From Alphaproteobacteria bacterium (GTDB taxonomy: Bacteria; Pseudomonadota; Alphaproteobacteria; UBA6615), in assembly GCA_965261975.1 (NCBI GenBank), contig CBDHEC010000051.1, positions 64,001-128,000 of the forward strand: 64,000 nt of DNA, given 5' to 3'. The position numbers were made by a program, and so were the translations under genes. This document shows, piece after piece, positions 1-64,000 of the stretch; position 1 is the stretch's first letter; each line of letters begins with the position of its first letter. Under the pieces are notes generated by a model. That model was not told the origin of the DNA and ran no database searches. It saw only the letters and a list, made by a program, of their open reading frames with translations.

Positions 1-3000
1 GTGTCGCCAGAGCGACGGTTTGGCGAGTTTGCGCCCGGTGCTGACGGATTTGCGCGGGTCGGGCCGCACGCCGTATTTGATTTCGTCGGCACGTGCCCAG
101 GCGTTCTCGAACTCACGGGGTTCCTCGGCACTGCCATCACCGAGCGCATCGAGGCGGGCCGACAGGTCGGTGATTTCCTCGGCAATCAAATGGGTAACGA
201 TGCCCTCGCGCTGCAACTTGCCCCTGATCCGCACCAGCCGTGACGACAGCACCACCTTGCGGAACCGCTCAAACACATCCGGCCAGACGATGACGTTGGC
301 GACGCCGGTCTCATCCTCGAGGGTCAGGAAGATCACGCCCTTGGCGGTGCCCGGTCGCTGGCGGACCAAAATCAGCCCGGCCGTGGTCAGGCGCTGGTCG
401 TTGGGGCGCTCGCGCAGTTCGCGGGCGGGCACGGCCTTCATTTCGTCGAGTTCGCCACGCAGCAGCCCCACCGGGTGATGCTTCAGGGACATGCGGATCG
501 CGGCATAATCGTTGGCCACGACCTCGCCGGCGGTCTCGCCGGGTAACGCGATTGGCGTCTCGGGAATGGCGTCGCGGGCTTCAGCGGCGGCAAACAGGGG
601 CAGGGCGGCGGCGGTCTCGCGGCCGTTATGGCCGAGGGCCCGGATCGCCCACAGGGCCTCGCGCCGCGCCAGCCCGAGAGAATCGAACCCGCCGGCCTCG
701 GCAAGGGCCACGAGGGCGGCGGTGTTGATGTTGGTGCGGCGCCAGACATCCTCGACCGAGACGTAGCCTTCGTTCGGGCGTGCGTCCACAACCGCCTCGG
801 CGGCCTCGCGGTTAAGAGACTTGATCTGCCGGAAGCCGAGGCGAAGCGCGTGGTTGTCGCCAATCAGAGGCTCCAGCCGGTTGTCCCACAGGGAATAGTT
901 CACGTCGGGCCCGCGCACCTCGACATCATGCTCGCGGGCATCACGGACGATCTGGGCAGGTGCGTAGAAACCCATGGGCTGGCTGTTGAGCAGGGCGGCG
1001 GCGAAAACGTCCGGGTAGTGGCATTTGAGCCAGGAGGAGACATAGACCAGCAGCGCGAAGGAGGCCGCGTGGCTCTCGGGGAAGCCGTATTCGCCGAAGC
1101 CCTCAATCTGGCGGAAGCAGCGCTCGGCGAAGTCGCGGTCGTAGCCGCGCTCAGCCATGCCGTCGACCATCTTGGTGTGAAAGGTGTGGATGGTGCCTGT
1201 CTTGCGGAAGGTCGCCATGGCGCGGCGCAGCTGGTCGGCCTCGCCGGGGGTGAACCCGGCGGCGACGATAGCGATCTGCATCGCCTGTTCCTGAAACAGC
1301 GGCACGCCTAGGGTTTTGCCCAGCACGTCTTCGAGTTCCTGTGATGGAAACTCGACCGTCTCCAGCCCGTCGCGCCGCCGGATATAGGGATGCACCATGT
1401 CGCCCTGGATCGGGCCGGGGCGGATGATCGCCACCTCGATGACCAGATCGTAGAAGTTGCGCGGTTTCATGCGCGGCAGGACATCGCCATCTGCGCCCGG
1501 CTCTCGATCTGGAACACGCCGACCGTGAATCCGCTTTCGCCGATCATGTCGTAGACCGCCGGGTCTTCCGCCGGCACGCTCGCCAGCTCGAGCGGGCGGT
1601 CATAATGATCGGCGAGCAGGGTCGAAGGCCTTGCGGATCGCAGGTCAGCATGCCCAGCGCGAGCACGTCGATCTTCAGGATGCCCAGCGCATCGAGATCG
1701 TCCTTGTCCCACTCGATCACCGTGCGGTCGTCCATCGCCGCATTCTCGATGGGCACCATTGCGTCGAGCCGGTCACGTCGCGTGATGACGAAGCCGCCGA
1801 CATGCTGCGACAGGTGCCGCGGAAAACCGATCAGCTCGATCGCGTCAGGTTGAGTGCGAGGCCCAGCCGGTTGTCGCTCGGGTCGAGGCCCAGCTGAGCG
1901 CACCACCTCATCGCGCACGCCCTCGTTGGACCAGCCCCACCACCTGTCCCGACAAGGCGAGCTTGTCGACCGTGTCTTCTGTCAGGCCGAGTGCCTTGCC
2001 GACATCGCGCAGGGCCGAGCTTGCGTGCGGTAGGTGATGACCGTAGCGGCCAGTCCGGCCCGATGGCGGCCGTATTTCGCGATAGATGTACTGGATCACT
2101 TCTTCCCGGCGTTCATGCTCGAAATCCACGTCGATATCCGGTGGTTCGTTGCGCTCGGCGGAGATGAACCGCTCGAACAGCAGGTCGAGACGGTCCGGAT
2201 CCACGGCGGTGATGTCCAGGCAGAAGCACACGGCCGAATTCGCCGCCGACCCGCGCCCCTGGCACAGGATGTCCCGGGAGCGCGCGAAACGGACGATGTC
2301 GTGGACCGTCAGGAAGTAGGCGGCGTAACGAAGCTCGGCGATCAGGCTGAGCTCATGTTCGAGCTGGGCGCGGACTTTCGCGGAGATGCCGTCGGGATAG
2401 CGCTTGGCCGCACCACGCCAGGTGAGCCGGGCCAGCTCGGCATCCGGCGTGCGCCCGGCGGCCACCGGCTCGGCGGGGTATTCGTAACGCAGCTCATCGA
2501 GGGAAAACCCGCATTTGGCGGCGATGTCGCCGGTCCGGGCGATCGCGTCGGGGTAATCGCGAAACAACCGTGCCATTTCGTTTGCGGGCTTCAGGTGGCG
2601 CTCGGCGTTAACCGCCAAGCGGCGGCCCGCATTGTCGATGGTGCAATGCTCGCGGATGCAGGTGACGACGTCGGCCAGTGCGCGCCGCTCGACCGCGTGA
2701 TAACGCACATCGTTGGTGGCCACGAGGGGCGTGGTGCAGGCATCCGCGATGGCGGCCAGCCGGGCCAGCCTCCTTGTGTCGTCGCCCCGGTAGAGATGGC
2801 TGGCGGCGAGGTAAGTTTCTGATTCAAGTTCGCCGGATAGACGATTCAAAAAGCTGGAGAAAATGCCGGTGGCCGTTTCCGTCAGGTCGTCGGGTGGAAG
2901 GGCGAGGAGGATCTGTCCTGCGCCACATAGAAACACGCCCTCCGGATTGGTCAGGTCGGCGAGTGTTAAATGGCACTGGGCCTTTTCCGCGCGGCGCTTG

Positions 3001-3308
3001 CCCAGGGTCAGGAGTTGGGACAGGCGCGAGTAGGCGGCCTTGTCCGTCGGTAGGCAAATCAGGGGTGGACAATCGTCCATGAAGTCCAGCCGTACGCCGA
3101 CGATCACCCGGATTCCGGCCTGTTTCGCCCCCAAATGCCCGCGTACCACCCCCGCCAGCGTGTTGCGGTCGGTGATGGCGACGGCCCGATGGCCCAGTTC
3201 GGCGGCCCGCGCGGCCAGCTCTTCGGGGTGGGCGGCACCTTCGAGGAACGAGAAGTTGCTGGTCACCTGGAGTTCGACATATTCGGGCGCGGTATTGATC
3301 ACGTTCAT
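1..3308 (-). CDS. dnaE2: Error-prone DNA polymerase III alpha subunit DnaE2 (ImuC); runs off the left edge; several apparent frameshifts at about 1490-2080
   Basis: ORF 1908..3308 has a PHP N-terminus ([20 protein letters not shown]), GRGSAANS and [10 protein letters not shown]. Fragments continue with [24 protein letters not shown] and [12 protein letters not shown] manually read frame from about 1480 to 1 gives [35 protein letters not shown] and [20 protein letters not shown]. It follows imuA-imuB. Confidence 0.95.
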
Positions 3309-4966
3309 CCGAACAGCCCGTGCAGGAACCAGCGGGGCAGGGTGTCGGCGGCTTTGCTGTCATACAGGCCCTCTCGATAAAGCCAGAAGCGGCGGCCGTC
3401 CGTGTCTTCCACCCGGTAATAGTCGCGAGTGTCGGCGTCGAGCAGGTCGCCGCCGGGTGCGCGCCACCATTCGGGCTCGATCCGCTCGGGCCCCTCGGCG
3501 CGGGTGATCCGGTGGGTGTGTCCGCGCCAGCGAAACAACACCGGTGGGTCGTCGGGCACCGGGGCCATGGCCTCGACCGGTTCGGGCCGGGCGAGTAGGC
3601 GCGGCGGCCGGGGTTGCGGGGGGTGCCATGAGGCAGAGCCGGGGGATTCCGCCAGGGCAGATGCGCCTTCCTGCACCCGCTCGGGCAGATGGGTGTCGCG
3701 GGCGGCAAAGCGCATCACATTGTCGGGGCCGAGACGCCCGGCCAGACGATCGACCAGGCGTTCCAGGGCGGCGGGATCACTGTCACGTTGCCCTCTTTCT
3801 CCTGTGGCAAGACGAGTCTGGGTGGCACGTAACGGCTCGGTGACCACCGCGGCGAGGGTCAGGGTCTCGACCATGGCCTCGGCGGCCGCACTCAGGGGGT
3901 CGGGCGCGGAGGTCGGCGGCTCGGGCAGGCGCTCAAGCTGTTCGTTGAGCAATCGTGCGAGATGATCGGGATCGTGGCTCGCCCGGCTGGTGCCGGCCAT
4001 GATCGTGTCGACCCGTCCGCCGACCCGGTAGAGACACAGCTCCAGCCGGCGGGCACCGCGTTCGGCCCGGGCGAGGCGATTGCACAGCGCCTCGGTCAGG
4101 TTGCGGGCGGCCGCCGCGATGTGTTCCTCGCGGCCCAGCGCCTCGGCGAACGCGGTGCGCAGACGCCAGATGGGGGCGGGTGCGCGAGGGGAGATCGGCT
4201 CGTCGACCCGCCCCAGGGCCTGGTCCAGTCGGCGGGCAGGCAATTCCCCGAACCGGCGCGCCAGACCCGCGCGCGGCAGGTCCGCCAGATTGGCGATATT
4301 GCGCAGACCCAGCCGTTCGAGGCCGTCGAGAATGTCCGGCGGCAGACGCAGGGCTGCGTTGGGGAAGGGGGCGAGCCGGCCGGCGTGCTCGCCTGCGGGA
4401 AAGATCACGCAGCGCGCCTTGCCGGGTTTGCCAAAGCGCGCCGCGGCCCAGGCGGCTCCCGCCGTATCGGCGAGGCCGGCCCGCGCGGTGTAGCCGATGG
4501 TTGCCAGACGTGCAGTCATGTCGTCGAGCATGGCCGCTTCGCCGCCGAACAGATGCGCGCAGCCGGACACATCCAGCCAGATGCCCGCAGCACCACCGTT
4601 CTCCAGCCCCGAGGGGGCGGTCCAAGGCGTATAGCGGGTGCCCCAGGCCGCGATACGCTCCAGGGTCGCGCTGTCGCCCGCCGGGTCCGCGTCATGAACT
4701 GCGACATCGGGCATCAGCGCGCGGGCGTCGGCAAGGGTCTGGCCCGGGGACAGCCCGGCCTTCTGGGCGGCCAAAGTCACCGCGCTCAGGCGCACGGCAC
4801 CCCCTTCGGGCATGGCCATGACCAGTTCAGGCCGTGCGGCGGTAGTTTCTTGCGCGCGGGATTGCCGCTTCATCCGGCGTTCCAGGTTCCGGTGGCAGCG
4901 GTCGGTCGCGAAGCGGGGAAACCAGAGCGAAACCACCCGCCGTTTGGGGTTTATCCTGTCCGTCAT
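3305..4966 (-). CDS. imuB: ImuB, Y-family polymerase-like accessory protein
   Basis: RRVVSLWFPRF, LDVSGCAHLFGGE and a C-terminal GPERIEPEWW...RDYYRVED...FWLYREG motif. Start placed at ATG 4966 (MTDRINPK) inside ORF 3305..5161. ATGA overlap with dnaE2. Confidence 0.92.
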   Translation of the reverse strand: MTDRINPKRRVVSLWFPRFATDRCHRNLERRMKRQSRAQETTAARPELVMAMPEGGAVRLSAVTLAAQKAGLSPGQTLADARALMPDVAVHDADPAGDSATLERIAAWGTRYTPWTAPSGLENGGAAGIWLDVSGCAHLFGGEAAMLDDMTARLATIGYTARAGLADTAGAAWAAARFGKPGKARCVIFPAGEHAGRLAPFPNAALRLPPDILDGLERLGLRNIANLADLPRAGLARRFGELPARRLDQALGRVDEPISPRAPAPIWRLRTAFAEALGREEHIAAAARNLTEALCNRLARAERGARRLELCLYRVGGRVDTIMAGTSRASHDPDHLARLLNEQLERLPEPPTSAPDPLSAAAEAMVETLTLAAVVTEPLRATQTRLATGERGQRDSDPAALERLVDRLAGRLGPDNVMRFAARDTHLPERVQEGASALAESPGSASWHPPQPRPPRLLARPEPVEAMAPVPDDPPVLFRWRGHTHRITRAEGPERIEPEWWRAPGGDLLDADTRDYYRVEDTDGRRFWLYREGLYDSKAADTLPRWFLHGLFG

Positions 4967-5702
4967 CGCTCCATTCCAGTTGCCAGGTCTTGGGGCGCCC
5001 ACCCCGGGCGCGCAGCAGTTCGGCCCGCCAGCGTGTGACGCCGGGCAGGTTGGCGTATTCGGCGGGTCCGCCCGGCAGCGCGGCGATCCGCCAGCGGCTG
5101 ACGCTCGCGGTCGGGGGCAGGGCACCCATATCCCGGCGCAGCAGCAGGCCGAGCCCGCCACCGGTTTCGGCGGCGAGTTGCAGGCGGCGGCTGGCGGTGA
5201 GATCCATATCCTCGATTTCCGCGCAGACCAGCCCGACTGTCGGCGCGCGGAGCGCCTCTTCCATGGCCCATAACGCCGTCGCGGCGAAATCGCCGCCCCC
5301 TGACGGCGGTATCCGCACCGCTATCAGATCGGAAGGGTCGAGACCAAACCCGGCGAGCCCCGGCGCGTAGAGACTTTCTCGCGGGCCAGTGCGGGGCGCG
5401 ATCCAGACGACCGGCCGCGCGCGGGCTTGTTGGGCCTTGCCCGCCAGCGCGGCGGCGAAGGCCGTGACCGCGCCATTCAGGGCGCCGCCGATCTTGCTGG
5501 TGCTGTTCGAGGTGGGGGCGTCACCATCGAGGAGTTCATGAACCGCTCCCGTCGCCAGCCCGCGCCAGGGCAGATGTTCGTCGATCGCCGGAATACCGAA
5601 GGCAAGGCCTGTGTCATCACTGAATGGACTCCCGTCGCCGCCGCGCTCGATGGCGGCGATGCGGCTGCGCAGCCGCTGGAGGAGTTGGGGATCCGCCGGC
5701 AC
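4827..5702 (-). CDS. imuA: ImuA, RecA/SulA-like SOS mutagenesis protein
   Basis: LRSRIAAIE, GLATGAVHE, ALWAMEEALR, LTASRRLQLAAE, RWRAELLRARGG. First gene of the imuABC cassette. Confidence 0.9.
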   Translation of the reverse strand: MPADPQLLQRLRSRIAAIERGGDGSPFSDDTGLAFGIPAIDEHLPWRGLATGAVHELLDGDAPTSNSTSKIGGALNGAVTAFAAALAGKAQQARARPVVWIAPRTGPRESLYAPGLAGFGLDPSDLIAVRIPPSGGGDFAATALWAMEEALRAPTVGLVCAEIEDMDLTASRRLQLAAETGGGLGLLLRRDMGALPPTASVSRWRIAALPGGPAEYANLPGVTRWRAELLRARGGRPKTWQLEWSDDGQDKPQTAGGFALVSPLRDRPLPPEPGTPDEAAIPRARNYRRTA

Positions 5703-5729
5703 CGTTGCTGTGTTCCGTTCTCGTTAAGT

Positions 5730-5744
5730 GTTCTTATTTTGTTC
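5730..5744 (-). promoter_or_regulatory. Alphaproteobacterial LexA (SOS) box upstream of imuA
   Basis: Exact GTTC-TTATTTT-GTTC (GTTC-N7-GTTC; GAAC-N7-GAAC on the minus strand), 27 bp upstream of the imuA start. Confidence 0.88.
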
Positions 5745-5903
5745 TAGTTTTCGAGAACGGGGGAGTCAAAGCGGAGTGCAGGTGTGTGACCCGCCACCCA
5801 GACAACGTCCACCGTGATTGCGCCGGACCGGCTCGCGCAATAGGCTGCATACAAACAACAACGAAAATTCTGCGTGATACGCGCGCAGCGGGGAAACCCT
5901 CAC

Positions 5904-6185
5904 ATGCTTTACTTCGTCTACCGGGTGGACAAACCCGGCACCCATGATCTGCGGATGGAGACCCGCCCGGCGCATATGGAATATGCCGAAGAGATTGGCG
6001 ACAAGCTGTTCTTCGCCGGGCCGACGATGGATGATGACGGGAACATGAATGCCAGCGTGTGGATCGTCGATGCGACCGACCGTGCGGAAGCCGAGGCGAT
6101 CACGGCGGCAGATCCCTATGAGAAAGCCGATCTGTTCGAGACCAAGATCATTCGCAAATTCATCAAGACCGCCGGAACGGGCTGA
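5904..6185 (+). CDS. YciI family protein
   Basis: DKPG...LRMETRPAHMEY, FAGPTMDD and DPYEKADLF are typical of YciI. ATG at 5904. Confidence 0.85.
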   Translation: MLYFVYRVDKPGTHDLRMETRPAHMEYAEEIGDKLFFAGPTMDDDGNMNASVWIVDATDRAEAEAITAADPYEKADLFETKIIRKFIKTAGTG

Positions 6186-6216
6186 CCGTCTAACGTAAAT
6201 ACGGGGGAGAGAGACC

Positions 6217-7395
6217 ATGTTTGTCGCCACCAAGGACAAGGTGTTGCAGACCACCACGACCGGGGCGCTGCCGCGGCCGAGCTGGTACACGGAAAATCTG
6301 CGCGGCGCGCCGCTGTCGACGGGCTTTGCCCAGCGCGCCTACCGGGAACAGCATTTCGACTGCCTGGCCTGCCACACGGCGGCCCAGAACCGCGCGGGCA
6401 TAGACATCCTGGTCGACGGCGACACGCGGCTCGACGACGACGTGGCCGGGCGCAGCTGGGTGAGCTACGCATACGAGCGCATCGAGGGCTTCGGCCCGCC
6501 GGGCGTCGCCGTGCAGCCCTATGCCGCGATGGCCGACAAGGGGCCGGGGGACCTGATCTGGGAAGTCATCGAGACCCGCCTGACACCCCATGTGACGGGC
6601 CCTGTCGGCAAGACCGACCTGCAGCTCGACCGGGCCTACAAGGCCATGGCGGGGATGACCGACAAGCCGGTGAAGATCGGCTCGATCTCGGCCCAGGTGA
6701 TCAGCCATATGTGCATCAACGATCACTATGACGACACCCGCGACCTGCTGATGGCGCTGTCCGATGCCTTCAACGCCGAGTATCACGCGCTGGCGGATGC
6801 TGGCGCGCCGCTGTTGCAGGTCGAGGAGCCGTCGATCCACCAGTCGATGCAGGTGCCCGAGCAGGAGGTCTCGGCCGAGCAGTATGTCGAGGCGTTCAAC
6901 CGGGAGGTGGCGGGCCTGCGCGACAAGACGGAGGTCTGGTGCCACACCTGCTGGGGCTCGCCCGCGGCCCAGAAGATGTTTGCCGAGCACGCCTCCTACG
7001 AACACGCATTGCCCTATCTGGATCAGCTCGATGTGGACGTGATCACCGTCGAGGGCACGACCAACAACGGCATGGACTTGGAACATTTCGGCAAGCTGAT
7101 CTCGAAGGACAAGAAGATCGCGCTGGGCGTGATCAGCCATCGCACCCTGCAGGTCGAGCGGCCGGAAGACGTGGCCGACCTGATCCGCCGGGCGCTCAAG
7201 CATATCGAGCCGGAGCGGCTGATCCTGTCGAGCGATTGCGGCTTCGGGCGCGGGGCGGCGAGCCGCATGCACGCCTTCTACAAGATGGTCTCGCTGGTGC
7301 GCGGCGCCAACATGGTGCGCAAGGAACTGGGTCTCGAAGAGGTGTATGTGCCGGCGACGGACCCGCAGATTTCCATGGTGCCGATCGCCGAGTAG
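6217..7395 (+). CDS. Cobalamin-independent methionine synthase II (MetE C-terminal domain-like) family zinc protein
   Basis: TTTGALPRPSWY, GIDILVDGD, QVEEP, zinc ligands H-x-C (WCHTCWG) and SDCGFG. Single domain, 392 aa. Confidence 0.85.
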   Translation: MFVATKDKVLQTTTTGALPRPSWYTENLRGAPLSTGFAQRAYREQHFDCLACHTAAQNRAGIDILVDGDTRLDDDVAGRSWVSYAYERIEGFGPPGVAVQPYAAMADKGPGDLIWEVIETRLTPHVTGPVGKTDLQLDRAYKAMAGMTDKPVKIGSISAQVISHMCINDHYDDTRDLLMALSDAFNAEYHALADAGAPLLQVEEPSIHQSMQVPEQEVSAEQYVEAFNREVAGLRDKTEVWCHTCWGSPAAQKMFAEHASYEHALPYLDQLDVDVITVEGTTNNGMDLEHFGKLISKDKKIALGVISHRTLQVERPEDVADLIRRALKHIEPERLILSSDCGFGRGAASRMHAFYKMVSLVRGANMVRKELGLEEVYVPATDPQISMVPIAE

Positions 7396-7408
7396 GAGAG
7401 GCAAAAAG

Positions 7409-8320
7409 ATGGCCAACGTCTATGCAAAAAGCCCGGGTACACGGCCCGAAGGCAACGTCGACACCAAGCGCGAACACGTGCGCGAACGGCGGAACTTCCG
7501 GCACATCGAGGTGCGGCCCTATGCGCCCAATCTCGGGGCGGAAGTACGCGGCATCGATCTGGCCAACGGGCTGACCGAAGACCAGTTCGCGGAAGTCCAC
7601 CAGGCCCACCTCGACCACCAGGTGCTGTTCTTCAAGGAGCAGTCACCCATCGCGCCCGAGGTCCAGATCGCGATCGGCGAGATGTTCGGCGAGCTTCACT
7701 ATCACCCGGGCAACCCGGGCAAGGACGGCTTCCCGGCGATCATGGAGATTCACGCCCACGGGGGTTCAAAGACGGCCAACGGGGAGTACTGGCATTCCGA
7801 CGTGTCGTGCGACGCCGAGCCGCCCCTGGGCACCATGCTGCAGCTCCACATCCTGCCCGAAAGCGGCGGCGATACCATGTTTGCCGACAGCTATGCGGCC
7901 TGGGACATGCTGTCGGACCCGCTGAAGGCCATGCTCGACGGGATGTCAGCGACCCATGACGGCGAGCATATCTATCGCGGCCGCTACAAGGATTTCGGCG
8001 TGGACGACACCGGCAAGGTCTATCCGTCGGCGGTGCACCCCATCGCGCGGACCCATCCGGAGACCGGCCGCAAGGCGCTCTACGTCAATCGCGGCTTCAC
8101 CACCGGGGTCGTCGGGCTCGAGCCGGACGAGAGCGAGGCGATCCTCGATTTCCTGCTGGACCATGTCGAGAAGATCGACTTCCAGATCCGCTACCGCTGG
8201 GAGCTGAACGATCTGGCCTTCTGGGACAATCGCTGTGTCATGCACCGCGCGCTGTGGGACTACTGGCCCGCCGAGCGCAAGGGCCACCGGGTGACCATCA
8301 AGGGCGATAAGCCGGTTTAG
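7409..8320 (+). CDS. TauD/TfdA family Fe(II)/2-oxoglutarate dioxygenase
   Basis: GAEVRGIDL, WHSDV (HxD), GGDTMFAD, HPETGRKALYVN, WDNRCVMHRA. Confidence 0.92.
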   Translation: MANVYAKSPGTRPEGNVDTKREHVRERRNFRHIEVRPYAPNLGAEVRGIDLANGLTEDQFAEVHQAHLDHQVLFFKEQSPIAPEVQIAIGEMFGELHYHPGNPGKDGFPAIMEIHAHGGSKTANGEYWHSDVSCDAEPPLGTMLQLHILPESGGDTMFADSYAAWDMLSDPLKAMLDGMSATHDGEHIYRGRYKDFGVDDTGKVYPSAVHPIARTHPETGRKALYVNRGFTTGVVGLEPDESEAILDFLLDHVEKIDFQIRYRWELNDLAFWDNRCVMHRALWDYWPAERKGHRVTIKGDKPV

Positions 8321-9061
8321 CTAGAGGTTTCGCGCGTAGAGCGCGAACAGCCGCTCCCAGTGGCGTTCCGCGGCGGGCTTGTCGTAGATCGGGCGTTCAG
8401 GAAACCCGAAACCGTGATGGACGCCGGGGTAGATCTCGATCTCGCCCTTCGTGCCGGCCCTATCGAAGAGTTCATGCAGTTCCGCGACCATGGGCAAAGG
8501 TGCCAGGTCGTCGATCTCCGCACAGGCGATGTAGGCCTCGCCCTTGATCTGGGCGAGGGTCCGGTGCGGGCTCTCCTCGACGTCGTTGACCAGCCATGTG
8601 CCATAGAACGACGCCGCGGCCGCGATCCGGTCCGGGTAGCGGGCTGCCGCAGCGAGTGCGAAAGGCCCGCTCATGCAGTAGCCATGGACGCCGAACGAAC
8701 CGGGCCGGGCGATTTCTGGGTGGGCATCCACATAGGCGATCATCGCGCCGACATCATCGACCACTGGCGGGATACCGAGGTTGGTGCGGATCGCGCGCAT
8801 GCGGGTCCAGTCGGCACTTTCCTTGACCAGCACGTCGGGCCCGAACTTGGTGTCGCGGCCGGCGCGGTAATAGAGATTGGGTAGCAGGACGCAGTAGCCG
8901 GTCGTCGCCAGTCTCCGGGCCATGTCGTAGAGCTCCTCGCGGATGCCGGGTGCATCCATGAGCATCAGGACAGGCGGGCAGGGATCGCCGCGCTCGGGCC
9001 GGACGATGAAGGTCTCCATCGCGCCGTCGTCGGTCGCGATGTCGAGGGTTTCCTCGATCAT
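8321..9061 (-). CDS. Dienelactone hydrolase family protein
   Basis: MDAPGIREEL, GYCMSG nucleophile elbow, YPGVHHGF, AERHWERL. Confidence 0.88.
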   Translation of the reverse strand: MIEETLDIATDDGAMETFIVRPERGDPCPPVLMLMDAPGIREELYDMARRLATTGYCVLLPNLYYRAGRDTKFGPDVLVKESADWTRMRAIRTNLGIPPVVDDVGAMIAYVDAHPEIARPGSFGVHGYCMSGPFALAAAARYPDRIAAAASFYGTWLVNDVEESPHRTLAQIKGEAYIACAEIDDLAPLPMVAELHELFDRAGTKGEIEIYPGVHHGFGFPERPIYDKPAAERHWERLFALYARNL

Positions 9062-9076
9062 GGTTGTTTCTCCGGG

Positions 9077-10510
9077 CTAGAGGAGGTTGCGTACGCCGCT
9101 TGAGGCCGGAATCTCGCTGCCGAAGACGTAGGCCTCATGGTTCGTTTCGATCTTGGCCTTATCGTACAGGTAATTGACCATCGCACCGGCGGATTGCTGC
9201 ATGCCGCGCGGCGAGATGTCAGCCAGCCAGTTGATCCGTTCGACCATGGCACCGTTCGACAGATGGAAATGAGCCACCGAATCCAGCGCTGTGCCCGTGG
9301 ATTCACGGCGCTGATAGAGCAAATAGCCGGCTACCAGATGCATCAGGATCGGCTTGAGCGCCTCGGCGATCTGTTCATCCTGCTGCCAGTCTGTCCGGTC
9401 GAGCAGGTGCGTAAGCACGTTTGTTCCGTCGGCAAGGTCGCCCGTGACGGCGGTAAGCGCGTCTTCCTGCTCGTGGTTGAGGAGTTCCGCACCGTCGGCG
9501 ATGCGCCGGTCGAGCCAGCGCTGGAAGCCAGGGATCGGCGACAGGGTCGCGAAGGTCTTGAGGTTCGGCAGTTCATGGGACAGGTGATCGACCACCTGCT
9601 TGATCAGGAAATCCCCGAAACTCACACCCGACAGACCCGGCTGGGCGTTCGAGATCGAGTAGAAAATCGCCGTGTCCGCGTCTTCGGCGTTTGCGATTGG
9701 CTGATTTTCGTCCAACAGGGTCTGGACGTTGTCGGCGATGCCCTTCACCAGTGCGACTTCCACGAAAATCAGCGGTTCGTCATGCATCGAGGGGTGGAAG
9801 AAGGCGTAGAAGCGACGGTCGGATTCCAGCCGGTTCTTCAGGTCGGTCCAGGACTGGATTTCGTGTACGGCCTCATAGGCGATCAACTTTTCGAGCAGAT
9901 CGGCCGGCGCGCTCCATGTGATGCGGCGCAATTCCAGGAAACCGGCGTCGAACCAGCCGGACAGGAGATACTTCAGTTCGGCATCGAGCGGCGCGAGTTC
10001 CGGATGGTCGCGTAGCAGGCGACGAAGGTCGGCACGCATATCTACCAGAAATTTAACGCCATATTCCAACCCGTTGAACTGGCGCAATAATTTCATGCGC
10101 GGCGAGGAAAGATCCTCGCGCAGCTTCGACAGCGCCAGCGCGTAGGATTTCGGATCGTCGGTCGCGTTGCGGACCGCGTCCATTGCGTCGTTCAGGTGGG
10201 ACGGCTCGATCCCGTATTCCTCGTTGAGCAGTGTCAGGAAACGCAGACGGCCGGTTTCGTTGAGCTCGAGATAGCAATGGCCGAGATCGGCGGCGTTGGT
10301 GCGCGCGGAGGCCTCGCCGCCACGCCCGGACAGACTGGCATCGATCTGCTGTTGCAGACGGGCCAGATCGTCATCTGGAAGGTCCGGCTTGACGTTCAGG
10401 CTCGAGCGGCTGGTCAGGCTGCTGGCACCTTCGACCACATCCCGCAGGGCGCGCCGCAGAATGCCGCGGGTGCGACCAAGTATTCCGGAGGAAACTGTGG
10501 TATCCGACAT
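9077..10510 (-). CDS. matA: Malonyl-CoA decarboxylase
   Basis: GVKFLVDMRADL, LEKLIAYEAVHEI, EPLIFVEVAL, FYSISNAQPGLSGVSFGDFLIK, TLSPIPGF, VAHFHLSNGA. Confidence 0.92.
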   Translation of the reverse strand: MSDTTVSSGILGRTRGILRRALRDVVEGASSLTSRSSLNVKPDLPDDDLARLQQQIDASLSGRGGEASARTNAADLGHCYLELNETGRLRFLTLLNEEYGIEPSHLNDAMDAVRNATDDPKSYALALSKLREDLSSPRMKLLRQFNGLEYGVKFLVDMRADLRRLLRDHPELAPLDAELKYLLSGWFDAGFLELRRITWSAPADLLEKLIAYEAVHEIQSWTDLKNRLESDRRFYAFFHPSMHDEPLIFVEVALVKGIADNVQTLLDENQPIANAEDADTAIFYSISNAQPGLSGVSFGDFLIKQVVDHLSHELPNLKTFATLSPIPGFQRWLDRRIADGAELLNHEQEDALTAVTGDLADGTNVLTHLLDRTDWQQDEQIAEALKPILMHLVAGYLLYQRRESTGTALDSVAHFHLSNGAMVERINWLADISPRGMQQSAGAMVNYLYDKAKIETNHEAYVFGSEIPASSGVRNLL

Positions 10511-10659
10511 GATGGTGAGAATTTGGCGCTGGAAGGATGGTTAAGCAAGCTATGTGATACGAAATATTTGTGACACTGGCGTGATTTAACGGAATAGCTG
10601 ACCATATTCGAACGGAACAATGATCGGTCTCGAAAGAGGCCCACAGGGGAGTAGGTTTG

Positions 10660-11361
10660 ATGGCTGACAAGGAAGTGGCGCTGATTGTTGGCGCCGGCGA
10701 AGGATTGAGTGCGTCTCTGGCGCGGCTTTGCGCGTCCCAGGGCATGGAGATCGCGCTCGCGGCCCGTAATCCGGGAAAACTTGACGATCTGTGCAAGGAA
10801 ACCGGGGCGACGGCCTACGAATGCAACGTGATCGACGGCCCGTCCGTGGATGCGCTGTTCGAGGCGGTTGTGGCGGAAAAGGGCGTGCCGAACCTCGTGG
10901 TCTACAACCCGAGTGCGCGGGCGCGCGGCCCGATTACGGATCTGGACCGGGAAGAGGTGAAGAACGCCGTCCTGATCACCTGTTACGGAGGGTTCGTTGT
11001 GGCCCAGAAGGCCGCTGAACTCATGCTCGAACGGGGCAGCGGGTCGATCCTGTTCACCGGAGCGTCGGCCAGCGTGAAGGGCTATCCCAACTCATCGTCC
11101 TTCGCGATCGGCAAGTTCGGCCTGCGGGGCCTGGCGCAGTCCATGGCCCGCGAGCTCCACCCCCAGAACATCCATATCGGCCATTTCGTGATCGATGGCG
11201 GGATCGTCAAGAAATCCGGTGATGACCGCGCCGCCGGGCGTGGCGAAGATGGCATGCTGGATCCCGATGCGATCGCCGAGAGCTATCTGCAGTTCCATCG
11301 CCAGCATCGCAGCGCTTGGGCATGGGAGCTCGAGGTGCGGCCCTGGGTCGAGAAATTCTAG
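10660..11361 (+). CDS. SDR family NAD(P)-dependent oxidoreductase
   Basis: VGAGEGLSASLAR, FTGASAS, KFGLRGLAQSMAREL, HFVIDG, WELEVRPWVEKF. Confidence 0.9.
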   Translation: MADKEVALIVGAGEGLSASLARLCASQGMEIALAARNPGKLDDLCKETGATAYECNVIDGPSVDALFEAVVAEKGVPNLVVYNPSARARGPITDLDREEVKNAVLITCYGGFVVAQKAAELMLERGSGSILFTGASASVKGYPNSSSFAIGKFGLRGLAQSMARELHPQNIHIGHFVIDGGIVKKSGDDRAAGRGEDGMLDPDAIAESYLQFHRQHRSAWAWELEVRPWVEKF

Positions 11362-11369
11362 GGACAAAT

Positions 11370-11666
11370 ATGCGGATTAGGTTGCTGCGCGGGGTGCGGG
11401 CCATCGTCATGGCCGTATTCGTCGTATGCGTGGCTGCCTTTGTGGGGTTGTGTGTCTATGCGGTGCTCCAGTTCGGGCTCTGGTGGCCCGGGCTGGTGGG
11501 CGTGGACGGCAGCAACCGGCTGCTGCTGGCCGCGGTGACCATGCTGCCGTTTTTGCTGCTGTTCACGAAATTCGACTGGTCGCGGCCCCTGGGCTGGCTG
11601 TCGGCGCGGTTCAACGGGTTGATCGAGCCCATTGACCGGGCGATCGCGCGAACGGATGAGCCTTAA
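11370..11666 (+). CDS. Small hypothetical membrane protein
   Basis: Two hydrophobic segments. ATG 8 nt after the SDR stop; fills the gap to the convergent gene. Confidence 0.5.
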   Translation: MRIRLLRGVRAIVMAVFVVCVAAFVGLCVYAVLQFGLWWPGLVGVDGSNRLLLAAVTMLPFLLLFTKFDWSRPLGWLSARFNGLIEPIDRAIARTDEP

Positions 11667-12091
11667 GGCCGCTCGATGGTGGCGACAGCGAAGGCCGTCT
11701 TGAATGTGTCGCACCAGACGACGACGCTGCCCCAGTCGTCGAGCTTTATATCCTCGGGCACTGGATAGTCCTGATCGCCTGTGAGGCTTTTGAGTTTTCC
11801 CAGCGACTTGAACTTCGCCGTGACGTCCTCCGGGAACAGCGGATCGGGTTCTTCCACCAGATAAACAAGCAAATTGGGTCCGGGGACGATCTCCATGTCG
11901 AGGAGTTCGACGGTTCGGCTGCCGTGCGCAGTCCGGGTGATCTGCAAGTTGCCGGACCCTCGGTGCACCGGGTCACCGTCACGAAAGACACCGTTGGCGA
12001 GAAGCCCGTTCTGAGCGACAGCCAGGCTCGGGCGGCTGAGCAGGAGTGGGGCGGTCGCCGCGGCGACCAAAAACGCACGCCGATGGATCAT
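11663..12091 (-). CDS. DM13 domain protein with Tat-type signal peptide
   Basis: HRRAFL twin-arginine leader; H-x-GSG, GPNLLVYL, LGKLKSLTGDQDY, SVVVWC...FAVA. ATGA overlap with the upstream reductase. Confidence 0.8.
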   Translation of the reverse strand: MIHRRAFLVAAATAPLLLSRPSLAVAQNGLLANGVFRDGDPVHRGSGNLQITRTAHGSRTVELLDMEIVPGPNLLVYLVEEPDPLFPEDVTAKFKSLGKLKSLTGDQDYPVPEDIKLDDWGSVVVWCDTFKTAFAVATIERP

Positions 12092-13095
12092 GCGTCCGCG
12101 TTGGGCGTGATCACGACCTTGCCGTTCCGTCCGCCCTGCATGGCGTGGGTGACGGCGTCCTTGATCTGATCGAGGGGATAGGTCGCCTCGATTTCGGCGT
12201 GCATCCGGCCTTCGGCGATGTAACCCGCCAGTTCGCCATAGACAGCCTGGCGTTCCTCGAGCGATGAATCCCGACGGAGCCAGAGGGTGAGCCAGACACC
12301 CACGAGATCGATTTCCCTGAAGATGATGTCGTCGGGCCACAGCTGGCAGGGCTTCTTCGAGAGTAAGCCGTAATTCGCAATCTTGCCGCCGTCGGCGAGA
12401 CAATCGGCGAGGTGCTGGGTCGCTTCGCCTGCCACCGCGTCGATAGCCAGCTTGATGGGCGCGCCGCCGGTGGCGGCCTTGACCCGTTCGCCGAGGTCAG
12501 GCCCGTCGACGACGCAAATATCGCCGCCGGCCTTGGCGACGAAGTCTTCAAGCCCCTCGCGCCGGACCACGTTGACGGTCTTGAGGCCGTAAATACCGGC
12601 CAGCTGCATCACAAACTGACCGACCGCCGAGTTGGCGGCGTTCTGGATCACCCAGTCACCCGGTTCGAGGTCCACGACTGTTTTAAGCAGGAGCCATGCC
12701 GTCGGCGGATTCGCCATGATCATCGCCAGCTGAATGGGATCACCATGTTCGGGAAAGATCACCAGAATGGCCTCGGCCTTGACCACGACCTGTTGGCGCC
12801 ATGTGCCGGAGTAGGGTGGAATCATCACCCGGTCCCCCGGCTTAACGTTGGTTACATCCGAACCGACTTCGCGGATAATGCCGGCGCCCTCGGCCCCGGG
12901 AATGGCCGGCAACTCGGGCTGCACGCCGTAGCCGCCGGACAGGGTGAGCAGGTGCGACGGGTTGATCGCCGCCGCTTCCACGTCGATCAAGATCTCGTCG
13001 GGGCCAACGTCCGCCGTCTCGAGATCGATCAATTCCACAACATCGGGAGGATTGCCGGTCTCGGAGAACTGGACCGCCTTCTTCATGTCACCCAC
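12088..13095 (-). CDS. MDR-superfamily 2-enoyl thioester reductase (MECR/ETR1-like)
   Basis: AAINPSHL, PGAEGAG, NPPTAW, GDWVIQNAANSAVG, VNVVRR, DAVAG. Confidence 0.85.
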   Translation of the reverse strand: MGDMKKAVQFSETGNPPDVVELIDLETADVGPDEILIDVEAAAINPSHLLTLSGGYGVQPELPAIPGAEGAGIIREVGSDVTNVKPGDRVMIPPYSGTWRQQVVVKAEAILVIFPEHGDPIQLAMIMANPPTAWLLLKTVVDLEPGDWVIQNAANSAVGQFVMQLAGIYGLKTVNVVRREGLEDFVAKAGGDICVVDGPDLGERVKAATGGAPIKLAIDAVAGEATQHLADCLADGGKIANYGLLSKKPCQLWPDDIIFREIDLVGVWLTLWLRRDSSLEERQAVYGELAGYIAEGRMHAEIEATYPLDQIKDAVTHAMQGGRNGKVVITPNADA

Positions 13096-13113
13096 GTCGG
13101 TAATCCTTCCTGA

Positions 13114-13437
13114 TTACGCGGCAGACTTGATCTGCCCAAGCTCGTTGTCGACGATCACCGGTGTTTCGAAGATCGCGATATCGGGGTCGGCGCCGCACAG
13201 ATCGCGGATCGCCTGGCGCCACGGGCCGCCCTCGGCATAGACCTTTTCGGCCGCCTCGCGGCTTTCCCAGGTGTAAACGCCGCCGCGAATGCCGCGCTCG
13301 CCGTCATACAGGAAGTTCTTGCGGATCAACCCCGCCATCCCGTCGAACTTCCCGGCCGCACCCGCGATGTGTGCGATGACCTCATCCCGGGTGGCGCCGT
13401 CCGTGATGTTGAATTGAACAACGGCTGTGGCAATCAT
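13114..13437 (-). CDS. YdhR-like putative monooxygenase (dimeric alpha/beta barrel), copy 2
   Basis: GLIRKNFL, GGVYTWESREAAE, FETPVIVDN. Paralog of 13454..13774. Confidence 0.75.
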   Translation of the reverse strand: MIATAVVQFNITDGATRDEVIAHIAGAAGKFDGMAGLIRKNFLYDGERGIRGGVYTWESREAAEKVYAEGGPWRQAIRDLCGADPDIAIFETPVIVDNELGQIKSAA

Positions 13438-13453
13438 GGTTGGCGTCCTTCGG

Positions 13454-13774
13454 TCAAGCGGCAGTCTTGATTTCGCCGACCTCGTTGTCGACGATCACCG
13501 GGGTCTCGAAAATGGTGATGTCGGGGTCGACGCCGTAGAGACTACGGATCGCTTCACGCCAGGGACCGCCCTCGGCATAGACCTTTTCCGCCGCCTCGCG
13601 GCTCTCCCAGGTGTAAACACCGCCGCCGACACCGCGATCACCGTCGAACAGGAAATTCTTGCGGATCAGACCCGCCATGCCCTCGAACTTGGGTGCGACG
13701 TTCTTCATGTTGGTGAACACCTCGTCGCGCGTGGTGCCGTCTTTCACTTTGAACTGGACAAGTGCCGTGATCAT
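13454..13774 (-). CDS. YdhR-like putative monooxygenase, copy 1
   Basis: MITALVQF, GLIRKNFL, GGGVYTWESREAAE, FETPVIVDN. GGAG RBS upstream. Confidence 0.78.
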   Translation of the reverse strand: MITALVQFKVKDGTTRDEVFTNMKNVAPKFEGMAGLIRKNFLFDGDRGVGGGVYTWESREAAEKVYAEGGPWREAIRSLYGVDPDITIFETPVIVDNEVGEIKTAA

Positions 13775-13869
13775 CGGTGTTGTCTCCTCGTTTCAGCGTT
13801 AACCGTTACAAGGCATTTTGCGGCAATCGCCGCGGGCGTACAACCGACGCCTCCGCCGGAGTTCACTTA

Positions 13870-14772
13870 GTGATCCAAAAGAATGGCATGCGGCCAGCCT
13901 GGCTGACCGGAAACCTGCAAGGCATGCTGTGGATGCTGACGACAGCTGCGCTGATCGTGATCATGCACACAATGATCCGGTACCTCGCCGACGACGGGTT
14001 GCATCCGTTTGTGATCGGCTTCTACCGAACATTTTTTGGTCTGCCCGTCGTTGCGATCCTGTTGTGGAAATACGGCGCGGGAATCCTGCGTACCGATCAA
14101 CTCAAGGTACATGGAATTCGCTCGTTCGGGCATGTGGTCGCGATGATGATGTTCTTCACGGCCTTGACGATGACCCCGCTGGCAACCGCGAATGCCCTGG
14201 CCTTTACCGCGCCGCTTTTTGCCGCCGTGTTGGCGGTCATAATATTGGGCGAAGTATTCCGCTGGCAACGCTGGGTCGCCTTGCTGGTCGGTTTTGCGGG
14301 GGCGCTGGTCGTCATCCGACCAGGGTTTGTCGAGGTCGATACCGGGCCGATCATCATCCTCGCCGCATCGGGAATCTGGGGGATGATACTGATCGTCATC
14401 AAGACCCTGGGGCGTCGTGACGCCACACCCACGATTGTGACCTATATGGTCTTGTTCATGTCGCCGCTGGCTCTGATCCCCGCGTTATTCGTCTGGGAGT
14501 GGCCAACCCTGCAGCAGCTGGGGGTTCTCCTGGTCATGGGGACCATGGGAACCGTGGGGCATCTGACGCTGACGCAAGCCCTGCGGGTCGGCGAAGCGGC
14601 GGTCGTGATGCCGATGGACTTCTCCAAACTGATCTGGGCCGCGGCTCTCGGGTTTCTGCTTTTTGGTGAACAGCCGGGCATATTCACCTGGGTGGGCGGG
14701 TTCATGATCTTTGCGAGTGCGACCTATCTCGCGCTGCGCGAACGCGCAGAAACAAAGCCACGAGGAACTTGA
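13870..14772 (+). CDS. DMT/EamA family transporter
   Basis: About 10 hydrophobic segments with FTAPLF, LGE...RW...VGFAG..V.IRPG and PMDFSKLIWAA. Start uncertain (GTG 13870 or ATG 13888). Confidence 0.88.
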   Translation: MIQKNGMRPAWLTGNLQGMLWMLTTAALIVIMHTMIRYLADDGLHPFVIGFYRTFFGLPVVAILLWKYGAGILRTDQLKVHGIRSFGHVVAMMMFFTALTMTPLATANALAFTAPLFAAVLAVIILGEVFRWQRWVALLVGFAGALVVIRPGFVEVDTGPIIILAASGIWGMILIVIKTLGRRDATPTIVTYMVLFMSPLALIPALFVWEWPTLQQLGVLLVMGTMGTVGHLTLTQALRVGEAAVVMPMDFSKLIWAAALGFLLFGEQPGIFTWVGGFMIFASATYLALRERAETKPRGT

Positions 14773-15818
14773 TGACATTGCGTGCCCATATCTCGGCGGT
14801 CGCCACGGCCGTGCCCGAGCATGTTCTCGAACAGAAAGAAGTCATCGAACGGTCGCGCGAAATATTCGCACCGGGCGTCCCCGGGTTCGAACGGTTTACG
14901 GATGCGTATCGGAATGCGGCAATCGAGACGCGGCATTCCTGCATGCCCATTGATTGGTATGCGCAAGAACATCCGTTCTCCGAACGGAATGACCTGTATG
15001 TCGAACACGCCATCGAGCTGCTGAGCCGGGTCAGCCAGGATCTGTTTGAGCAGGCGGGCATTTCCGCGATGGATGTGGATGCGATCGTGGTTGTGTCGAC
15101 GACCGGCGTGGCGACGCCCAGTCTCGATGCGTTGTTGCTCGAGAAGCTCCCGTTCCGGCGTGACGTGCAGCGCCTGCCGATATTCGGCTTGGGTTGCGCC
15201 GGCGGGGTAAGTGGTTTGGCGCGCGCGGCGCAGATGGCCGTGAGCCAGCCGAGTGCCTGTGTGCTTTACCTGGTCGTCGAACTCTGTGGTCTGACGTTCC
15301 GGGTCAACGACACCTCGAAGAGCAACATCATTGCCACCGCATTGTTCGGTGACGGGGCGGCGGGCGCGCTCTTGGGCTGTGATCGAGCGGGGCCGGCGGT
15401 TGCGGGATGGGGCGAGCACACCTGGGAAGACTCCCTCGATGTCATGGGCTGGGAAGTGGGTGACGACGGGCTCGGTGTGCTGTTCTCGCGCGATATCCCC
15501 CATCTGGTGCGAACCCGCTTGCAAGAACCCGCATATGCGTTTCTCAAACGCCACGGCCTGGGGCCACAGGACATCACGCGTCATGCGTGTCACCCCGGTG
15601 GGGCGAAGGTTCTCGATGCACTTGAGGAAGTCTACGGACTGCCGCCGGGCGATCTGGTTTTCGCGCGCGATATTTTGCGTCGTTTCGGCAACATGTCGGC
15701 GGCGACTGCCATGTTTGTCCTGGCCGAGACCATGGGCGAGAACGTGCCCGGTAACTGGCTGATGTCGGCGATGGGGCCCGGTTTTACCGCGTCCTTCGCG
15801 TTGCTGGAGGCGTCATGA
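14772..15818 (+). CDS. Type III polyketide synthase (chalcone synthase-like; BpsA/SrsA type)
   Basis: Catalytic Cys (GLGCAGG), His (CHPGG) and Asn (GNMS), plus ALFGDGA and MGPGF. TGATG overlap with the DMT gene. Confidence 0.93.
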   Translation: MTLRAHISAVATAVPEHVLEQKEVIERSREIFAPGVPGFERFTDAYRNAAIETRHSCMPIDWYAQEHPFSERNDLYVEHAIELLSRVSQDLFEQAGISAMDVDAIVVVSTTGVATPSLDALLLEKLPFRRDVQRLPIFGLGCAGGVSGLARAAQMAVSQPSACVLYLVVELCGLTFRVNDTSKSNIIATALFGDGAAGALLGCDRAGPAVAGWGEHTWEDSLDVMGWEVGDDGLGVLFSRDIPHLVRTRLQEPAYAFLKRHGLGPQDITRHACHPGGAKVLDALEEVYGLPPGDLVFARDILRRFGNMSAATAMFVLAETMGENVPGNWLMSAMGPGFTASFALLEAS

Positions 15819-16312
15819 GCATCTGGTACCTGCTGGTGGGGTTGATCGTCATTCAACGTCTCGTTGAACTGGCGATTGCCCGGATCAACACACGACGCTT
15901 GCTTGCCGAGGGCGGCGAGGAGGTCGGCGCGGCGCACTATCCTCTGATTGTTGGACTCCACGCGGCCTGGTTCATCTGCCTGCTTGTATTCGTCCCGGGC
16001 GACAGCTTCATCGACCCGGTCCTTCTGGGCGTATTCGTGCTGCTGCAACTCGGGCGGGTATGGGTGCTGACCAGCCTCGGCCGCTACTGGACGACCCGGA
16101 TCATTACGGTGCCCGGTGCGCCTTTGGTCAGGCGCGGGCCGTTCCGCTTCGTGCGGCACCCGAACTATCTCATCGTCGAGGCGGAGATCATCGTCGTGCC
16201 GATGATCGCGGGAGCGTGGGAACTGGCGGTTATCTTCGGGCTGGCAAATGCCGCGGTTCTGGCCTTGCGGATACGTGTCGAGGAAAGGGCGCTATCTGGG
16301 CGCCGTCGCTAG
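15815..16312 (+). CDS. Isoprenylcysteine carboxyl methyltransferase family protein (BpsB/SrsB type)
   Basis: QRLVEL, HYPLIVGLH, LGRYWTTRII, GPFRFVRHPNY, RIRVEERAL. ATGA overlap with the PKS. Confidence 0.92.
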   Translation: MSIWYLLVGLIVIQRLVELAIARINTRRLLAEGGEEVGAAHYPLIVGLHAAWFICLLVFVPGDSFIDPVLLGVFVLLQLGRVWVLTSLGRYWTTRIITVPGAPLVRRGPFRFVRHPNYLIVEAEIIVVPMIAGAWELAVIFGLANAAVLALRIRVEERALSGRRR

Positions 16313-17343
16313 AGGTATGGATCGGGGCGGACCCGGATCAACTGGCGGCCCATGTTCCGGCCGGCGTAGAGCCCGGCCAGGGCAGCACCGGCATTCTCCA
16401 GGCCATCGACGATATCCTCGCGGTACTGGATCTCTCCGTCGCGGACCCAGGTGCTGAGGTCCGCATGCGCCTCGCCGTAACGATCGGCGAAATCGAATGT
16501 CAGGAAACCTTCCATGCGGATGCGATTCACCAGCAAGTTACGCTCGGGGCGCAGCCCGCTGGGTTGGGGAATCCAGGCATCCGTGGAGGCCGTACCGCAA
16601 ATGACGACGCGCCCATGCAAATTGACCTGGCCGAGGACGATATCGAGGGTCTCACCGCCGACATTGTCGTAGTAGACATCGACACCGTCGGGACAGGCTT
16701 GGCGAATCGCGGCATCCAGATCATCGACGGCCTTGTAATCGATGGCGCTGTCGAACCCGAAGACATCGGTGCAAAGCGCGGTCTTTTCCGCGCCGCCGGC
16801 GATGCCCACTGTCCGGCAGCCCTTGATCTTGGCGATCTGTCCAACGGCGCTGCCGACCGCACCGGCCGCTGTCGAGACCAGGACCGTGTCGCCGGCCCTG
16901 GGTTGGCCAACCTCAAGCAAACCGAAATAGGCCGTAAAGCCGTTGATACCCAGGATGCCGAGGGCGGTTGAAAGAGGTCCGTCGTTCGGGTCGACCTTTC
17001 GAAAGGTTGGGCGCGCGGGATCGGCAACGGCGTATTCTGCCCAGCCCGTATTGGCGGTAACGACGTCGCCTTCCTGGATGTCGGAGCTATTCGATTCTAC
17101 GACGACGCCGACACTGAACGAATGCATGGTCGTGCCGGTCTCGACGCTCGCATAGTTCCGGGCCTTGCTGATCCAGCCCTTCATACCCGGGTCGGCGGTG
17201 ACGTAGATGTTGTTGATCAGGACTTCGCCATCGCCGGGGACGGGAGCATCGCCCTCTGTCAGTTCAAATAGTTCGGGGGTGGGAAGGCCGGTTGCACGTT
17301 CCTTGAGGATGACGTGACGGTTTCGGTGCTGGGGCATGCGCAT
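16309..17343 (-). CDS. NADP-dependent oxidoreductase (PTGR1/CurA family)
   Basis: DPGMKGW, TAYFGLLEVG, VSTAAGAVGSAVGQIAK, GVDVYYDNVGG, GLENA...GRNMG. Confidence 0.9.
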   Translation of the reverse strand: MRMPQHRNRHVILKERATGLPTPELFELTEGDAPVPGDGEVLINNIYVTADPGMKGWISKARNYASVETGTTMHSFSVGVVVESNSSDIQEGDVVTANTGWAEYAVADPARPTFRKVDPNDGPLSTALGILGINGFTAYFGLLEVGQPRAGDTVLVSTAAGAVGSAVGQIAKIKGCRTVGIAGGAEKTALCTDVFGFDSAIDYKAVDDLDAAIRQACPDGVDVYYDNVGGETLDIVLGQVNLHGRVVICGTASTDAWIPQPSGLRPERNLLVNRIRMEGFLTFDFADRYGEAHADLSTWVRDGEIQYREDIVDGLENAGAALAGLYAGRNMGRQLIRVRPDPYL

Positions 17344-17462
17344 GGCTTCCTGTTGACGATCGAAGGGCGGCGATCTATGCGGTCGGTGGTGGCTATACTG
17401 CCGCCACCATCTGCCATCCTGCAATCCGGCAGATGGCCTGACGACGAAGGAAGCGCGATTTC

Positions 17463-17966
17463 ATGCGTTCAACACTGCCGGGGCCGCTATCCAGACGCGC
17501 CCAGGGGTTCGATCGAATTCTTGGGCTGGTGCTTGTGTGTACGCTGGTGGCGTTAGTTGCCGGACTTCTGCTGCCTGCGATTACGGTCCGTTCGCTTTTC
17601 ATCTCCCAGGATTTCTCGCTTGTGGAGAGCGTGCTGGCATTCCTCGAAGAAGGTGACTGGTTCCTTTTCGTCATTACCTTTCTGTTTTCCGTCGTGTTTC
17701 CCGTGGTGAAGATCATCACGGGTATTGCATTGTGGTTTTTCCTCGATGCGACCAGCAGTTATGCCCGACCGGTTCTGGGCTGGCTGGCGACATTCTCGAA
17801 ATGGTCGATGCTCGACGTGTTCATCATTGCACTGATCGTGCTCGTCGCGGACGGACGCTTGCTGACGAGCGCCGATATTCAGATCGGTGCGTTCGTTTTT
17901 TCGGTCGCTGTGCTGGTATCGACCTGGGCGACGCGACGGCTGAGCGCGCTTGCCGGGAACGCTTAG
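17463..17966 (+). CDS. Paraquat-inducible protein A (PqiA) family membrane protein
   Basis: FSVVFPVVK and KWSMLDVFIIAL motifs; four TM segments. Confidence 0.85.
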   Translation: MRSTLPGPLSRRAQGFDRILGLVLVCTLVALVAGLLLPAITVRSLFISQDFSLVESVLAFLEEGDWFLFVITFLFSVVFPVVKIITGIALWFFLDATSSYARPVLGWLATFSKWSMLDVFIIALIVLVADGRLLTSADIQIGAFVFSVAVLVSTWATRRLSALAGNA

Positions 17967-18470
17967 TCAGCGTGCAGGCGTGACCTGAACCGGGCCTGCA
18001 TTGCCGGCACCGACCGGGGTGCCCGATTGCCGCGGCGCGACGGTGATCGTCGTTGTGTTTCCGCCGAGTGTGCGATTTTCGATCTGAACGGTTGCCGCGC
18101 GCTCTCCGCGGGTAAATGACAGCACGCTGATACCGGCCTGCACGCTCATGATTGGATCCCATCCGAAGTTGGGCATCTGCGTCTGATAAAGCGCAAAAGT
18201 CGGCGTGGTGTCCTGCCCCACGTTCAGAACAATCCGTCCGGTCCATCGGTCGAGATCGCCGAGGATCAGTGACCGATCCACATCGAGCGTAGAGTCCGGC
18301 GGGATCGGTATGTCGGTCAGCAGCGAGAAGTTTTGCTCGATTCCCGATTTTCCATCGGCACTGCCCGTGGCCGTCGGCTGCAGCTTTGTGCCTTGAACAC
18401 ATGCCGCCAGTCCGAACAGTGCCGCGAACAGCAGCGCATTTGATCTGAGGTTGCGACGCCCGGAAATCAT
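17967..18470 (-). CDS. Hypothetical lipoprotein
   Basis: Lipobox LAAC after a hydrophobic leader; DIPIP...SLILG...WTGR...QMPNFGW. Confidence 0.75.
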   Translation of the reverse strand: MISGRRNLRSNALLFAALFGLAACVQGTKLQPTATGSADGKSGIEQNFSLLTDIPIPPDSTLDVDRSLILGDLDRWTGRIVLNVGQDTTPTFALYQTQMPNFGWDPIMSVQAGISVLSFTRGERAATVQIENRTLGGNTTTITVAPRQSGTPVGAGNAGPVQVTPAR

Positions 18471-18538
18471 GAGGAATTCGTATCAATGCGCCATGAGTCG
18501 CGCCAGTCGCTGCTTGGCCTCAGCGCACCGGGGCAGGT

Positions 18539-18880
18539 TTATTCGCTGAATGCGTCGAATGCGGCCAGGGCGTCCGCGCCGTAAACCGTGGCGGGGCCAC
18601 CACCCATCTCGATGGCCACGGCAATTGCGTCGCAAACTTCCTCGCGGCTGGCCCCGTGGGCGACCGATTGCTTGGTGTGATAGACGACGCAGCCTTCACA
18701 TCGTTGCACGATGGCGATCGCCAGAGCCATTATCTCAGTCGTTTTCACATCGAGGGCGGCCGGTGTCTGTGCTGCCTGGGTCACGGTGCGGTGGCCGCGC
18801 ATGATGTCGGGGGCGGCGCGAAACAATTCGGTCGCGCGGGCGTCTTGCGCGTCGGATATGGCTTGATAGTCCTTGGTCAT
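18539..18880 (-). CDS. Carboxymuconolactone decarboxylase / AhpD-like protein
   Basis: ALDVKTTEIMALAIA, RCEGC..YH, A.EMGGGPA. Confidence 0.88.
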   Translation of the reverse strand: MTKDYQAISDAQDARATELFRAAPDIMRGHRTVTQAAQTPAALDVKTTEIMALAIAIVQRCEGCVVYHTKQSVAHGASREEVCDAIAVAIEMGGGPATVYGADALAAFDAFSE

Positions 18881-18993
18881 AACGAGGTCCTAATGTCGGG
18901 AAGGGTTTGTGGGCCGGTTTGTGTTATTCGTAGCGTGCTCCCTTTTTCCGAATCTCGTCCAATAATTGATCCCTCGATTGGCTGCCAAATCTG

Positions 18994-19878
18994 ATGTCGA
19001 CAGCAACGTCCCGCCCGACAGATGCACCCATTCGCGGTGTCCTGATGATGTGTTTCGCGGTGTTGTGTTTCGCGACCATGAACGGCTTCGTCAAGGAATT
19101 GCGGGTTCAGGAATTGCCGCTCGTGGAGATCATCTGGGGCCGCTACTTTTTTCATACTGTGTTCATTCTGGCGATCTTCCCGCGCCGAATCCCCACACTC
19201 CTGTCCGGGTCAGACAAGGGGTTGCAGATTGTCCGGTCGATCCTCGTGCTTCTCGCGACCGCCTGCATGTTTACCGCCGTGGGCTTCATGCCATTGGCCG
19301 ATGCCGTTTCGATCACCTTCATCGCGCCGCTGTTGATCACCGCGCTTTCCGTGCCGCTCCTCAAGGAGCGGGTCGGGTTGCGACGGTGGATCGCGGTATT
19401 TGTCGGGTTTGTCGGCATGATCGTGATCGTCCGGCCAGGTGGCGGCCTGTTCCAACTCGCTGCGTTGCTGCCGATCACCGTCGCGATTTTCTATGCCGTT
19501 TATCAGATCATCACGCGGATGATCAGCCATCGAACGGACCCCATAACCTCCGTGTTCTACGCCGCGATCGTGGGTGGCGTGCTGATGAGCGTGATCGTTC
19601 CGTTTTTCTGGCAAACCCCGACACTTGCGCAATGGGGCATGTTGATCGTCGCGGGTTTCCTTGGTGGCCTGGGTCATTGGGCCATTATCATGGCCTACCA
19701 ACGTGCCGAGGCGCCGCTCGTGGCACCGTTTGCCTACAGCGAGTTGATCTGGGCAACCTTGCTGGGGTTGGCGTTGTTCGGCGATTCCCCCGATCTCTGG
19801 ACGTTAGTCGGAGCTGGGATCATCGTGCTCAGTGGCATCTACATTGTGCAACGCGAGCGGCCGACGAAGGCTGGATAG
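18994..19878 (+). CDS. DMT/EamA family transporter
   Basis: 10-TM pattern; FIAPLLITALS..LLKERVG.RRW, IVRPG, APFAYSELIWA. Confidence 0.9.
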   Translation: MSTATSRPTDAPIRGVLMMCFAVLCFATMNGFVKELRVQELPLVEIIWGRYFFHTVFILAIFPRRIPTLLSGSDKGLQIVRSILVLLATACMFTAVGFMPLADAVSITFIAPLLITALSVPLLKERVGLRRWIAVFVGFVGMIVIVRPGGGLFQLAALLPITVAIFYAVYQIITRMISHRTDPITSVFYAAIVGGVLMSVIVPFFWQTPTLAQWGMLIVAGFLGGLGHWAIIMAYQRAEAPLVAPFAYSELIWATLLGLALFGDSPDLWTLVGAGIIVLSGIYIVQRERPTKAG

Positions 19879-19897
19879 CGATCGTTTGAATTGCCGG

Positions 19898-20392
19898 TCA
19901 GGCTTTCGCGAAATGTTCGATGAACACAAGCAACATATCCGGCGTGGCGCCATCTTCGGCCAGCGGTAGGATGACATCTTCCGCGCGGATATAGTTTTGA
20001 TGTGGACCGACATATGGCGTGTCGCTGCGTAGTGGTTTTCCGGAAGTCGCGACGTCGACGCAGGCGTTGAATATCCGGCTCGGCGATGCCATGTGATCAA
20101 TCTCTGACATCCAGCTTCCCGTCCAGTCCGTGGAAAGACGGTGCACGACATTGGTCCCGATCAATCGAAAACGGAAATCCCAAGGCTCGTTCCGCACATC
20201 CAGCAGGACGATCTGGGGAAGTAGAGTAGGAATATCGAGCGGATCGATATCGGAGCGCGCAGGAAGACGCCCTTCCTTGCGTTTGGAAGCCCAATAATTC
20301 TCACCCAGTTCGATAACCCGATCGCGAATCGACAGCGGCACATGGGTGCTCAGCGTGCTTTTTTTCACGGTCGTGTTGGAATTGAATGTCAT
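19898..20392 (-). CDS. Stand-alone PAS domain protein (PAS_5 type)
   Basis: YWASKR...LPARSDIDPLDIP.LLP, FRFRLIGT, E..ILPLA.DG. Start uncertain. Confidence 0.8.
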   Translation of the reverse strand: MTFNSNTTVKKSTLSTHVPLSIRDRVIELGENYWASKRKEGRLPARSDIDPLDIPTLLPQIVLLDVRNEPWDFRFRLIGTNVVHRLSTDWTGSWMSEIDHMASPSRIFNACVDVATSGKPLRSDTPYVGPHQNYIRAEDVILPLAEDGATPDMLLVFIEHFAKA

Positions 20393-20523
20393 CGGTTCGA
20401 AAGTGGAATTGGATGGCGTATTGGGCGGCAGTTTAAGCACAGCTGTATCAATGTGGAATACTTACTTCCCGGATTGGCAACCGGCTCGATACACAATTAG
20501 TTGAATGCGATAGTACGCATAAA

Positions 20524-21543
20524 TCAGCGTGTGGGTCCACGCCGCGGGGGAGGTGGGCCGCGCCGGAAAGGTTCCTGACCGGGTCCGAACCCGCCTCCAC
20601 CCGGACCACGGCGGTGCGCAAAACTGCGATCCGGTTCTCCCCGGAAACAGCGGGGAATGAATGGGAAATTTTCCGTCAAGAAATAGGCGTAAGTGCCATC
20701 CGGATAATCCGGTGTGATGGTGTCGCGACCGTTGCATTCATCCAGATCACCCGCGTCGGCGATAAACTCGAAATCCTCGACGAAGCTGCCGTCATATTCG
20801 CCGCCGGGGCCGCTCGGGCGCGTGCCGGTTTTGACGGGGTAGCTGGCGTGCAAGGCGGTGATGGGTGAGGCGGCATCGTTGGGGTCGGACAGTCCGTAGA
20901 CCGCATAAATCGGAAAGCCGTCTGCCGCATAACCCACGATTGCGGAATGGGAGTCTCTTGACCAACCTTCTATCAGGCCCGTGGGAAGCCCGTGATAATG
21001 ATACGTACCATTTGGCTGAACATGTGCGTTGTTCCGGTCGAGGCCAAGGTTGATGGCGCCACCGATGGCTTCGTACCGCCAGCCTGAGTCGCGATCCCGG
21101 TTCCAGAATTCGGCCGCGCCGGGATCAAATGGTACCCCGTTCACGGCGATCCCGAACTTGCCCAGCTCGAGGATATCGATCTCCGGCCGCTTCTCCGGCG
21201 CGACATTCACCCGAAAGACATAGTCCTGCGCGCGGATTGCGCTGGGATTGTTACGGTTCGGAAACCGGCCTGTTTCGTGTTGCGGGATGCCGTTTGCGCG
21301 GATGATCCGCTTGTCGCCGGATATTTTGATCTCGACGCGGTTCTTCAGCGACCATACTTGCGCAGTTTGGGTTTCATTCGCCTGCGTGAGCCCGATCAGT
21401 TGCAAGGCAGGCCCGCTCGTGTGTGAGGCAGCGGAACCTGCAGTGCCATGCGCGCCTGCGACCCCGGGTATTGCGCAAACGACCATCAAGAGCGCTGCGG
21501 TACGCGAACATCCAAATGTGAAAATCGTAAGGATAGGTGCCAT
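20524..21543 (-). CDS. YHYH domain protein, probably secreted
   Basis: ANGIPQH, GIAVNGVPF, GLDRNNAHVQPNGTYHYHG, GYAADGFPIY, GDLDECNG. Signal-like N-terminus. Confidence 0.85.
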   Translation of the reverse strand: MAPILTIFTFGCSRTAALLMVVCAIPGVAGAHGTAGSAASHTSGPALQLIGLTQANETQTAQVWSLKNRVEIKISGDKRIIRANGIPQHETGRFPNRNNPSAIRAQDYVFRVNVAPEKRPEIDILELGKFGIAVNGVPFDPGAAEFWNRDRDSGWRYEAIGGAINLGLDRNNAHVQPNGTYHYHGLPTGLIEGWSRDSHSAIVGYAADGFPIYAVYGLSDPNDAASPITALHASYPVKTGTRPSGPGGEYDGSFVEDFEFIADAGDLDECNGRDTITPDYPDGTYAYFLTENFPFIPRCFRGEPDRSFAHRRGPGGGGFGPGQEPFRRGPPPPRRGPTR

Positions 21544-21652
21544 CGCCGGGTTCCATGCCGTTTCGCCGTTCAAACATATCGGGAATGGGGGAATGAACAA
21601 ACGCCCGCGAGCGGCTCATTCATCGGCGAAAATTTGGGTGATGGCCGAAACC

Positions 21653-21682
21653 AAAAAGGACCAGCCTGAGAGGCTGGTCCTT
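21653..21682 (-). terminator. Intrinsic terminator downstream of tRNA-Asn
   Basis: AGGACCAGCCT-GAG-AGGCTGGTCCT perfect stem, followed on the minus strand by a T5 tract. Confidence 0.8.
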
Positions 21683-21687
21683 GGAAT

Positions 21688-21763
21688 TGGCTCCGGCGGT
21701 AGGACTCGAACCTACGACCTAGCGGTTAACAGCCGCTTGCTCTACCAACTGAGCTACACCGGA
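21688..21763 (-). tRNA. tRNA-Asn(GTT)
   Basis: TCCGGTGTAGCTCAGTTGGTAGAGCAAGCGGCT-GTT-AACCGCTAGGTCGTAGGTTCGAGTCCTACCGCCGGAGCCA; 76 nt with encoded CCA. Confidence 0.97.
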
Positions 21764-21815
21764 TCAGAGGCGCGCGGTTATAGCAAACCCCGCTCGATAC
21801 GCAAAAGGTGAATCG

Positions 21816-22775
21816 TCATTTGTTGTCGGGAACAATCCAGGTGCCGGTCTCGCCGGCGATCGCGCGCCCAAGATTTTGCGGGTTGGTGATGATCCCGGTC
21901 GCACCGCCAGCCTCGATAAACTCTGTAATCGCATCGATTTTTGGTCCCATTCTGCCTTCGGGAAACTGACCGTCAGCCTTGTGGGCACGGGCTTCGGAGA
22001 CGGTCATGCGATCGATCCAGCTTTCGTCAGGCTGGCCGAAGTTCACCGCCACTTTCTCGACTTCCGTCGTGATAACCAGAAACTCCGCATTGAGTTCATG
22101 GGCCAGTAGGCTCGAAGCACGATCCTTGTCGATGACCGCCTCAAGGCCCTGCAAGTCTCCCTCGGAGTCGCGATAAACGGGGATCCCGCCGCCACCGCAG
22201 GCGATGACGATGTGATTCGCATCGATGAGGGACCCGATCGCGCCGATATCCACTATGGACTGCGGGCGAGGGGAGGCAACAACGCGCCGCCAACCGCGAT
22301 CACCTTCCTCGCGCACGTGCCAGCCGTGCTCGGCGGCGTGTTGCTTGGCAAAGGCTTCGCTCATATGCGACCCGATGGGCTTGGAAGGCTCGTCGAATGC
22401 CGGGTCTGCCCGATCTACCAGTACCTGTGTGACCACTGCGACCGCCTCGCGCGGGATGCCGCGGCGGCGCATTTCGTTCTGCATGGCCCGCTGGAACATC
22501 CAGCCGATGGCCCCCTGGGTGTCGGCGCCGGCGTAATCCATGGGAACCGGCGGAACTTCGGCGATTGCAATTTCGGAACGGCGAAGGATAAACCCGACCT
22601 GCGGTCCGTTGCCGTGGGTCAGGACGACGTCCCAGCCCTGTTCAATCATGTCGGCGACGTGACCTACGGTGATGGCGGCAGCGGCATACTGATCAGGGAT
22701 CGACTTGTGGTCTGCGTCGATGATCAGTGAATTTCCGCCGGCTGCTACGACGGCGGTCTTCTGGCGTGGCGGCAT
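21816..22775 (-). CDS. arcC: Carbamate kinase
   Basis: AAGGNSLI, THGNGPQVG, GADTQGAIG, PSKPIG, WRRVVASP, CGGGGIPV, EAVIDKD, G.MGPKI. Confidence 0.95.
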   Translation of the reverse strand: MPPRQKTAVVAAGGNSLIIDADHKSIPDQYAAAAITVGHVADMIEQGWDVVLTHGNGPQVGFILRRSEIAIAEVPPVPMDYAGADTQGAIGWMFQRAMQNEMRRRGIPREAVAVVTQVLVDRADPAFDEPSKPIGSHMSEAFAKQHAAEHGWHVREEGDRGWRRVVASPRPQSIVDIGAIGSLIDANHIVIACGGGGIPVYRDSEGDLQGLEAVIDKDRASSLLAHELNAEFLVITTEVEKVAVNFGQPDESWIDRMTVSEARAHKADGQFPEGRMGPKIDAITEFIEAGGATGIITNPQNLGRAIAGETGTWIVPDNK

Positions 22776-22804
22776 GTCGACGCCTCCTTCCGAAGCCTCA
22801 ATTG

Positions 22805-24208
22805 TCAGTCAACAAATGTCTCCGCGAGCGCGGCGACTGCCGCTGAAAAGCAAGTGAGTGGCGCGTGGGTAATGCCTGCGCCGACTTGTCCGATGCCAGC
22901 CTCTCGATGAGCGATGCCGGTGTTGATGACGGGCGCGATTCCGGTGTCGACGACCTTGCGGATATCGATGCCCGCTGGTGTTGCCATGAAATCAAGGGCG
23001 GGCAGGGTGAAGGCTGTATTGCGACCGAATGTGATGTGGGCCATACGCTGCGAATTCGCGAGCGCGTCGGACGCTGTCCCCCCGACAAACTGCACGATGG
23101 CGGGCGATGCGGCCATGGCGAAGGCCCCGATCCCGCAAGTCTCGGTGATCGAGCTGTCTCCCAGATCGGGATTGGCGTCGGCGGTGCTGTAGCCGGGGAA
23201 AAACAACCCGTCGATGATCGAGGCGGGCGCCTCGAACCAGGTGTCACCCAGGCCGCTCACCCGAATTCCGAAATTGACGCCGTTGCGCGCCATGGCCGTC
23301 ACGAGGCTTGACCCGGGGACACCATGGGCAGCGTCGAGCATGGATTTGCATGCCGCCATCGAGAGGTTGAGAAAGAAATGATCGTTCGAATTAATGAAGG
23401 TGACCACCTCGGACAGGGTCTTCGGGTCGAGGCCAGCCTCCAGTGCGGCCGGTATTAGTCGTTTTATCAGTAACGCAGACGCCGCACCGTTGCGGTTGTG
23501 CACTTCGTCACCCATGTGCAGCGCCTGGGCCATGATGGGCTTGAGTTCGAGATCGCCGAGTGTCTCGAGCGTTGCGGCCAGCGCTGGTGCGAGCACGTCG
23601 CGCATCCATTCCAGGTGGCTGATGACATCGGGAGAGTTGGCGCCGAAACGCAACACCTTGCCAAGCCCCTCGTTCAGGTTCGAAAACGTCGTGTGATCAT
23701 GGACCGGGTCCTCGATGATCCAGAGCGGCATCGACGGGCTGATGATGCCGGCCATCGGCCCTACGGCACCGAAATGGTGGCAGGGTGCGAAAGTGATTTC
23801 GCCCGACCCCGCGAGCGCCTCGGCATCTTCCGGTGTGTCGGCCCAGCCTTCGTAAACACAAGCGCCGGCAATCGCACCGCGAACCGGCGCGCACATGTCG
23901 TCCCAGCCAATCGGTGGGCCGGAGTGAAGGATCGTCCGTTCGCCCAGGCCGTCGAGTACATCGCGTGCGATACCAACGCCGCGCAGGGTTGGCTGCGCGG
24001 CGAGATAACGCGCGAAAGCTGTCTGGTTCGCGTTCTCGATGTCTTCCCGATTGGTGAGGCGGGCGAGCGCGCGCGCGATGTCCTCATCATGCGCAGGTGG
24101 TGCCCAGTTTACATCGACCACGCTGCTGCCGGCGGCACGAATTGGCTCGGCGAACTGCGCCAACCCGACATTGATCACCGAAAGCGGTGTTCCGAACAGA
24201 TTGCTCAT
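22805..24208 (-). CDS. ylbE: DUF1116 / YlbE (AllG)/YahG family protein, oxamate carbamoyltransferase-like subunit
   Basis: ILHSGPPI, PCHHFGAVGPMAGIISPSM, NEGLGKVLRFGA, ALHMGDEVHNRN, NDHFFLNL, MARNG..FG, GDSSITET, INTGIAH...GQVGAG. Confidence 0.9.
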   Translation of the reverse strand: MSNLFGTPLSVINVGLAQFAEPIRAAGSSVVDVNWAPPAHDEDIARALARLTNREDIENANQTAFARYLAAQPTLRGVGIARDVLDGLGERTILHSGPPIGWDDMCAPVRGAIAGACVYEGWADTPEDAEALAGSGEITFAPCHHFGAVGPMAGIISPSMPLWIIEDPVHDHTTFSNLNEGLGKVLRFGANSPDVISHLEWMRDVLAPALAATLETLGDLELKPIMAQALHMGDEVHNRNGAASALLIKRLIPAALEAGLDPKTLSEVVTFINSNDHFFLNLSMAACKSMLDAAHGVPGSSLVTAMARNGVNFGIRVSGLGDTWFEAPASIIDGLFFPGYSTADANPDLGDSSITETCGIGAFAMAASPAIVQFVGGTASDALANSQRMAHITFGRNTAFTLPALDFMATPAGIDIRKVVDTGIAPVINTGIAHREAGIGQVGAGITHAPLTCFSAAVAALAETFVD

Positions 24209-25728
24209 TGTGCGCTCTCCAGGATCGCAGCGGCGGTGCGGACCGCCTGGGCGTTGTTGTCGGCCACAAGAACGCCGAGATCGGACATTGCGTCACGCTG
24301 GCGTGCAAGGCCCTGGGGGTCGCCATCCGTGCCACAGACGAAGCCAAGCATAACGGGGCCGCCGGCTTTCAAGGCCGGCACCGATGACAGGGCCGGCGCC
24401 ATGGCTGAGAGAGGATCCTCATGGGCCCCATGTCCGAGCACCACGTCAAACAGGATTACCGCCGTGTCGGCGTTCTGCGCCTCGGCCACGATACGGTCGT
24501 TACGCAGCCGGTGGTCGATCATGGGATGGGGCCGGCCGCGGGTGAAGATATCGTCGCCGAGATCAAGGATGGTGTGAGATGCGCTCGTCCAGGGGTCGTT
24601 CAGGACCTGGATTCCGGCACTGGACGTGTTCGAGTGAACGCCTTCAAGCCTCCCGGCCAGCATTGTTAGTGCTTCGTAACAAAAGGTACCGCCGCTATAG
24701 AGCGCGCGGACATGACGGCGCTCCCCGGACAGGCTGGGCAGCGGCGTATCAATCAGTTCGCTCGCCGCGGCGGCCGTGCTGCCGGAAGCCGCAATGGCGA
24801 GTTGCGCGGCTTCCTCGAGGGTGCTTGCGTAGGAAACACCTGAAAGCCCTGACCCTTCCGGCGTGTGTCCCAACAGACAGGCGATAACTGGCTTGCCGGA
24901 TGCCACGGCATGCTCGATCACGTTCTGCGCGACATCGGCTGCGGGTGGTTTCGAGATCAACACGATGACCTGTGTGTCGGGGTCGGCGCCGAGCAAGGTT
25001 ATGGCGTGTTTTGTCGTGCGGCCACCGATCCGGCTGTCGAGATCGCGACCGCCGGTGCCGATCGCCTGGGACACGCCGCACCCGGCGGCATCGACAAGAC
25101 AGGAAACCTGCTGCAAGCCGGTGCCCGAAGCGGCGACAATCCCGATCGTGCCCCGGCGCACGACATTGGCGAAACCGAGTGGTGAGCCGTCGATGATCGC
25201 GGTACCGCAATCGGGCCCCATGACCATGAGGCCAGCCTGATCAGCCTGGGTTTTTAGGGCAAGCTCGTCTTCGATCGACACATTATCGCTGAACATCATC
25301 ACATTCAGTCCGAGCCGCACTGATTTGAATGCTTCGGCTGCCGCGAATGGGCCCGGGGTGGCAATCAGCGTGAAATTTGCCGCCACATTCGCGTCCAGCG
25401 CCATCTCGATGCTCCGCAGTGGTTCGGTTTCCGCGGTACCACCGCCCACGATCTCCGGCTCGGCGCGCAACTCGGCTTCGGCGGCATCGAGCGCTGCGCC
25501 CAATGTCGCTTCGGAATCGGCCTCCACCGCGATCAGCACCTCGTTCGCGCGCGCGCCGGGATCGCCCTCGATCAGCCCTGCCTCGCGCAGCAGATCCAGG
25601 TTTGCCGGGGTTGCCATGATGCAGGATGCCTGGCTGATCCCGTCGAGAAGGGAGATCGCCGACGAGATTTTCATCAGGGCAAGGGAGTCCCGGTACATGT
25701 CGGCAATGATGCGTGTTCCCATAATCAT
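24205..25728 (-). CDS. fdrA: FdrA (AllF)/YahF acyl-CoA-synthetase-like protein, oxamate carbamoyltransferase-like subunit
   Basis: YRDSLALM, MATPAN, MMFSDNV, MGPDCGTA, ASGTGLQQV, IGTGGRDL, LISKPP, LYSGGT, DLGDD.FTRGRPHPMID. Confidence 0.92.
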   Translation of the reverse strand: MIMGTRIIADMYRDSLALMKISSAISLLDGISQASCIMATPANLDLLREAGLIEGDPGARANEVLIAVEADSEATLGAALDAAEAELRAEPEIVGGGTAETEPLRSIEMALDANVAANFTLIATPGPFAAAEAFKSVRLGLNVMMFSDNVSIEDELALKTQADQAGLMVMGPDCGTAIIDGSPLGFANVVRRGTIGIVAASGTGLQQVSCLVDAAGCGVSQAIGTGGRDLDSRIGGRTTKHAITLLGADPDTQVIVLISKPPAADVAQNVIEHAVASGKPVIACLLGHTPEGSGLSGVSYASTLEEAAQLAIAASGSTAAAASELIDTPLPSLSGERRHVRALYSGGTFCYEALTMLAGRLEGVHSNTSSAGIQVLNDPWTSASHTILDLGDDIFTRGRPHPMIDHRLRNDRIVAEAQNADTAVILFDVVLGHGAHEDPLSAMAPALSSVPALKAGGPVMLGFVCGTDGDPQGLARQRDAMSDLGVLVADNNAQAVRTAAAILESAQ

Positions 25729-26687
25729 CGGGTTACTTTCTCGTGCAAGTGAGCTTCGTTGAGTTTGTCGATGACCCGCTCGCGAAGTGCGGGTTCATGG
25801 ACGGTCAGGCCACACAACAAACCGAAAACGGTATCGCGGCCCGAGCTGTGTCCCATGTCCGTGACGTCGGCAAGGCGTGCGGGAATGTCATCGGCATCGG
25901 TCGCAATGGCATCGGTGAGTTTTGTCAAAGGAGATGAAAACCTGCCGGCTGCGGCATGAGCAATGCAGGCGCGGGAGACGTCGGTGCTGTCGCACGATTT
26001 GACGAGCGCGGCCTGAATGAGCTGCCGGAGAAAATCCTTCTGTGCGGGCTCATTGGCGCCGTCCCGGAAGCCCAGAAAATAGCCGGTTGCGAAATCGTCA
26101 CCGGAGGGGGTCAGGCCAGGCCCACGTCCAATTAGGCGATTCAAACACGCCGTGGAAACCGGCAGGTCTGCATTGGGGGCGGCGCGTATGAGTTCGGGAA
26201 CCGTCGTCTGGACGCTGCGCGCAAGTGCGCGACCGTATGAGTCCCGTCGCGGATCGGGGGAGAGTGCCATCGCGAATCCGGCCGCACCATGGGCATCGAT
26301 GAACAGCGACCATGCGTTGATCCAGCCGGCGATCAGCCTGGAGCTTTCCCGTTTTGTGGGTGAGGTTTGTTGCGCCCAGGCAATCGACGCGGCGGTACGG
26401 AAATCAAACGCCAGTTCGGTGCCTTGTATTCGCAGGATTCCGGCGCGCATGGCAAAACCCGCACCCGGGCGGACCAGTCGTGAAAAGTTGACCGTCGCGG
26501 GCGCGTCGATGCGCGCGGTGCCGGGTGCCAGGGCTGCATTGTTGCGCGCGTCGATGGTGACAAGCGTCCGCGCGTTGTCTTCCGTATCCACTGCCAGGTT
26601 CATGACGCGGCGGAACACACTCATGGTTGTCCCGTTCGCGATTTGCGCAGGGAAATGCTCCGGCATGTCGCTCACAGCCAAACGCAT
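25725..26687 (-). CDS. ylbF: DUF2877 / YlbF (AllH)/YahE family protein
   Basis: SVFRRVMNL, LIGRGPGLTPSGDDF..G, STDVS, GHSSGRD...G. ATGA overlap with fdrA. Confidence 0.85.
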   Translation of the reverse strand: MRLAVSDMPEHFPAQIANGTTMSVFRRVMNLAVDTEDNARTLVTIDARNNAALAPGTARIDAPATVNFSRLVRPGAGFAMRAGILRIQGTELAFDFRTAASIAWAQQTSPTKRESSRLIAGWINAWSLFIDAHGAAGFAMALSPDPRRDSYGRALARSVQTTVPELIRAAPNADLPVSTACLNRLIGRGPGLTPSGDDFATGYFLGFRDGANEPAQKDFLRQLIQAALVKSCDSTDVSRACIAHAAAGRFSSPLTKLTDAIATDADDIPARLADVTDMGHSSGRDTVFGLLCGLTVHEPALRERVIDKLNEAHLHEKVTR

Positions 26688-26732
26688 GTAGTTTCCTTAT
26701 CGCTCTGCCCATTCGATACGGGCTTTGGAAAT

Positions 26733-26767
26733 AAAAACCGGCGGGCTCCCGCTGGAAGCCCGCCGGT
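26733..26767 (-). terminator. Intrinsic terminator-like hairpin between the permease and the DUF2877 gene
   Basis: 11-bp stem ACCGGCGGGCT / AGCCCGCCGGT with a 9-nt loop; T-tract on the minus strand (the + strand AAAAA at 26733-26737). Confidence 0.7.
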
Positions 26768-26781
26768 GTTCAGTTGGTCAA

Positions 26782-28338
26782 TCAGTCCGCTTTGGCCTCG
26801 GTCTTCTCAAGACCGTCACACCAGAACAGGATCGCGGCGACAGCCAGATATGCAATCGTGATCGTCGGCGATATGCCGAGCCCGTTGCCGATCCCCACCG
26901 CGGGGCCGTGGATGAACCCGAAATAGGTCAGCACGGCAGCGCTCAGTGCGAAGGCGGCCGCAGGCTTGTAGTTGCGGTCAATGATGAAGACGGCCATGGC
27001 ACCGAAGATGAGCCCGACGAGGATGGCGCCACTGCCCATGACCTCGAGGCCTCTGTAGAGCACGCCTTGATTGGCCAGTTTGTCCAATCCAACTGCCCCG
27101 GCGTTGGTGCCGGCCGCACCGAGCGCGCCATCGATCAAAACTTTGCCCCAAGCCGCAAGGTTGGGGATGAGTGCAAAGATGACCGCCGGTGCGTGTTTGG
27201 ACGGCGTCGCCTGGAACGCCTGCGCACCGATCAGCATGCCGATGTAGAGCAGAATCGGGATGATCGCGACTTGCGGGATGACCGCAAGCAACAACCCGAC
27301 AATCCCGAGCCATGTCACCACGAGCACGAAAATGCCGGTCACGGCGGAATAGCCGATCCGTCCACCCATCTCTTTCCAGCCGGGATGTCCGATATAGACG
27401 GCGTTGGCGAATGGGCTGCCGAACAGGGTGCCAACGAGGCTGATGATGCCCTCGGCACCGATCACCTGTTTCTCGCTGTACTCATCGCCCGCCACGGCCG
27501 CACTTTCGACATTGTCCATGGCTTCGATGAAGTCGTAGACGCCGAACGGGATCGCTGTCACCAGGATGAAGGCCCAATGCTGGTTGAGGCCGTCGAACAC
27601 CTGGCCGATCGAGATGGCCGGCAAGGCGAAACCGATAGCACCGATCGACTGGCTCACGCTGTCCACACTCATAAGTCCGATACCGAGATCGAACCAGGTG
27701 CTGAGCCAGGCTAACGCCGTACCGACGCCGATGGCGATCAGGCCGGCGGGAACCTTGCCGGGGTAACGCACACCGCCGAACCAGCCGGCCAGGATGATGG
27801 CCAGCGAAATCAGACCGATCACCGGGCTTTGGAAAATCTCCATCGCCGGTTTCATCGAGATGAAGGTGATCGAGATACCCGCAAGCGTACCCAAAAGGGC
27901 GGCACGCGGCGTCAGGCGGCGGACATGCGGTGCCACGAACGCACCCGCAAACAGCACGAGGCCCTCAATGAAGACCCAGGCGAGACCGGCCTGCCAGGCC
28001 AGCAAGGGATCGCCGGTCTGGATCTTGATGGGCAGCATGATCGCCAGCACGACGAAGAACATGTGCGGGACGCTGGGCCCCGAGGGTAAGGCGGCGACGT
28101 CGCTGCGCCCGCTCTTGTCGGCAAGTTTCCGAGCCAGATAGGCGTAGAACATGTTGCCGAGAAAGATCATCAGCCCGACAGCCGGCAGAATACGGCCGAA
28201 GATGACGTCGTCGGGCAGTTGAATGACGAATTTCAGAAGGCCCGTGAGGACCAGAAGATTGACCAGGACGTTTGTCCCGAGGCCAAACAGGGCGTTCCAG
28301 TCTCCCGGAACCCACCATGAAGCTTTCGTTGTACTCAT
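26782..28338 (-). CDS. NCS2/AzgA-like multi-pass permease, putative ureide (triuret/biuret) transporter
   Basis: About 13-14 hydrophobic segments; WWVPGDWNALFG, ALPSGPSVPH, TPRAALLGTLAG, NVESAAVAGD.Y, VYIGHPGWK.MGGR.GY. Directly downstream of the cysteine hydrolase. Confidence 0.75.
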   Translation of the reverse strand: MSTTKASWWVPGDWNALFGLGTNVLVNLLVLTGLLKFVIQLPDDVIFGRILPAVGLMIFLGNMFYAYLARKLADKSGRSDVAALPSGPSVPHMFFVVLAIMLPIKIQTGDPLLAWQAGLAWVFIEGLVLFAGAFVAPHVRRLTPRAALLGTLAGISITFISMKPAMEIFQSPVIGLISLAIILAGWFGGVRYPGKVPAGLIAIGVGTALAWLSTWFDLGIGLMSVDSVSQSIGAIGFALPAISIGQVFDGLNQHWAFILVTAIPFGVYDFIEAMDNVESAAVAGDEYSEKQVIGAEGIISLVGTLFGSPFANAVYIGHPGWKEMGGRIGYSAVTGIFVLVVTWLGIVGLLLAVIPQVAIIPILLYIGMLIGAQAFQATPSKHAPAVIFALIPNLAAWGKVLIDGALGAAGTNAGAVGLDKLANQGVLYRGLEVMGSGAILVGLIFGAMAVFIIDRNYKPAAAFALSAAVLTYFGFIHGPAVGIGNGLGISPTITIAYLAVAAILFWCDGLEKTEAKAD

Positions 28339-28407
28339 TCGCATTTTCCCACTATCGAACGTGTTTAATCAGAAAGGCTGTTATGGCCAGATTTCTCCTG
28401 TTCGCAG

Positions 28408-29082
28408 TCACCCCAGCGCCTGAACGGCGCGGGCGGAATCGCTTACCCATCCGAAGATTCCGCCCTGGGCCTTGATCATTTCCAGTCCGACCCGCTGAAA
28501 CTCCGGAAAATAGGATCCCACACAATCGGCCAGCACCAGGCACTCATATCCGCGGTCATTGGCCTGACGAACGGTTGTGTGGACGCAGACCTCGGTGGTC
28601 ACGCCGCAGACAATCAGCGTCGTGATGCCCCGGTTCTGCAGGATCAGATCCAGGTCGGTTTCGTAAAAGGCACCCTTGCCGGGCTTGTCGACGACCGGCT
28701 CGTGCGCACCGGGGGCGAGTTCCGGAATGATGTCATGACCCGGTTCACCCCGGACCAATATTCGTCCCATGGGGCCCGGATCACCGATTCCGACTTCCAG
28801 CCCGCCGCGTGCAAGTTTGCTGGGTGGCGCGTCGGTCAGGTCCGGACGGTGACCTTCGCGTGTGTGTATGACCGTCAAACCCGCGTTTCGTGCAGCTTTC
28901 AGGACTAGTGTGCAGGGTTCGATGGTCGTCCGTAACAGCGACACGTCATTGCCCAGCATCTCACCGAATCCGCCGGGCTCGAGGAAGTCGCGTTGCATAT
29001 CGATGATAAGGAGCGCTGTCGCAGCCGGTTCGAACGGCAAGGGATAGGGCTCAGCTTCGAAAATATGGCTTTTCGTCACCAA
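28408..29082 (-). CDS. trtA: Isochorismatase-like cysteine hydrolase, triuret hydrolase (TrtA) type
   Basis: D-K-C triad ([21 protein letters not shown]). [10 protein letters not shown] and [11 protein letters not shown] place it in the BiuH/TrtA clade. GGFG..LGND, TEVC, SYFP and GGIFGW match TrtA rather than BiuH as recalled. Confidence 0.75.
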
Positions 29083-29266
29083 ATCGGTCCCCTATGGAGT
29101 CATGTAGCTCTATAACGAGTACAATATGCCGCTAACCCTGAAACGCTACACCGCTGCGTTCCGCGTTGGGAAGGTCCGGCGATGCCCAATACAGCGCCAT
29201 GTTGCTGCAAAAGGCCTCGTTGGATTCTGTTCGCAAATGAAAAACACCGGCAATAGGTTGATAAAT

Positions 29267-31123
29267 ATGAATTTTAGCAGCCTGCGCGAGCAATATGATC
29301 GATCCCCCGCTGACGTAGATAAAGTCGTGCGTGAAGTTCTGGCGCGGGTGGAAGACGCAGATGACGGAAACATCTGGATCGCACGGGTTCCCGATGCCGA
29401 AGTGCTGGCGGCGGTTAAACGGCTGTCCGACTTGGACCCTGCAGATTTGCCGCTTTTCGGTATTCCATTTGCTGTGAAGGACAATATCGACGTCGCCGGT
29501 ATGCCGACGACAGCGGGCTGCCCGGAATTCGCCTATACGCCTGACGTATCGTCACCAGTTGTGGAGCGCCTGATCGGAGCTGGTGCAATCCTGATCGGCA
29601 AGACCAATCTCGACCAGTTTGCGGCGGGACTGGTCGGCACCCGGTCGCCATATGGTGCGTGCCAGAACGCATTTGATCCGGCGTATGTTTCGGGTGGCTC
29701 CAGTTCCGGTACGGCTGTCGCCGTTGCACGCGGCTTGGTGAGCTTCTCGCTCGGTACGGATACCGCAGGTTCGGGCCGTGTTCCCGCAGCATTCAACAAT
29801 ATTGTCGGGTTGAAGCCTTCGCGCGGCGTGCTGAGCGCGCGCGGCGTGGTGCCAGCATGTCGCACGCTGGACTGCATATCCATCTTCGCCAACTGCACCG
29901 CTGACGCAGAAGCCGTGCTCGACGTGGCTGCGGGGTTTGATGAAGACGATGCCTACTCGCGCGATGAGACGGCCGTCTCGCAGGGCACCGCCATCTCTCC
30001 GGACGTCGCGAGAATTGGCGTACCGAAATCCGACGGTCTCGAATTCTTCGGTGATGCAGCGGCCGAGAGGCTGTTCCAAGAGGCCGTTATGCGGGCTGAG
30101 GGTCTCGGTGCAAAGATCGTCGAGGTTGATCTGGCGCCGTTCCTGGAGGCCGCGCGACTGCTTTACGAAGGTCCGTGGGTAGCCGAGCGCTATGTCGGGA
30201 TTCGCGAGTTTTTCGATGCCCATCCGGACGCCGTACACCCGGTGACACGCGAAATCATCGGTGGCGGTGCGACCCCCAGTGCGGCAGAAGCGTTCGCGGC
30301 TGAATACCGGATGCAGGCCTTGCGGCGAAAGGTCGAACCCGTTTGGCAGGACATCGACGTCATGATGACCCCGACCGCTGGGACAATCTACACGATCGCC
30401 GAACTCGCGGCGGATCCGATTCAATTGAATTCGAACCTGGGTTACTACACCAACTATATGAACCTGCTGGATATGTGCGGTGTCGCGGTTCCGGCGGGAT
30501 TCCTCGACAATGGCCTGCCTTTCGGGATCACATTCGTCGCGCCGGCTTTTCGGGACCGCGCGGTTCTTCCGTTGGCCGATGCCATGCATCGTGCGGCCGA
30601 AACGGGCATGGGCGCGGCCCGGGCGGCATTGCCTGAAACCGCGCCGGATGGCGGTGCTTCGGTCGACGGCATGATGTTGATCGTCGCCTGTGGCGCCCAC
30701 ATGTCTGGCCTGCCGCTGAATCATCAATTGACCGAGCGCGGTGCCAAGCTGGTGCGCTCGACACGATCCGCGGCGAACTATCGGTTCTACGCGCTTGAGG
30801 CTTTCGAGCCGCCGCGGCCGGGAATGATTCGAACGGAAACCGACGGGGTGGCGATCGATGTCGAGGTATGGGCCATTCCGCAGGCGCAATTCGGCAGCTT
30901 TATGGCCGGGATTCCGGCACCGCTGGGGATTGGAACCGTTGAACTCGAGGATGGGTCCCTGGTGAAGGGCTTCATCTGCGAAGGCTATGCGGCCGAGGGT
31001 GCGCTGGATATTTCCGACCTGGGAAGCTGGCGCGGGTATTTAGCGGCGAAGGGCTTACACCCGCAGGGGGTCAGAGCTCATAGCTGCGGACCCTGTCCAC
31101 CGTATTCGCTGCCGCGTTTATGA
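29267..31123 (+). CDS. atzF: Allophanate hydrolase (amidase signature domain plus C-terminal domain)
   Basis: FAVKDNID, GKTNLDQFA.GLVGTRSPYG, GGSSSG, GTDTAGSGRVPA, LLYEGPWVAER, NSNLGYYTN; C-domain GAHMSGLPLNHQL...PAPLGIG...GFICE. Confidence 0.93.
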   Translation: MNFSSLREQYDRSPADVDKVVREVLARVEDADDGNIWIARVPDAEVLAAVKRLSDLDPADLPLFGIPFAVKDNIDVAGMPTTAGCPEFAYTPDVSSPVVERLIGAGAILIGKTNLDQFAAGLVGTRSPYGACQNAFDPAYVSGGSSSGTAVAVARGLVSFSLGTDTAGSGRVPAAFNNIVGLKPSRGVLSARGVVPACRTLDCISIFANCTADAEAVLDVAAGFDEDDAYSRDETAVSQGTAISPDVARIGVPKSDGLEFFGDAAAERLFQEAVMRAEGLGAKIVEVDLAPFLEAARLLYEGPWVAERYVGIREFFDAHPDAVHPVTREIIGGGATPSAAEAFAAEYRMQALRRKVEPVWQDIDVMMTPTAGTIYTIAELAADPIQLNSNLGYYTNYMNLLDMCGVAVPAGFLDNGLPFGITFVAPAFRDRAVLPLADAMHRAAETGMGAARAALPETAPDGGASVDGMMLIVACGAHMSGLPLNHQLTERGAKLVRSTRSAANYRFYALEAFEPPRPGMIRTETDGVAIDVEVWAIPQAQFGSFMAGIPAPLGIGTVELEDGSLVKGFICEGYAAEGALDISDLGSWRGYLAAKGLHPQGVRAHSCGPCPPYSLPRL

Positions 31124-31856
31124 GGACGCTCATGTCCTGGCCGGCCAGGACGAAACGTACGCCCATCGAGATGTACTTTTCCTGGAGCTCCGGGGACGGG
31201 ACGCCGCCCATTCCCATCCACTTGCCGTGTTTCTTGCAAGCGGCGGCGACTGTTTCATAGCTCGCGACAATCTTGTCATGGCCCACCTGGCCGGGAATTC
31301 CCGATGCCGCAGAGAGGTCGTTGGTTCCGATCTGCACGATGTCGATCCCGTCGACCGCGGCAATTTCGTCAGCGCGTGCGATCGCGTCTGGCGTTTCCAG
31401 CATAACGACGAGCAACATGGACTTGTTCATCGCCTGCATTGCCGACGTCATGTCGGGATTGGCAAATCCGAACTGGGGAAGGCCGCCCACGACCCCACGC
31501 GAACCCTCGGGCGCGTAATACATGTGCACCACGATCTCGCGCGCTTCGTCTGCGGTTTCGCATTGGGGCATGATGATGCCAAGTGCGCCGCCGTCCAATG
31601 CGCGCGTCGCCATGGCCATCTCGCCACGCGGGACACGCACGAGTGGCGCGATGCCGGAACTGAGCGCGGCACAGGAAATCTGCGCGGTTTGGTCGAGGGA
31701 GAGAGCGCCATGCTCAAGATCGATGAACAGCCAGTCCATGCCGGCCGTTTTCATCATGCTTGCGATATCGGCGCTGCGCGCGAGGCGAATGCCGATACCG
31801 ACTGAGACCTCGCCCGCTTCGAGGCGCTCGCGGGCGGGATTGCGTAACTCAACCAT
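31071..31856 (-). CDS. HpcH/HpaI class II aldolase family protein
   Basis: DWLFIDLEHG, PLVRVP, ALDGGA.GI..P, MLET, IGTNDLS. Confidence 0.9.
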   Translation of the reverse strand: MVELRNPARERLEAGEVSVGIGIRLARSADIASMMKTAGMDWLFIDLEHGALSLDQTAQISCAALSSGIAPLVRVPRGEMAMATRALDGGALGIIMPQCETADEAREIVVHMYYAPEGSRGVVGGLPQFGFANPDMTSAMQAMNKSMLLVVMLETPDAIARADEIAAVDGIDIVQIGTNDLSAASGIPGQVGHDKIVASYETVAAACKKHGKWMGMGGVPSPELQEKYISMGVRFVLAGQDMSVLINAAANTVDRVRSYEL

Positions 31857-31888
31857 GATGAAAACCTTTCGAGACGTTTTGGGGCTAC

Positions 31889-32758
31889 TCAGCCGACGCG
31901 AAGCGTATCCGCGCCGGGCTGGTAGGTCATGTTTCGCTGTTCGGGGTTGCGGTTTACCAACGGGCGCCCGTAGAGCGGGTGGTGCAGGCTGCGCACCTCA
32001 TGCTCCACCTGAAAAACGGGCTTGCCGTTCTCCGGGTCGACGATGGTCTGAAAACGATACTCATGCTGATCGGTTTCCATGGAGATCAGCCCGCGCTCGA
32101 GCAGGCGTCGATAGGGGCCCGAGAAGTCGGCGAGATAGACCTGGATATGATGCCCGTCGAACGCCGCCTGGCGGCCGGCTTTCTCGCGGAAAATCAGCGT
32201 CTGGTCGACGCCGGCACAGACATGTGCGGCCGTGGCCTTTTCGTGCTTGCCGATGCGGGCCGGTGCGCCGACGATCTCGGCATAGAAACGGGCGATGGCG
32301 TCAGCCGAACCCTTCGGCACATCGAAGCAGACATAGGGGATGCCATGTTGCATCCGCCCGAATCGCTTGCCCGGCGGATAACAGCGAAAACGGTTGCCCC
32401 ACGGACAGGTTGCGTCGATGTAGCCCCGTCCGCGCTTGAATGTGAATTTCGTGCCGCGAAGACCCTTGCGCACACCTTCGAGACGTTTTGCCAGCCGGTC
32501 ATAGTCATTGATCACCAAGCCGGTGTACCCGCGGAGCTTTTGGGTGCCCCGGGTCGGGAGATGAAACTGCGTGCGCCCGATGTTGACCCACATGAGATCG
32601 GTACTGGTCATCAGGTAGGGGTCGCGGGTCAGGCCGAGGCCGCTGATGTAGAACAGGGTCGCGAGGCCCTGATCGGGCACCAGCAGATTGACGTGTTCCA
32701 GGCCGATGATGTTGCCGACGTCCTCCTCGGCGCGATTGTAGGAAATGGGTTTTGCCAA
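31889..32758 (-). CDS. Conserved hypothetical protein with tandem VOC/glyoxalase-like motifs
   Basis: LEHVNL.VPDQ..ATLFY..GLGL..DPY, QFHLP, CPWGN.F, GHHIQVY, EHEVRS..HP. Start uncertain (TTG 32758). Confidence 0.7.
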   Translation of the reverse strand: MAKPISYNRAEEDVGNIIGLEHVNLLVPDQGLATLFYISGLGLTRDPYLMTSTDLMWVNIGRTQFHLPTRGTQKLRGYTGLVINDYDRLAKRLEGVRKGLRGTKFTFKRGRGYIDATCPWGNRFRCYPPGKRFGRMQHGIPYVCFDVPKGSADAIARFYAEIVGAPARIGKHEKATAAHVCAGVDQTLIFREKAGRQAAFDGHHIQVYLADFSGPYRRLLERGLISMETDQHEYRFQTIVDPENGKPVFQVEHEVRSLHHPLYGRPLVNRNPEQRNMTYQPGADTLRVG

Positions 32759-32762
32759 GTAT

Positions 32763-33455
32763 CTAGTCCTCAAAAATAGCCACGGCGCGAATTGGGCTCG
32801 CCGTACCGCCCTTGATTTTCAACGGGAAGCCCGCGAACCGGAAGCGGCCCTTGCCGACGAGCTTGTCGAGATTCATCAGGCATTCCATGTGGGTGATGCC
32901 GCGTTCGGCGCAGGCCATGTGGGCAAGGTAGTTTGGCTCGCCCTCCGGGGCGGGGCTCACCGTTTCGACGCCGAACATCTTGATCTTGCGGTCCGCGAGC
33001 CAGTGCACCGCCTCGACCGATAGGCCCGGGAAATTATGGACGTAGTCGGGTGACCCGAAGAGGCGGTTGTGGATGCCCATGTGGATCATCACCGTGTCGC
33101 CAGGCTTGATCTCTTCACCCGATGCCGCCAGTGCGGCTTCCATGTCTTCGACCGTCGCCTCGTACTTGTTCGGAACGTCACCGAAATCCAGGCATATGGC
33201 CTCGGTATAGAAATCCTCCAGCGGCACCTCGTCGATCGAGGGCGCGCCGGGCGCGGGATTGAAGTGCACCGGCGCGTCCACATGGGTGCAGGAATGATCA
33301 CTCATGGTGAGCGACAGGGACTTCGACGTGAACTCCGTATCGCCGGCGCGCTTGATCTCGGAATGGTCGTTCCAGACTGTGATGATGACCGGCGGATGGT
33401 TCGGATGGGCGGGTGCGCGATGATGAATTTCGCGGCTGAGATCGATGATGTGCAT
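32763..33455 (-). CDS. Cyclase / kynurenine formamidase-like metal hydrolase
   Basis: IIDLS, HSCTHVDAPVH (variant of HxGTHxDxPxH), FPGLS, ECLMNL, PLKIKGGTASPIRAVA. Confidence 0.9.
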   Translation of the reverse strand: MHIIDLSREIHHRAPAHPNHPPVIITVWNDHSEIKRAGDTEFTSKSLSLTMSDHSCTHVDAPVHFNPAPGAPSIDEVPLEDFYTEAICLDFGDVPNKYEATVEDMEAALAASGEEIKPGDTVMIHMGIHNRLFGSPDYVHNFPGLSVEAVHWLADRKIKMFGVETVSPAPEGEPNYLAHMACAERGITHMECLMNLDKLVGKGRFRFAGFPLKIKGGTASPIRAVAIFED

Positions 33456-33534
33456 TGTTGAGTTCCCCCTGTCGTATCGCCCGAAGGCGGGCGGTCATTC
33501 CTCGCGCGCGATTATGGCACTTACGGGGACGTTG

Positions 33535-35157
33535 CTAAACCGGGGCGGCGGGAAGGGGCGATTTACCCAGGATCATGTCGCTGGCCTTTTCGGCGATCAT
33601 GATTGTCGCGGCGTTGGTGTTTGCCGAGTGCGATGTGGGAATCACCGAGGCGTCGACGACGCGAAGCCCGTCGATGCCGTGGACCTTGAGCTCGTCGGAG
33701 ACGACCGCGCCGGCGTCACTCGCTGGCCCCATCTTGCAGGTACCCATCAGATGGAAGATCGTCGTACCGCGCCGGCGGGCGAAGTCGAGCAACTCCTCGT
33801 CGCTCTGGACACCATCGCCAGGCGAAGTTTCGCGCATGTACCATTGTGCCAGCTCTGGCGATTTCATCATGCGCCGGGCGAGCCGTATCCCGTCGAGGAG
33901 CAGGCGCCGGTCCGCCTCGGCATCGAGATAGTTCGGCTGGATCAGGGGTTTGTCAGCGGTGTCCGCGCTGCGCGCGTGGACATACCCGCGACTTTCCGGA
34001 CGCATCGGCCAGACCCCGGCTGTCATGCCGGGGAAGTCATCGAGTTCGTAGACCGCTGTTTCCTTGTAGCTGGCAGGGGCGAAAATCACCTGTAAATCGG
34101 GTTGGTCCAGGCTCGCGCGTGATTTGCACAAGGCGACCGCGATTCCCGGGGACTGGGCAAGAATACCCTTGCGGAACAGGCCGTATTTGAGGGCCTCGAG
34201 TACGAGTGCCAAACCACGGGTGCCTTCGTTGATCGTCCGGACGCCGGCGAGTTCGGCCGCGACACGAACCCCGAAATGGTCAGACAGGTTGGCTCCGACG
34301 CCGCCAAGCGCGTGGATCGGAATCACGCCGATATCTTGCAGGAGTTCGGGTGCACCGACGCCGGAGACCTGGAGGATCTGCGGTGAGGCAATCGCGCCGG
34401 CGCACAGAATTATCTCCCGGTTTGCGCACACCTCGTGTTCATTGTCACCCTGACGGTACCGAACTGCTACCGCGCGGCGGCCCTCAAAGACGATGCGCGT
34501 CACCTGGGTATGGGTGCGAATTTCCAGGTTGTAGCGGCTGCGCGCAGGATGCAGGAATGCGCGTGCCGCGCTCACCCTGCGACCCTTGTGAATTGTGCGT
34601 TGGAAGTATCCAACGCCTTCCTGGATCGCGCCGTTGTAGTCGAGGCCGCGCGGGATCCCCAAGTTGACTGCACCTTCAATGAACGCGTCCGAGATCGGAT
34701 CACGGCGATCGACATCGGTCACCACAAGTTCGCCGTCGCGTCCGCGATAGGTGTCATCACCGTCACCGATGCGGCGCTCGCTGCGTCTGAAATAGGGCAG
34801 GACGTCGGCGAATCCCCAGCCGCGATTCCCCATCTGGGCCCAGGTGTCGAAATCCATTCGCTGACCGCGGTTAAAGATGTGGCCGTTGATGGAGCTGGAC
34901 CCACCCAGCGCCTTGCCCCGTGGAGTCACGATGGAACGTCCCGCCGTGCCCGGGCTTGGCTCTGTCTCATAGAGCCAGTTCAAACGTGGATTCGAGAGGG
35001 TCTTGATGAACCCGGCCGGCATATGGATGAAGGGGTTGCGATCCGGCCCGCCGGCTTCGAGCAGACATATGCTGACGCCCGAGGCCGAGAGCCTGTTGGC
35101 CAGGACCGACCCGGCAGAGCCGGCGCCGATGATGACGTAGTCGAAATGCTGAACCAT
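33535..35157 (-). CDS. GMC family oxidoreductase (choline dehydrogenase-like)
   Basis: DYVIIGAGSAG.VLANRLS, PRGK.LGGSSSING, GAIASPQIL..SGVG, H..GTCKMG, GLRVVDASV.P...NTNA..IMIAEK. Confidence 0.93.
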   Translation of the reverse strand: MVQHFDYVIIGAGSAGSVLANRLSASGVSICLLEAGGPDRNPFIHMPAGFIKTLSNPRLNWLYETEPSPGTAGRSIVTPRGKALGGSSSINGHIFNRGQRMDFDTWAQMGNRGWGFADVLPYFRRSERRIGDGDDTYRGRDGELVVTDVDRRDPISDAFIEGAVNLGIPRGLDYNGAIQEGVGYFQRTIHKGRRVSAARAFLHPARSRYNLEIRTHTQVTRIVFEGRRAVAVRYRQGDNEHEVCANREIILCAGAIASPQILQVSGVGAPELLQDIGVIPIHALGGVGANLSDHFGVRVAAELAGVRTINEGTRGLALVLEALKYGLFRKGILAQSPGIAVALCKSRASLDQPDLQVIFAPASYKETAVYELDDFPGMTAGVWPMRPESRGYVHARSADTADKPLIQPNYLDAEADRRLLLDGIRLARRMMKSPELAQWYMRETSPGDGVQSDEELLDFARRRGTTIFHLMGTCKMGPASDAGAVVSDELKVHGIDGLRVVDASVIPTSHSANTNAATIMIAEKASDMILGKSPLPAAPV

Positions 35158-35261
35158 CAAAGTGCGCCTTGGTCGGGTGAGCTAACTTTCGGCCTTCAGA
35201 AGTCGGTTCCGGGTTTTCGCACACGCGATATCCGCGCCCGACAGCGTTGGACCAAACGGTA

Positions 35262-36215
35262 CTAGCTCAACGTCAGCCCGAACAGTGAAACTGCATTGGT
35301 CCGGCCGATGGCCAACCGGTCGGCATCCGACAGTTCCGCCTGGTCAAACCAGCTGCTTTCTTGCTCCATCGATTCATAGGGATAGTCGATCGAGAACAAT
35401 ACCCGTTCCACGCCCATTTCCCGGATGGCCAGATGAAGGGGCGGATCATGAAATTGGCCGCTCGTGGAAACATGGACATTGGTTTGCATGTAGGTTCGCA
35501 AGGTCTCTTTTGCCGGTAATCCCCTGGGGTTCTTCTGTAAAACATTATCGGCACGCCACAGGTCGAACGGGATGCGTTCACCAAGATGGCCCAGTACCAT
35601 CTGCAGGCGCGGATGGTCGTCGAAGAGGCCGCCACACATCAAACGCAAGGCATGCATGGCGGTTTCCAGCGCGTAGGCCCAGGCGGCGTAGGTCAGCCAC
35701 GGATGCCCGTCGAAAAAGGGCATGTCGTCGAAAAACGGGTTTCGCGGGTGCAGATAAAAAGACACCTCCAATTTCTCGATCGCCGTCCAGAATGGCCGGT
35801 ACTCGGGCCGGTCGTAGTAAAGCTGCGCCGTCGACCCATTTGATTCGCTGAAACCATTTACGTTGGCGCCCAGCAGGCCCAGGTCCACGACCGCGCGTTC
35901 CAATTCGCGAATCGCCGCCTCAGGATCCTGCATGGGTAACGCCGCGAAACCGCCCAACCGATCCGGACGCTTTACAATTTCTGTCGCCAACAGGTCGTTT
36001 GCTCGCCGCGCCATATCGATTGCCTTGGCCGTATCGGCCTCGGCCTGAACGGCTGGTCTGTTCAACGACATGATCGCAAAGGCGACCCCGCAACGATCCA
36101 TCAATTCGATGCGCTCACCGTGAAAATCCTGCAGGCGCCGATGCAAATCCGCTGTGCCGGGACCGAGGGTCTCTGGCAGCGCAAAATGTTCCTCGATGGT
36201 AACCTTGCCGTCCAT
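35262..36215 (-). CDS. Amidohydrolase-2 family protein, hydroxybenzoate (gamma-resorcylate/2,3-DHBA) decarboxylase-like
   Basis: GKVTIEEHF, FAALPMQDP, YLHPRNP, GHLGERIP, FSIDYPYE. Confidence 0.85.
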   Translation of the reverse strand: MDGKVTIEEHFALPETLGPGTADLHRRLQDFHGERIELMDRCGVAFAIMSLNRPAVQAEADTAKAIDMARRANDLLATEIVKRPDRLGGFAALPMQDPEAAIRELERAVVDLGLLGANVNGFSESNGSTAQLYYDRPEYRPFWTAIEKLEVSFYLHPRNPFFDDMPFFDGHPWLTYAAWAYALETAMHALRLMCGGLFDDHPRLQMVLGHLGERIPFDLWRADNVLQKNPRGLPAKETLRTYMQTNVHVSTSGQFHDPPLHLAIREMGVERVLFSIDYPYESMEQESSWFDQAELSDADRLAIGRTNAVSLFGLTLS

Positions 36216-36347
36216 GCCGGGGCCTCCGTCGTATCCCATCATCGATCGAGACCAATAGAGTCGATCGGACGACGGACATCAAGCGCCCGAGCGTTAGCGT
36301 TTCTGCAGATAAATTGATCGACGTTTTGACTGCGAACAGCAAGGAAT

Positions 36348-36421
36348 TGGAGGCCCGGGCCGGAATCGAACCGACGTACAAGGATTTGCAGTCCTCTGCA
36401 TAGCCACTCTGCCACCGGGCC
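36348..36421 (-). tRNA. tRNA-Cys(GCA)
   Basis: GGCCCGGTGGCAGAGTGGCTATGCAGAGGACT-GCA-AATCCTTGTACGTCGGTTCGATTCCGGCCCGGGCCTCCA; 74 nt with CCA. Confidence 0.97.
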
Positions 36422-36588
36422 GGTCCGAGCGCGCAATTCAGCAACGGCGCTTCATATCTCAGAATTGGGCGTGGATTGGAAGTCCCCAACTGCATATCTG
36501 TGAATGGGTTTGTGCGATTGTCTTGCAGCGGGCCGGTATTTATAAGTTTGGGCGTCTATGACGAATGACGAGAATGGGTCTTGCGACG

Positions 36589-37251
36589 ATGAGTGATTTC
36601 GAAACCGCGCGACGCAATATGGTGGACGGTCAGTTACGGCCCACAAAGGTTACGGATATCCGCATCCTGGATGCGATGGGCACGCTGCCGCGTGAGATGT
36701 TCGTGGACAAGTCGCGGCAGGGCATTGCCTATGTGGACGAGGATATCGAGATTGCACCCGGCCGCCACATGATGGAACCGGTGGTCCTCGCACGGCTTGT
36801 ACAGGCGCTCGACATCAAGCCGACGGATTCGGTGCTCATAATCGGTGCGGGCACCGGTTACGACGCCGCGCTGATTGGGACACTGGCAGGACCGGTGGTG
36901 GCCATCGAATCGGACCCGCAACTGGTCGAGACCGCATCCATGCTGATCAACCATCTGGGAATCGATAACGTCGCCGTTGTCGAGGCACCTTTGGCGGAAG
37001 GGTATGCCGCCCAGGCTCCCTTCGATCTGATATTTATCGGCGGCGCCGTGCCGGAAGTACCCAGCCAGATTGCCGACCAGTTGGCATCCGGCGGCCGAAT
37101 CGTCGCTGTGGTGGGTGGGGCCGAGAACGGAATTCTGGGCCGAGCCTGTCTCCTGACCAAGACCGATCAAAGTCTCTCCAGCCGGCCTATTTTTGACGCC
37201 GGAACCCAGCCATTGCCGGGCTTTGAAGCGGCGGCGGAGTTTGTATTCTAG
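36589..37251 (+). CDS. pcm: Protein-L-isoaspartate O-methyltransferase-like protein (tolC-linked paralog)
   Basis: ARRNMVDGQLRP, PREMFV, IGAGTGY.AA, APFDLI, QLASGGR. Conserved position upstream of tolC. Confidence 0.88.
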   Translation: MSDFETARRNMVDGQLRPTKVTDIRILDAMGTLPREMFVDKSRQGIAYVDEDIEIAPGRHMMEPVVLARLVQALDIKPTDSVLIIGAGTGYDAALIGTLAGPVVAIESDPQLVETASMLINHLGIDNVAVVEAPLAEGYAAQAPFDLIFIGGAVPEVPSQIADQLASGGRIVAVVGGAENGILGRACLLTKTDQSLSSRPIFDAGTQPLPGFEAAAEFVF

Positions 37252-37354
37252 TCTGCATTTGAGCTGGGGCTCGGGCACTTTGCATGTGCGTTTTACGTAT
37301 GCGCGTCAGCATGTTGCAGCGCCGAACTCTAACTGTTGAGAAGAGTTTTCAAGC

Positions 37355-38744
37355 ATGAACCTAAGGTATGGATTGAGTGCTGTTGCGATGTTGGCCTTCT
37401 TGGGGGTCAACGTCAGCATGGCCAATGCGGAAAATTTAATCGAGGCGTTGGCGCAGACTTACGAGACAAATCCCGATCTCGCAGCAGAGCGGGCCGGATT
37501 GCGCGCGACCGATGAAGGCGTTCCCCAGGCCCTGTCGAACTGGCGCCCGGAAGTTGAAGTCGATGCGTCCTACGGGGTGCGCAAACGCGAGCGCGAATTC
37601 GAAACCTCGGACGTGGACATCGAGAATGCCGATCAGCCTCAACAGGTCTCGCTCAGCATAACCCAGAACCTGTTCCGCGGTTTCCGTACGATTTCCGAAA
37701 CAGACAACGCCCGGAATCTCGTGGCAGCGGGCCGTGCCAATCTTATTGAAACCGAACAGACCGTTCTGCTCGAAGCCGTGACAGCCTATATCAATGTCGT
37801 ACGGGACCGCGTGATCCTCTCGCTTCGTGAAAACAACGTCCGCGTGCTTGAGCAGGAGCGCCAGGCGACGGCCGACCGGTTCGAAGTTGGTGAACTGACG
37901 CGAACGGACGTTGCACAGGCCGACAGTCGTTTGGCCCAGGCCTTGTCCGAACGCACCGAAGCACAGGGCAATCTCAACTCCTCCAACGCCAACTATGTCG
38001 AAGTCATCGGGACGATGCCGGGTGACCTCGTGCGGCCGTCATTGCCCGCGGGCCTGCCGGGATCCGAGGAGGCGGCAGTTGCGCAGGCGAAGACGAACAA
38101 TCCGTCGGTTGTTGCGCAGGACTTCACGGAGCGTGCGGACCGGAGCAACGTCGATCTGATTGCCGGTGAATTGCTCCCGACGCTGTCCGTCGATGGCGAA
38201 GTCCTGAAGAACAAGGACGTGCTCGGAGCAGATACCGTCACGACCGAGCAATCGGTCACGCTGAACCTTTCGGTACCCCTGTATCAGTCAGGGGAGCGTC
38301 TATTCCCGAATCCGCGAAGCCAAGCAATGTGGCCAATCAGTCGTTTGCTCGCAATTCTCCGAGGAAGCGAACGCCAGGCGCAGGAATCAGGCGCGCTCAG
38401 AGTCCTGGGCGGCCCTGCATGTCGGCGCATCGTCGCGCATCACATCCGCTGAGGCCGAGGTCGCTGCACAGGAAATCGCGTTCGAGGGCGTCCAGCAGGA
38501 AGCGCAGGTGGGTTCGCGTACCGTTCTTGATGTGTTGGACGCCGAGCAGGAACTTCTCGATTCACGCGTCGATCTTGTGGTCGCACAGCGCGATGAAATA
38601 GTTGCGGCGTATGAACTGCTTCAGGCAGTCGGTCGGTTGACGGCCCAGGATCTCGGCTTGCCGGTTACGCTCTACGATCCGACCCGCAACTTCCGTGACG
38701 TCGAAAATCGACTCTTCGGCTCCGATATCTCGGACGAAAACTGA
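37355..38744 (+). CDS. tolC: TolC family outer membrane protein; apparent frameshifts at about 38290-38455
   Basis: Signal peptide, NPDLAAERA, RFEVGELTRTDVAQA, VPLYQSG. C-terminal fragment GSRTVLDVLDAEQEL...LLQAVGRLTA. Confidence 0.9.
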
Positions 38745-38823
38745 TAATTCGCCCGAAACACGCAATAGCACCTCGAACGAAGTGTTTTGACTGGCCCAGA
38801 CTCGCTCGCATTTCTAGTGTGCG

Positions 38824-38842
38824 TTTAGCTGTCATTAACCAT
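38824..38842 (+). promoter_or_regulatory. Putative CtrA-binding site upstream of popZ
   Basis: TTTA-GCTGTCA-TTAACCAT is TTAA-N7-TTAA with one mismatch and contains the TTAACCAT half-site; 21 bp before the ATG. Confidence 0.45.
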
Positions 38843-38863
38843 TTTCTGCGGTCATAGGCGACC

Positions 38864-39448
38864 ATGAGCGATACAAGTGCCGATCAGCAAGAACCGTCGA
38901 TGGAGGAAATCCTCGCGTCGATCCGCCGAATCATTTCGGAGGATGGCGACGAAGAGGGCGACGGTGAAGTTGCCGCTGTCGATTCCGGCGATGAAGAACC
39001 GCCGGTCGAGGCCGTGAATGATGACGCCACTGAAGAGGTCGAGGAAATGCCGGAGGACGATAACGACGACGACATCCTCGAACTGACCGACGTGATCGAA
39101 GATGAGGAAGCCCCGGAACCCGAGCCGGAACCGGCCCCCGAACCAGAGCCGGAACCCGAGCCCGAGCCGGAACCTGAGCTGGAACCCGAGCCGGTTGAGG
39201 AAATCCTTGTCGCAGAAGACAAAATTGTCTCCGACGAAGTCGAAGAGGTTAGTGCCGCGGCGATGTCTGGTCTGACCGCCGTGCTCGCTGCAAATGCGGC
39301 GGTAGGTGATGGCAACCAGACCCTCGAACAGCTCGTTAAAGATGTGCTGCGGCCGGTCCTTAAGCAGTGGCTGGACGACAATCTGCCCGAGATCGTTGAC
39401 CGTATTGTCCAGGAAGAAGTCGAGCGCATCGCCAAGCGCGCCAAGTAA
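38864..39448 (+). CDS. popZ: Polar organizing protein PopZ (DUF2497)
   Basis: EPSMEEILASIRRIISED N-helix, acidic/proline-rich linker with EPEPEP repeats, C-terminal TLEQLV...LRPVLKQWLDDNLP.IV.RIV..EVERI. Confidence 0.93.
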   Translation: MSDTSADQQEPSMEEILASIRRIISEDGDEEGDGEVAAVDSGDEEPPVEAVNDDATEEVEEMPEDDNDDDILELTDVIEDEEAPEPEPEPAPEPEPEPEPEPEPELEPEPVEEILVAEDKIVSDEVEEVSAAAMSGLTAVLAANAAVGDGNQTLEQLVKDVLRPVLKQWLDDNLPEIVDRIVQEEVERIAKRAK

Positions 39449-39580
39449 CCCGGACTCCCCGCAAATCCGTTTTGTTGCCGCAGGAGACCTGTAGGGTCTA
39501 GCCGCGACGCGCCTGCTTCGCTAAACCAGCGCGGACCGCATGATTGCGATCATCCGCGACTGATGCAAAGCCACGTGACC

Positions 39581-42337
39581 ATGACCGATCTTGATAAGAC
39601 ATACGCGCCCGCTGAAATCGAGCCGCGCCTATATGGGCGTTGGGAGTCCGCCGACGCGTTCGCGTGTGGGCGTACCGAGAACGCGACCTACACGATCGTC
39701 ATTCCGCCGCCCAATGTGACGGGTAACCTGCATATGGGCCATGCCCTGAACAACACGCTGCAGGATCTTCTCGTGCGCTGGCGGCGCATGCAGGGCTACG
39801 ACACGCTCTGGCAGCCGGGAACGGATCATGCCGGTATCGCCACCCAGATGGTGGTCGAGCGCCAGCTTGCCGAAGACGGTATCCGTCTCGATCGTGGCCG
39901 GGCGCTTGAAGATGCCAATGAGAATCTCATCGGCCGCGAGGACTTCCTCGAAAAGGTCTGGGCGTGGAAGGAAGAGTCTGGCGGCACAATCATCAACCAG
40001 CTCAAGCGGCTGGGTGCATCATGTGACTGGTCGCGCGAGCGCTTCACCATGGATGAGGGCCTGTCAAATGCTGTCCTCAAGGTGTTCGTGGAACTTCACA
40101 GCCAGGGCCTCATCTTCAAGGACAAGCGACTGGTCAACTGGGACCCGAAGCTGCACACCGCGATTTCGGATCTTGAAGTGGTGCAGAAGGAGGTGGACAG
40201 CCATCTCTGGTATTTCCGCTACCCCATCGAGGGTGAACCCGATCGTTTCGTGACCGTCGCGACAACGCGCCCCGAAACCATGCTGGGCGATACCGGCGTT
40301 GCCGTGCATCCCGACGACGAGCGTTTCCAGGACATCATCGGCAAGAACGCGATCCTGCCCATCGCCGGTCGCAAGATCAAAATCGTCGCCGATAGCTATG
40401 CCGACCCGGAGCAGGGGTCCGGTGCGGTGAAAATTACCCCCGCCCACGATTTCAATGATTTCGAGGTGGGCCGACGTGCCGGGCTGGACACCATCAATGT
40501 GCTTCGATGCGTCCGCCGAACATCGCCATCGATACCGACGAGTTTCGAATGAATCCGGCACCAGCGCCAATCGGAGTGGGGCGATCCGGAAGCGGCGATT
40601 GCCCGCCTACAACGGCCTCGACCGGTTCGAAGCGCGCGACAAGGCGATCGTGGCCGAGATGGAAGACCCGCGGCCTGCTTGCTGAAATCGAGCCGCACAA
40701 GCACACCGTTCCGTTCGGTGATCGCTCGGACGTGGTGATCGAGCCCTGGCTGACCGATCAGTGGTATGTGGACGCCGAAACTCTGGCCAAAGCCCGCCGT
40801 GGAGGCGGTCGAGAAGCGGCAAGACCCGAAGTTTGTGCCGGAGAACTGGTCGAAGACCTATTTCGAATGGCTGCGCAACATTCAGCCCTGGTGTATTTCG
40901 CGCCAATTATGGTGGGGCCATCAGATTCCGGCCTGGTATGGCCCGGACGACGAGATTTTTGTCGCCGAGAACGAGGAAGCCGCCGCCGCCGCCGCGGAAG
41001 CTCATTACGGCAAGAGGGTTGAGCTGACGCGCGACCCGGACGTGCTCGACACATGGTTCTCGTCGGCGCTCTGGCCGTTTTCCACGCTCGGCTGGCCGGA
41101 CGAGACGCCGGAGGTGGAGCGCTACTATCCCACCAGTGTACTCATCACCGGTTTCGACATCATTTTCTTCTGGGTCGCCCGGATGATGATGTTCGGGCTC
41201 CATTTCATGGACGAAATCCCTTTTTCCGATGTCTACATCCACGCGCTGGTCCGCGACGAGAAGGGCGCGAAGATGTCCAAGTCGAAGGGCAATGTCATGG
41301 ATCCGCTGGATGTCATCGACGAGTTTGGTGCTGACGCACTGCGCTTTACCCTGACGTCAATGGCGGCGATGGGGCGCGACATCAAGCTGGCCAATTCGCG
41401 CGTACAGGGTTACCGGAATTTCGGCACGAAGCTTTGGAATGCCGCGCGCTTCTGCCAGATGAACGAATGCGCCGCACCCGGCCCGGAGTTTGATCCGGCG
41501 AATGTCGAGTTGACGCTCAACAAATGGATCACCGGTGGGGTCGCCGAAACGACTGCCAGCGTGACCAGAGCCCTCGAGGAGTATCGCTTCGATCAGGCGG
41601 CGGGGGCGATCTACCAGTTCACGTGGCACACCTTCTGCGACTGGTATGTCGAATTCGCCAAGCCGGTGTTCCAGGGTGATGACGAAGCGGCCAAGGCAGA
41701 GACCCGTGCTGTGGCCGGCTGGACCCTGCAACAAATCCTCAGGATCCTGCATCCGTTCATGCCGTTCATCACCGAGGAGCTCTGGCAGCATTTCGGCGAT
41801 GACGAGACCATGCTCATTCACGCCGCCTGGCCGGCAAACGACATCGCACCGGTCGACGCCGGCGCAAAGGATGAACTCGACTGGGCGGTTCAGTTCATCA
41901 CCGAGGTCCGCACCGTACGCAACGAGGTCAACGTGCCGGCCGGGGCAAAAATTCCCGCGATCCTGCGCGACGCAACCGAAGAGACCCAGGCTCGCCTGGG
42001 AAGACATCGCGACCAAATACTGCGCCTCGCGCGCCTTGAAGATGTTGTCGTGGATGGGGACGTCCCGGAGGATGCGGTGCAGATGGTACTCAATGAGGCC
42101 ACGCTGGCCTTACCGTTGGCCGACGTCATCGATCTGGGTGCAGAACGCGATCGTCTGTCGAAAGAGATTGCAAAGCTCGACAAGGACATTGCGGGCATCG
42201 ACAAGAAGCTTGCGAACGAAAAGTTCCTCGCCAATGCGCCGGAAGCGGTGGTCGCCGAACAGCATGAGCGTCGCGCCGATGCGGCCGACGCGAAGGCAAA
42301 GCTTCAGGGCGCACTCGAACGATTGAGCGCCGCCTGA
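39581..42337 (+). CDS. valS: Valine--tRNA ligase; apparent frameshifts at about 40500-40820
   Basis: [13 protein letters not shown] (HIGH), [47 protein letters not shown]-terminal coiled coil. Confidence 0.95.
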
Positions 42338-42499
42338 TACGATCAGTGCTCGGTAACGTCATCAATGCCCAGCTGACAATGACCCACCGCCGGTCGATAT
42401 TCGTTGTGCCTGGCACAAGGGTTGGGCCGTCGGCAAACACGCTGCCGAATAGCGCTGCACTGGCCTGTTTGAAGACAGTGACAACAAGGAAGAACGATT

Positions 42500-42985
42500 A
42501 TGAGATTTTGCCGCCAATCCCTCTTCGCCCTGTTAATGCTGTTCAGTTTCAGCGGTGTCGCATACGCCCAGGGCAACACGCAGGAGGACGAGGAGCTTTT
42601 CCACCCGCAGGTTGTGATCGGTTTGCAGGATGCAAAAAGCAATATGAGCGCCGAGGCCTATATCGGATGCTTCGTGACGGGACTTTTCGTGACCGACTTC
42701 GCAAAGCGCGCAAAATCGGGGGACGGCAGCAAAACATTGGGCGATTTGCTCGAGGAATTTGTCTGCGCCGAGTCCGAGATTGTTGGTGGGGAACGCTACT
42801 ACGTTTCGGGGACCTTGACCGTGAACGGCGAGACCGGGCCCATTGATTCTGAAGTCATCGAGGTACCCGATGGCAGCATTGGCGCGACACAGGGTGCCGA
42901 AACGAGCTGGGCACTCGGTCGGTTTTCGATCGCCGGCAACGAGATATTTCGCGACCGGCGTTTCAGGCCCGCTTTGAATCGTTGA
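42500..42985 (+). CDS. Hypothetical secreted protein
   Basis: Signal peptide ending AYA-Q; fills the valS-ilvD gap; no recognisable motif. Confidence 0.6.
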
Positions 42986-43152
42986 TCTTCTCGCCGACCG
43001 GGTGTCGTAAACCCTTACGTCGGTTTCGGAACCATCCGCAGGTCAGTTCCTTATATCTCTGGAATCTGGCTTACACCCGCCGGCGCAGTTATGCTCCGCA
43101 GCGAATTCTCAATTATGGGCTTTTGGCCCGCATCAGACGAAGGAATCAGGTC

Positions 43153-44889
43153 ATGGACGGCAACACACCCGGCGGCGAATGGGACAAATCGAAACTGCCG
43201 AGCCGACACGTCTCGGTCGGCAATACCTCAGCCCCGCATCGCGCGTTCTATTACGCGATGGGGATGACGCCCGAGGAAATCAGCCAGCCCTTCGTTGGTG
43301 TCGTGACCACCTGGAACGAGGCAGCACCCTGTAACATCGCCTTGTCGCGCCAGGCCCAGGCGGCCAAGGCAGGCGTGCGCGATGCCGGCGGCACGCCGCG
43401 CGAGTTCACCACCATCACCGTGACCGACGGCATCGCCATGGGCCACGACGGCATGCGCTCGTCGCTGGTCAGCCGCGAGGTGATTGCTGATTCGACCGAG
43501 TTGACCGTGCGCGGCCACTCCTACGATGCGCTCGTCGGGCTGGCGGGTTGCGATAAATCCTTGCCGGGCCTGATGATGGCGATGATCCGTCTGAACGTTC
43601 CGTCGGTGTTCATGTATGGCGGCTCGATCCTGCCGGGCAAGTTCAAGGGCAAGGATGTCACCATCATCGACGTGTTCGAGGGTGTCGGCGCGAACGCCGC
43701 CGGCTCCATGTCGGACGAGGACCTGCTCGAGCTTGAATGCGCGGCCTGTCCGTCTGCGGGCGCATGCGGAGGCCAGTTCACGGCCAACACCATGGCGTGC
43801 GTGTCGGAAGCCATCGGCCTGGCGCTGCCCCATTCCGCGGGAGCCCCGGCTGTCTACGAGACCCGGGACGAATATGCGGCCGCCAGCGGCAAGGCGGTGA
43901 TGGAGCTGATCAAGACCCAGCTACGCCCGCGAGATATCGTCACCCGCAAGGCGTTCGAGAATGCCGCGGCTGTCGTAGCGGCAACCGGCGGCTCGACCAA
44001 TGCCGGCCTGCATCTCCCGGCCATGGCCGCAGAGGCCGGCATCGATTTCGATCTGATGGATGTCTGCGAGATTTTCCGCAAGACGCCCTACATCGCCGAC
44101 CTCAAGCCCGGCGGGAAGTATGTCGCCAAGGACATGTTCGACGTCGGTGGCGTCGGCCTCGTCATCAAGGAATTGCTCAATGGCGGCTACATGCATGGTG
44201 ACTGCATGACGGTGACGGGCAAGACCCTGGCCGAGAACTACGCCGACGTGACACTCCCCGAGGGGCAGGACGTGGTGCGGCCGATCACCGACCCGATCTC
44301 GACCACTGGCGGTGTCGTCGGCCTGATGGGCAACCTTGCTCCCCAGGGTGCGATCGTGAAAATCGCCGGACTGGAGAAAATCCAGTTCACCGGTCCCGCA
44401 CGGGTGTTCGAGCGCGAGGAAGATTGTCTGCAGGCCGTGCTCAACCGTGAATATGAGGAAGGCGATGTGCTGGTCATTCGCAACGAGGGGCCGAAGGGCG
44501 GCCCGGGCATGCGCGAGATGTTGTCCACCACGGGGGCGCTCTACGGCCAGGGGATGGGCGACAAGGTGGCACTGATCACCGACGGTCGCTTCTCCGGTGG
44601 AACGCGCGGTTTCTGCATCGGCCATGTCGGCCCCGAGGCCGCGGTCGGCGGCCCGATCGGCCTGATCAAGGACGGCGACGTGATCTCTATCGACGCCGAC
44701 GCCGGGACCTTGAGCGTCGATCTTTCGGACGCCGAGCTGGAGGAGCGCCGGAAGAACTGGACACCGATCGAGACCAACTACCAGTCCGGCACCCTTTGGA
44801 AATACGCCCAGACGGTGGGGGATGCGCGTTACGGCGCGATCACACATCCGGGAGGCAAGGCCGAAACTCACGTGTATGCGGACCTTTAG
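43153..44889 (+). CDS. ilvD: Dihydroxy-acid dehydratase
   Basis: [63 protein letters not shown]. Confidence 0.96.
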
Positions 44890-44925
44890 GTGCTAGGGTC
44901 ACTGCCGAAATAGCGGGAGCCTGTC

Positions 44926-45354
44926 ATGCTGCGACGTTTGTTCGAAGGTTTCATCATGCTGGTCGTCATCTGGGCGGTCCTGAACAAGGTCGATTCGGGA
45001 ATTGTATCGGTGGTGATCCTGGTCGGTGCCGTGTTTGCGCTGACGGCATGGCGCATCCACAAGGTCTGGCAGCGCTATCAGATGCACTTGTTTGTGCAGT
45101 CGCGCCCCCGTAACGAGCCCATCGCCGCCAATTCCGCCATCGAAAACGAGATGCTGGCATTGCGCTGCAAGCAACATGGTCGCGGGGTGGAACTCACCTT
45201 CTGGACCGGCTTCGTGATGGGCGGTGCGATGACCCTCGATGCGCCAAACCCGGCCCATGCGGGCGACATGTACGACCTCGACAGCATCGGCGGAGCTGAC
45301 AGCGGCGGGGATATCGGCGGCAGCATGGGTGGCGGTCTCGGCGGAGACATGTAG
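44926..45354 (+). CDS. Hypothetical membrane protein with Gly/Asp-rich C-terminal tail
   Basis: Two N-terminal TM segments; GGAG RBS; tail DSIGGADSGGDIGGSMGGGLGGDM. Confidence 0.6.
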   Translation: MLRRLFEGFIMLVVIWAVLNKVDSGIVSVVILVGAVFALTAWRIHKVWQRYQMHLFVQSRPRNEPIAANSAIENEMLALRCKQHGRGVELTFWTGFVMGGAMTLDAPNPAHAGDMYDLDSIGGADSGGDIGGSMGGGLGGDM

Positions 45355-45365
45355 CCGGGCGTTGG

Positions 45366-45980
45366 GTGCTCAAGAGACTCCGAATCATCGCCTGTGTTCT
45401 TGCCTGGACTTGTCTGGGCCCGGGCACGGTGGTTGCGCAGTCCACATTGCCCGACTTGTCCGGCCTGGTTGTCGATGCGGCCGACCTGTTGGCACCCGAC
45501 GAAGAGACGCGCCTCAAGGCCTTGCTCGCACAATATGAGGTGGATACCGGCGGCCGGGTGATCGTCACGACGCTCACAACACTCGGGGGGCGGTCAATCG
45601 AAGCCTATGGCGCCGATCTTGCCCATCACTGGAACATCGCGAAGTATCCAAACTCGGCGATCCTGATCGTCGCCGAGGCCGAGCGCCGCGTGCGCATGGA
45701 GTTCGGCCCGCCGGTGCGGGGCACCATGATCGACGTGCGCTCCAGCCAGATGGTCCAGCGGGTGATCCTGCAGGCGTTCCGCGCCGGGCAGTTCGACATT
45801 GTCCTGGAGACCGGTCTGCGCGAATTGTTTGTGATGCTGGAAGAGGGGGTCGACCAGACATCTGACGAGGCCCGGCACCTGTCCGAGATCATCGTCGATA
45901 AGCGGGTGTTATTGCCCGTCGGCGCGCTGCTACTCGTTCTCGTCTTTTGCGGGTTGGGTCGCTGTCACGCGCGGGGTTAG
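45366..45980 (+). CDS. TPM domain protein
   Basis: Signal peptide, VVDAADLL, TL.G.SIEAY...L..HWNI, ILIVA..ERRVRME.G, FRAGQF; C-terminal TM. Confidence 0.85.
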   Translation: MLKRLRIIACVLAWTCLGPGTVVAQSTLPDLSGLVVDAADLLAPDEETRLKALLAQYEVDTGGRVIVTTLTTLGGRSIEAYGADLAHHWNIAKYPNSAILIVAEAERRVRMEFGPPVRGTMIDVRSSQMVQRVILQAFRAGQFDIVLETGLRELFVMLEEGVDQTSDEARHLSEIIVDKRVLLPVGALLLVLVFCGLGRCHARG

Positions 45981-45996
45981 TTCATGCCCTCAAGAG

Positions 45997-46070
45997 CGTC
46001 ATGCCCGGGCTTGGCCCGGGCATCTCGGCGAACTGCATCGGAGATGGCCCGGTTAAGCCCGGCCATGACG
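45997..46070. repeat. CGTC-tagged REP-like palindromic dimer
   Basis: CGTCATGCCCGGGCTTGGCCCGGGCATCTC...GAGATGGCCCGGTTAAGCCCGGCCATGACG: two inverted self-palindromic units between convergent genes. Confidence 0.8.
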
Positions 46071-46078
46071 GCAACGGC

Positions 46079-46402
46079 CTATTGAACGTTGGATTTCTTG
46101 TTCGGGACGATCCGCTGGACCTGGATTTTCTCGCGGAAAATCAGTTTGCCCACGCGCGGCGCGATCTCGCTCTGCCAGTGCGGGTCTTCATACACCGCCT
46201 TGTAGAGCCGCTCGCGTTCCTTCTCGGAGTTGAACCGGCGCATCCACACGAAAACGGAATCGTCCGTCTCGCCGTGCCAGGACCCGCAAATGACCATGCC
46301 CTTGCCGATCTGGAAGGGGGCAATCTCCTCGTCGAAGATCTTCAGCCATTCCTTCATCTTGTTGCGGCGGATCTTGTATTGCCGGAGTTCGAAAAATGCC
46401 AT
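46079..46402 (-). CDS. NIPSNAP family protein
   Basis: FFELRQY, FDEEIAPFQ..KGMVI.GS, FVWMRRF.SE.ERERLYKAVYE. Confidence 0.88.
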   Translation of the reverse strand: MAFFELRQYKIRRNKMKEWLKIFDEEIAPFQIGKGMVICGSWHGETDDSVFVWMRRFNSEKERERLYKAVYEDPHWQSEIAPRVGKLIFREKIQVQRIVPNKKSNVQ

Positions 46403-46484
46403 GGGGATACTCTCCTCGGAGGTTGGTTCTAAATCTGGGATTGCCGAAAACTATATCACCGTTTCGGCGCGGCTGTTTGCGCCG

Positions 46485-46874
46485 TCAGTTGAGCCCCAGC
46501 AATGGCATCCCTGCATAGAGCCTGATGAAGCTCGACACGAACAGGGTCAGGTAGAGCGGTGCCAGCACGCCGACGATGGTCGGCTCCATGATCCGGCGGA
46601 ACTGGGAGCGTGGTCGCGTGGTGTCGGTGATCTTGAAGGCGCAGTAGATCACCGGGTAGGTCATCAGGATCAGGACGATGAGGCCGACGTTGATCAGGAT
46701 GGCACGCACGATCAGCACGAAGGTTGACTGGGCCTCCGGCCAGGACAGCCATATGGCCACCCCGACGGCAAACAACCAGAATCCCACGCCATAGGTGATC
46801 AGCGATGCGCGGTAGCCGTGTCGACCGAGATACAGGTCGAGGAGAAACCGCAGGACATTGTTGGAAGGGTTCAT
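46485..46874 (-). CDS. Hypothetical membrane protein
   Basis: Three hydrophobic segments; same strand as its neighbours. Confidence 0.6.
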   Translation of the reverse strand: MNPSNNVLRFLLDLYLGRHGYRASLITYGVGFWLFAVGVAIWLSWPEAQSTFVLIVRAILINVGLIVLILMTYPVIYCAFKITDTTRPRSQFRRIMEPTIVGVLAPLYLTLFVSSFIRLYAGMPLLGLN

Positions 46875-46910
46875 CTGTATACGTTTCGAGACGGGAGAAC
46901 CCGGTGCGGC

Positions 46911-47975
46911 TCAGGCCGTGACATTGACGTTGTTGTCGCCGTCGGCCTTGAGCTTGCCGTAATGGGTGTAGGACCGCTTCATGTACCAGTCGAAATACTC
47001 CCAGTAGGTCATGGGTTCGTATTGCGGCGGGTTATCCGCGCTGACGCAGGTCGGCAGGGCGTTACCCGGCGTGTCGAAGCCAGGGTTCACGAAACAGGCG
47101 AAGGAATATCGGTCGTGGTCCGTTGGCGGCACCACTCGGTGGGGTGTCGCGCGGAATCGATTGTTGGTCCAGCGCTCGAAGAAGTAACCCATATTCACCA
47201 TCACCGCGCCGTCGGGCAGGTCCGGCCAGAACCAGGTTTCGCCATCGGAATCGAGGATCTGGATGCCTTCCTCCTTCGCCGGCGGCAGGTAGGTGTTGAA
47301 GCCCGTGTCGCAATGGGCATTCGAGCCCATCTCGCCGTCATCGAGATCATTCTTGGGCGGGTAGTGGGCGACCCTGAAATAGGTGTAGCTCTGCTCGAAA
47401 TACGGATTGAAGAAGTCGGCTTCGAGCTCAAGTGAACGCGCCCAGACCGGCAGCATGGATTTCCCCAGCTCGGTGATGCGCGCCATGTAGTTCTGGGCCG
47501 TGGCCTTGAAGCCCGGCACCATGTCGTCGGGTAGCCAAGGGCAGGCGCCGTAGAATTTCTTTCCCGCGATCACGTCGGGATGGTCGGCGGGATAATCCGT
47601 CGCCAGCACCAGGCACTCGACGGTGTTGAGTTTCTTGGAATCATGAAACTTCGAATGGGTCGTCAGGCCGCCGCGGGCCGGGACGTAGCCTTTCTGATCC
47701 TGGGTGACCTTGATCTGCATCTTAGTTTCGAGCGGCAGGTCGTGGAACTGCTTGGCCGCGTCATGCATGCCGTCGATCAGCTCGGGCTCGAGGCCGTGAT
47801 TGACGATGGCGACGAAACCCAGATTCTCCCAGACATCACGCCACTGGACAGCGATCTCTTCGATGGCGCCAGCGTCACCCAAGCGCGCCTTGCCCACATC
47901 GATGACGGGCAGCGCCTTGCGCGGGACGTCGCGCACGGATTTGGCGAATTCGGATTCGTTGTGGGCGAGTGACAT
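46911..47975 (-). CDS. Isopenicillin N synthase family 2OG-Fe(II) oxygenase
   Basis: LPVID, GF..IVNHG, FHDLPLETK, R.AHYPP, H-x-D (AHCDTG), WTN.RF.ATPHRV, RYS. Confidence 0.9.
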   Translation of the reverse strand: MSLAHNESEFAKSVRDVPRKALPVIDVGKARLGDAGAIEEIAVQWRDVWENLGFVAIVNHGLEPELIDGMHDAAKQFHDLPLETKMQIKVTQDQKGYVPARGGLTTHSKFHDSKKLNTVECLVLATDYPADHPDVIAGKKFYGACPWLPDDMVPGFKATAQNYMARITELGKSMLPVWARSLELEADFFNPYFEQSYTYFRVAHYPPKNDLDDGEMGSNAHCDTGFNTYLPPAKEEGIQILDSDGETWFWPDLPDGAVMVNMGYFFERWTNNRFRATPHRVVPPTDHDRYSFACFVNPGFDTPGNALPTCVSADNPPQYEPMTYWEYFDWYMKRSYTHYGKLKADGDNNVNVTA

Positions 47976-48007
47976 TGGATCCCCCTGATTTCGTGCCGAC
48001 TATAGCG

Positions 48008-48796
48008 TCAGGCCGTCAACTCACACCAGACAGGCGTGTGGTCCGAGGCTTTCTCCTTGCCGCGCGGGCCCTTGTCGATCTCGCAGGCGGTCAGCCGGTC
48101 GGCGGCCTGGGGCGAGAGCAGCAGATGGTCGATGCGGATGCCGTTGTCTTTCTGCCAGGCGCCTTTCTGGTAATCCCAGAAGGAATAGACATGGGTCTCG
48201 TTGTGGAGCGTACGCCAGGCCTCGGTGTAACCGAGGTTGAGGATCGTGCGGAACTTGGCCCGGGTTTCGGGCTTGAACAGCGCATCGTCGGCCCAGGCGG
48301 CTGGATCGTAGCAATCGCCGTCGGCGGGGATGACGTTGTAGTCGCCGCCCAGAACCACCGGTTCTTCATCGTGGAGCAGCGTCTGGGCGCGTGCGGCCAG
48401 CCGGTCCATCCATTTGAGCTTGTAGGGATACTTGTCGGTGTCGACCGGATTGCCATTCGGCAGATAGATCGATGCGACGCGCACGCTGTCGTCGCCGGCT
48501 TCCACCCAGGCCTCCACATAGCGCGCCTGATCGTCGTCCTTGTCGCCGGCGAGGCCGGTGGTCACGTCGCTCAGGGGGTGTTTCGAGAGGATCGCCACGC
48601 CGTTGTAGCTCTTCTGGCCATGGACGGCGCAGTTGTAGCCGCGTTCCTCGATCTCCATGACCGGGAAGTTCTCGTCGACGGTCTTGATCTCCTGCAGCAG
48701 CGCGACGTCGGGCGCAGCCTCCTCGAGCCAGTCGAGGACGTTGGGCAGGCGCGCCTTGATCGAGTTGACGTTCCAGGTGGCTATTTTGAGGGACAT
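48008..48796 (-). CDS. xth: Exodeoxyribonuclease III
   Basis: IATWNVNSIKAR, LQEIK, GQKSYNGVAILS, YLPNGNP, GGDYNV, G.RIDHLL, SDHTPV. Confidence 0.96.
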   Translation of the reverse strand: MSLKIATWNVNSIKARLPNVLDWLEEAAPDVALLQEIKTVDENFPVMEIEERGYNCAVHGQKSYNGVAILSKHPLSDVTTGLAGDKDDDQARYVEAWVEAGDDSVRVASIYLPNGNPVDTDKYPYKLKWMDRLAARAQTLLHDEEPVVLGGDYNVIPADGDCYDPAAWADDALFKPETRAKFRTILNLGYTEAWRTLHNETHVYSFWDYQKGAWQKDNGIRIDHLLLSPQAADRLTACEIDKGPRGKEKASDHTPVWCELTA

Positions 48797-48855
48797 GGAC
48801 AGAACCGGTTAAGGAGATAGAGCACCAGTTTAGGGCCTGCCGCCGCGGATGCACA

Positions 48856-49704
48856 CTATTGGAGTGCCGCTTTTATGACTAAATCCGTGATCAGTTCGAT
48901 GACCAGCGCATCCTGCCCGCCGAAGCCGTGGGGATGCTTGCCCTGGCAGGCCTGAACGCCCGAGATTCCCGTATCCGCTGCCGGGCCTCCCGTGACGACG
49001 ACCATTTCTTCCGTGTTCCCGTTCGTTCGCGGAAGAATATCTCGCGCCTTGATCGGCGGAGTGCGGATGCACGCGTCGCTTTCATGGGCCACGACAAGGA
49101 TCGGTTGGTGAATATTACCAAGTGGCAGGTCGAACACCGTCTGGGCGACCCAAGCCTTGTGTCCGCCAACGCGCCCGGAGGTTACGGGTGAAAACAGGAT
49201 CACGCCCTTCGGGGCGAACATGCCGGTCAGAACCGATGCGGCATTCACCGCGGAGATCGTCCCACGGCTGGAGCCGACGACGAGGACAGGCAGTGGCGAG
49301 CGCCCGCGCAGATCCGCGATCATCGCGCCCAGATCGTCGGCATGGTCCGATGTCGTGCGAAACCCGCCGAGGCCATCGCGGCCATGATGATCGGAAGGCG
49401 CGTCGACGAGTGCGGTCGTGAAACCGGCGGCGCGGAGCCGGGCGACATTGCGGGTGAGGGTGTTGCCCTTGATTTGGCGCGCGCAACCATGTTCGTCGAG
49501 ATCGAGAAAGCCGCCACCGCCGGCGAGCAAGACGAGGGCGGCGATGGGCGCCGCGCTGTTGTCGGCCCGCCCGAAGCTGTAGGTCAGAGTTTCACCGTCG
49601 CGGATATCAACGGTGATGTTTTCGCCGCATGTTTCCTGAGCCGACACAGGGTGCCCCGTCAACGTGGCGACAAGAATTGCGAGAAACGTGACGGCGGTTT
49701 TCAT
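48856..49704 (-). CDS. Secreted alpha/beta hydrolase-fold protein
   Basis: Signal peptide, LLAGGGG, GSSRGTISA nucleophile elbow, H.SD.C, HGFGG. Confidence 0.75.
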   Translation of the reverse strand: MKTAVTFLAILVATLTGHPVSAQETCGENITVDIRDGETLTYSFGRADNSAAPIAALVLLAGGGGFLDLDEHGCARQIKGNTLTRNVARLRAAGFTTALVDAPSDHHGRDGLGGFRTTSDHADDLGAMIADLRGRSPLPVLVVGSSRGTISAVNAASVLTGMFAPKGVILFSPVTSGRVGGHKAWVAQTVFDLPLGNIHQPILVVAHESDACIRTPPIKARDILPRTNGNTEEMVVVTGGPAADTGISGVQACQGKHPHGFGGQDALVIELITDLVIKAALQ

Positions 49705-49777
49705 CCGCGCACTATTTCACAATCGAATGCGAACGGAAAAGGCCGGGAAACCCGTCGTCTAAAGACGAAAAGGCCCG

Positions 49778-50155
49778 CTAGTAAACCGAGAAGGACGAGC
49801 CGCAGCCACAGGAGGACGTGGCGTTCGGGTTTTCCAGGGTGAAGTGGTTGCCGCCGAGGGATTCGATATAATTGAGCACGCTGCCGTCGATGAATTCCAG
49901 GGAGGCGTCGTCGACCACGACCTTCACGCCCTCGGTCTCGAAGGTCTTGTCGTCGTCCTTGACCTGGTCATCGAAATCGAAGCCGTAGGTGAAACCCGAG
50001 CAACCGCCGCCGTTCACCACGATGCGAAGCATCAGGTTTTCACGTGCTTCGGCCTCGAACAATCCCGTCAGCTGCGCAATGGCGCTTTCGCTCAGGCCAA
50101 CGCCTTTGGGGGCGGAGTCGGGTTGCAATGTGGTCGTGTCGCTCATGTCTGCCAT
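49778..50155 (-). CDS. erpA: Fe-S cluster insertion protein ErpA/IscA (HesB family)
   Basis: LRIVVNGGGCSGFTY, NPNATSSCGCGSSF. Divergent from dgt. Confidence 0.92.
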   Translation of the reverse strand: MADMSDTTTLQPDSAPKGVGLSESAIAQLTGLFEAEARENLMLRIVVNGGGCSGFTYGFDFDDQVKDDDKTFETEGVKVVVDDASLEFIDGSVLNYIESLGGNHFTLENPNATSSCGCGSSFSVY

Positions 50156-50175
50156 TTCAGCCTAACGATATCAGC

Positions 50176-50203
50176 TATTTAGTGATGTCACAGAGTTTGT
50201 CAA
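50176..50203 (-). promoter_or_regulatory. Putative sigma70 promoter of erpA
   Basis: Minus strand TTGACA-N16-TAAATA, ending 20 bp upstream of the ATG. Confidence 0.45.
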
Positions 50204-50245
50204 TTTTCCGTTGCATTCAAGGCGCGCACACGTAGTTTGCCGAAT

Positions 50246-51472
50246 ATGCCCGCAACACCCGCAGACCTGAGGCTGTCGCCCGCCGGACCCGAACAATTCG
50301 GGGCCGTCCTGGCGCCCTATGCTTGCGACCCGCTGGCCACACGCGGGCGCCTCCATGACGAGCCCGAGAGCGGCTATCGCAGCTGCTACCAGCGCGACCG
50401 GGATCGGATCATCCATTCCAGCGCATTCCGGCGTCTGAAACACAAGACCCAGGTCTTCGTCTATCACGAGGGCGACTATTACCGGACACGGCTCACCCAT
50501 TCGCTGGAAGTCGCGCAGATCGCCCGCACGGTGGCGCGCGCCCTGGGGCTCAACGAGGATCTGGCCGAGGCGCTGGCACTGGCCCATGATTTCGGTCACA
50601 CGCCGTTCGGACATGCCGGCGAAGACGCACTGGATACGGCGATGGCGCCGTTCGGTGGGTTCGATCACAACGCCCAGACTCTGCGCATCCTGACGAAGCT
50701 CGAGGAACGTTACCCGACCTTCGACGGGCTCAACCTGACCTGGGAGACCCTGGAGGGCGTGGTCAAACATAACGGGCCGCTGACCGGGCATTATGCCGAC
50801 AGCGACCGATCGATGCCTGCGGCGATCGAGGAATATGCCGCCGACCATGACCTTGAGCTCCACACATATGCGGGCGCGGAGGCACAGGTCGCCGCGATTT
50901 CGGACGATATCGCCTACAACAGCCACGATATCGACGATGGCTTGCGGGCGGGCTTGTTCGATCTGGCTGACATTGCGGACGTGCCGCTCGTGGGACCCGC
51001 CTTCAAAACGGTGATGGAAGAGCATGGCGATCTGGACCGGCCACGGCTGATTCACGCGGGAATAAGCCAGATCATCGGCACCATGGTGTCGGATGTTCTC
51101 GCCGAGACCCGTCGCCGCCTCGCGGATGCCGACCCGGGTTCGCCGGAAGAGGTCAGGGCGCTCGATCACGCGGTCGTCGCGTTTTCACCCGAGATCCAGC
51201 AATCCGACAGGGCGGTGAAATCCTATCTGTTGGAAAACATGTACCGGCATCACCGGGTAAACCGCATGACATCCAAGGCCCGGCGCGTCGTCGCAGAGAT
51301 GTTCGAGCTGCTCTTTCACGAACCGGAACTGCTGCCGACCGAATGGCGCGCACGGGCCGAGGCCAAGGACGAGGCGGGGCGCACGCGGATGATCGCCGAC
51401 TACATCGCCGGCATGACCGATCGCTATGCGCTTGAGCTGCATCGAAAATTGTTTGATCCGGAAGTTCTTTGA
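50246..51472 (+). CDS. dgt: Deoxyguanosinetriphosphate triphosphohydrolase
   Basis: [61 protein letters not shown]. Confidence 0.95.
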
Positions 51473-53229
51473 TGAATGTTTTCAGCGCCTTCAAGGCAAT
51501 CGTTGAATCAGAAATTGAATCTCTCGTGGCCGACGGCACCCTTCCCGAAGGAACCGACGGCGCGCGGGTGAGCGTCGATCCGCCGCGCGATGCGAGCCAT
51601 GGTGACCTGGCGACCAACGCGGCTATGGTGCTGGCCAAACCTGCGGGGCTCAAGCCACGCGATCTCGCCGAGACCCTGGCTGAACGGCTCCGCGGACAGG
51701 ATTCGGTCGAATCCGTGGACGTTGCGGGGCCCGGGTTCATCAATCTTCGTTTGAGCGATGCCTATTGGCAGGCGTTGCTGGTCGGCATCCTCGAGGCCGG
51801 CGAATCCTTCGGCGAAAGCGACCTGGGGCAGGGGAAGCCGGTCAATATCGAGTATGTTTCGGCAAACCCGACAGGCCCGCTGCATGTGGGACATGCCCGT
51901 GGCGCGGTGGTGGGCGACGTTCTGGCCTCGCTGCTCGCCAAGGCAGGATACTCAGTGACCCGCGAGTATTACATCAACGATGCGGGCTCCCAGGTGGATG
52001 TGCTCGCACGCTCGGCCTATCTGCGCTACCGCGAGGCGCTGGGCGACGATATTGGAGAGATTCCCGAGGGCTTGTATCCCGGGGACTATCTTGTGCCTGT
52101 CGGTCAGGCAATGGCCGCACGCGACGGTGACAAGTGGCAGGGCATTGACGAGAGCGCGTGGCTCCCGGCGTTCCGGGAATTCTCTGTCTCGGCGATGATG
52201 GATCTGATCCGCGACGACCTTGAGGTTCTGAACATCCGGCATGACGTGTTTTCATCCGAACGCGAACTCGTCGAAGCCGGCGGCGTGGATGCGGTGATGC
52301 AGACCCTCAACGATGCCGGTCTGATCTATGAGGGCGTACTGGAACCGCCCAAGGGTAAGCTGCCCGATGATTGGGAAGAACGGCCACAGACGCTATTCCG
52401 CGCCAGCGACTTCGGCGACGATACGGATCGGCCGCTCAGAAAGTCCGACGGATCCTGGACCTATTTCGCCAGTGACCTCGCTTATCACCAGGACAAGTAC
52501 CGCCGCGGTTTTCCCAACCTGATCGATGTCTGGGGTGCGGATCATGGCGGTTACGTCAAACGCGTGGGTGCCGGCGTGAACGCGCTGACCGACGGTGAAG
52601 CCGAAATCGACGTGAAGCTTTGCCAGATGGTGCGGCTGCTGGAAGACGGTGAGCCTGCGAAAATGTCCAAACGCTCGGGGAATTTCGTAACCCTGCGCGA
52701 TCTCGCCGATGCTGTCGGCAAGGACGTCATCCGCTTCATCATGCTGACGCGCAAGAACGATGCGCCGCTGGATTTCGACCTGGTCAAGGTGCGCGAGCAG
52801 AGCCGCGATAATCCGGTGTTCTATGTTCAATACGCCCACGCGCGGACTCATTCCGTGGCCCGGATGGCTGCCGAGGCGTTTCCCGATGCGGATTTCGGTG
52901 TCGAAGCGTTGCAGGCCGCTGACCTGGCTCGCTTGACCGACTCAGATGAGCTTGCGTTGATCAGGTTGCTGGCGGCATGGCCCCGCACCGTGGAAAGCGC
53001 GGCCGAGGCCCACGAACCGCACCGCCTGGCGTTTTATCTCTATGACCTTGCCGCGGCGTTTCATGCGCTGTGGAGCAAGGCCCGTGGAGAGCCGGGATTG
53101 CGGTTTGTCGTCGCCGACGATGTGGATGTCACACGTGCTCGCATGGCGCTGGTTCTCGCCGTTCGGGCGGTTGTGGCATCGGGATTGGCGGTCATGGGCG
53201 TGACCCCGGTCGACGAATTGCGCGAATGA
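51472..53229 (+). CDS. argS: Arginine--tRNA ligase
   Basis: [52 protein letters not shown]. Confidence 0.97.
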
Positions 53230-53236
53230 GGCATGA

Positions 53237-54154
53237 ATGAGCGATCCAGAGATTATCGGCCCGGGCGACATTTACATGGAACCCCGGCGAGGTCTGGGTC
53301 CGCTCGCGAAACTGTTTGCCGTGACGGCCATCGCGGCCGGGGTGGTCGCGCTCGCCGGCGTTGTCTGGTTTGCCTACAACCAGGGCATCCGGTCTGGTGC
53401 CGAAGATGCAGCCCCGGTTATCACGGCCAGCGAAGACCCCATCAAACGGCAGCCGGCAGACCGGGGCGGGCTCAATGTGCCCCATCAGGACAAGCTGGTC
53501 TTTGGACGTCTGGCCCCGGGCCAGATCGAAGAGCCCGTCGAACGGTTGTTGCCACCACCCGAAGAACCGGCCGAGAGACCACCGGCGCCGGTCGTCGAAG
53601 CCGCACCGGTTGAGGTGCCTCGACCGGCGGAGCCCCCTGAAGTGGTTGCAACTGTCGAAACGCCCGAGACGGTCGTGGTCGAAACGCCCGAGACGGTCGT
53701 GGTCGAAGCACCCAAGGCAGAGCCGGATCCTGCGCCGACCGTTCCCCCGAAACCCGAGCCGGTGGTGACGGCTCCACCACCGCCGCCGCCGCCGGCTCCG
53801 CCGGTCGTCGCGGCCAAACCGCCAGCACCGCCGCCCGAGACCGCTCCAACCACGCCTACAGTCACCGCGCCGGCGGCGCCTCCGGCCGCCGCACCAAAGC
53901 CGGCGGCGGGCGCATGGCGCATACAGCTTGCGGCAGTTTCCAGCCGGGACCGCGCACTTGCCGAGTGGGATCGCATTAAGAAGCGAAACACCGATCTGCT
54001 CGGCGCGCTCAACCTCAATGTGCAAAACGTAAATCTCGCCCGGGGTACATTCTTTCGGATCCAGGCAGGACCTTTGGCAGACCGCGCCGCCGCGAGCGGG
54101 TTATGCGGCAAGCTGAAAAGCCGAAACCAGGATTGCCTCATTGTTGCGCCCTGA
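53237..54154 (+). CDS. SPOR domain cell-division protein (FtsN-like)
   Basis: N-terminal TM, Pro-rich linker, C-terminal SPOR (WRIQLAAV...FFRIQAGP...LC..LK....DC). Sits between argS and nagZ. Confidence 0.88.
   Translation: MSDPEIIGPGDIYMEPRRGLGPLAKLFAVTAIAAGVVALAGVVWFAYNQGIRSGAEDAAPVITASEDPIKRQPADRGGLNVPHQDKLVFGRLAPGQIEEPVERLLPPPEEPAERPPAPVVEAAPVEVPRPAEPPEVVATVETPETVVVETPETVVVEAPKAEPDPAPTVPPKPEPVVTAPPPPPPPAPPVVAAKPPAPPPETAPTTPTVTAPAAPPAAAPKPAAGAWRIQLAAVSSRDRALAEWDRIKKRNTDLLGALNLNVQNVNLARGTFFRIQAGPLADRAAASGLCGKLKSRNQDCLIVAP
53654..53707 (+). repeat. Perfect 24-bp in-frame tandem repeat (x2.25) in the SPOR gene linker
   Basis: GTCGAAACGCCCGAGACGGTCGTG twice, then GTCGAA; encodes VETPETVV-VETPETVV-VE. 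Confidence 0.9.
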
Positions 54155-54169
54155 CAGGCGCATCCCGGC

Positions 54170-55189
54170 ATGACAACGCCCAACGCGGTCATCTTCGGTG
54201 TCTCGGGAACCCGCCTGACGGACGATGAGAAAGTCTTCCTGCGTGATGCCGATCCGCTTGGATTCATTCTCTTCGCCCGCAATTGCACGGACGGGCAGGG
54301 TATTCGGCGCCTGACGGCGGAACTGCGTGATGCCGTGGGGCGAGATGACGCGCCCATACTCATTGACCAGGAAGGCGGGCGGGTCATGCGCCTGCGCCCG
54401 CCCGACTGGCCGTTCGCACCGGCCGCGCAAGAAATCGCAGGCCTGTATGACCGAGAACCCGAATTGGGAATTTCTGCGGCTGAGGATGTAGGCCGGATGT
54501 TCGGCGCCATGTTGGGCAATCTCGGCATCGACGTTGATTGCGCACCTGTGCTCGATCTGGGCCTGCCAGAAACGACGGCGGCGATCGGAAACCGCGCTTA
54601 TGCGGCGGACCCGCAAACCGTTGCCGCGCTTGGCGGCGCGATGGCGGAAGGGTTGATGCGGGAAGGGTGCCTGCCGGTGATCAAGCATTTGCCGGGCCAT
54701 GGGCGCGGCGCCGTCGACAGCCACAAGGAACTGCCGCGGGTCGACGCAGCTCTGGCGACGCTTCGCGATCAGGATTTCGCTGCCTTCCGGCACCTGAACC
54801 ATCTGCCACTCGGCATGTCAGCCCATGTCGTGTATTCCGCGATCGACGCGAAGCACCCCGGGACTGTATCCGCGCCCGTGATCGAGACGTTGATCCGCGG
54901 AGAGATCGGTTTCGACGGCTTCCTGTTGACCGACGACATAACGATGGAGGCGTTGGATGGCACGCCGGCGGCGCGCGCCGAAGCGGCACTGGACGCGGGG
55001 TGTGATGCCGTCTTGCATTGTTCGGGCGTGCTTTCCGAGATGATTGACGTGTCCGGCACTGTGCACGGCCTGTCACAATCGGCTGAAAGCCGCTGGACAC
55101 GGGCACGGGCAGCACGTCAAAAGCCTGAAGGTGCGGATATCGGGGCAATCGCCGAGACCCTGGCCGATAAATTCGATAACGGGACCTGA
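54170..55189 (+). CDS. nagZ: Beta-N-acetylhexosaminidase
   Basis: GFILFARN, IDQEGGRV, APVLD, KHLPGHG...DSH, TDDITM.AL. Confidence 0.95.
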   Translation: MTTPNAVIFGVSGTRLTDDEKVFLRDADPLGFILFARNCTDGQGIRRLTAELRDAVGRDDAPILIDQEGGRVMRLRPPDWPFAPAAQEIAGLYDREPELGISAAEDVGRMFGAMLGNLGIDVDCAPVLDLGLPETTAAIGNRAYAADPQTVAALGGAMAEGLMREGCLPVIKHLPGHGRGAVDSHKELPRVDAALATLRDQDFAAFRHLNHLPLGMSAHVVYSAIDAKHPGTVSAPVIETLIRGEIGFDGFLLTDDITMEALDGTPAARAEAALDAGCDAVLHCSGVLSEMIDVSGTVHGLSQSAESRWTRARAARQKPEGADIGAIAETLADKFDNGT

Positions 55190-55193
55190 CAGC

Positions 55194-55880
55194 GTGGACT
55201 TCGACAATATTCTGTTTCTAGCGTCGATCTGGGTGATCCCGGTCTTGCTCGCGATCACGATGCACGAAGCCGCCCATGGCTGGGCCGCGTGGAAGCTTGG
55301 AGACGACACGGCGAAGCGCTTGGGGCGCGTCACATTCAACCCGCTGGCCCATATCGATCCCTTCGGAACGATCGTCCTGCCGGCGATGCTTATTCTCGCG
55401 CCAGGTGGTGTCCTGTTTGGCTGGGCGAAGCCGGTTCCAGTCGTTTTTGGCCGACTCGGCCGCCCGCGACGCGACATGGTGCTGGTTGCAGCCGCCGGTC
55501 CGGCGATCAATATCGCGCTCGCAATCGCCTCCGCATTGGCCCTTCATTTACTGCCGTTCGTCGGCCCAACATTCGGTGATTGGCTCGGTAGAAACTTGAT
55601 TAATTCTATTAATATCAACCTTTTGCTGGCGATATTTAACATGATGCCGCTGCCGCCGCTGGATGGCGGCCGGGTGGCCGTGGGGATACTGCCCCGGCCG
55701 CTTGCCATCCAGCTCGCCCGGCTCGAGCGCTACGGTTTGTTTATTCTGATCGGGCTGATCTTTATTCTTCCGATACTCGGACGGCAGCTCGGGACTGACC
55801 TCAACATTTTCCGTTGGCTCGTTCTCGGTCCGCTTGAATTCCTGTTTGGGATATTACTGCATGGCGTCGGCCTGATATGA
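55194..55880 (+). CDS. Site-2 protease (M50) family membrane metalloprotease
   Basis: HEAAH, NPLAHIDPFG, GWAKPVP, AAGP..N, FNMMPLPPLDGG. Confidence 0.93.
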   Translation: MDFDNILFLASIWVIPVLLAITMHEAAHGWAAWKLGDDTAKRLGRVTFNPLAHIDPFGTIVLPAMLILAPGGVLFGWAKPVPVVFGRLGRPRRDMVLVAAAGPAINIALAIASALALHLLPFVGPTFGDWLGRNLINSININLLLAIFNMMPLPPLDGGRVAVGILPRPLAIQLARLERYGLFILIGLIFILPILGRQLGTDLNIFRWLVLGPLEFLFGILLHGVGLI

Positions 55881-56728
55881 GCGAAACCAGCGAAAACTTC
55901 GAACAGCCGGTCCCTGACCACCAGGCCGGGCAGATCGAGGCGTCCGACCATGCGCTGGTCGTCAACCTCGAAGGATTCGAGGGGCCGCTCGATCTGCTTC
56001 TGTCGCTGGCGCGCGACCAGAAGGTCGATCTGACGAAGATCTCGGTCCTGGCGCTCGCGGAACAATATCTCGAGTTTATCCAGTCGGCGCGCCAGCTGCG
56101 GCTGGAGATCGCCGCAGACTACCTCGTCATGGCTGCCTGGCTGGCCTATTTGAAATCCCGTCTGCTGTTGCCCGCAGAGGAAAGCGAAGACGAGCCGACA
56201 GCTGCCGAGATGGCGGCAGCGTTGAAGTATCAGTTGCAGCGAATAGAGGCGATGCGAACAGCGGCCGAAACCCTGTTCGCGCGACCGCTTCTGGGACGCG
56301 ACGTGTTCGATCGCGGTGCACCCGAGGGCATCCGTGTGATCACCCATCCCGTCTATGAGGCCTCACTCTTCGAGATGCTGGATGCGTATGGCGCGATCAC
56401 CCGCCGCGGCAAGGCGGAAACCCTGACGATTCAGCAATTCGAGCTGTTCTCGATGGACGATGCGCTCGGCCGTTTGCGCGGCGTGTTGGGCCACGCACCG
56501 GAATGGGCCACGCTGATGAGTTTTCTGCCCGAAGGCCTGCACGAGGGGTTGCCGAAACGTGCCGCGATCGCCGCAACGTTCGCCGCCAGCCTTGAACTGG
56601 TCCGCGACGGCCATGCCCAGATCCGCCAGGACGGCCGGTTCGGTCCGATTTACTTCCGGCGACGTCCCGACGAAGAACTTCCCACCCCAGCCAACGAAGG
56701 GGGCGAGACCCTTGACGATCAATCCTGA
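55877..56728 (+). CDS. scpA: Segregation and condensation protein A
   Basis: FEGPLDLLL, AADYLVMAAWLAYLKSRLLLP, FAASLEL, Q...FGPIY. Confidence 0.95.
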   Translation: MSETSENFEQPVPDHQAGQIEASDHALVVNLEGFEGPLDLLLSLARDQKVDLTKISVLALAEQYLEFIQSARQLRLEIAADYLVMAAWLAYLKSRLLLPAEESEDEPTAAEMAAALKYQLQRIEAMRTAAETLFARPLLGRDVFDRGAPEGIRVITHPVYEASLFEMLDAYGAITRRGKAETLTIQQFELFSMDDALGRLRGVLGHAPEWATLMSFLPEGLHEGLPKRAAIAATFAASLELVRDGHAQIRQDGRFGPIYFRRRPDEELPTPANEGGETLDDQS

Positions 56729-57446
56729 ATTGGAGCCGGACGCACACACCGAGCTTCTCCGGCTTGCCGAGGCGGTTCTCTTCGCCGCAGTCGAACCCCT
56801 CGACGAAGCATCAATTGCCGCCCAGCTGCCGAAAGGCACGGACACTTCCGCGCTTCTCGATGAATTGCGCCGGCTCTATGCCGGGCGCGGCGTTAACCTG
56901 GTCAGTGTGGCGGGCAAATGGGTCCTTCGTACCGCCTCGGACCTTGCCGACAAGCTCAAGATCGAACGTGAATCCCAGCGCAGGCTATCGCGCGCCGCGC
57001 ACGAGACCCTGGCCGTAATTGCCTATCATCAGCCTGTGACCCGGCCGGAGATCGAGGAGATCCGCGGTGTCAGCCTGAGCAAGGGCACCATGGATGCGCT
57101 GTTCGAGGCGAACTGGATCAAGCCGGGGCGTCGGCGTAATTCACCGGGACAACCCCTGACCTGGGTCACCACCGAGACTTTCCTTTCCCATTTCGGTCTC
57201 GAAAGCTTGAAGGAGTTGCCGGGAATCCAGGAACTGAAATCGGCCGGGTTGATCGATTCCCGCCCCGCGGTCAGCATTTACGCTTCATCGGCGCAAACCG
57301 ATGAACTGCCGTTCGATTCCATGACAGGCCAGGATGAATCCGAAACCGAGATGGATGAACCCCTGGACGTGGAAGACGACGCCGAAACCGAGTTCGAGGC
57401 GCCTGCAGAAGACGAAGACATCCGTGAGGACGAAACCGGCACCTGA
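56712..57446 (+). CDS. scpB: Segregation and condensation protein B
   Basis: EAVLFAA.EP, LSRAAHETLAVIAYHQPVTRPEIEEIRGV, FL.HFGL.SL.ELP. TTG start inferred. Confidence 0.95.
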   Translation: MTINPELEPDAHTELLRLAEAVLFAAVEPLDEASIAAQLPKGTDTSALLDELRRLYAGRGVNLVSVAGKWVLRTASDLADKLKIERESQRRLSRAAHETLAVIAYHQPVTRPEIEEIRGVSLSKGTMDALFEANWIKPGRRRNSPGQPLTWVTTETFLSHFGLESLKELPGIQELKSAGLIDSRPAVSIYASSAQTDELPFDSMTGQDESETEMDEPLDVEDDAETEFEAPAEDEDIREDETGT

Positions 57447-57547
57447 AGCTAATCGAGGCCCACTCGGTTGCGGCTGAAAACCGTTTTCAATAGGCTCCGC
57501 CAAATTTTGCGAGACCGGTCCACAGGACCGATACCCCAAGCAGGAAT

Positions 57548-58639
57548 ATGGCGCGCGAACTTAACGACCTTGCCCTTGAGCATGTAACGCACCGGTTCGA
57601 TACCACGGTGGCGGTCGATGATTGCAGCCTGACGGTCGGTGCAGGTGAAGTCGTTTGCCTGGTCGGCCCGTCTGGTTGTGGCAAGACCACATTGCTGCGT
57701 GTGGCCGCGGGCCTGGAGCCGTTGCAACAGGGGCGTGTTCTGATCGGCGGCGAGGTCATGGCCGACGGCCGTGCATCGGTGCCGCCGGAAGACCGCAATG
57801 TTGGCCTCGTGTTCCAGGATTACGCACTATTTCCACACTTGACGGTCCGCGGAAATATCGCGTTCGGGCTCAAGCACCTCTCATCCGCCGCGCGCGATGA
57901 ACATGTAGCGCATGCGCTCGAACGAACTGGCATGTCTGGTTACGCTTCGATCTATCCGCACCAATTGTCGGGCGGTCAGCAGCAACGTGTGGCGCTCGCG
58001 CGGGCACTTGCACCCCGACCCCGCATCGTTCTGCTCGACGAGCCGTTTTCGGGCCTGGACACCTCGCTGCGCCATCTGGTCCGTGATCAGGCCGCCGAAA
58101 TATTGAGGGATGCCGGCATCGCAACGTTGATGGTGACCCATGATCCCGAGGAGGCGATGTATCTCGCGGACCGGATTGCCGTCATGGATCGAGGCAAACT
58201 CCGGCAAATCGGCAGCCCTGATGAAATCTATCTCGAACCGGAGAATGCGTTTGTTGCCGCGTTTTTCGGCGACGTAAACCGGTTCACGGGGCAGGTCGCG
58301 TCAGGGCAGGTCCAGATCCCGCTTGGTTCCGTTCCGACCAACGGACATGGTGAAGGCCAGGATGTCGAGGTTCTGATACGGCCGGAGGCGTTGAATATCT
58401 CTGTCGTCGGCTCATCAGAACCCACGGAGGGTGTCACCGGCACCGTCATTGCTGCCCGTTTTCTGGGCCGCAGCAGCCTGGTTGACGTTTGCCTGGCCGA
58501 TACCGCGGCCACGAATGTGCGCATTCATATGTCCGGTCGAATGCTGCCCGACACCGGTTCGACGGTCTCGGTTCGCCGCGACGATGCCCAGACCTATGTT
58601 TTTGCCGCACCAGACCTGGCGAATGCCCGGGTCGAATAA
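57548..58639 (+). CDS. ABC transporter ATP-binding protein (FbpC/PotA type)
   Basis: GPSGCGKTT, FQDYALFPHL, LSGGQQQR, LLDEPFS, VTHD; C-terminal TOBE-like region. Confidence 0.92.
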   Translation: MARELNDLALEHVTHRFDTTVAVDDCSLTVGAGEVVCLVGPSGCGKTTLLRVAAGLEPLQQGRVLIGGEVMADGRASVPPEDRNVGLVFQDYALFPHLTVRGNIAFGLKHLSSAARDEHVAHALERTGMSGYASIYPHQLSGGQQQRVALARALAPRPRIVLLDEPFSGLDTSLRHLVRDQAAEILRDAGIATLMVTHDPEEAMYLADRIAVMDRGKLRQIGSPDEIYLEPENAFVAAFFGDVNRFTGQVASGQVQIPLGSVPTNGHGEGQDVEVLIRPEALNISVVGSSEPTEGVTGTVIAARFLGRSSLVDVCLADTAATNVRIHMSGRMLPDTGSTVSVRRDDAQTYVFAAPDLANARVE

Positions 58640-58771
58640 CGCTGCGAACCCAATGCGGTAGGGAGCAATTGGGCGTGAGGCACCATTGCGGGTAAAATCC
58701 CTTTCTGCGATAGTCCCGCCGATTGGCCCCTGGCATTCGGGGCTCGAAGCTACACACTGGAGCGCTTGTAC

Positions 58772-59005
58772 ATGGGCACGTTTTCAATCTGGCATTGGCT
58801 CATTGTCCTCGTGGTTGTGCTGGTCCTTTTCGGCGGACGCGGCAAGATTCCCAGCCTTATGGGCGACGTCGCCAAAGGCATTAAGTCCTTCAAAAGCAAT
58901 ATGAAGGACGAGGGTGCGAATGCTGAATCGACCAAGATCGAGGAAGACACCACGTCGACGACGGCCACATCGGCCTCACGCGAAGACGAAACGGCCAAGA
59001 GCTAG
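58772..59005 (+). CDS. tatA: Tat translocase subunit TatA
   Basis: [12 protein letters not shown]...[23 protein letters not shown]. Confidence 0.95.
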
Positions 59006-59061
59006 TTCGGCCTGCATTCGAAGGCCTGACGCAAGTTTGGCCCTGAACGGACCCCGCGATC

Positions 59062-59571
59062 ATGTTTGATATCGGTTGGCCAGAGCTGTTGCTGGTGATG
59101 GTCATCGCCCTGATAGTGATCGGCCCCAAAGAGCTGCCGAATGCGATACGCACGGTCATGATGGTCGTGCGAAAGCTGCGTGGTGCGGCGCGTGAGTTCC
59201 AGAGCGGCCTCGACGATATCGCTCGTGAATCCGGTCTCGACGACGTCAAACGTCAGATGGACGACATCGATTTCTATGATCCCGGCGAAGCGCTGAAGAA
59301 CATCGCGGATTCGGATTCGGACCTGCTCGGTCTTGATGATGACCCCGACCTTCCCGCCGGCAACAGCATTCTCGATAACAACAACACCTATTCGCCGCCT
59401 GAAGATAACGTACCACCGCATGGCGATGCTGCGGGCCCGTTCGACACAACCCCGGCAGACAGCGCCGATGGGGTGAAAGCAGAAGGACCGTTGGAAGAGG
59501 TACCAGATCCTGGATCCGAGAAACCGAAGGTCGACGAGACGAAACCCGTCAAGAGCGGCGACAACGCATGA
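59062..59571 (+). CDS. tatB: Tat translocase subunit TatB
   Basis: MFDIGWPELL...ALIVIGPKELP. Confidence 0.95.
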   Translation: MFDIGWPELLLVMVIALIVIGPKELPNAIRTVMMVVRKLRGAAREFQSGLDDIARESGLDDVKRQMDDIDFYDPGEALKNIADSDSDLLGLDDDPDLPAGNSILDNNNTYSPPEDNVPPHGDAAGPFDTTPADSADGVKAEGPLEEVPDPGSEKPKVDETKPVKSGDNA

Positions 59572-60404
59572 CCTCCGATACGCAAGAGCCGGAAGAAACA
59601 GCTGCGGAAGATGATTCCGGGGCCGGGCCCGACGACCGGAAAATGTCGCTGATCGAACATCTGACCGAATTGCGTCGTCGGTTGATGTATGCAGCGCTCG
59701 CGTTCGTTTTGGTGTTTCTTGTCTGCTTCTACTTTTCCGACACGTTTTTCAATTTTCTGGTCGAGCCGCTGGCATCGGTCTGGAGCGGCGGTGATCGGCG
59801 CCTGATCTACACCGCCCTGCACGAGAAATTTTTCACCAATATCAAGGTCGCCTTCTTCTCCGCGGCCTTCCTCTCGTTCCCGATTTTCGCCGCGCAAATT
59901 TACATGTTCGTCGCGCCGGGGCTCTACAAGAACGAGAAGGGTGCATTCCTGCCCTTCCTGATCGCGACCCCGTTCCTGTTCTTCGGTGGCGGCGCGTTTG
60001 TCTATTACATCGTGATGCCGGTCGCGTGGCAGTTCTTCACGAGCTTCGAACAACTGGCTGCCGGTTCCGGGGGGCTCCCGATTCAGTTGGAGCCCAAGGT
60101 CAATGAATACTTGTCGTTGGTGATGCGGCTGATCTTTGCATTCGGGATCAGTTTCGAATTGCCGGTTGTCCTGTCGCTGCTGGCCAAGGTGGGCATCGTC
60201 ACCGCCGACGGGCTCAAGAAGAAACGCCGCTATGCGATCGTCGTCGCCTTCGTGGCGGCAGCCATACTGACGCCGCCGGACCCCCTCAGTCAGCTCGCGC
60301 TCGCGATCCCGATCATCGTGCTCTATGAGGTCTCCATCTACTGCGCCGTCCTGATCGGAAGACGGAAGGACGAGGACGCGGCGGAGAATGAGGCAAACAG
60401 CTAA
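59568..60404 (+). CDS. tatC: Tat translocase subunit TatC
   Basis: LIEHLTELRRRL, FVAPGLYKNEK, FELPV, LTPPD. Confidence 0.96.
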   Translation: MTSDTQEPEETAAEDDSGAGPDDRKMSLIEHLTELRRRLMYAALAFVLVFLVCFYFSDTFFNFLVEPLASVWSGGDRRLIYTALHEKFFTNIKVAFFSAAFLSFPIFAAQIYMFVAPGLYKNEKGAFLPFLIATPFLFFGGGAFVYYIVMPVAWQFFTSFEQLAAGSGGLPIQLEPKVNEYLSLVMRLIFAFGISFELPVVLSLLAKVGIVTADGLKKKRRYAIVVAFVAAAILTPPDPLSQLALAIPIIVLYEVSIYCAVLIGRRKDEDAAENEANS

Positions 60405-60473
60405 GTCCGCAGAACTGGACGCGATTCGCCCCGAGTCCCTATAAGGACGCGACCTTAGTCCGGCGGATTTCCC

Positions 60474-61760
60474 ATGCTTGATCTCAGATGGATTCGTGAG
60501 CATCCCGACGCGTTCGACCGCAGCCTTGTCCGGCGCGGTGACGAACCCTTGTCGGCACAGTTGCTCGACCTCGACGCGCAACGACGCGACGCACAAACGC
60601 GACTGCAGGAGATGCAGGAACGCCGCAACGCGGCCTCGAAGCAAATCGGCGCGGCGATGCAGGACGGCCGCAAGGACGAGGCCGAACAACTCAAGGCCGA
60701 GGTCGGAGACATCAAGGGGCAGATGGATGTCGTCGAGACCGAAGAGAAAGAGGCCTCTGACGCCCTGAACGACCTGCTGTCGGGCATTCCGAACATCCTC
60801 GATGACGATGTCCCCGACGGCGCGGACGAGGACGACAACCGCGAAGTGCGCGTCGTCGGAGATATTCCGGCGTTTGAATTCGAGGCGAAAGAGCATTTCG
60901 ATATCGGCGAGGCGTTGGGCCTGATGGATTTCGAAACGGCGGCGGAATTGTCCGGGTCGCGGTTTGTCATCCTGAAGGGAGCGCTCGCCCGCATGGAGCG
61001 TGCGCTCGCGGACTTCATGCTCGACATCCACACCGAAGAATATGGCTATACCGAAATCAGCCCGCCGCTCCTGGTCCGCGATGACGTGCTGTTTGGCACA
61101 GGCCAGTTGCCGAAGTTCGCCGACGATCTCTTCCGGACCGAAGACGGCCGCTGGCTGATCCCGACAGCCGAAGTGCCGCTGACCAACATGGTTGCGGGCA
61201 AGATTCTCGACGCCGCGGAGCTGCCGGTTCGGGTGACGGCACACACCTCATGTTTCCGGGCCGAAGCGGGGGCCGCGGGGCGGGACACGCGCGGCATGCT
61301 TCGCCAGCATCAGTTCTACAAGGTGGAGCTTGTCTCCGTTGTCGCGCCGGATGAATCCGACGCCGAGCTCGACCGCATGACTGGTTGCGCCGAAGAAGTC
61401 CTGAAACGGCTCGGGTTGCCGTACCGCCTTGTCATCTTGTGCAGCGGCGATACCGGGTTCGGTGCGGCGAAGACTCACGACATCGAAGTCTGGATGCCGG
61501 GGCAGGCCACCTACCGCGAGATTTCGAGCTGCTCCAATACCCGGAGCTTCCAGGCGCGCCGCATGAATGCGCGATACCGCCCGGCGGGCGACGGGCAGGG
61601 CCCAGAGCATGTCCACACCCTCAATGGTTCGGGGGTCGCGGTCGGTCGCGCTCTGATTGCCATCCTTGAGAACTATCAGAATGAGGACGGTTCAGTGACG
61701 GTCCCGGAAGCGCTGCGGCCATACATGGCCGGGCTGGAAGTGATCCGCGACGATGTATGA
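60474..61760 (+). CDS. serS: Serine--tRNA ligase
   Basis: [23 protein letters not shown]...[30 protein letters not shown]. Confidence 0.97.
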
Positions 61761-62553
61761 GTTTCCCAAACGGACCGACAAGCTTCGTATCCTGATTTCC
61801 AACGATGACGGCGTGCGCGCGCCAGGCATCAAGGTGCTGCACCGCATCGCGCGCGAACTCACCGACGATGTTTGGATATGTGCACCGCTGGAGGAACAAA
61901 GCGGCGCGGGACATTCACTCACGCTGCGGTATCCGATCTGGCTTCGGCGCCTCGCGACCCGACGCTATGCCGTCGAGGGAACCCCGACGGACAGCGTTCT
62001 GGTCGGCATTCACCAGGCCCTCAAGGACCGCAAGCCAGACCTCGTCCTGTCGGGGATCAATCGCGGCAGCAACATGGGCGAGTTCATTACCTATTCGGGC
62101 ACCTGCGCCGCCGCGATGGAGGCGACGATTCTTGGTGTGCCGGCCATTGCGCTCAGCCAGCAGACAGACTTTGACCGCAGCTTCACACACTGGTCGACCG
62201 CCGAGCAGCACGCGCCGGGGGTTATCCGAAAACTGCTGCGCACGGGCTGGCCGGACCGGACCTTCATCAACATCAACTTTCCCGATTGCCTGCCCGAGGA
62301 AGTCGCGGGTGTCGAAATCACCGAACAGGGCACACGCCCCATGGGAGATTCCCTCGTGGAAAGCCGCCACCCGCGCGGTGGACGGTATTTCTGGGTCGGT
62401 GCGTTGCCGACCCATGCAAAGGGCAAGAAAGGTACCGACCTTGCTGCGGTTGAGGGAAAGCGGATCTCCGTAACACCGGTCGACCTGAATTTCACGAACA
62501 AGCGGGCCATGAAGCCACTCGCCGAAGCGTTCAAGGGATACCGGAAGCGATGA
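61753..62553 (+). CDS. surE: 5'/3'-nucleotidase SurE
   Basis: [39 protein letters not shown]. Confidence 0.96.
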
Positions 62554-63197
62554 GCACGCCCGCGCATCGCGCGCGCCTGATCCTCGCGCTTCGTAGCGCC
62601 GGTATCACCGATACGAAGGCGTTGTCTGCGATTGAGAGTTTACCGCGCGAAATGTTCGTGCCCGACGCGTTTCAGGACCGGGCCTATGAAGATACAGCGT
62701 TGCCCATCGGGTATGGCCAGACCCTGAGCCAACCGCTCGTCGTGGCAACGATGATCCAGGGGCTGGAACTCGGAAACCGCGAAAAGCTTCTCGAAGTTGG
62801 CACCGGCTCGGGCTATCACGCCGCAATTTTGTCCCATTTGTGTCGCCGGGTGTACACGATCGAGCGTCACAGACCGCTTCTGGTCGAAGCGCAGGCCAAG
62901 TTCGAGGCGCTCGGCCTGAGCAACGTTGTCACTGTGGCAGGGGATGGGATGAAGGGTTGGCCCGAACAGGCTCCGTTCGATCGGATCAGCGTCACGGCGG
63001 CCGGTGACGCGCCGCCGCAGCAACTGCTCGACCAACTAAAGGTCGGCGGAATCATGATCATGCCGGTCGGTGGGCAGAGCCGGGTCCAACAGCTCGTGCG
63101 CTATCGGCGCACAGAGACGACCGTGGAAAGCGAGGCGTTGATGGATGTGCGTTTCGTGCCGTTGTTGCCGGGGGTCGCCGAGGCCGCGGAGGCCTGA
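62550..63197 (+). CDS. pcm: Protein-L-isoaspartate(D-aspartate) O-methyltransferase
   Basis: AYED.ALPIG.GQTLSQP, LEVGTGSGY, APFDRI.VTAA, VRFVPL. Sits between surE and nlpD. Confidence 0.95.
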   Translation: MSTPAHRARLILALRSAGITDTKALSAIESLPREMFVPDAFQDRAYEDTALPIGYGQTLSQPLVVATMIQGLELGNREKLLEVGTGSGYHAAILSHLCRRVYTIERHRPLLVEAQAKFEALGLSNVVTVAGDGMKGWPEQAPFDRISVTAAGDAPPQQLLDQLKVGGIMIMPVGGQSRVQQLVRYRRTETTVESEALMDVRFVPLLPGVAEAAEA

Positions 63198-63199
63198 GC

Positions 63200-64000
63200 A
63201 TGGCGACAGCAGCCCTGCGTACCACCCGATTGCGCTCAATTACCTGGCTGGTCCTCGCAGCCGGCGCACTGGCCGCATGCGCGGGCCCGGGTGGCAGGGC
63301 GGAGGTCATCGACAGGAGCTACCGGAGCGACAACAAGCCCGCCGTGCCGTCCGGCGCCTATGTCGTGCAGCGCGGTGATACGGTCTATGGCGTGGCCCAG
63401 CGAAACGGAGTCTCGACCCGGGCCCTGATCGACTGGAACAGGCTTCGCCCGCCATATTTGCTCGTGCCGGGACAGGCACTACGCCTCCCGAGCAGCCGCA
63501 CATACACAGTCCGGCGCGGTGATTCCGTCTATGCCATTTCCCGCCGGTTCGGCGTCGACATGACGACCATCGTCCGGCTGAACAACATCCCGTCGCCCTA
63601 TACGATACATGTTGGCCAACGCCTGCAGTTGCCCGCCAACGCGGCGCCGGAAACGCAAGTAGCCGGTACATCCACGACGTTGGCCGGAAGCACAACCGGC
63701 AGCAAACCGGCGCCAAGGCCGGCGACGGGCTCGTCTGCGGGCCCGGTGGCTAAACCGGCAGCACCGCGCCAGGTCGTGTCCGTCCCGCGCCCGCCGGCAC
63801 GTGCGGGTGACGGTTTCGTCTGGCCGGTGGAGGGCCGGGTCGTCTCGTCGTTCGGGTCGAAGAGCGATGGGCGGCATAATGACGGCCTCAATATCGCGGC
63901 CCCGAGGGGCGCCCCGGTCCGGGCGGCCGAGAACGGCGTCGTTGCTTATGCCGGGAAAGAAATTCGGGGCTTCGGCAACCTTCTGCTGATCAAGCATGAT
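63200..64000 (+). CDS. nlpD: LysM/M23 peptidase-family lipoprotein (NlpD-like); runs off the right edge
   Basis: Read manually from ATG 63200: lipobox LAAC, two LysM repeats (YVVQRGDTVY; YTVRRGDSVY) and an M23 start (FVWPVEGRV...NDGLNIAAP.G.PV.AAENG.V.YAG...FGNLLLIKH). Confidence 0.9.
   Translation, partial: MATAALRTTRLRSITWLVLAAGALAACAGPGGRAEVIDRSYRSDNKPAVPSGAYVVQRGDTVYGVAQRNGVSTRALIDWNRLRPPYLLVPGQALRLPSSRTYTVRRGDSVYAISRRFGVDMTTIVRLNNIPSPYTIHVGQRLQLPANAAPETQVAGTSTTLAGSTTGSKPAPRPATGSSAGPVAKPAAPRQVVSVPRPPARAGDGFVWPVEGRVVSSFGSKSDGRHNDGLNIAAPRGAPVRAAENGVVAYAGKEIRGFGNLLLIKHD

Follow-up and report, generated by a model that had tools for sequence, protein, structure and literature searches.

The window analysed here is a stretch of 64,000 nucleotides, and seven open reading frames were confirmed at positions 21816-31123 of it (Table 1). 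Both the ORF coordinates and the Pfam and NCBIfam matches agree with the gene content given in the initial annotation. The DUF2877, fdrA and DUF1116 genes had been described as joined by ATGA overlaps, and both overlaps (AllH stop with AllF start, AllF stop with AllG start) were seen in the sequence. The atzF gene is divergent from the hydrolase gene.

Table 1. Genes of the cluster, with positions counted from the first letter of the window
Feature	Coordinates	Strand	Length	Family evidence
Carbamate kinase	21816-22775	-	319 aa	NF009007 358 bits; PF00696
DUF1116/AllG-type subunit, 'T3' subfamily	22805-24208	-	467 aa	PF06545 326 bits
FdrA/AllF-type subunit	24205-25728	-	507 aa	NF004760 448 bits (cut-off 433); PF00549 and PF02629
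DUF2877/AllH-type subunit	25725-26687	-	320 aa	PF11392 83 bits
Polytopic membrane protein/permease	26782-28344	-	520 aa	Hydrophobic translation; no Pfam or NCBIfam family
TrtA-type cysteine hydrolase, isochorismatase family	28408-29082	-	224 aa	PF00857 158 bits
Allophanate hydrolase AtzF	29126-31123	+	665-aa ORF	TIGR02713 816 bits (cut-off 511)

The three-subunit set (FdrA, DUF1116 and DUF2877) is encoded together with a carbamate kinase. The kinase scored above the NF009007 cut-off of 266 bits and marginally below that of the TIGR00746 equivalog (354.1 bits, cut-off 358.25). It is 54% identical to the carbamate kinase of a plasmid-borne module of E. coli, 47% to YahI and 37% to AllK, and would convert carbamoyl phosphate and ADP into ATP and carbamate. 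The AllG-type subunit is 62% identical to the protein of the same plasmid module, 49% to E. coli AllG (YlbE) and 46% to YahG; its nearest solved structure is an uncharacterised protein (3clq). The AllF-type subunit resembles the alpha subunit of succinyl-CoA synthetase and matched PDB entry 3dmy (FdrA) with 277 bits, and the N-terminus of the cluster's AllG aligns with the final ~45 residues of the FdrA model. AllH diverges fast (61% identity in a same-genus relative in which AllG is 95% identical), and a PDB search found no solved-structure relative of it.

The membrane protein had no match in profile searches of Pfam and NCBIfam; the closest named Atlas cluster was PF00860 (NCS2), with a score of 0.89. 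Homologues of the gene were found in 21 of the 43 well-flanked T3 loci defined below, and one, 38% identical, lies between yahG and yahI in two of three Yah-type loci. The protein is probably the substrate importer. AtzF carries both domains of its family, the amidase domain (PF01425, residues 67-481) and AH_C (PF21986, residues 519-640), the latter found nowhere else in the genome. Since the family match starts only at residue 47, the true start possibly lies ~40 codons downstream of the listed one.

The hydrolase belongs to the isochorismatase fold and has D, K and C at the positions aligned with the catalytic triad Asp24, Lys129 and Cys162. Thirteen active-site or discriminating positions of TrtA were taken from the available part of PMC7948467, and the hydrolase was TrtA-type at 13 of 13, including the residues that separate TrtA from BiuH (F35, N41, A134, E160, Y187, I205) and those that bind the substrate (F29, E72, K132, Q202). 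At the six discriminating positions, the crystallised Rhizobium BiuH (L124:8093-8794, PDB 6azo) has Y, Y, S, D, T and V. The best PDB match was Herbaspirillum TrtA (6xix, 283 bits), level with the 282 bits of a Rhizobium TrtA-type protein against the same entry; BiuH entries scored 249-263 bits. Against the NCBIfam BiuH equivalog the hydrolase reached 281 bits, under the cut-off of 370, and in a tree a split with 99% support parted it, together with TrtA, from BiuH. Judged by its sequence, the enzyme would convert triuret into 1-carboxybiuret and NH3.

The assembled genome is 94.6% complete. A second BiuH/TrtA homologue was not found by tblastn of the whole assembly; the initial annotation had raised the possibility that a biuH elsewhere might carry the flux. 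No AtzE scored over its cut-off in the genome (best 260 bits, cut-off 426), nor did any urea carboxylase. Because the genome is without BiuH, AtzE and urea carboxylase, its AtzF has no known source of allophanate. Carboxybiuret likewise has no known sink in this genome except its spontaneous breakdown into biuret, from which no further step would lead on there. The window had also been described as free of a second cysteine hydrolase, an allantoin gene and a cyanuric acid hydrolase. This was borne out by tblastn, in which allD, allC, allE and allB gave no hit in the window, and neither E. coli-type allantoin genes nor AtzD-family genes were found on the contig outside the cluster. Another contig (C36) holds a barbiturase-like AtzD-family gene, distant homologues of AllA (39% identity) and AllD (four copies, ~30%) lie on contigs other than that of the window, and a urease alpha gene is present in the genome.

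According to the available part of PMC7948467, triuret is degraded in Herbaspirillum sp. BH-1 and Rhizobium 3841 by TrtA, TrtB or spontaneous decarboxylation, BiuH and AtzF. The cluster shares the identical TrtA active-site signature and the adjoining AtzF, but BiuH is missing from cluster and genome alike, and an AllHFG-type enzyme and a carbamate kinase stand in its place. In Pseudomonas sp. ADP, as summarised in the same source, cyanuric acid is degraded by AtzD, AtzEG (which deamidates carboxybiuret), AtzH and AtzF. A 1-carboxybiuret intermediate and AtzF as the last enzyme would be common to that pathway and to the one proposed here, in which phosphorolysis would replace AtzEG and AtzH.

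The AllF-AllG-AllH and AllK proteins of E. coli, as described in the available part of PMC11326118, comprise the same three families followed by a carbamate kinase. The chemistry is presumed to be the same: an N-acylurea would be cleaved with phosphate, and the resulting carbamoyl phosphate would yield ATP. The two systems differ in gene order (H-F-G-K in the cluster, F-G-H-K in E. coli), in the sizes of subunits F/G/H (507/467/320 aa against 555/419/271) and in their neighbours, which are TrtA and AtzF here and allD, allC and allE in E. coli; the AllF proteins are 38% identical. The yahE-yahF-yahG-yahI-yahJ genes of E. coli K-12 (L115) share the order DUF2877, FdrA-like, DUF1116 and carbamate kinase, and their FdrA-like and DUF1116 proteins (515 and 472 aa) are close in size to those of the cluster. 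Yah loci, however, carry the amidohydrolase YahJ, of which the cluster has no homologue, and are without TrtA, AtzF and AH_C. In trees of AllG, the allantoin-type sequences and the Yah-type sequences each formed a clade of their own (100% support in both cases) that excluded the AllG of the window and all T3 sequences, so the cluster's AllG groups with neither E. coli AllG nor YahG. In the FastTree tree a single branch (support 92) set the T3 sequences apart from all others. A quick IQ-TREE tree of 40 sequences did not separate them in this way; they needed two changes there, with no well-supported branch against a single origin.

For the comparative survey, 80 loci from several phyla were collected in which AllG shares at least 60% identity with that of the cluster, and 43 of the 80 were well flanked (at least 6 kb upstream and at least 3 kb downstream). 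A TrtA-type hydrolase was found in 30 of these 43; the allFGH-trtA linkage on which the initial annotation depended is conserved across phyla. An AtzD-family ring-opening enzyme, cyanuric acid hydrolase-like or barbiturase-like, was found in 9; one or other of the two enzymes was present in 39 loci and both together in none. AtzF (13/43, in each case divergent from or adjoining AllF) and a stand-alone AH_C protein (17/43) never occurred together either, and none of the 43 loci was without all four of hydrolase, ring-opener, AtzF and stand-alone AH_C. Carbamate kinase adjoins AllG in 36 loci and was undetected in 7. AllH was undetected in 16, tblastn being weak for this fast-evolving protein. 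Front-end enzymes interchange between closely related AllG lineages: the cyanuric acid hydrolase type occurs in four T3 loci (L050, L082, L084, L108), and the barbiturase-like subgroup comprises six, four of which have an amidase-signature enzyme after AllG. The cluster is kept in seven relatives at genus or family level (four whole, one without the permease, one partly deleted and one on a cut contig).

The 80 loci, picked by AllG similarity, are a biased sample; an unbiased one, 400 evenly drawn Pseudomonadota genomes with an AllG homologue in 10, holds only three T3 loci. All three of these (AllG at least 62% identical) carry a TrtA-type hydrolase and AH_C. Three further loci of the unbiased sample, with 46-47% identity, are of yahEFGIJ type, and four of five loci with 45-53% identity lie amid allD, allC, allE and allB.

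Of 42 hydrolases linked to T3-type AllFG, 36 were identical at all 13 positions. Five had S at A134, the one substitution that proved harmless in PMC7948467, and one had L at I205. This lineage is slow-evolving (68-94% identity across phyla) and shares ~57-59% identity with the classic TrtA genes beside BiuH. Clustering with biuH, a feature of TrtA, is absent from the cluster. A hydrolase is present in 37 T3 loci, and just two of these, both from Nitrospira, have an adjacent BiuH-type paralogue. The initial annotation had suggested that the module and biuH might exclude each other across genomes. This holds as a tendency and fails as a strict rule: of ten genomes with the module, two had a BiuH score over the cut-off, and both Nitrospira T3 loci carry the paralogue.

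It is conceivable that two unrelated pathways are neighbours here, with AllHFG and the kinase acting on imported oxalurate as in E. coli and TrtA and AtzF acting separately on triuret or biuret. Such a division is the published reading of the comammox and archaeal ammonia-oxidiser loci; the sole characterised family member acts on oxalurate (PMC11326118), and the distant AllA and AllD homologues could be cited in its favour. The oxalurate-making genes allD, allC, allE and allB are nevertheless not linked to the T3 module: allantoin genes were found in none of the 80 T3 loci, against four of five allantoin-type loci in the unbiased sample, and T3 AllG, at 49% identity, lies outside the clade of E. 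coli AllG. TrtA and AtzF alone would not make a working pathway in this genome, since nothing known in it turns carboxybiuret or biuret into allophanate. Nor can a chance neighbourhood explain how hydrolase, cyanuric acid hydrolase and barbiturase alternate at one position across phyla. We therefore consider the division into two pathways quite unlikely. Comparative genomics instead strongly supports a FdrA/DUF1116/DUF2877 enzyme that handles a triuret-derived ureide, not oxalurate, in place of BiuH.

The reading we prefer, with a probability of about 0.5, is a self-contained triuret catabolic module in which a phosphorolytic carbamoyl step replaces hydrolysis. The permease would bring in the substrate, and the TrtA-type hydrolase would take one ammonia off triuret to give 1-carboxybiuret. 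The AllH/AllF/AllG-type carbamoyltransferase, a member of the T3 subfamily and not of that of the E. coli oxalurate enzyme, would then cleave the terminal carbamoyl group (carboxybiuret + Pi -> carbamoyl phosphate + allophanate) and so stand in for the decarboxylation and BiuH steps of the known pathway. From the carbamoyl phosphate, carbamate kinase would yield ATP, ammonia and CO2, and AtzF would hydrolyse the allophanate. All these substrate assignments are predictions from gene content and homology, that of the carbamoyltransferase above all. The initial annotation is thus supported in part: its general idea, a triuret-derived ureide as substrate of an enzyme that replaces BiuH, is backed by the linkage in 43 of 43 loci and by a genome without BiuH, AtzE and urea carboxylase, whereas the specific reaction is a candidate that fits best.

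An analogous phosphorolysis of oxalurate is described for E. coli AllFGH (PMC11326118, available part), and carboxybiuret is the product shared by TrtA and the cyanuric acid hydrolase AtzD, the two alternative front ends (PMC7948467, available part). By structural analogy the barbiturase-linked loci would also fit carboxybiuret phosphorolysis. The product of barbiturase is ureidomalonate, which may be viewed as a CH2 isostere of carboxybiuret, and the amidase-signature enzyme of barbiturase-like loci would parallel AtzF, whose substrate allophanate is the NH isostere of malonamate. The stand-alone AH_C protein of 17 loci is not accounted for by the proposed scheme.

AtzF is absent from many genomes with the module, so allophanate or biuret may be the substrate. 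It scored over its cut-off in two of five isolate genomes and in none of five Chloroflexi MAGs; if allophanate is the product, organisms of this kind must dispose of it by a different route. The same module could cleave allophanate itself (allophanate + Pi -> carbamoyl phosphate + carbamate), as sole substrate or iteratively after carboxybiuret, with AtzF and AH_C accessory or parallel. This would explain the three isolates without AtzF (Edwardsiella, Caballeronia sordidicola and Crenobacter), the five MAGs and an E. coli plasmid cassette without AtzF, and allophanate is one carbonyl apart from oxalurate. Archaeal ammonia oxidisers are reported to have biuH, whose product is allophanate, and allFGHK without atzF (PMC12625717), and these loci fit allophanate as substrate better. 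As the sole substrate, allophanate is opposed by the genome studied here, which cannot make it without BiuH, AtzE or urea carboxylase, and by redundancy with AtzF, which 13 of the 43 loci carry; the loci with barbiturase, moreover, suggest a substrate as long as carboxybiuret. A speculative iterative version, carboxybiuret and then allophanate, would avoid these objections. Allophanate cleavage is on balance an improbable reading.

Biuret was named as the alternative substrate in the initial annotation. It would arise by spontaneous or AH_C-assisted decarboxylation of carboxybiuret and be cleaved to carbamoyl phosphate and urea. A half-life of ~20 min for the conversion of carboxybiuret into biuret (PMC7948467, available part), the urease alpha gene of this genome and the stand-alone AH_C, an N-carboxy decarboxylase domain, in 17 of 43 loci are in keeping with this. 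It would nonetheless leave AtzF without a role and would offer barbiturase no counterpart product. Urease was not found in three of the five module isolates, and in Edwardsiella neither AtzF nor urease was found. Biuret is, moreover, neutral, whereas oxalurate and all three front-end products are carboxylates. Cleavage of biuret is thus very unlikely.

Phosphorolysis of carboxybiuret, if true, would be a third fate for this intermediate, in addition to decarboxylation by TrtB followed by BiuH and to deamidation by AtzEG followed by AtzH, and the first that conserves energy. Triuret is an oxidation product of uric acid and an impurity of fertilisers, and the pathway would bear on the breakdown of urea-fertiliser impurities, s-triazine herbicide residues and urate oxidation products. 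A function would also be given to a large and phylogenetically broad FdrA/DUF1116/DUF2877 subfamily, and the genes in comammox Nitrospira, archaeal ammonia oxidisers and many poultry E. coli IncF plasmids would be explained. A wider hypothesis, which we hold only tentatively and consider unlikely in full, is that T3 enzymes are a widespread and so far overlooked class of N-acylurea phosphorylases that remove single carbamoyl units in turn from carboxylated polyurets, acting on carboxybiuret and then allophanate (2 ATP per triuret), with a sister subclade on ureidomalonate from barbiturase and the E. coli oxalurate enzyme as an offshoot derived from this older group. In that case soil bacteria, nitrifiers and E. 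coli associated with poultry could ferment what is formed when uric acid and pyrimidines are oxidised, and gain both nitrogen and ATP from it.

The initial annotation regarded the reaction as undescribed, and the proposed carboxybiuret phosphorolysis was indeed not found in the literature searched. The collocation of the genes, on the other hand, is already in print for nitrifier MAGs and ExPEC, where it is read as oxalurate or pyrimidine breakdown. The cassette of E. coli IncF plasmids and ExPEC chromosomes ('GR 29', strain BEN2908) is the same T3 module and is interpreted as pyrimidine breakdown in the available part of PMC12928451. Its order is hydrolase, DUF2877, FdrA, DUF1116 and arcC, and its hydrolase is 71% (tblastn) or 72% (blastp) identical to that of the cluster. 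A stand-alone AH_C and an NCS1 'cytosine permease' are found there instead of AtzF and the NCS2-like permease. Current annotation calls members of the FdrA/DUF1116/DUF2877 subfamily acyl-CoA synthetase or oxamate carbamoyltransferase; elsewhere they are taken for genes of oxalurate or pyrimidine metabolism.

The AllF (FdrA-type), AllG (DUF1116) and AllH (DUF2877) proteins encoded in the window probably act (probability about 0.75-0.8) not on oxalurate but on an N-acylurea supplied by triuret hydrolase (TrtA), or elsewhere by cyanuric acid hydrolase (AtzD) or barbiturase. The initial annotation had proposed that this enzyme set converts carboxybiuret and phosphate into carbamoyl phosphate and allophanate, replacing biuret hydrolase (BiuH); we give that particular reaction an even chance. 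E. coli already offers precedents for the enzyme family and for the logic of phosphorolysis plus kinase; what would be new here is the substrate, the place in the pathway and how broadly the subfamily is spread.

All seven ORFs of the cluster were present in the window sequence, and the families claimed for them were confirmed by profile matches. ATGA overlaps join AllH to AllF and AllF to AllG. The gene order (H-F-G-K) and the subunit sizes are as in the Yah type (E. coli YahG) and unlike the All type: AllF/AllG measure 507/467 aa in the window, 515/472 aa in YahF/YahG and 555/419 aa in E. coli AllF/AllG. The gene boundary varies by subfamily, and the final 45 positions of the NCBIfam FdrA model find their match in residues 9-51 of the window AllG. 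A PDB search for a solved AllFGH complex yielded only individual subunits, 3clq and 3dmy, of unknown function; for AllH there was no match.

Features of the window (coordinates in nucleotides)
Feature	Coordinates	Strand	Remarks
EamA-family transporter, then type III polyketide synthase (chalcone/stilbene synthase domains)	13777-15818	plus	unrelated to the ureide cluster
Carbamate kinase	21816-22775	minus	family match
DUF1116/AllG	22805-24208	minus	family match
FdrA/AllF	24205-25728	minus	family match
DUF2877/AllH	25725-26687	minus	family match
Polytopic membrane protein (permease), 520 aa	26782-28344	minus	no Pfam or NCBIfam family matched
Isochorismatase-family cysteine hydrolase	28408-29082	minus	family match
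Allophanate hydrolase (AtzF), divergent	29126-31123	plus	TIGR02713, 816 bits (cut-off 511)
Five-gene run directly beside AtzF	31071-36242	minus	HpaI-like aldolase, glyoxalase-like, kynurenine-formamidase-like cyclase, GMC oxidoreductase (choline-dehydrogenase-like, below cut-off), Amidohydro_2

The nearest named Atlas cluster of the permease was NCS2 (PF00860, score 0.89), a kinship that is only a lead. A permease homologue (38% identical) lies between yahG and yahI in Yah-type loci of two sampled genomes (L128 and L130), so members of this transporter family accompany FdrA/DUF1116 sets from at least two subfamilies. The genes flanking the cluster showed no tie to ureide metabolism; among them are a YHYH protein, a MopJ-like protein, an HpaI-like aldolase, a cyclase, a GMC oxidoreductase and an Amidohydro_2 protein. 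The five-gene run is possibly a small catabolic cluster for aromatic compounds or heterocycles.

In the assembly of the window's own genome (3.03 Mb, 59 contigs, 94.6% completeness, 2.8% contamination), we found no second BiuH/TrtA homologue (the next best matches were distant isochorismatases), no AtzE over the cut-off (best 260 bits versus 426) and no urea carboxylase over the cut-off (biotin-carboxylase domains alone matched); thus no known enzyme of this genome links the product of TrtA to the substrate of AtzF. Between the two, the operon offers only the AllH, AllF, AllG and kinase genes. A biuH elsewhere in the genome as the carrier of the flux, which the initial annotation had named as speaking against its scheme, was not found in the assembly. 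The sole allophanate-hydrolase C-terminal domain (AH_C, PF21986) is that within AtzF. Queries of the E. coli allantoin type matched distant homologues only, on other contigs (AllA 39%; AllB and AllC about 34%; four Ldh_2-family proteins about 30% to AllD). A urease alpha gene on another contig (C59:43830-45572) gave three separate matches, none of which reached the family cut-off and two of which carried an in-frame TGA flag; the gene may be frameshifted, or the six-frame search may have produced an artefact.

The window hydrolase is assigned by its residues to the TrtA type. Its best solved relative was Herbaspirillum TrtA (6xix, 283 bits), with three BiuH entries at 249-263 bits, and on the NCBIfam BiuH equivalog it scored 281 bits, below the cut-off of 370. 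The TrtA-type paralogue of Rhizobium scored 282 bits against 6xix, so the window protein is as close to the characterised TrtA as is the accepted Rhizobium TrtA. For TrtA, a catalytic triad (D24/K129/C162), binding residues (F29, E72, K132, Q202) and positions discriminating it from BiuH (F35, N41, A134, E160, Y187, I205) have been described (PMC7948467); in a MAFFT alignment the window hydrolase was TrtA-type at 13 of these 13 positions. At the six discriminating positions, the crystallised Rhizobium BiuH (L124:8093-8794; full-length best match 6azo, 544 bits) carries Y, Y, S, D, T and V.

The same residues recur in the hydrolases linked to T3, the AllG subfamily that holds the window AllG. 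Among 42 distinct T3-linked hydrolases (68-100% identical to the window's, and including the window's own, those of relatives and that of an E. coli plasmid), 36 equalled TrtA at all 13 positions, five had S for A134, the one substitution described as leaving TrtA unharmed (PMC7948467), and one had L for I205. Across phyla, the hydrolases adjoining T3 AllFG were 68-94% identical to the window protein, except at two Nitrospira loci, where a classic TrtA/BiuH pair (51-58% identical) is found. A role for the hydrolase as oxamate amidase following an oxalurate-cleaving AllFGH was rejected, because it agrees with TrtA at the 13 active-site positions and because related loci place cyanuric acid hydrolase, barbiturase, AtzF or AH_C there, none of them oxamate-related.

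For the survey of T3 loci, one genome per species was scanned with an AllG alignment: 585 stretches matched and 564 were confirmed. The best 80 of the 564, selected by likeness to the window AllG and 60-95% identical to it, were mapped by tblastn; the queries were the window proteins together with references drawn from E. coli and from these same loci. Counts were taken from these maps because clustering of the ORFs was polluted by long antisense ORFs of GC-rich DNA (clusters 8, 10, 12, 19, 21 and 24 overlay known genes). Loci with at least 6 kb before AllF and at least 3 kb after AllG (43 of the best 80) were termed well-flanked. By their record titles, the best 80 come from Alpha-, Beta- and Gammaproteobacteria (including isolates of Caballeronia, Silvimonas, Crenobacter, Edwardsiella and Rahnella), Nitrospira and other Nitrospirota, Chloroflexota (Anaerolineales), a Rokubacteria MAG, a Spirochaetales MAG and the actinomycete Dactylosporangium.

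Genes found beside AllG in the best 80 of 564 loci (tblastn maps)
Gene or combination	Best 80 loci	Well-flanked loci
TrtA-type hydrolase	37/80	30/43
AtzD-family ring-opener	10/80	9/43
Hydrolase and ring-opener together		0/43
Hydrolase or ring-opener		39/43
Full AtzF	20/80	13/43
Stand-alone AH_C	21/80	17/43
AtzF and stand-alone AH_C together		0/43
Any of hydrolase, ring-opener, AtzF, AH_C		43/43
Homologue of E. coli AllA, AllB, AllC or AllE	0/80	0/43

AtzF or AH_C was present in the four well-flanked loci that had neither hydrolase nor ring-opener, and even among the 37 short-flank loci, 15 have one of these four. Weak Ldh_2 matches (30-32% to AllD) occurred in two of the best 80. By tblastn, which is insensitive for AllH, AllH went undetected in 16 of the 43 well-flanked loci and the kinase in seven; much of the shortfall lies in the six barbiturase loci.

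The AtzD-family genes of the best 80 loci were of two kinds. Four (L050, L082, L084, L108) share 67-100% mutual identity, and among solved structures the L084 protein came nearest to cyanuric acid hydrolases (6bum at 510 bits, against 286 bits for barbiturase). The other six (L052, L053, L061, L072, L096, L102) share 76-78% identity with a protein that the window's own genome encodes on contig C36, and that protein's nearest solved relative is a barbiturase (5hwe at 498 bits, against at most 304 bits for cyanuric acid hydrolases). The assignment of all ten as cyanuric acid hydrolases was rejected, since this PDB comparison makes the C36 protein barbiturase-like and six of the ten resemble it. 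The NF052395 cut-off was passed by the C36 protein and by all four locus genes scanned (two per subgroup); on the NCBIfam 'cyanuric acid amidohydrolase' equivalog the C36 protein reached 440 bits (cut-off 360), which means that barbiturase-like proteins receive this model's name too. The C36 gene (L123:9995-11089, minus strand, outside the window) has as neighbours an FAD monooxygenase, a cytosine-deaminase-like amidohydrolase, FolE and an amidase-like ORF whose match to amidases is confined to their C-terminal half; together these genes may make up an oxidative pyrimidine locus.

The four loci with cyanuric acid hydrolase lie dispersed in the AllG tree among lineages that bear the hydrolase, so near AllG relatives are preceded by TrtA in some cases and by AtzD in others; the barbiturase loci form a subclade of their own (support 97). 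Barbiturase yields ureidomalonate, which is carboxybiuret with CH2 replacing one NH. If the terminal carbamoyl group were removed by phosphorolysis, carboxybiuret, the product shared by TrtA and AtzD (PMC7948467), would become allophanate, and ureidomalonate would become malonamate. An amidase-signature enzyme follows AllG in four of the six barbiturase loci, and AtzF is likewise an amidase-signature enzyme. This parallel is the strongest argument for a carboxybiuret-like T3 substrate: it points to a compound with the length and the carboxylate of carboxybiuret, and away from allophanate or biuret.

Because the 80 loci had been picked by likeness to the window AllG, 400 genomes drawn evenly from the same phylum were also searched. 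AllG homologues were found in ten of them, at 12 places, and the contexts sort cleanly by identity to the window AllG: three loci at 62-64% all have a TrtA-type hydrolase and AH_C, three at 46-47% are of the yahE-F-G-I-J type, five at 45-53% are of the E. coli allF-G-H type (four of them among allD, allC, allE and allB) and one, at 35%, is distant. The window AllG is 49% identical to E. coli AllG, to our knowledge the sole characterised member, and 46% identical to YahG. In a FastTree analysis of 95 AllG rows (T3 labelled by neighbours, with 23 rows lacking visible neighbours counted as T3), each group was set off by a single branch: T3 (85 rows, support 92), allantoin-type (6 rows, support 100) and Yah-type (4 rows, support 100). 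IQ-TREE in quick mode (40 rows) gave the allantoin-type and Yah-type clades 100% support; there T3 formed no single split and needs two changes, and no well-supported branch forbids one origin. These trees clearly place T3 outside the oxalurate (allantoin-type) clade, and T3 may be a paraphyletic backbone that gave rise to the allantoin-type and Yah-type groups.

We consider it improbable that two unrelated pathways are merely collocated, with oxalurate cleaved as in E. coli, since T3 is set apart from the oxalurate clade by the trees. A study of floodplain nitrifiers (mSystems 2025, PMC12625717) has taken allFGHK as oxalurate degradation. The same study reports that trtA/biuH/atzF adjoin allFGHK in comammox Nitrospira, on contigs that it describes as lacking trtB, and that biuH adjoins allFGHK in archaeal ammonia oxidisers. 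The BEN2908 paper describes the same cassette in ExPEC and takes it as pyrimidine breakdown (PMC12928451). In the accessible text of the literature searched, the nitrifier study included, the reaction of carboxybiuret with phosphate was not found proposed.

AtzF is not an obligatory partner of the module. It was found over the cut-off in two of five module-bearing isolate genomes (Silvimonas, Rahnella), not in those of Edwardsiella, Caballeronia sordidicola and Crenobacter, and in none of five Chloroflexi MAGs (which may be incomplete); the E. coli IncF plasmid cassette showed no AtzF. Where a locus is without AtzF, a stand-alone AH_C of about 130 aa is often present (e.g. L114:15582-15971 on that plasmid, L108:12439-12813 in a cyanuric-acid-hydrolase locus), and the carboxybiuret scheme leaves AH_C in modules without the AtzF amidase domain unaccounted for. 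Allophanate as the substrate, alone or in a second round, is an unlikely reading against which the barbiturase parallel speaks. Conversion of biuret into urea and carbamoyl phosphate, the alternative offered in the initial annotation, is disfavoured by the same parallel and appears slightly less probable even than oxalurate cleavage; urease was found in two of the five isolates, and neither AtzF nor urease in the Edwardsiella genome.

The expected anticorrelation between the module and BiuH held as a tendency, with exceptions. BiuH passed the NCBIfam cut-off in two of ten module-bearing genomes (Dactylosporangium and Caballeronia sp. dw_276), a BiuH-signature protein was present in one of the eight cluster-bearing genomes of the family (G011), and both Nitrospira loci carry a BiuH-type paralogue; BiuH is thus usually, not always, absent.

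Among 41 related genomes searched, 12 (the window's own counted) had a hydrolase homologue at E <= 1e-30, and seven of these an orthologue (75-94% identity). The cluster was whole in G007, G002, G019 and G012, and lacked the permease in G011. In G010 it was partly deleted, with AllF down to 159 aligned residues and AllH and permease not found, and in G004 the contig (3.9 kb) ends after the permease. The cluster of G010, a relative from the same genus (L017, ~7365-9979), looks decayed, with a 2-kb gap between AllF and the hydrolase. Hydrolase paralogues at 46-59% identity in relatives never adjoin AllFG, and include classic TrtA-BiuH-AtzF clusters (L023, L024).

The same module is borne by E. 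coli IncF plasmids, and on plasmid NC_023327.1 (L114, 10007-17217 of the locus) it is a set of cysteine hydrolase, DUF2877, FdrA, DUF1116, arcC, a 129-aa AH_C protein, cytosine permease and a LysR regulator. With the hydrolase as query, 286 plasmid records were matched at E <= 1e-40, 78 of them from Escherichia. Among the 40 matches listed, many plasmid records came from chicken, duck or turkey, which excrete uric acid.
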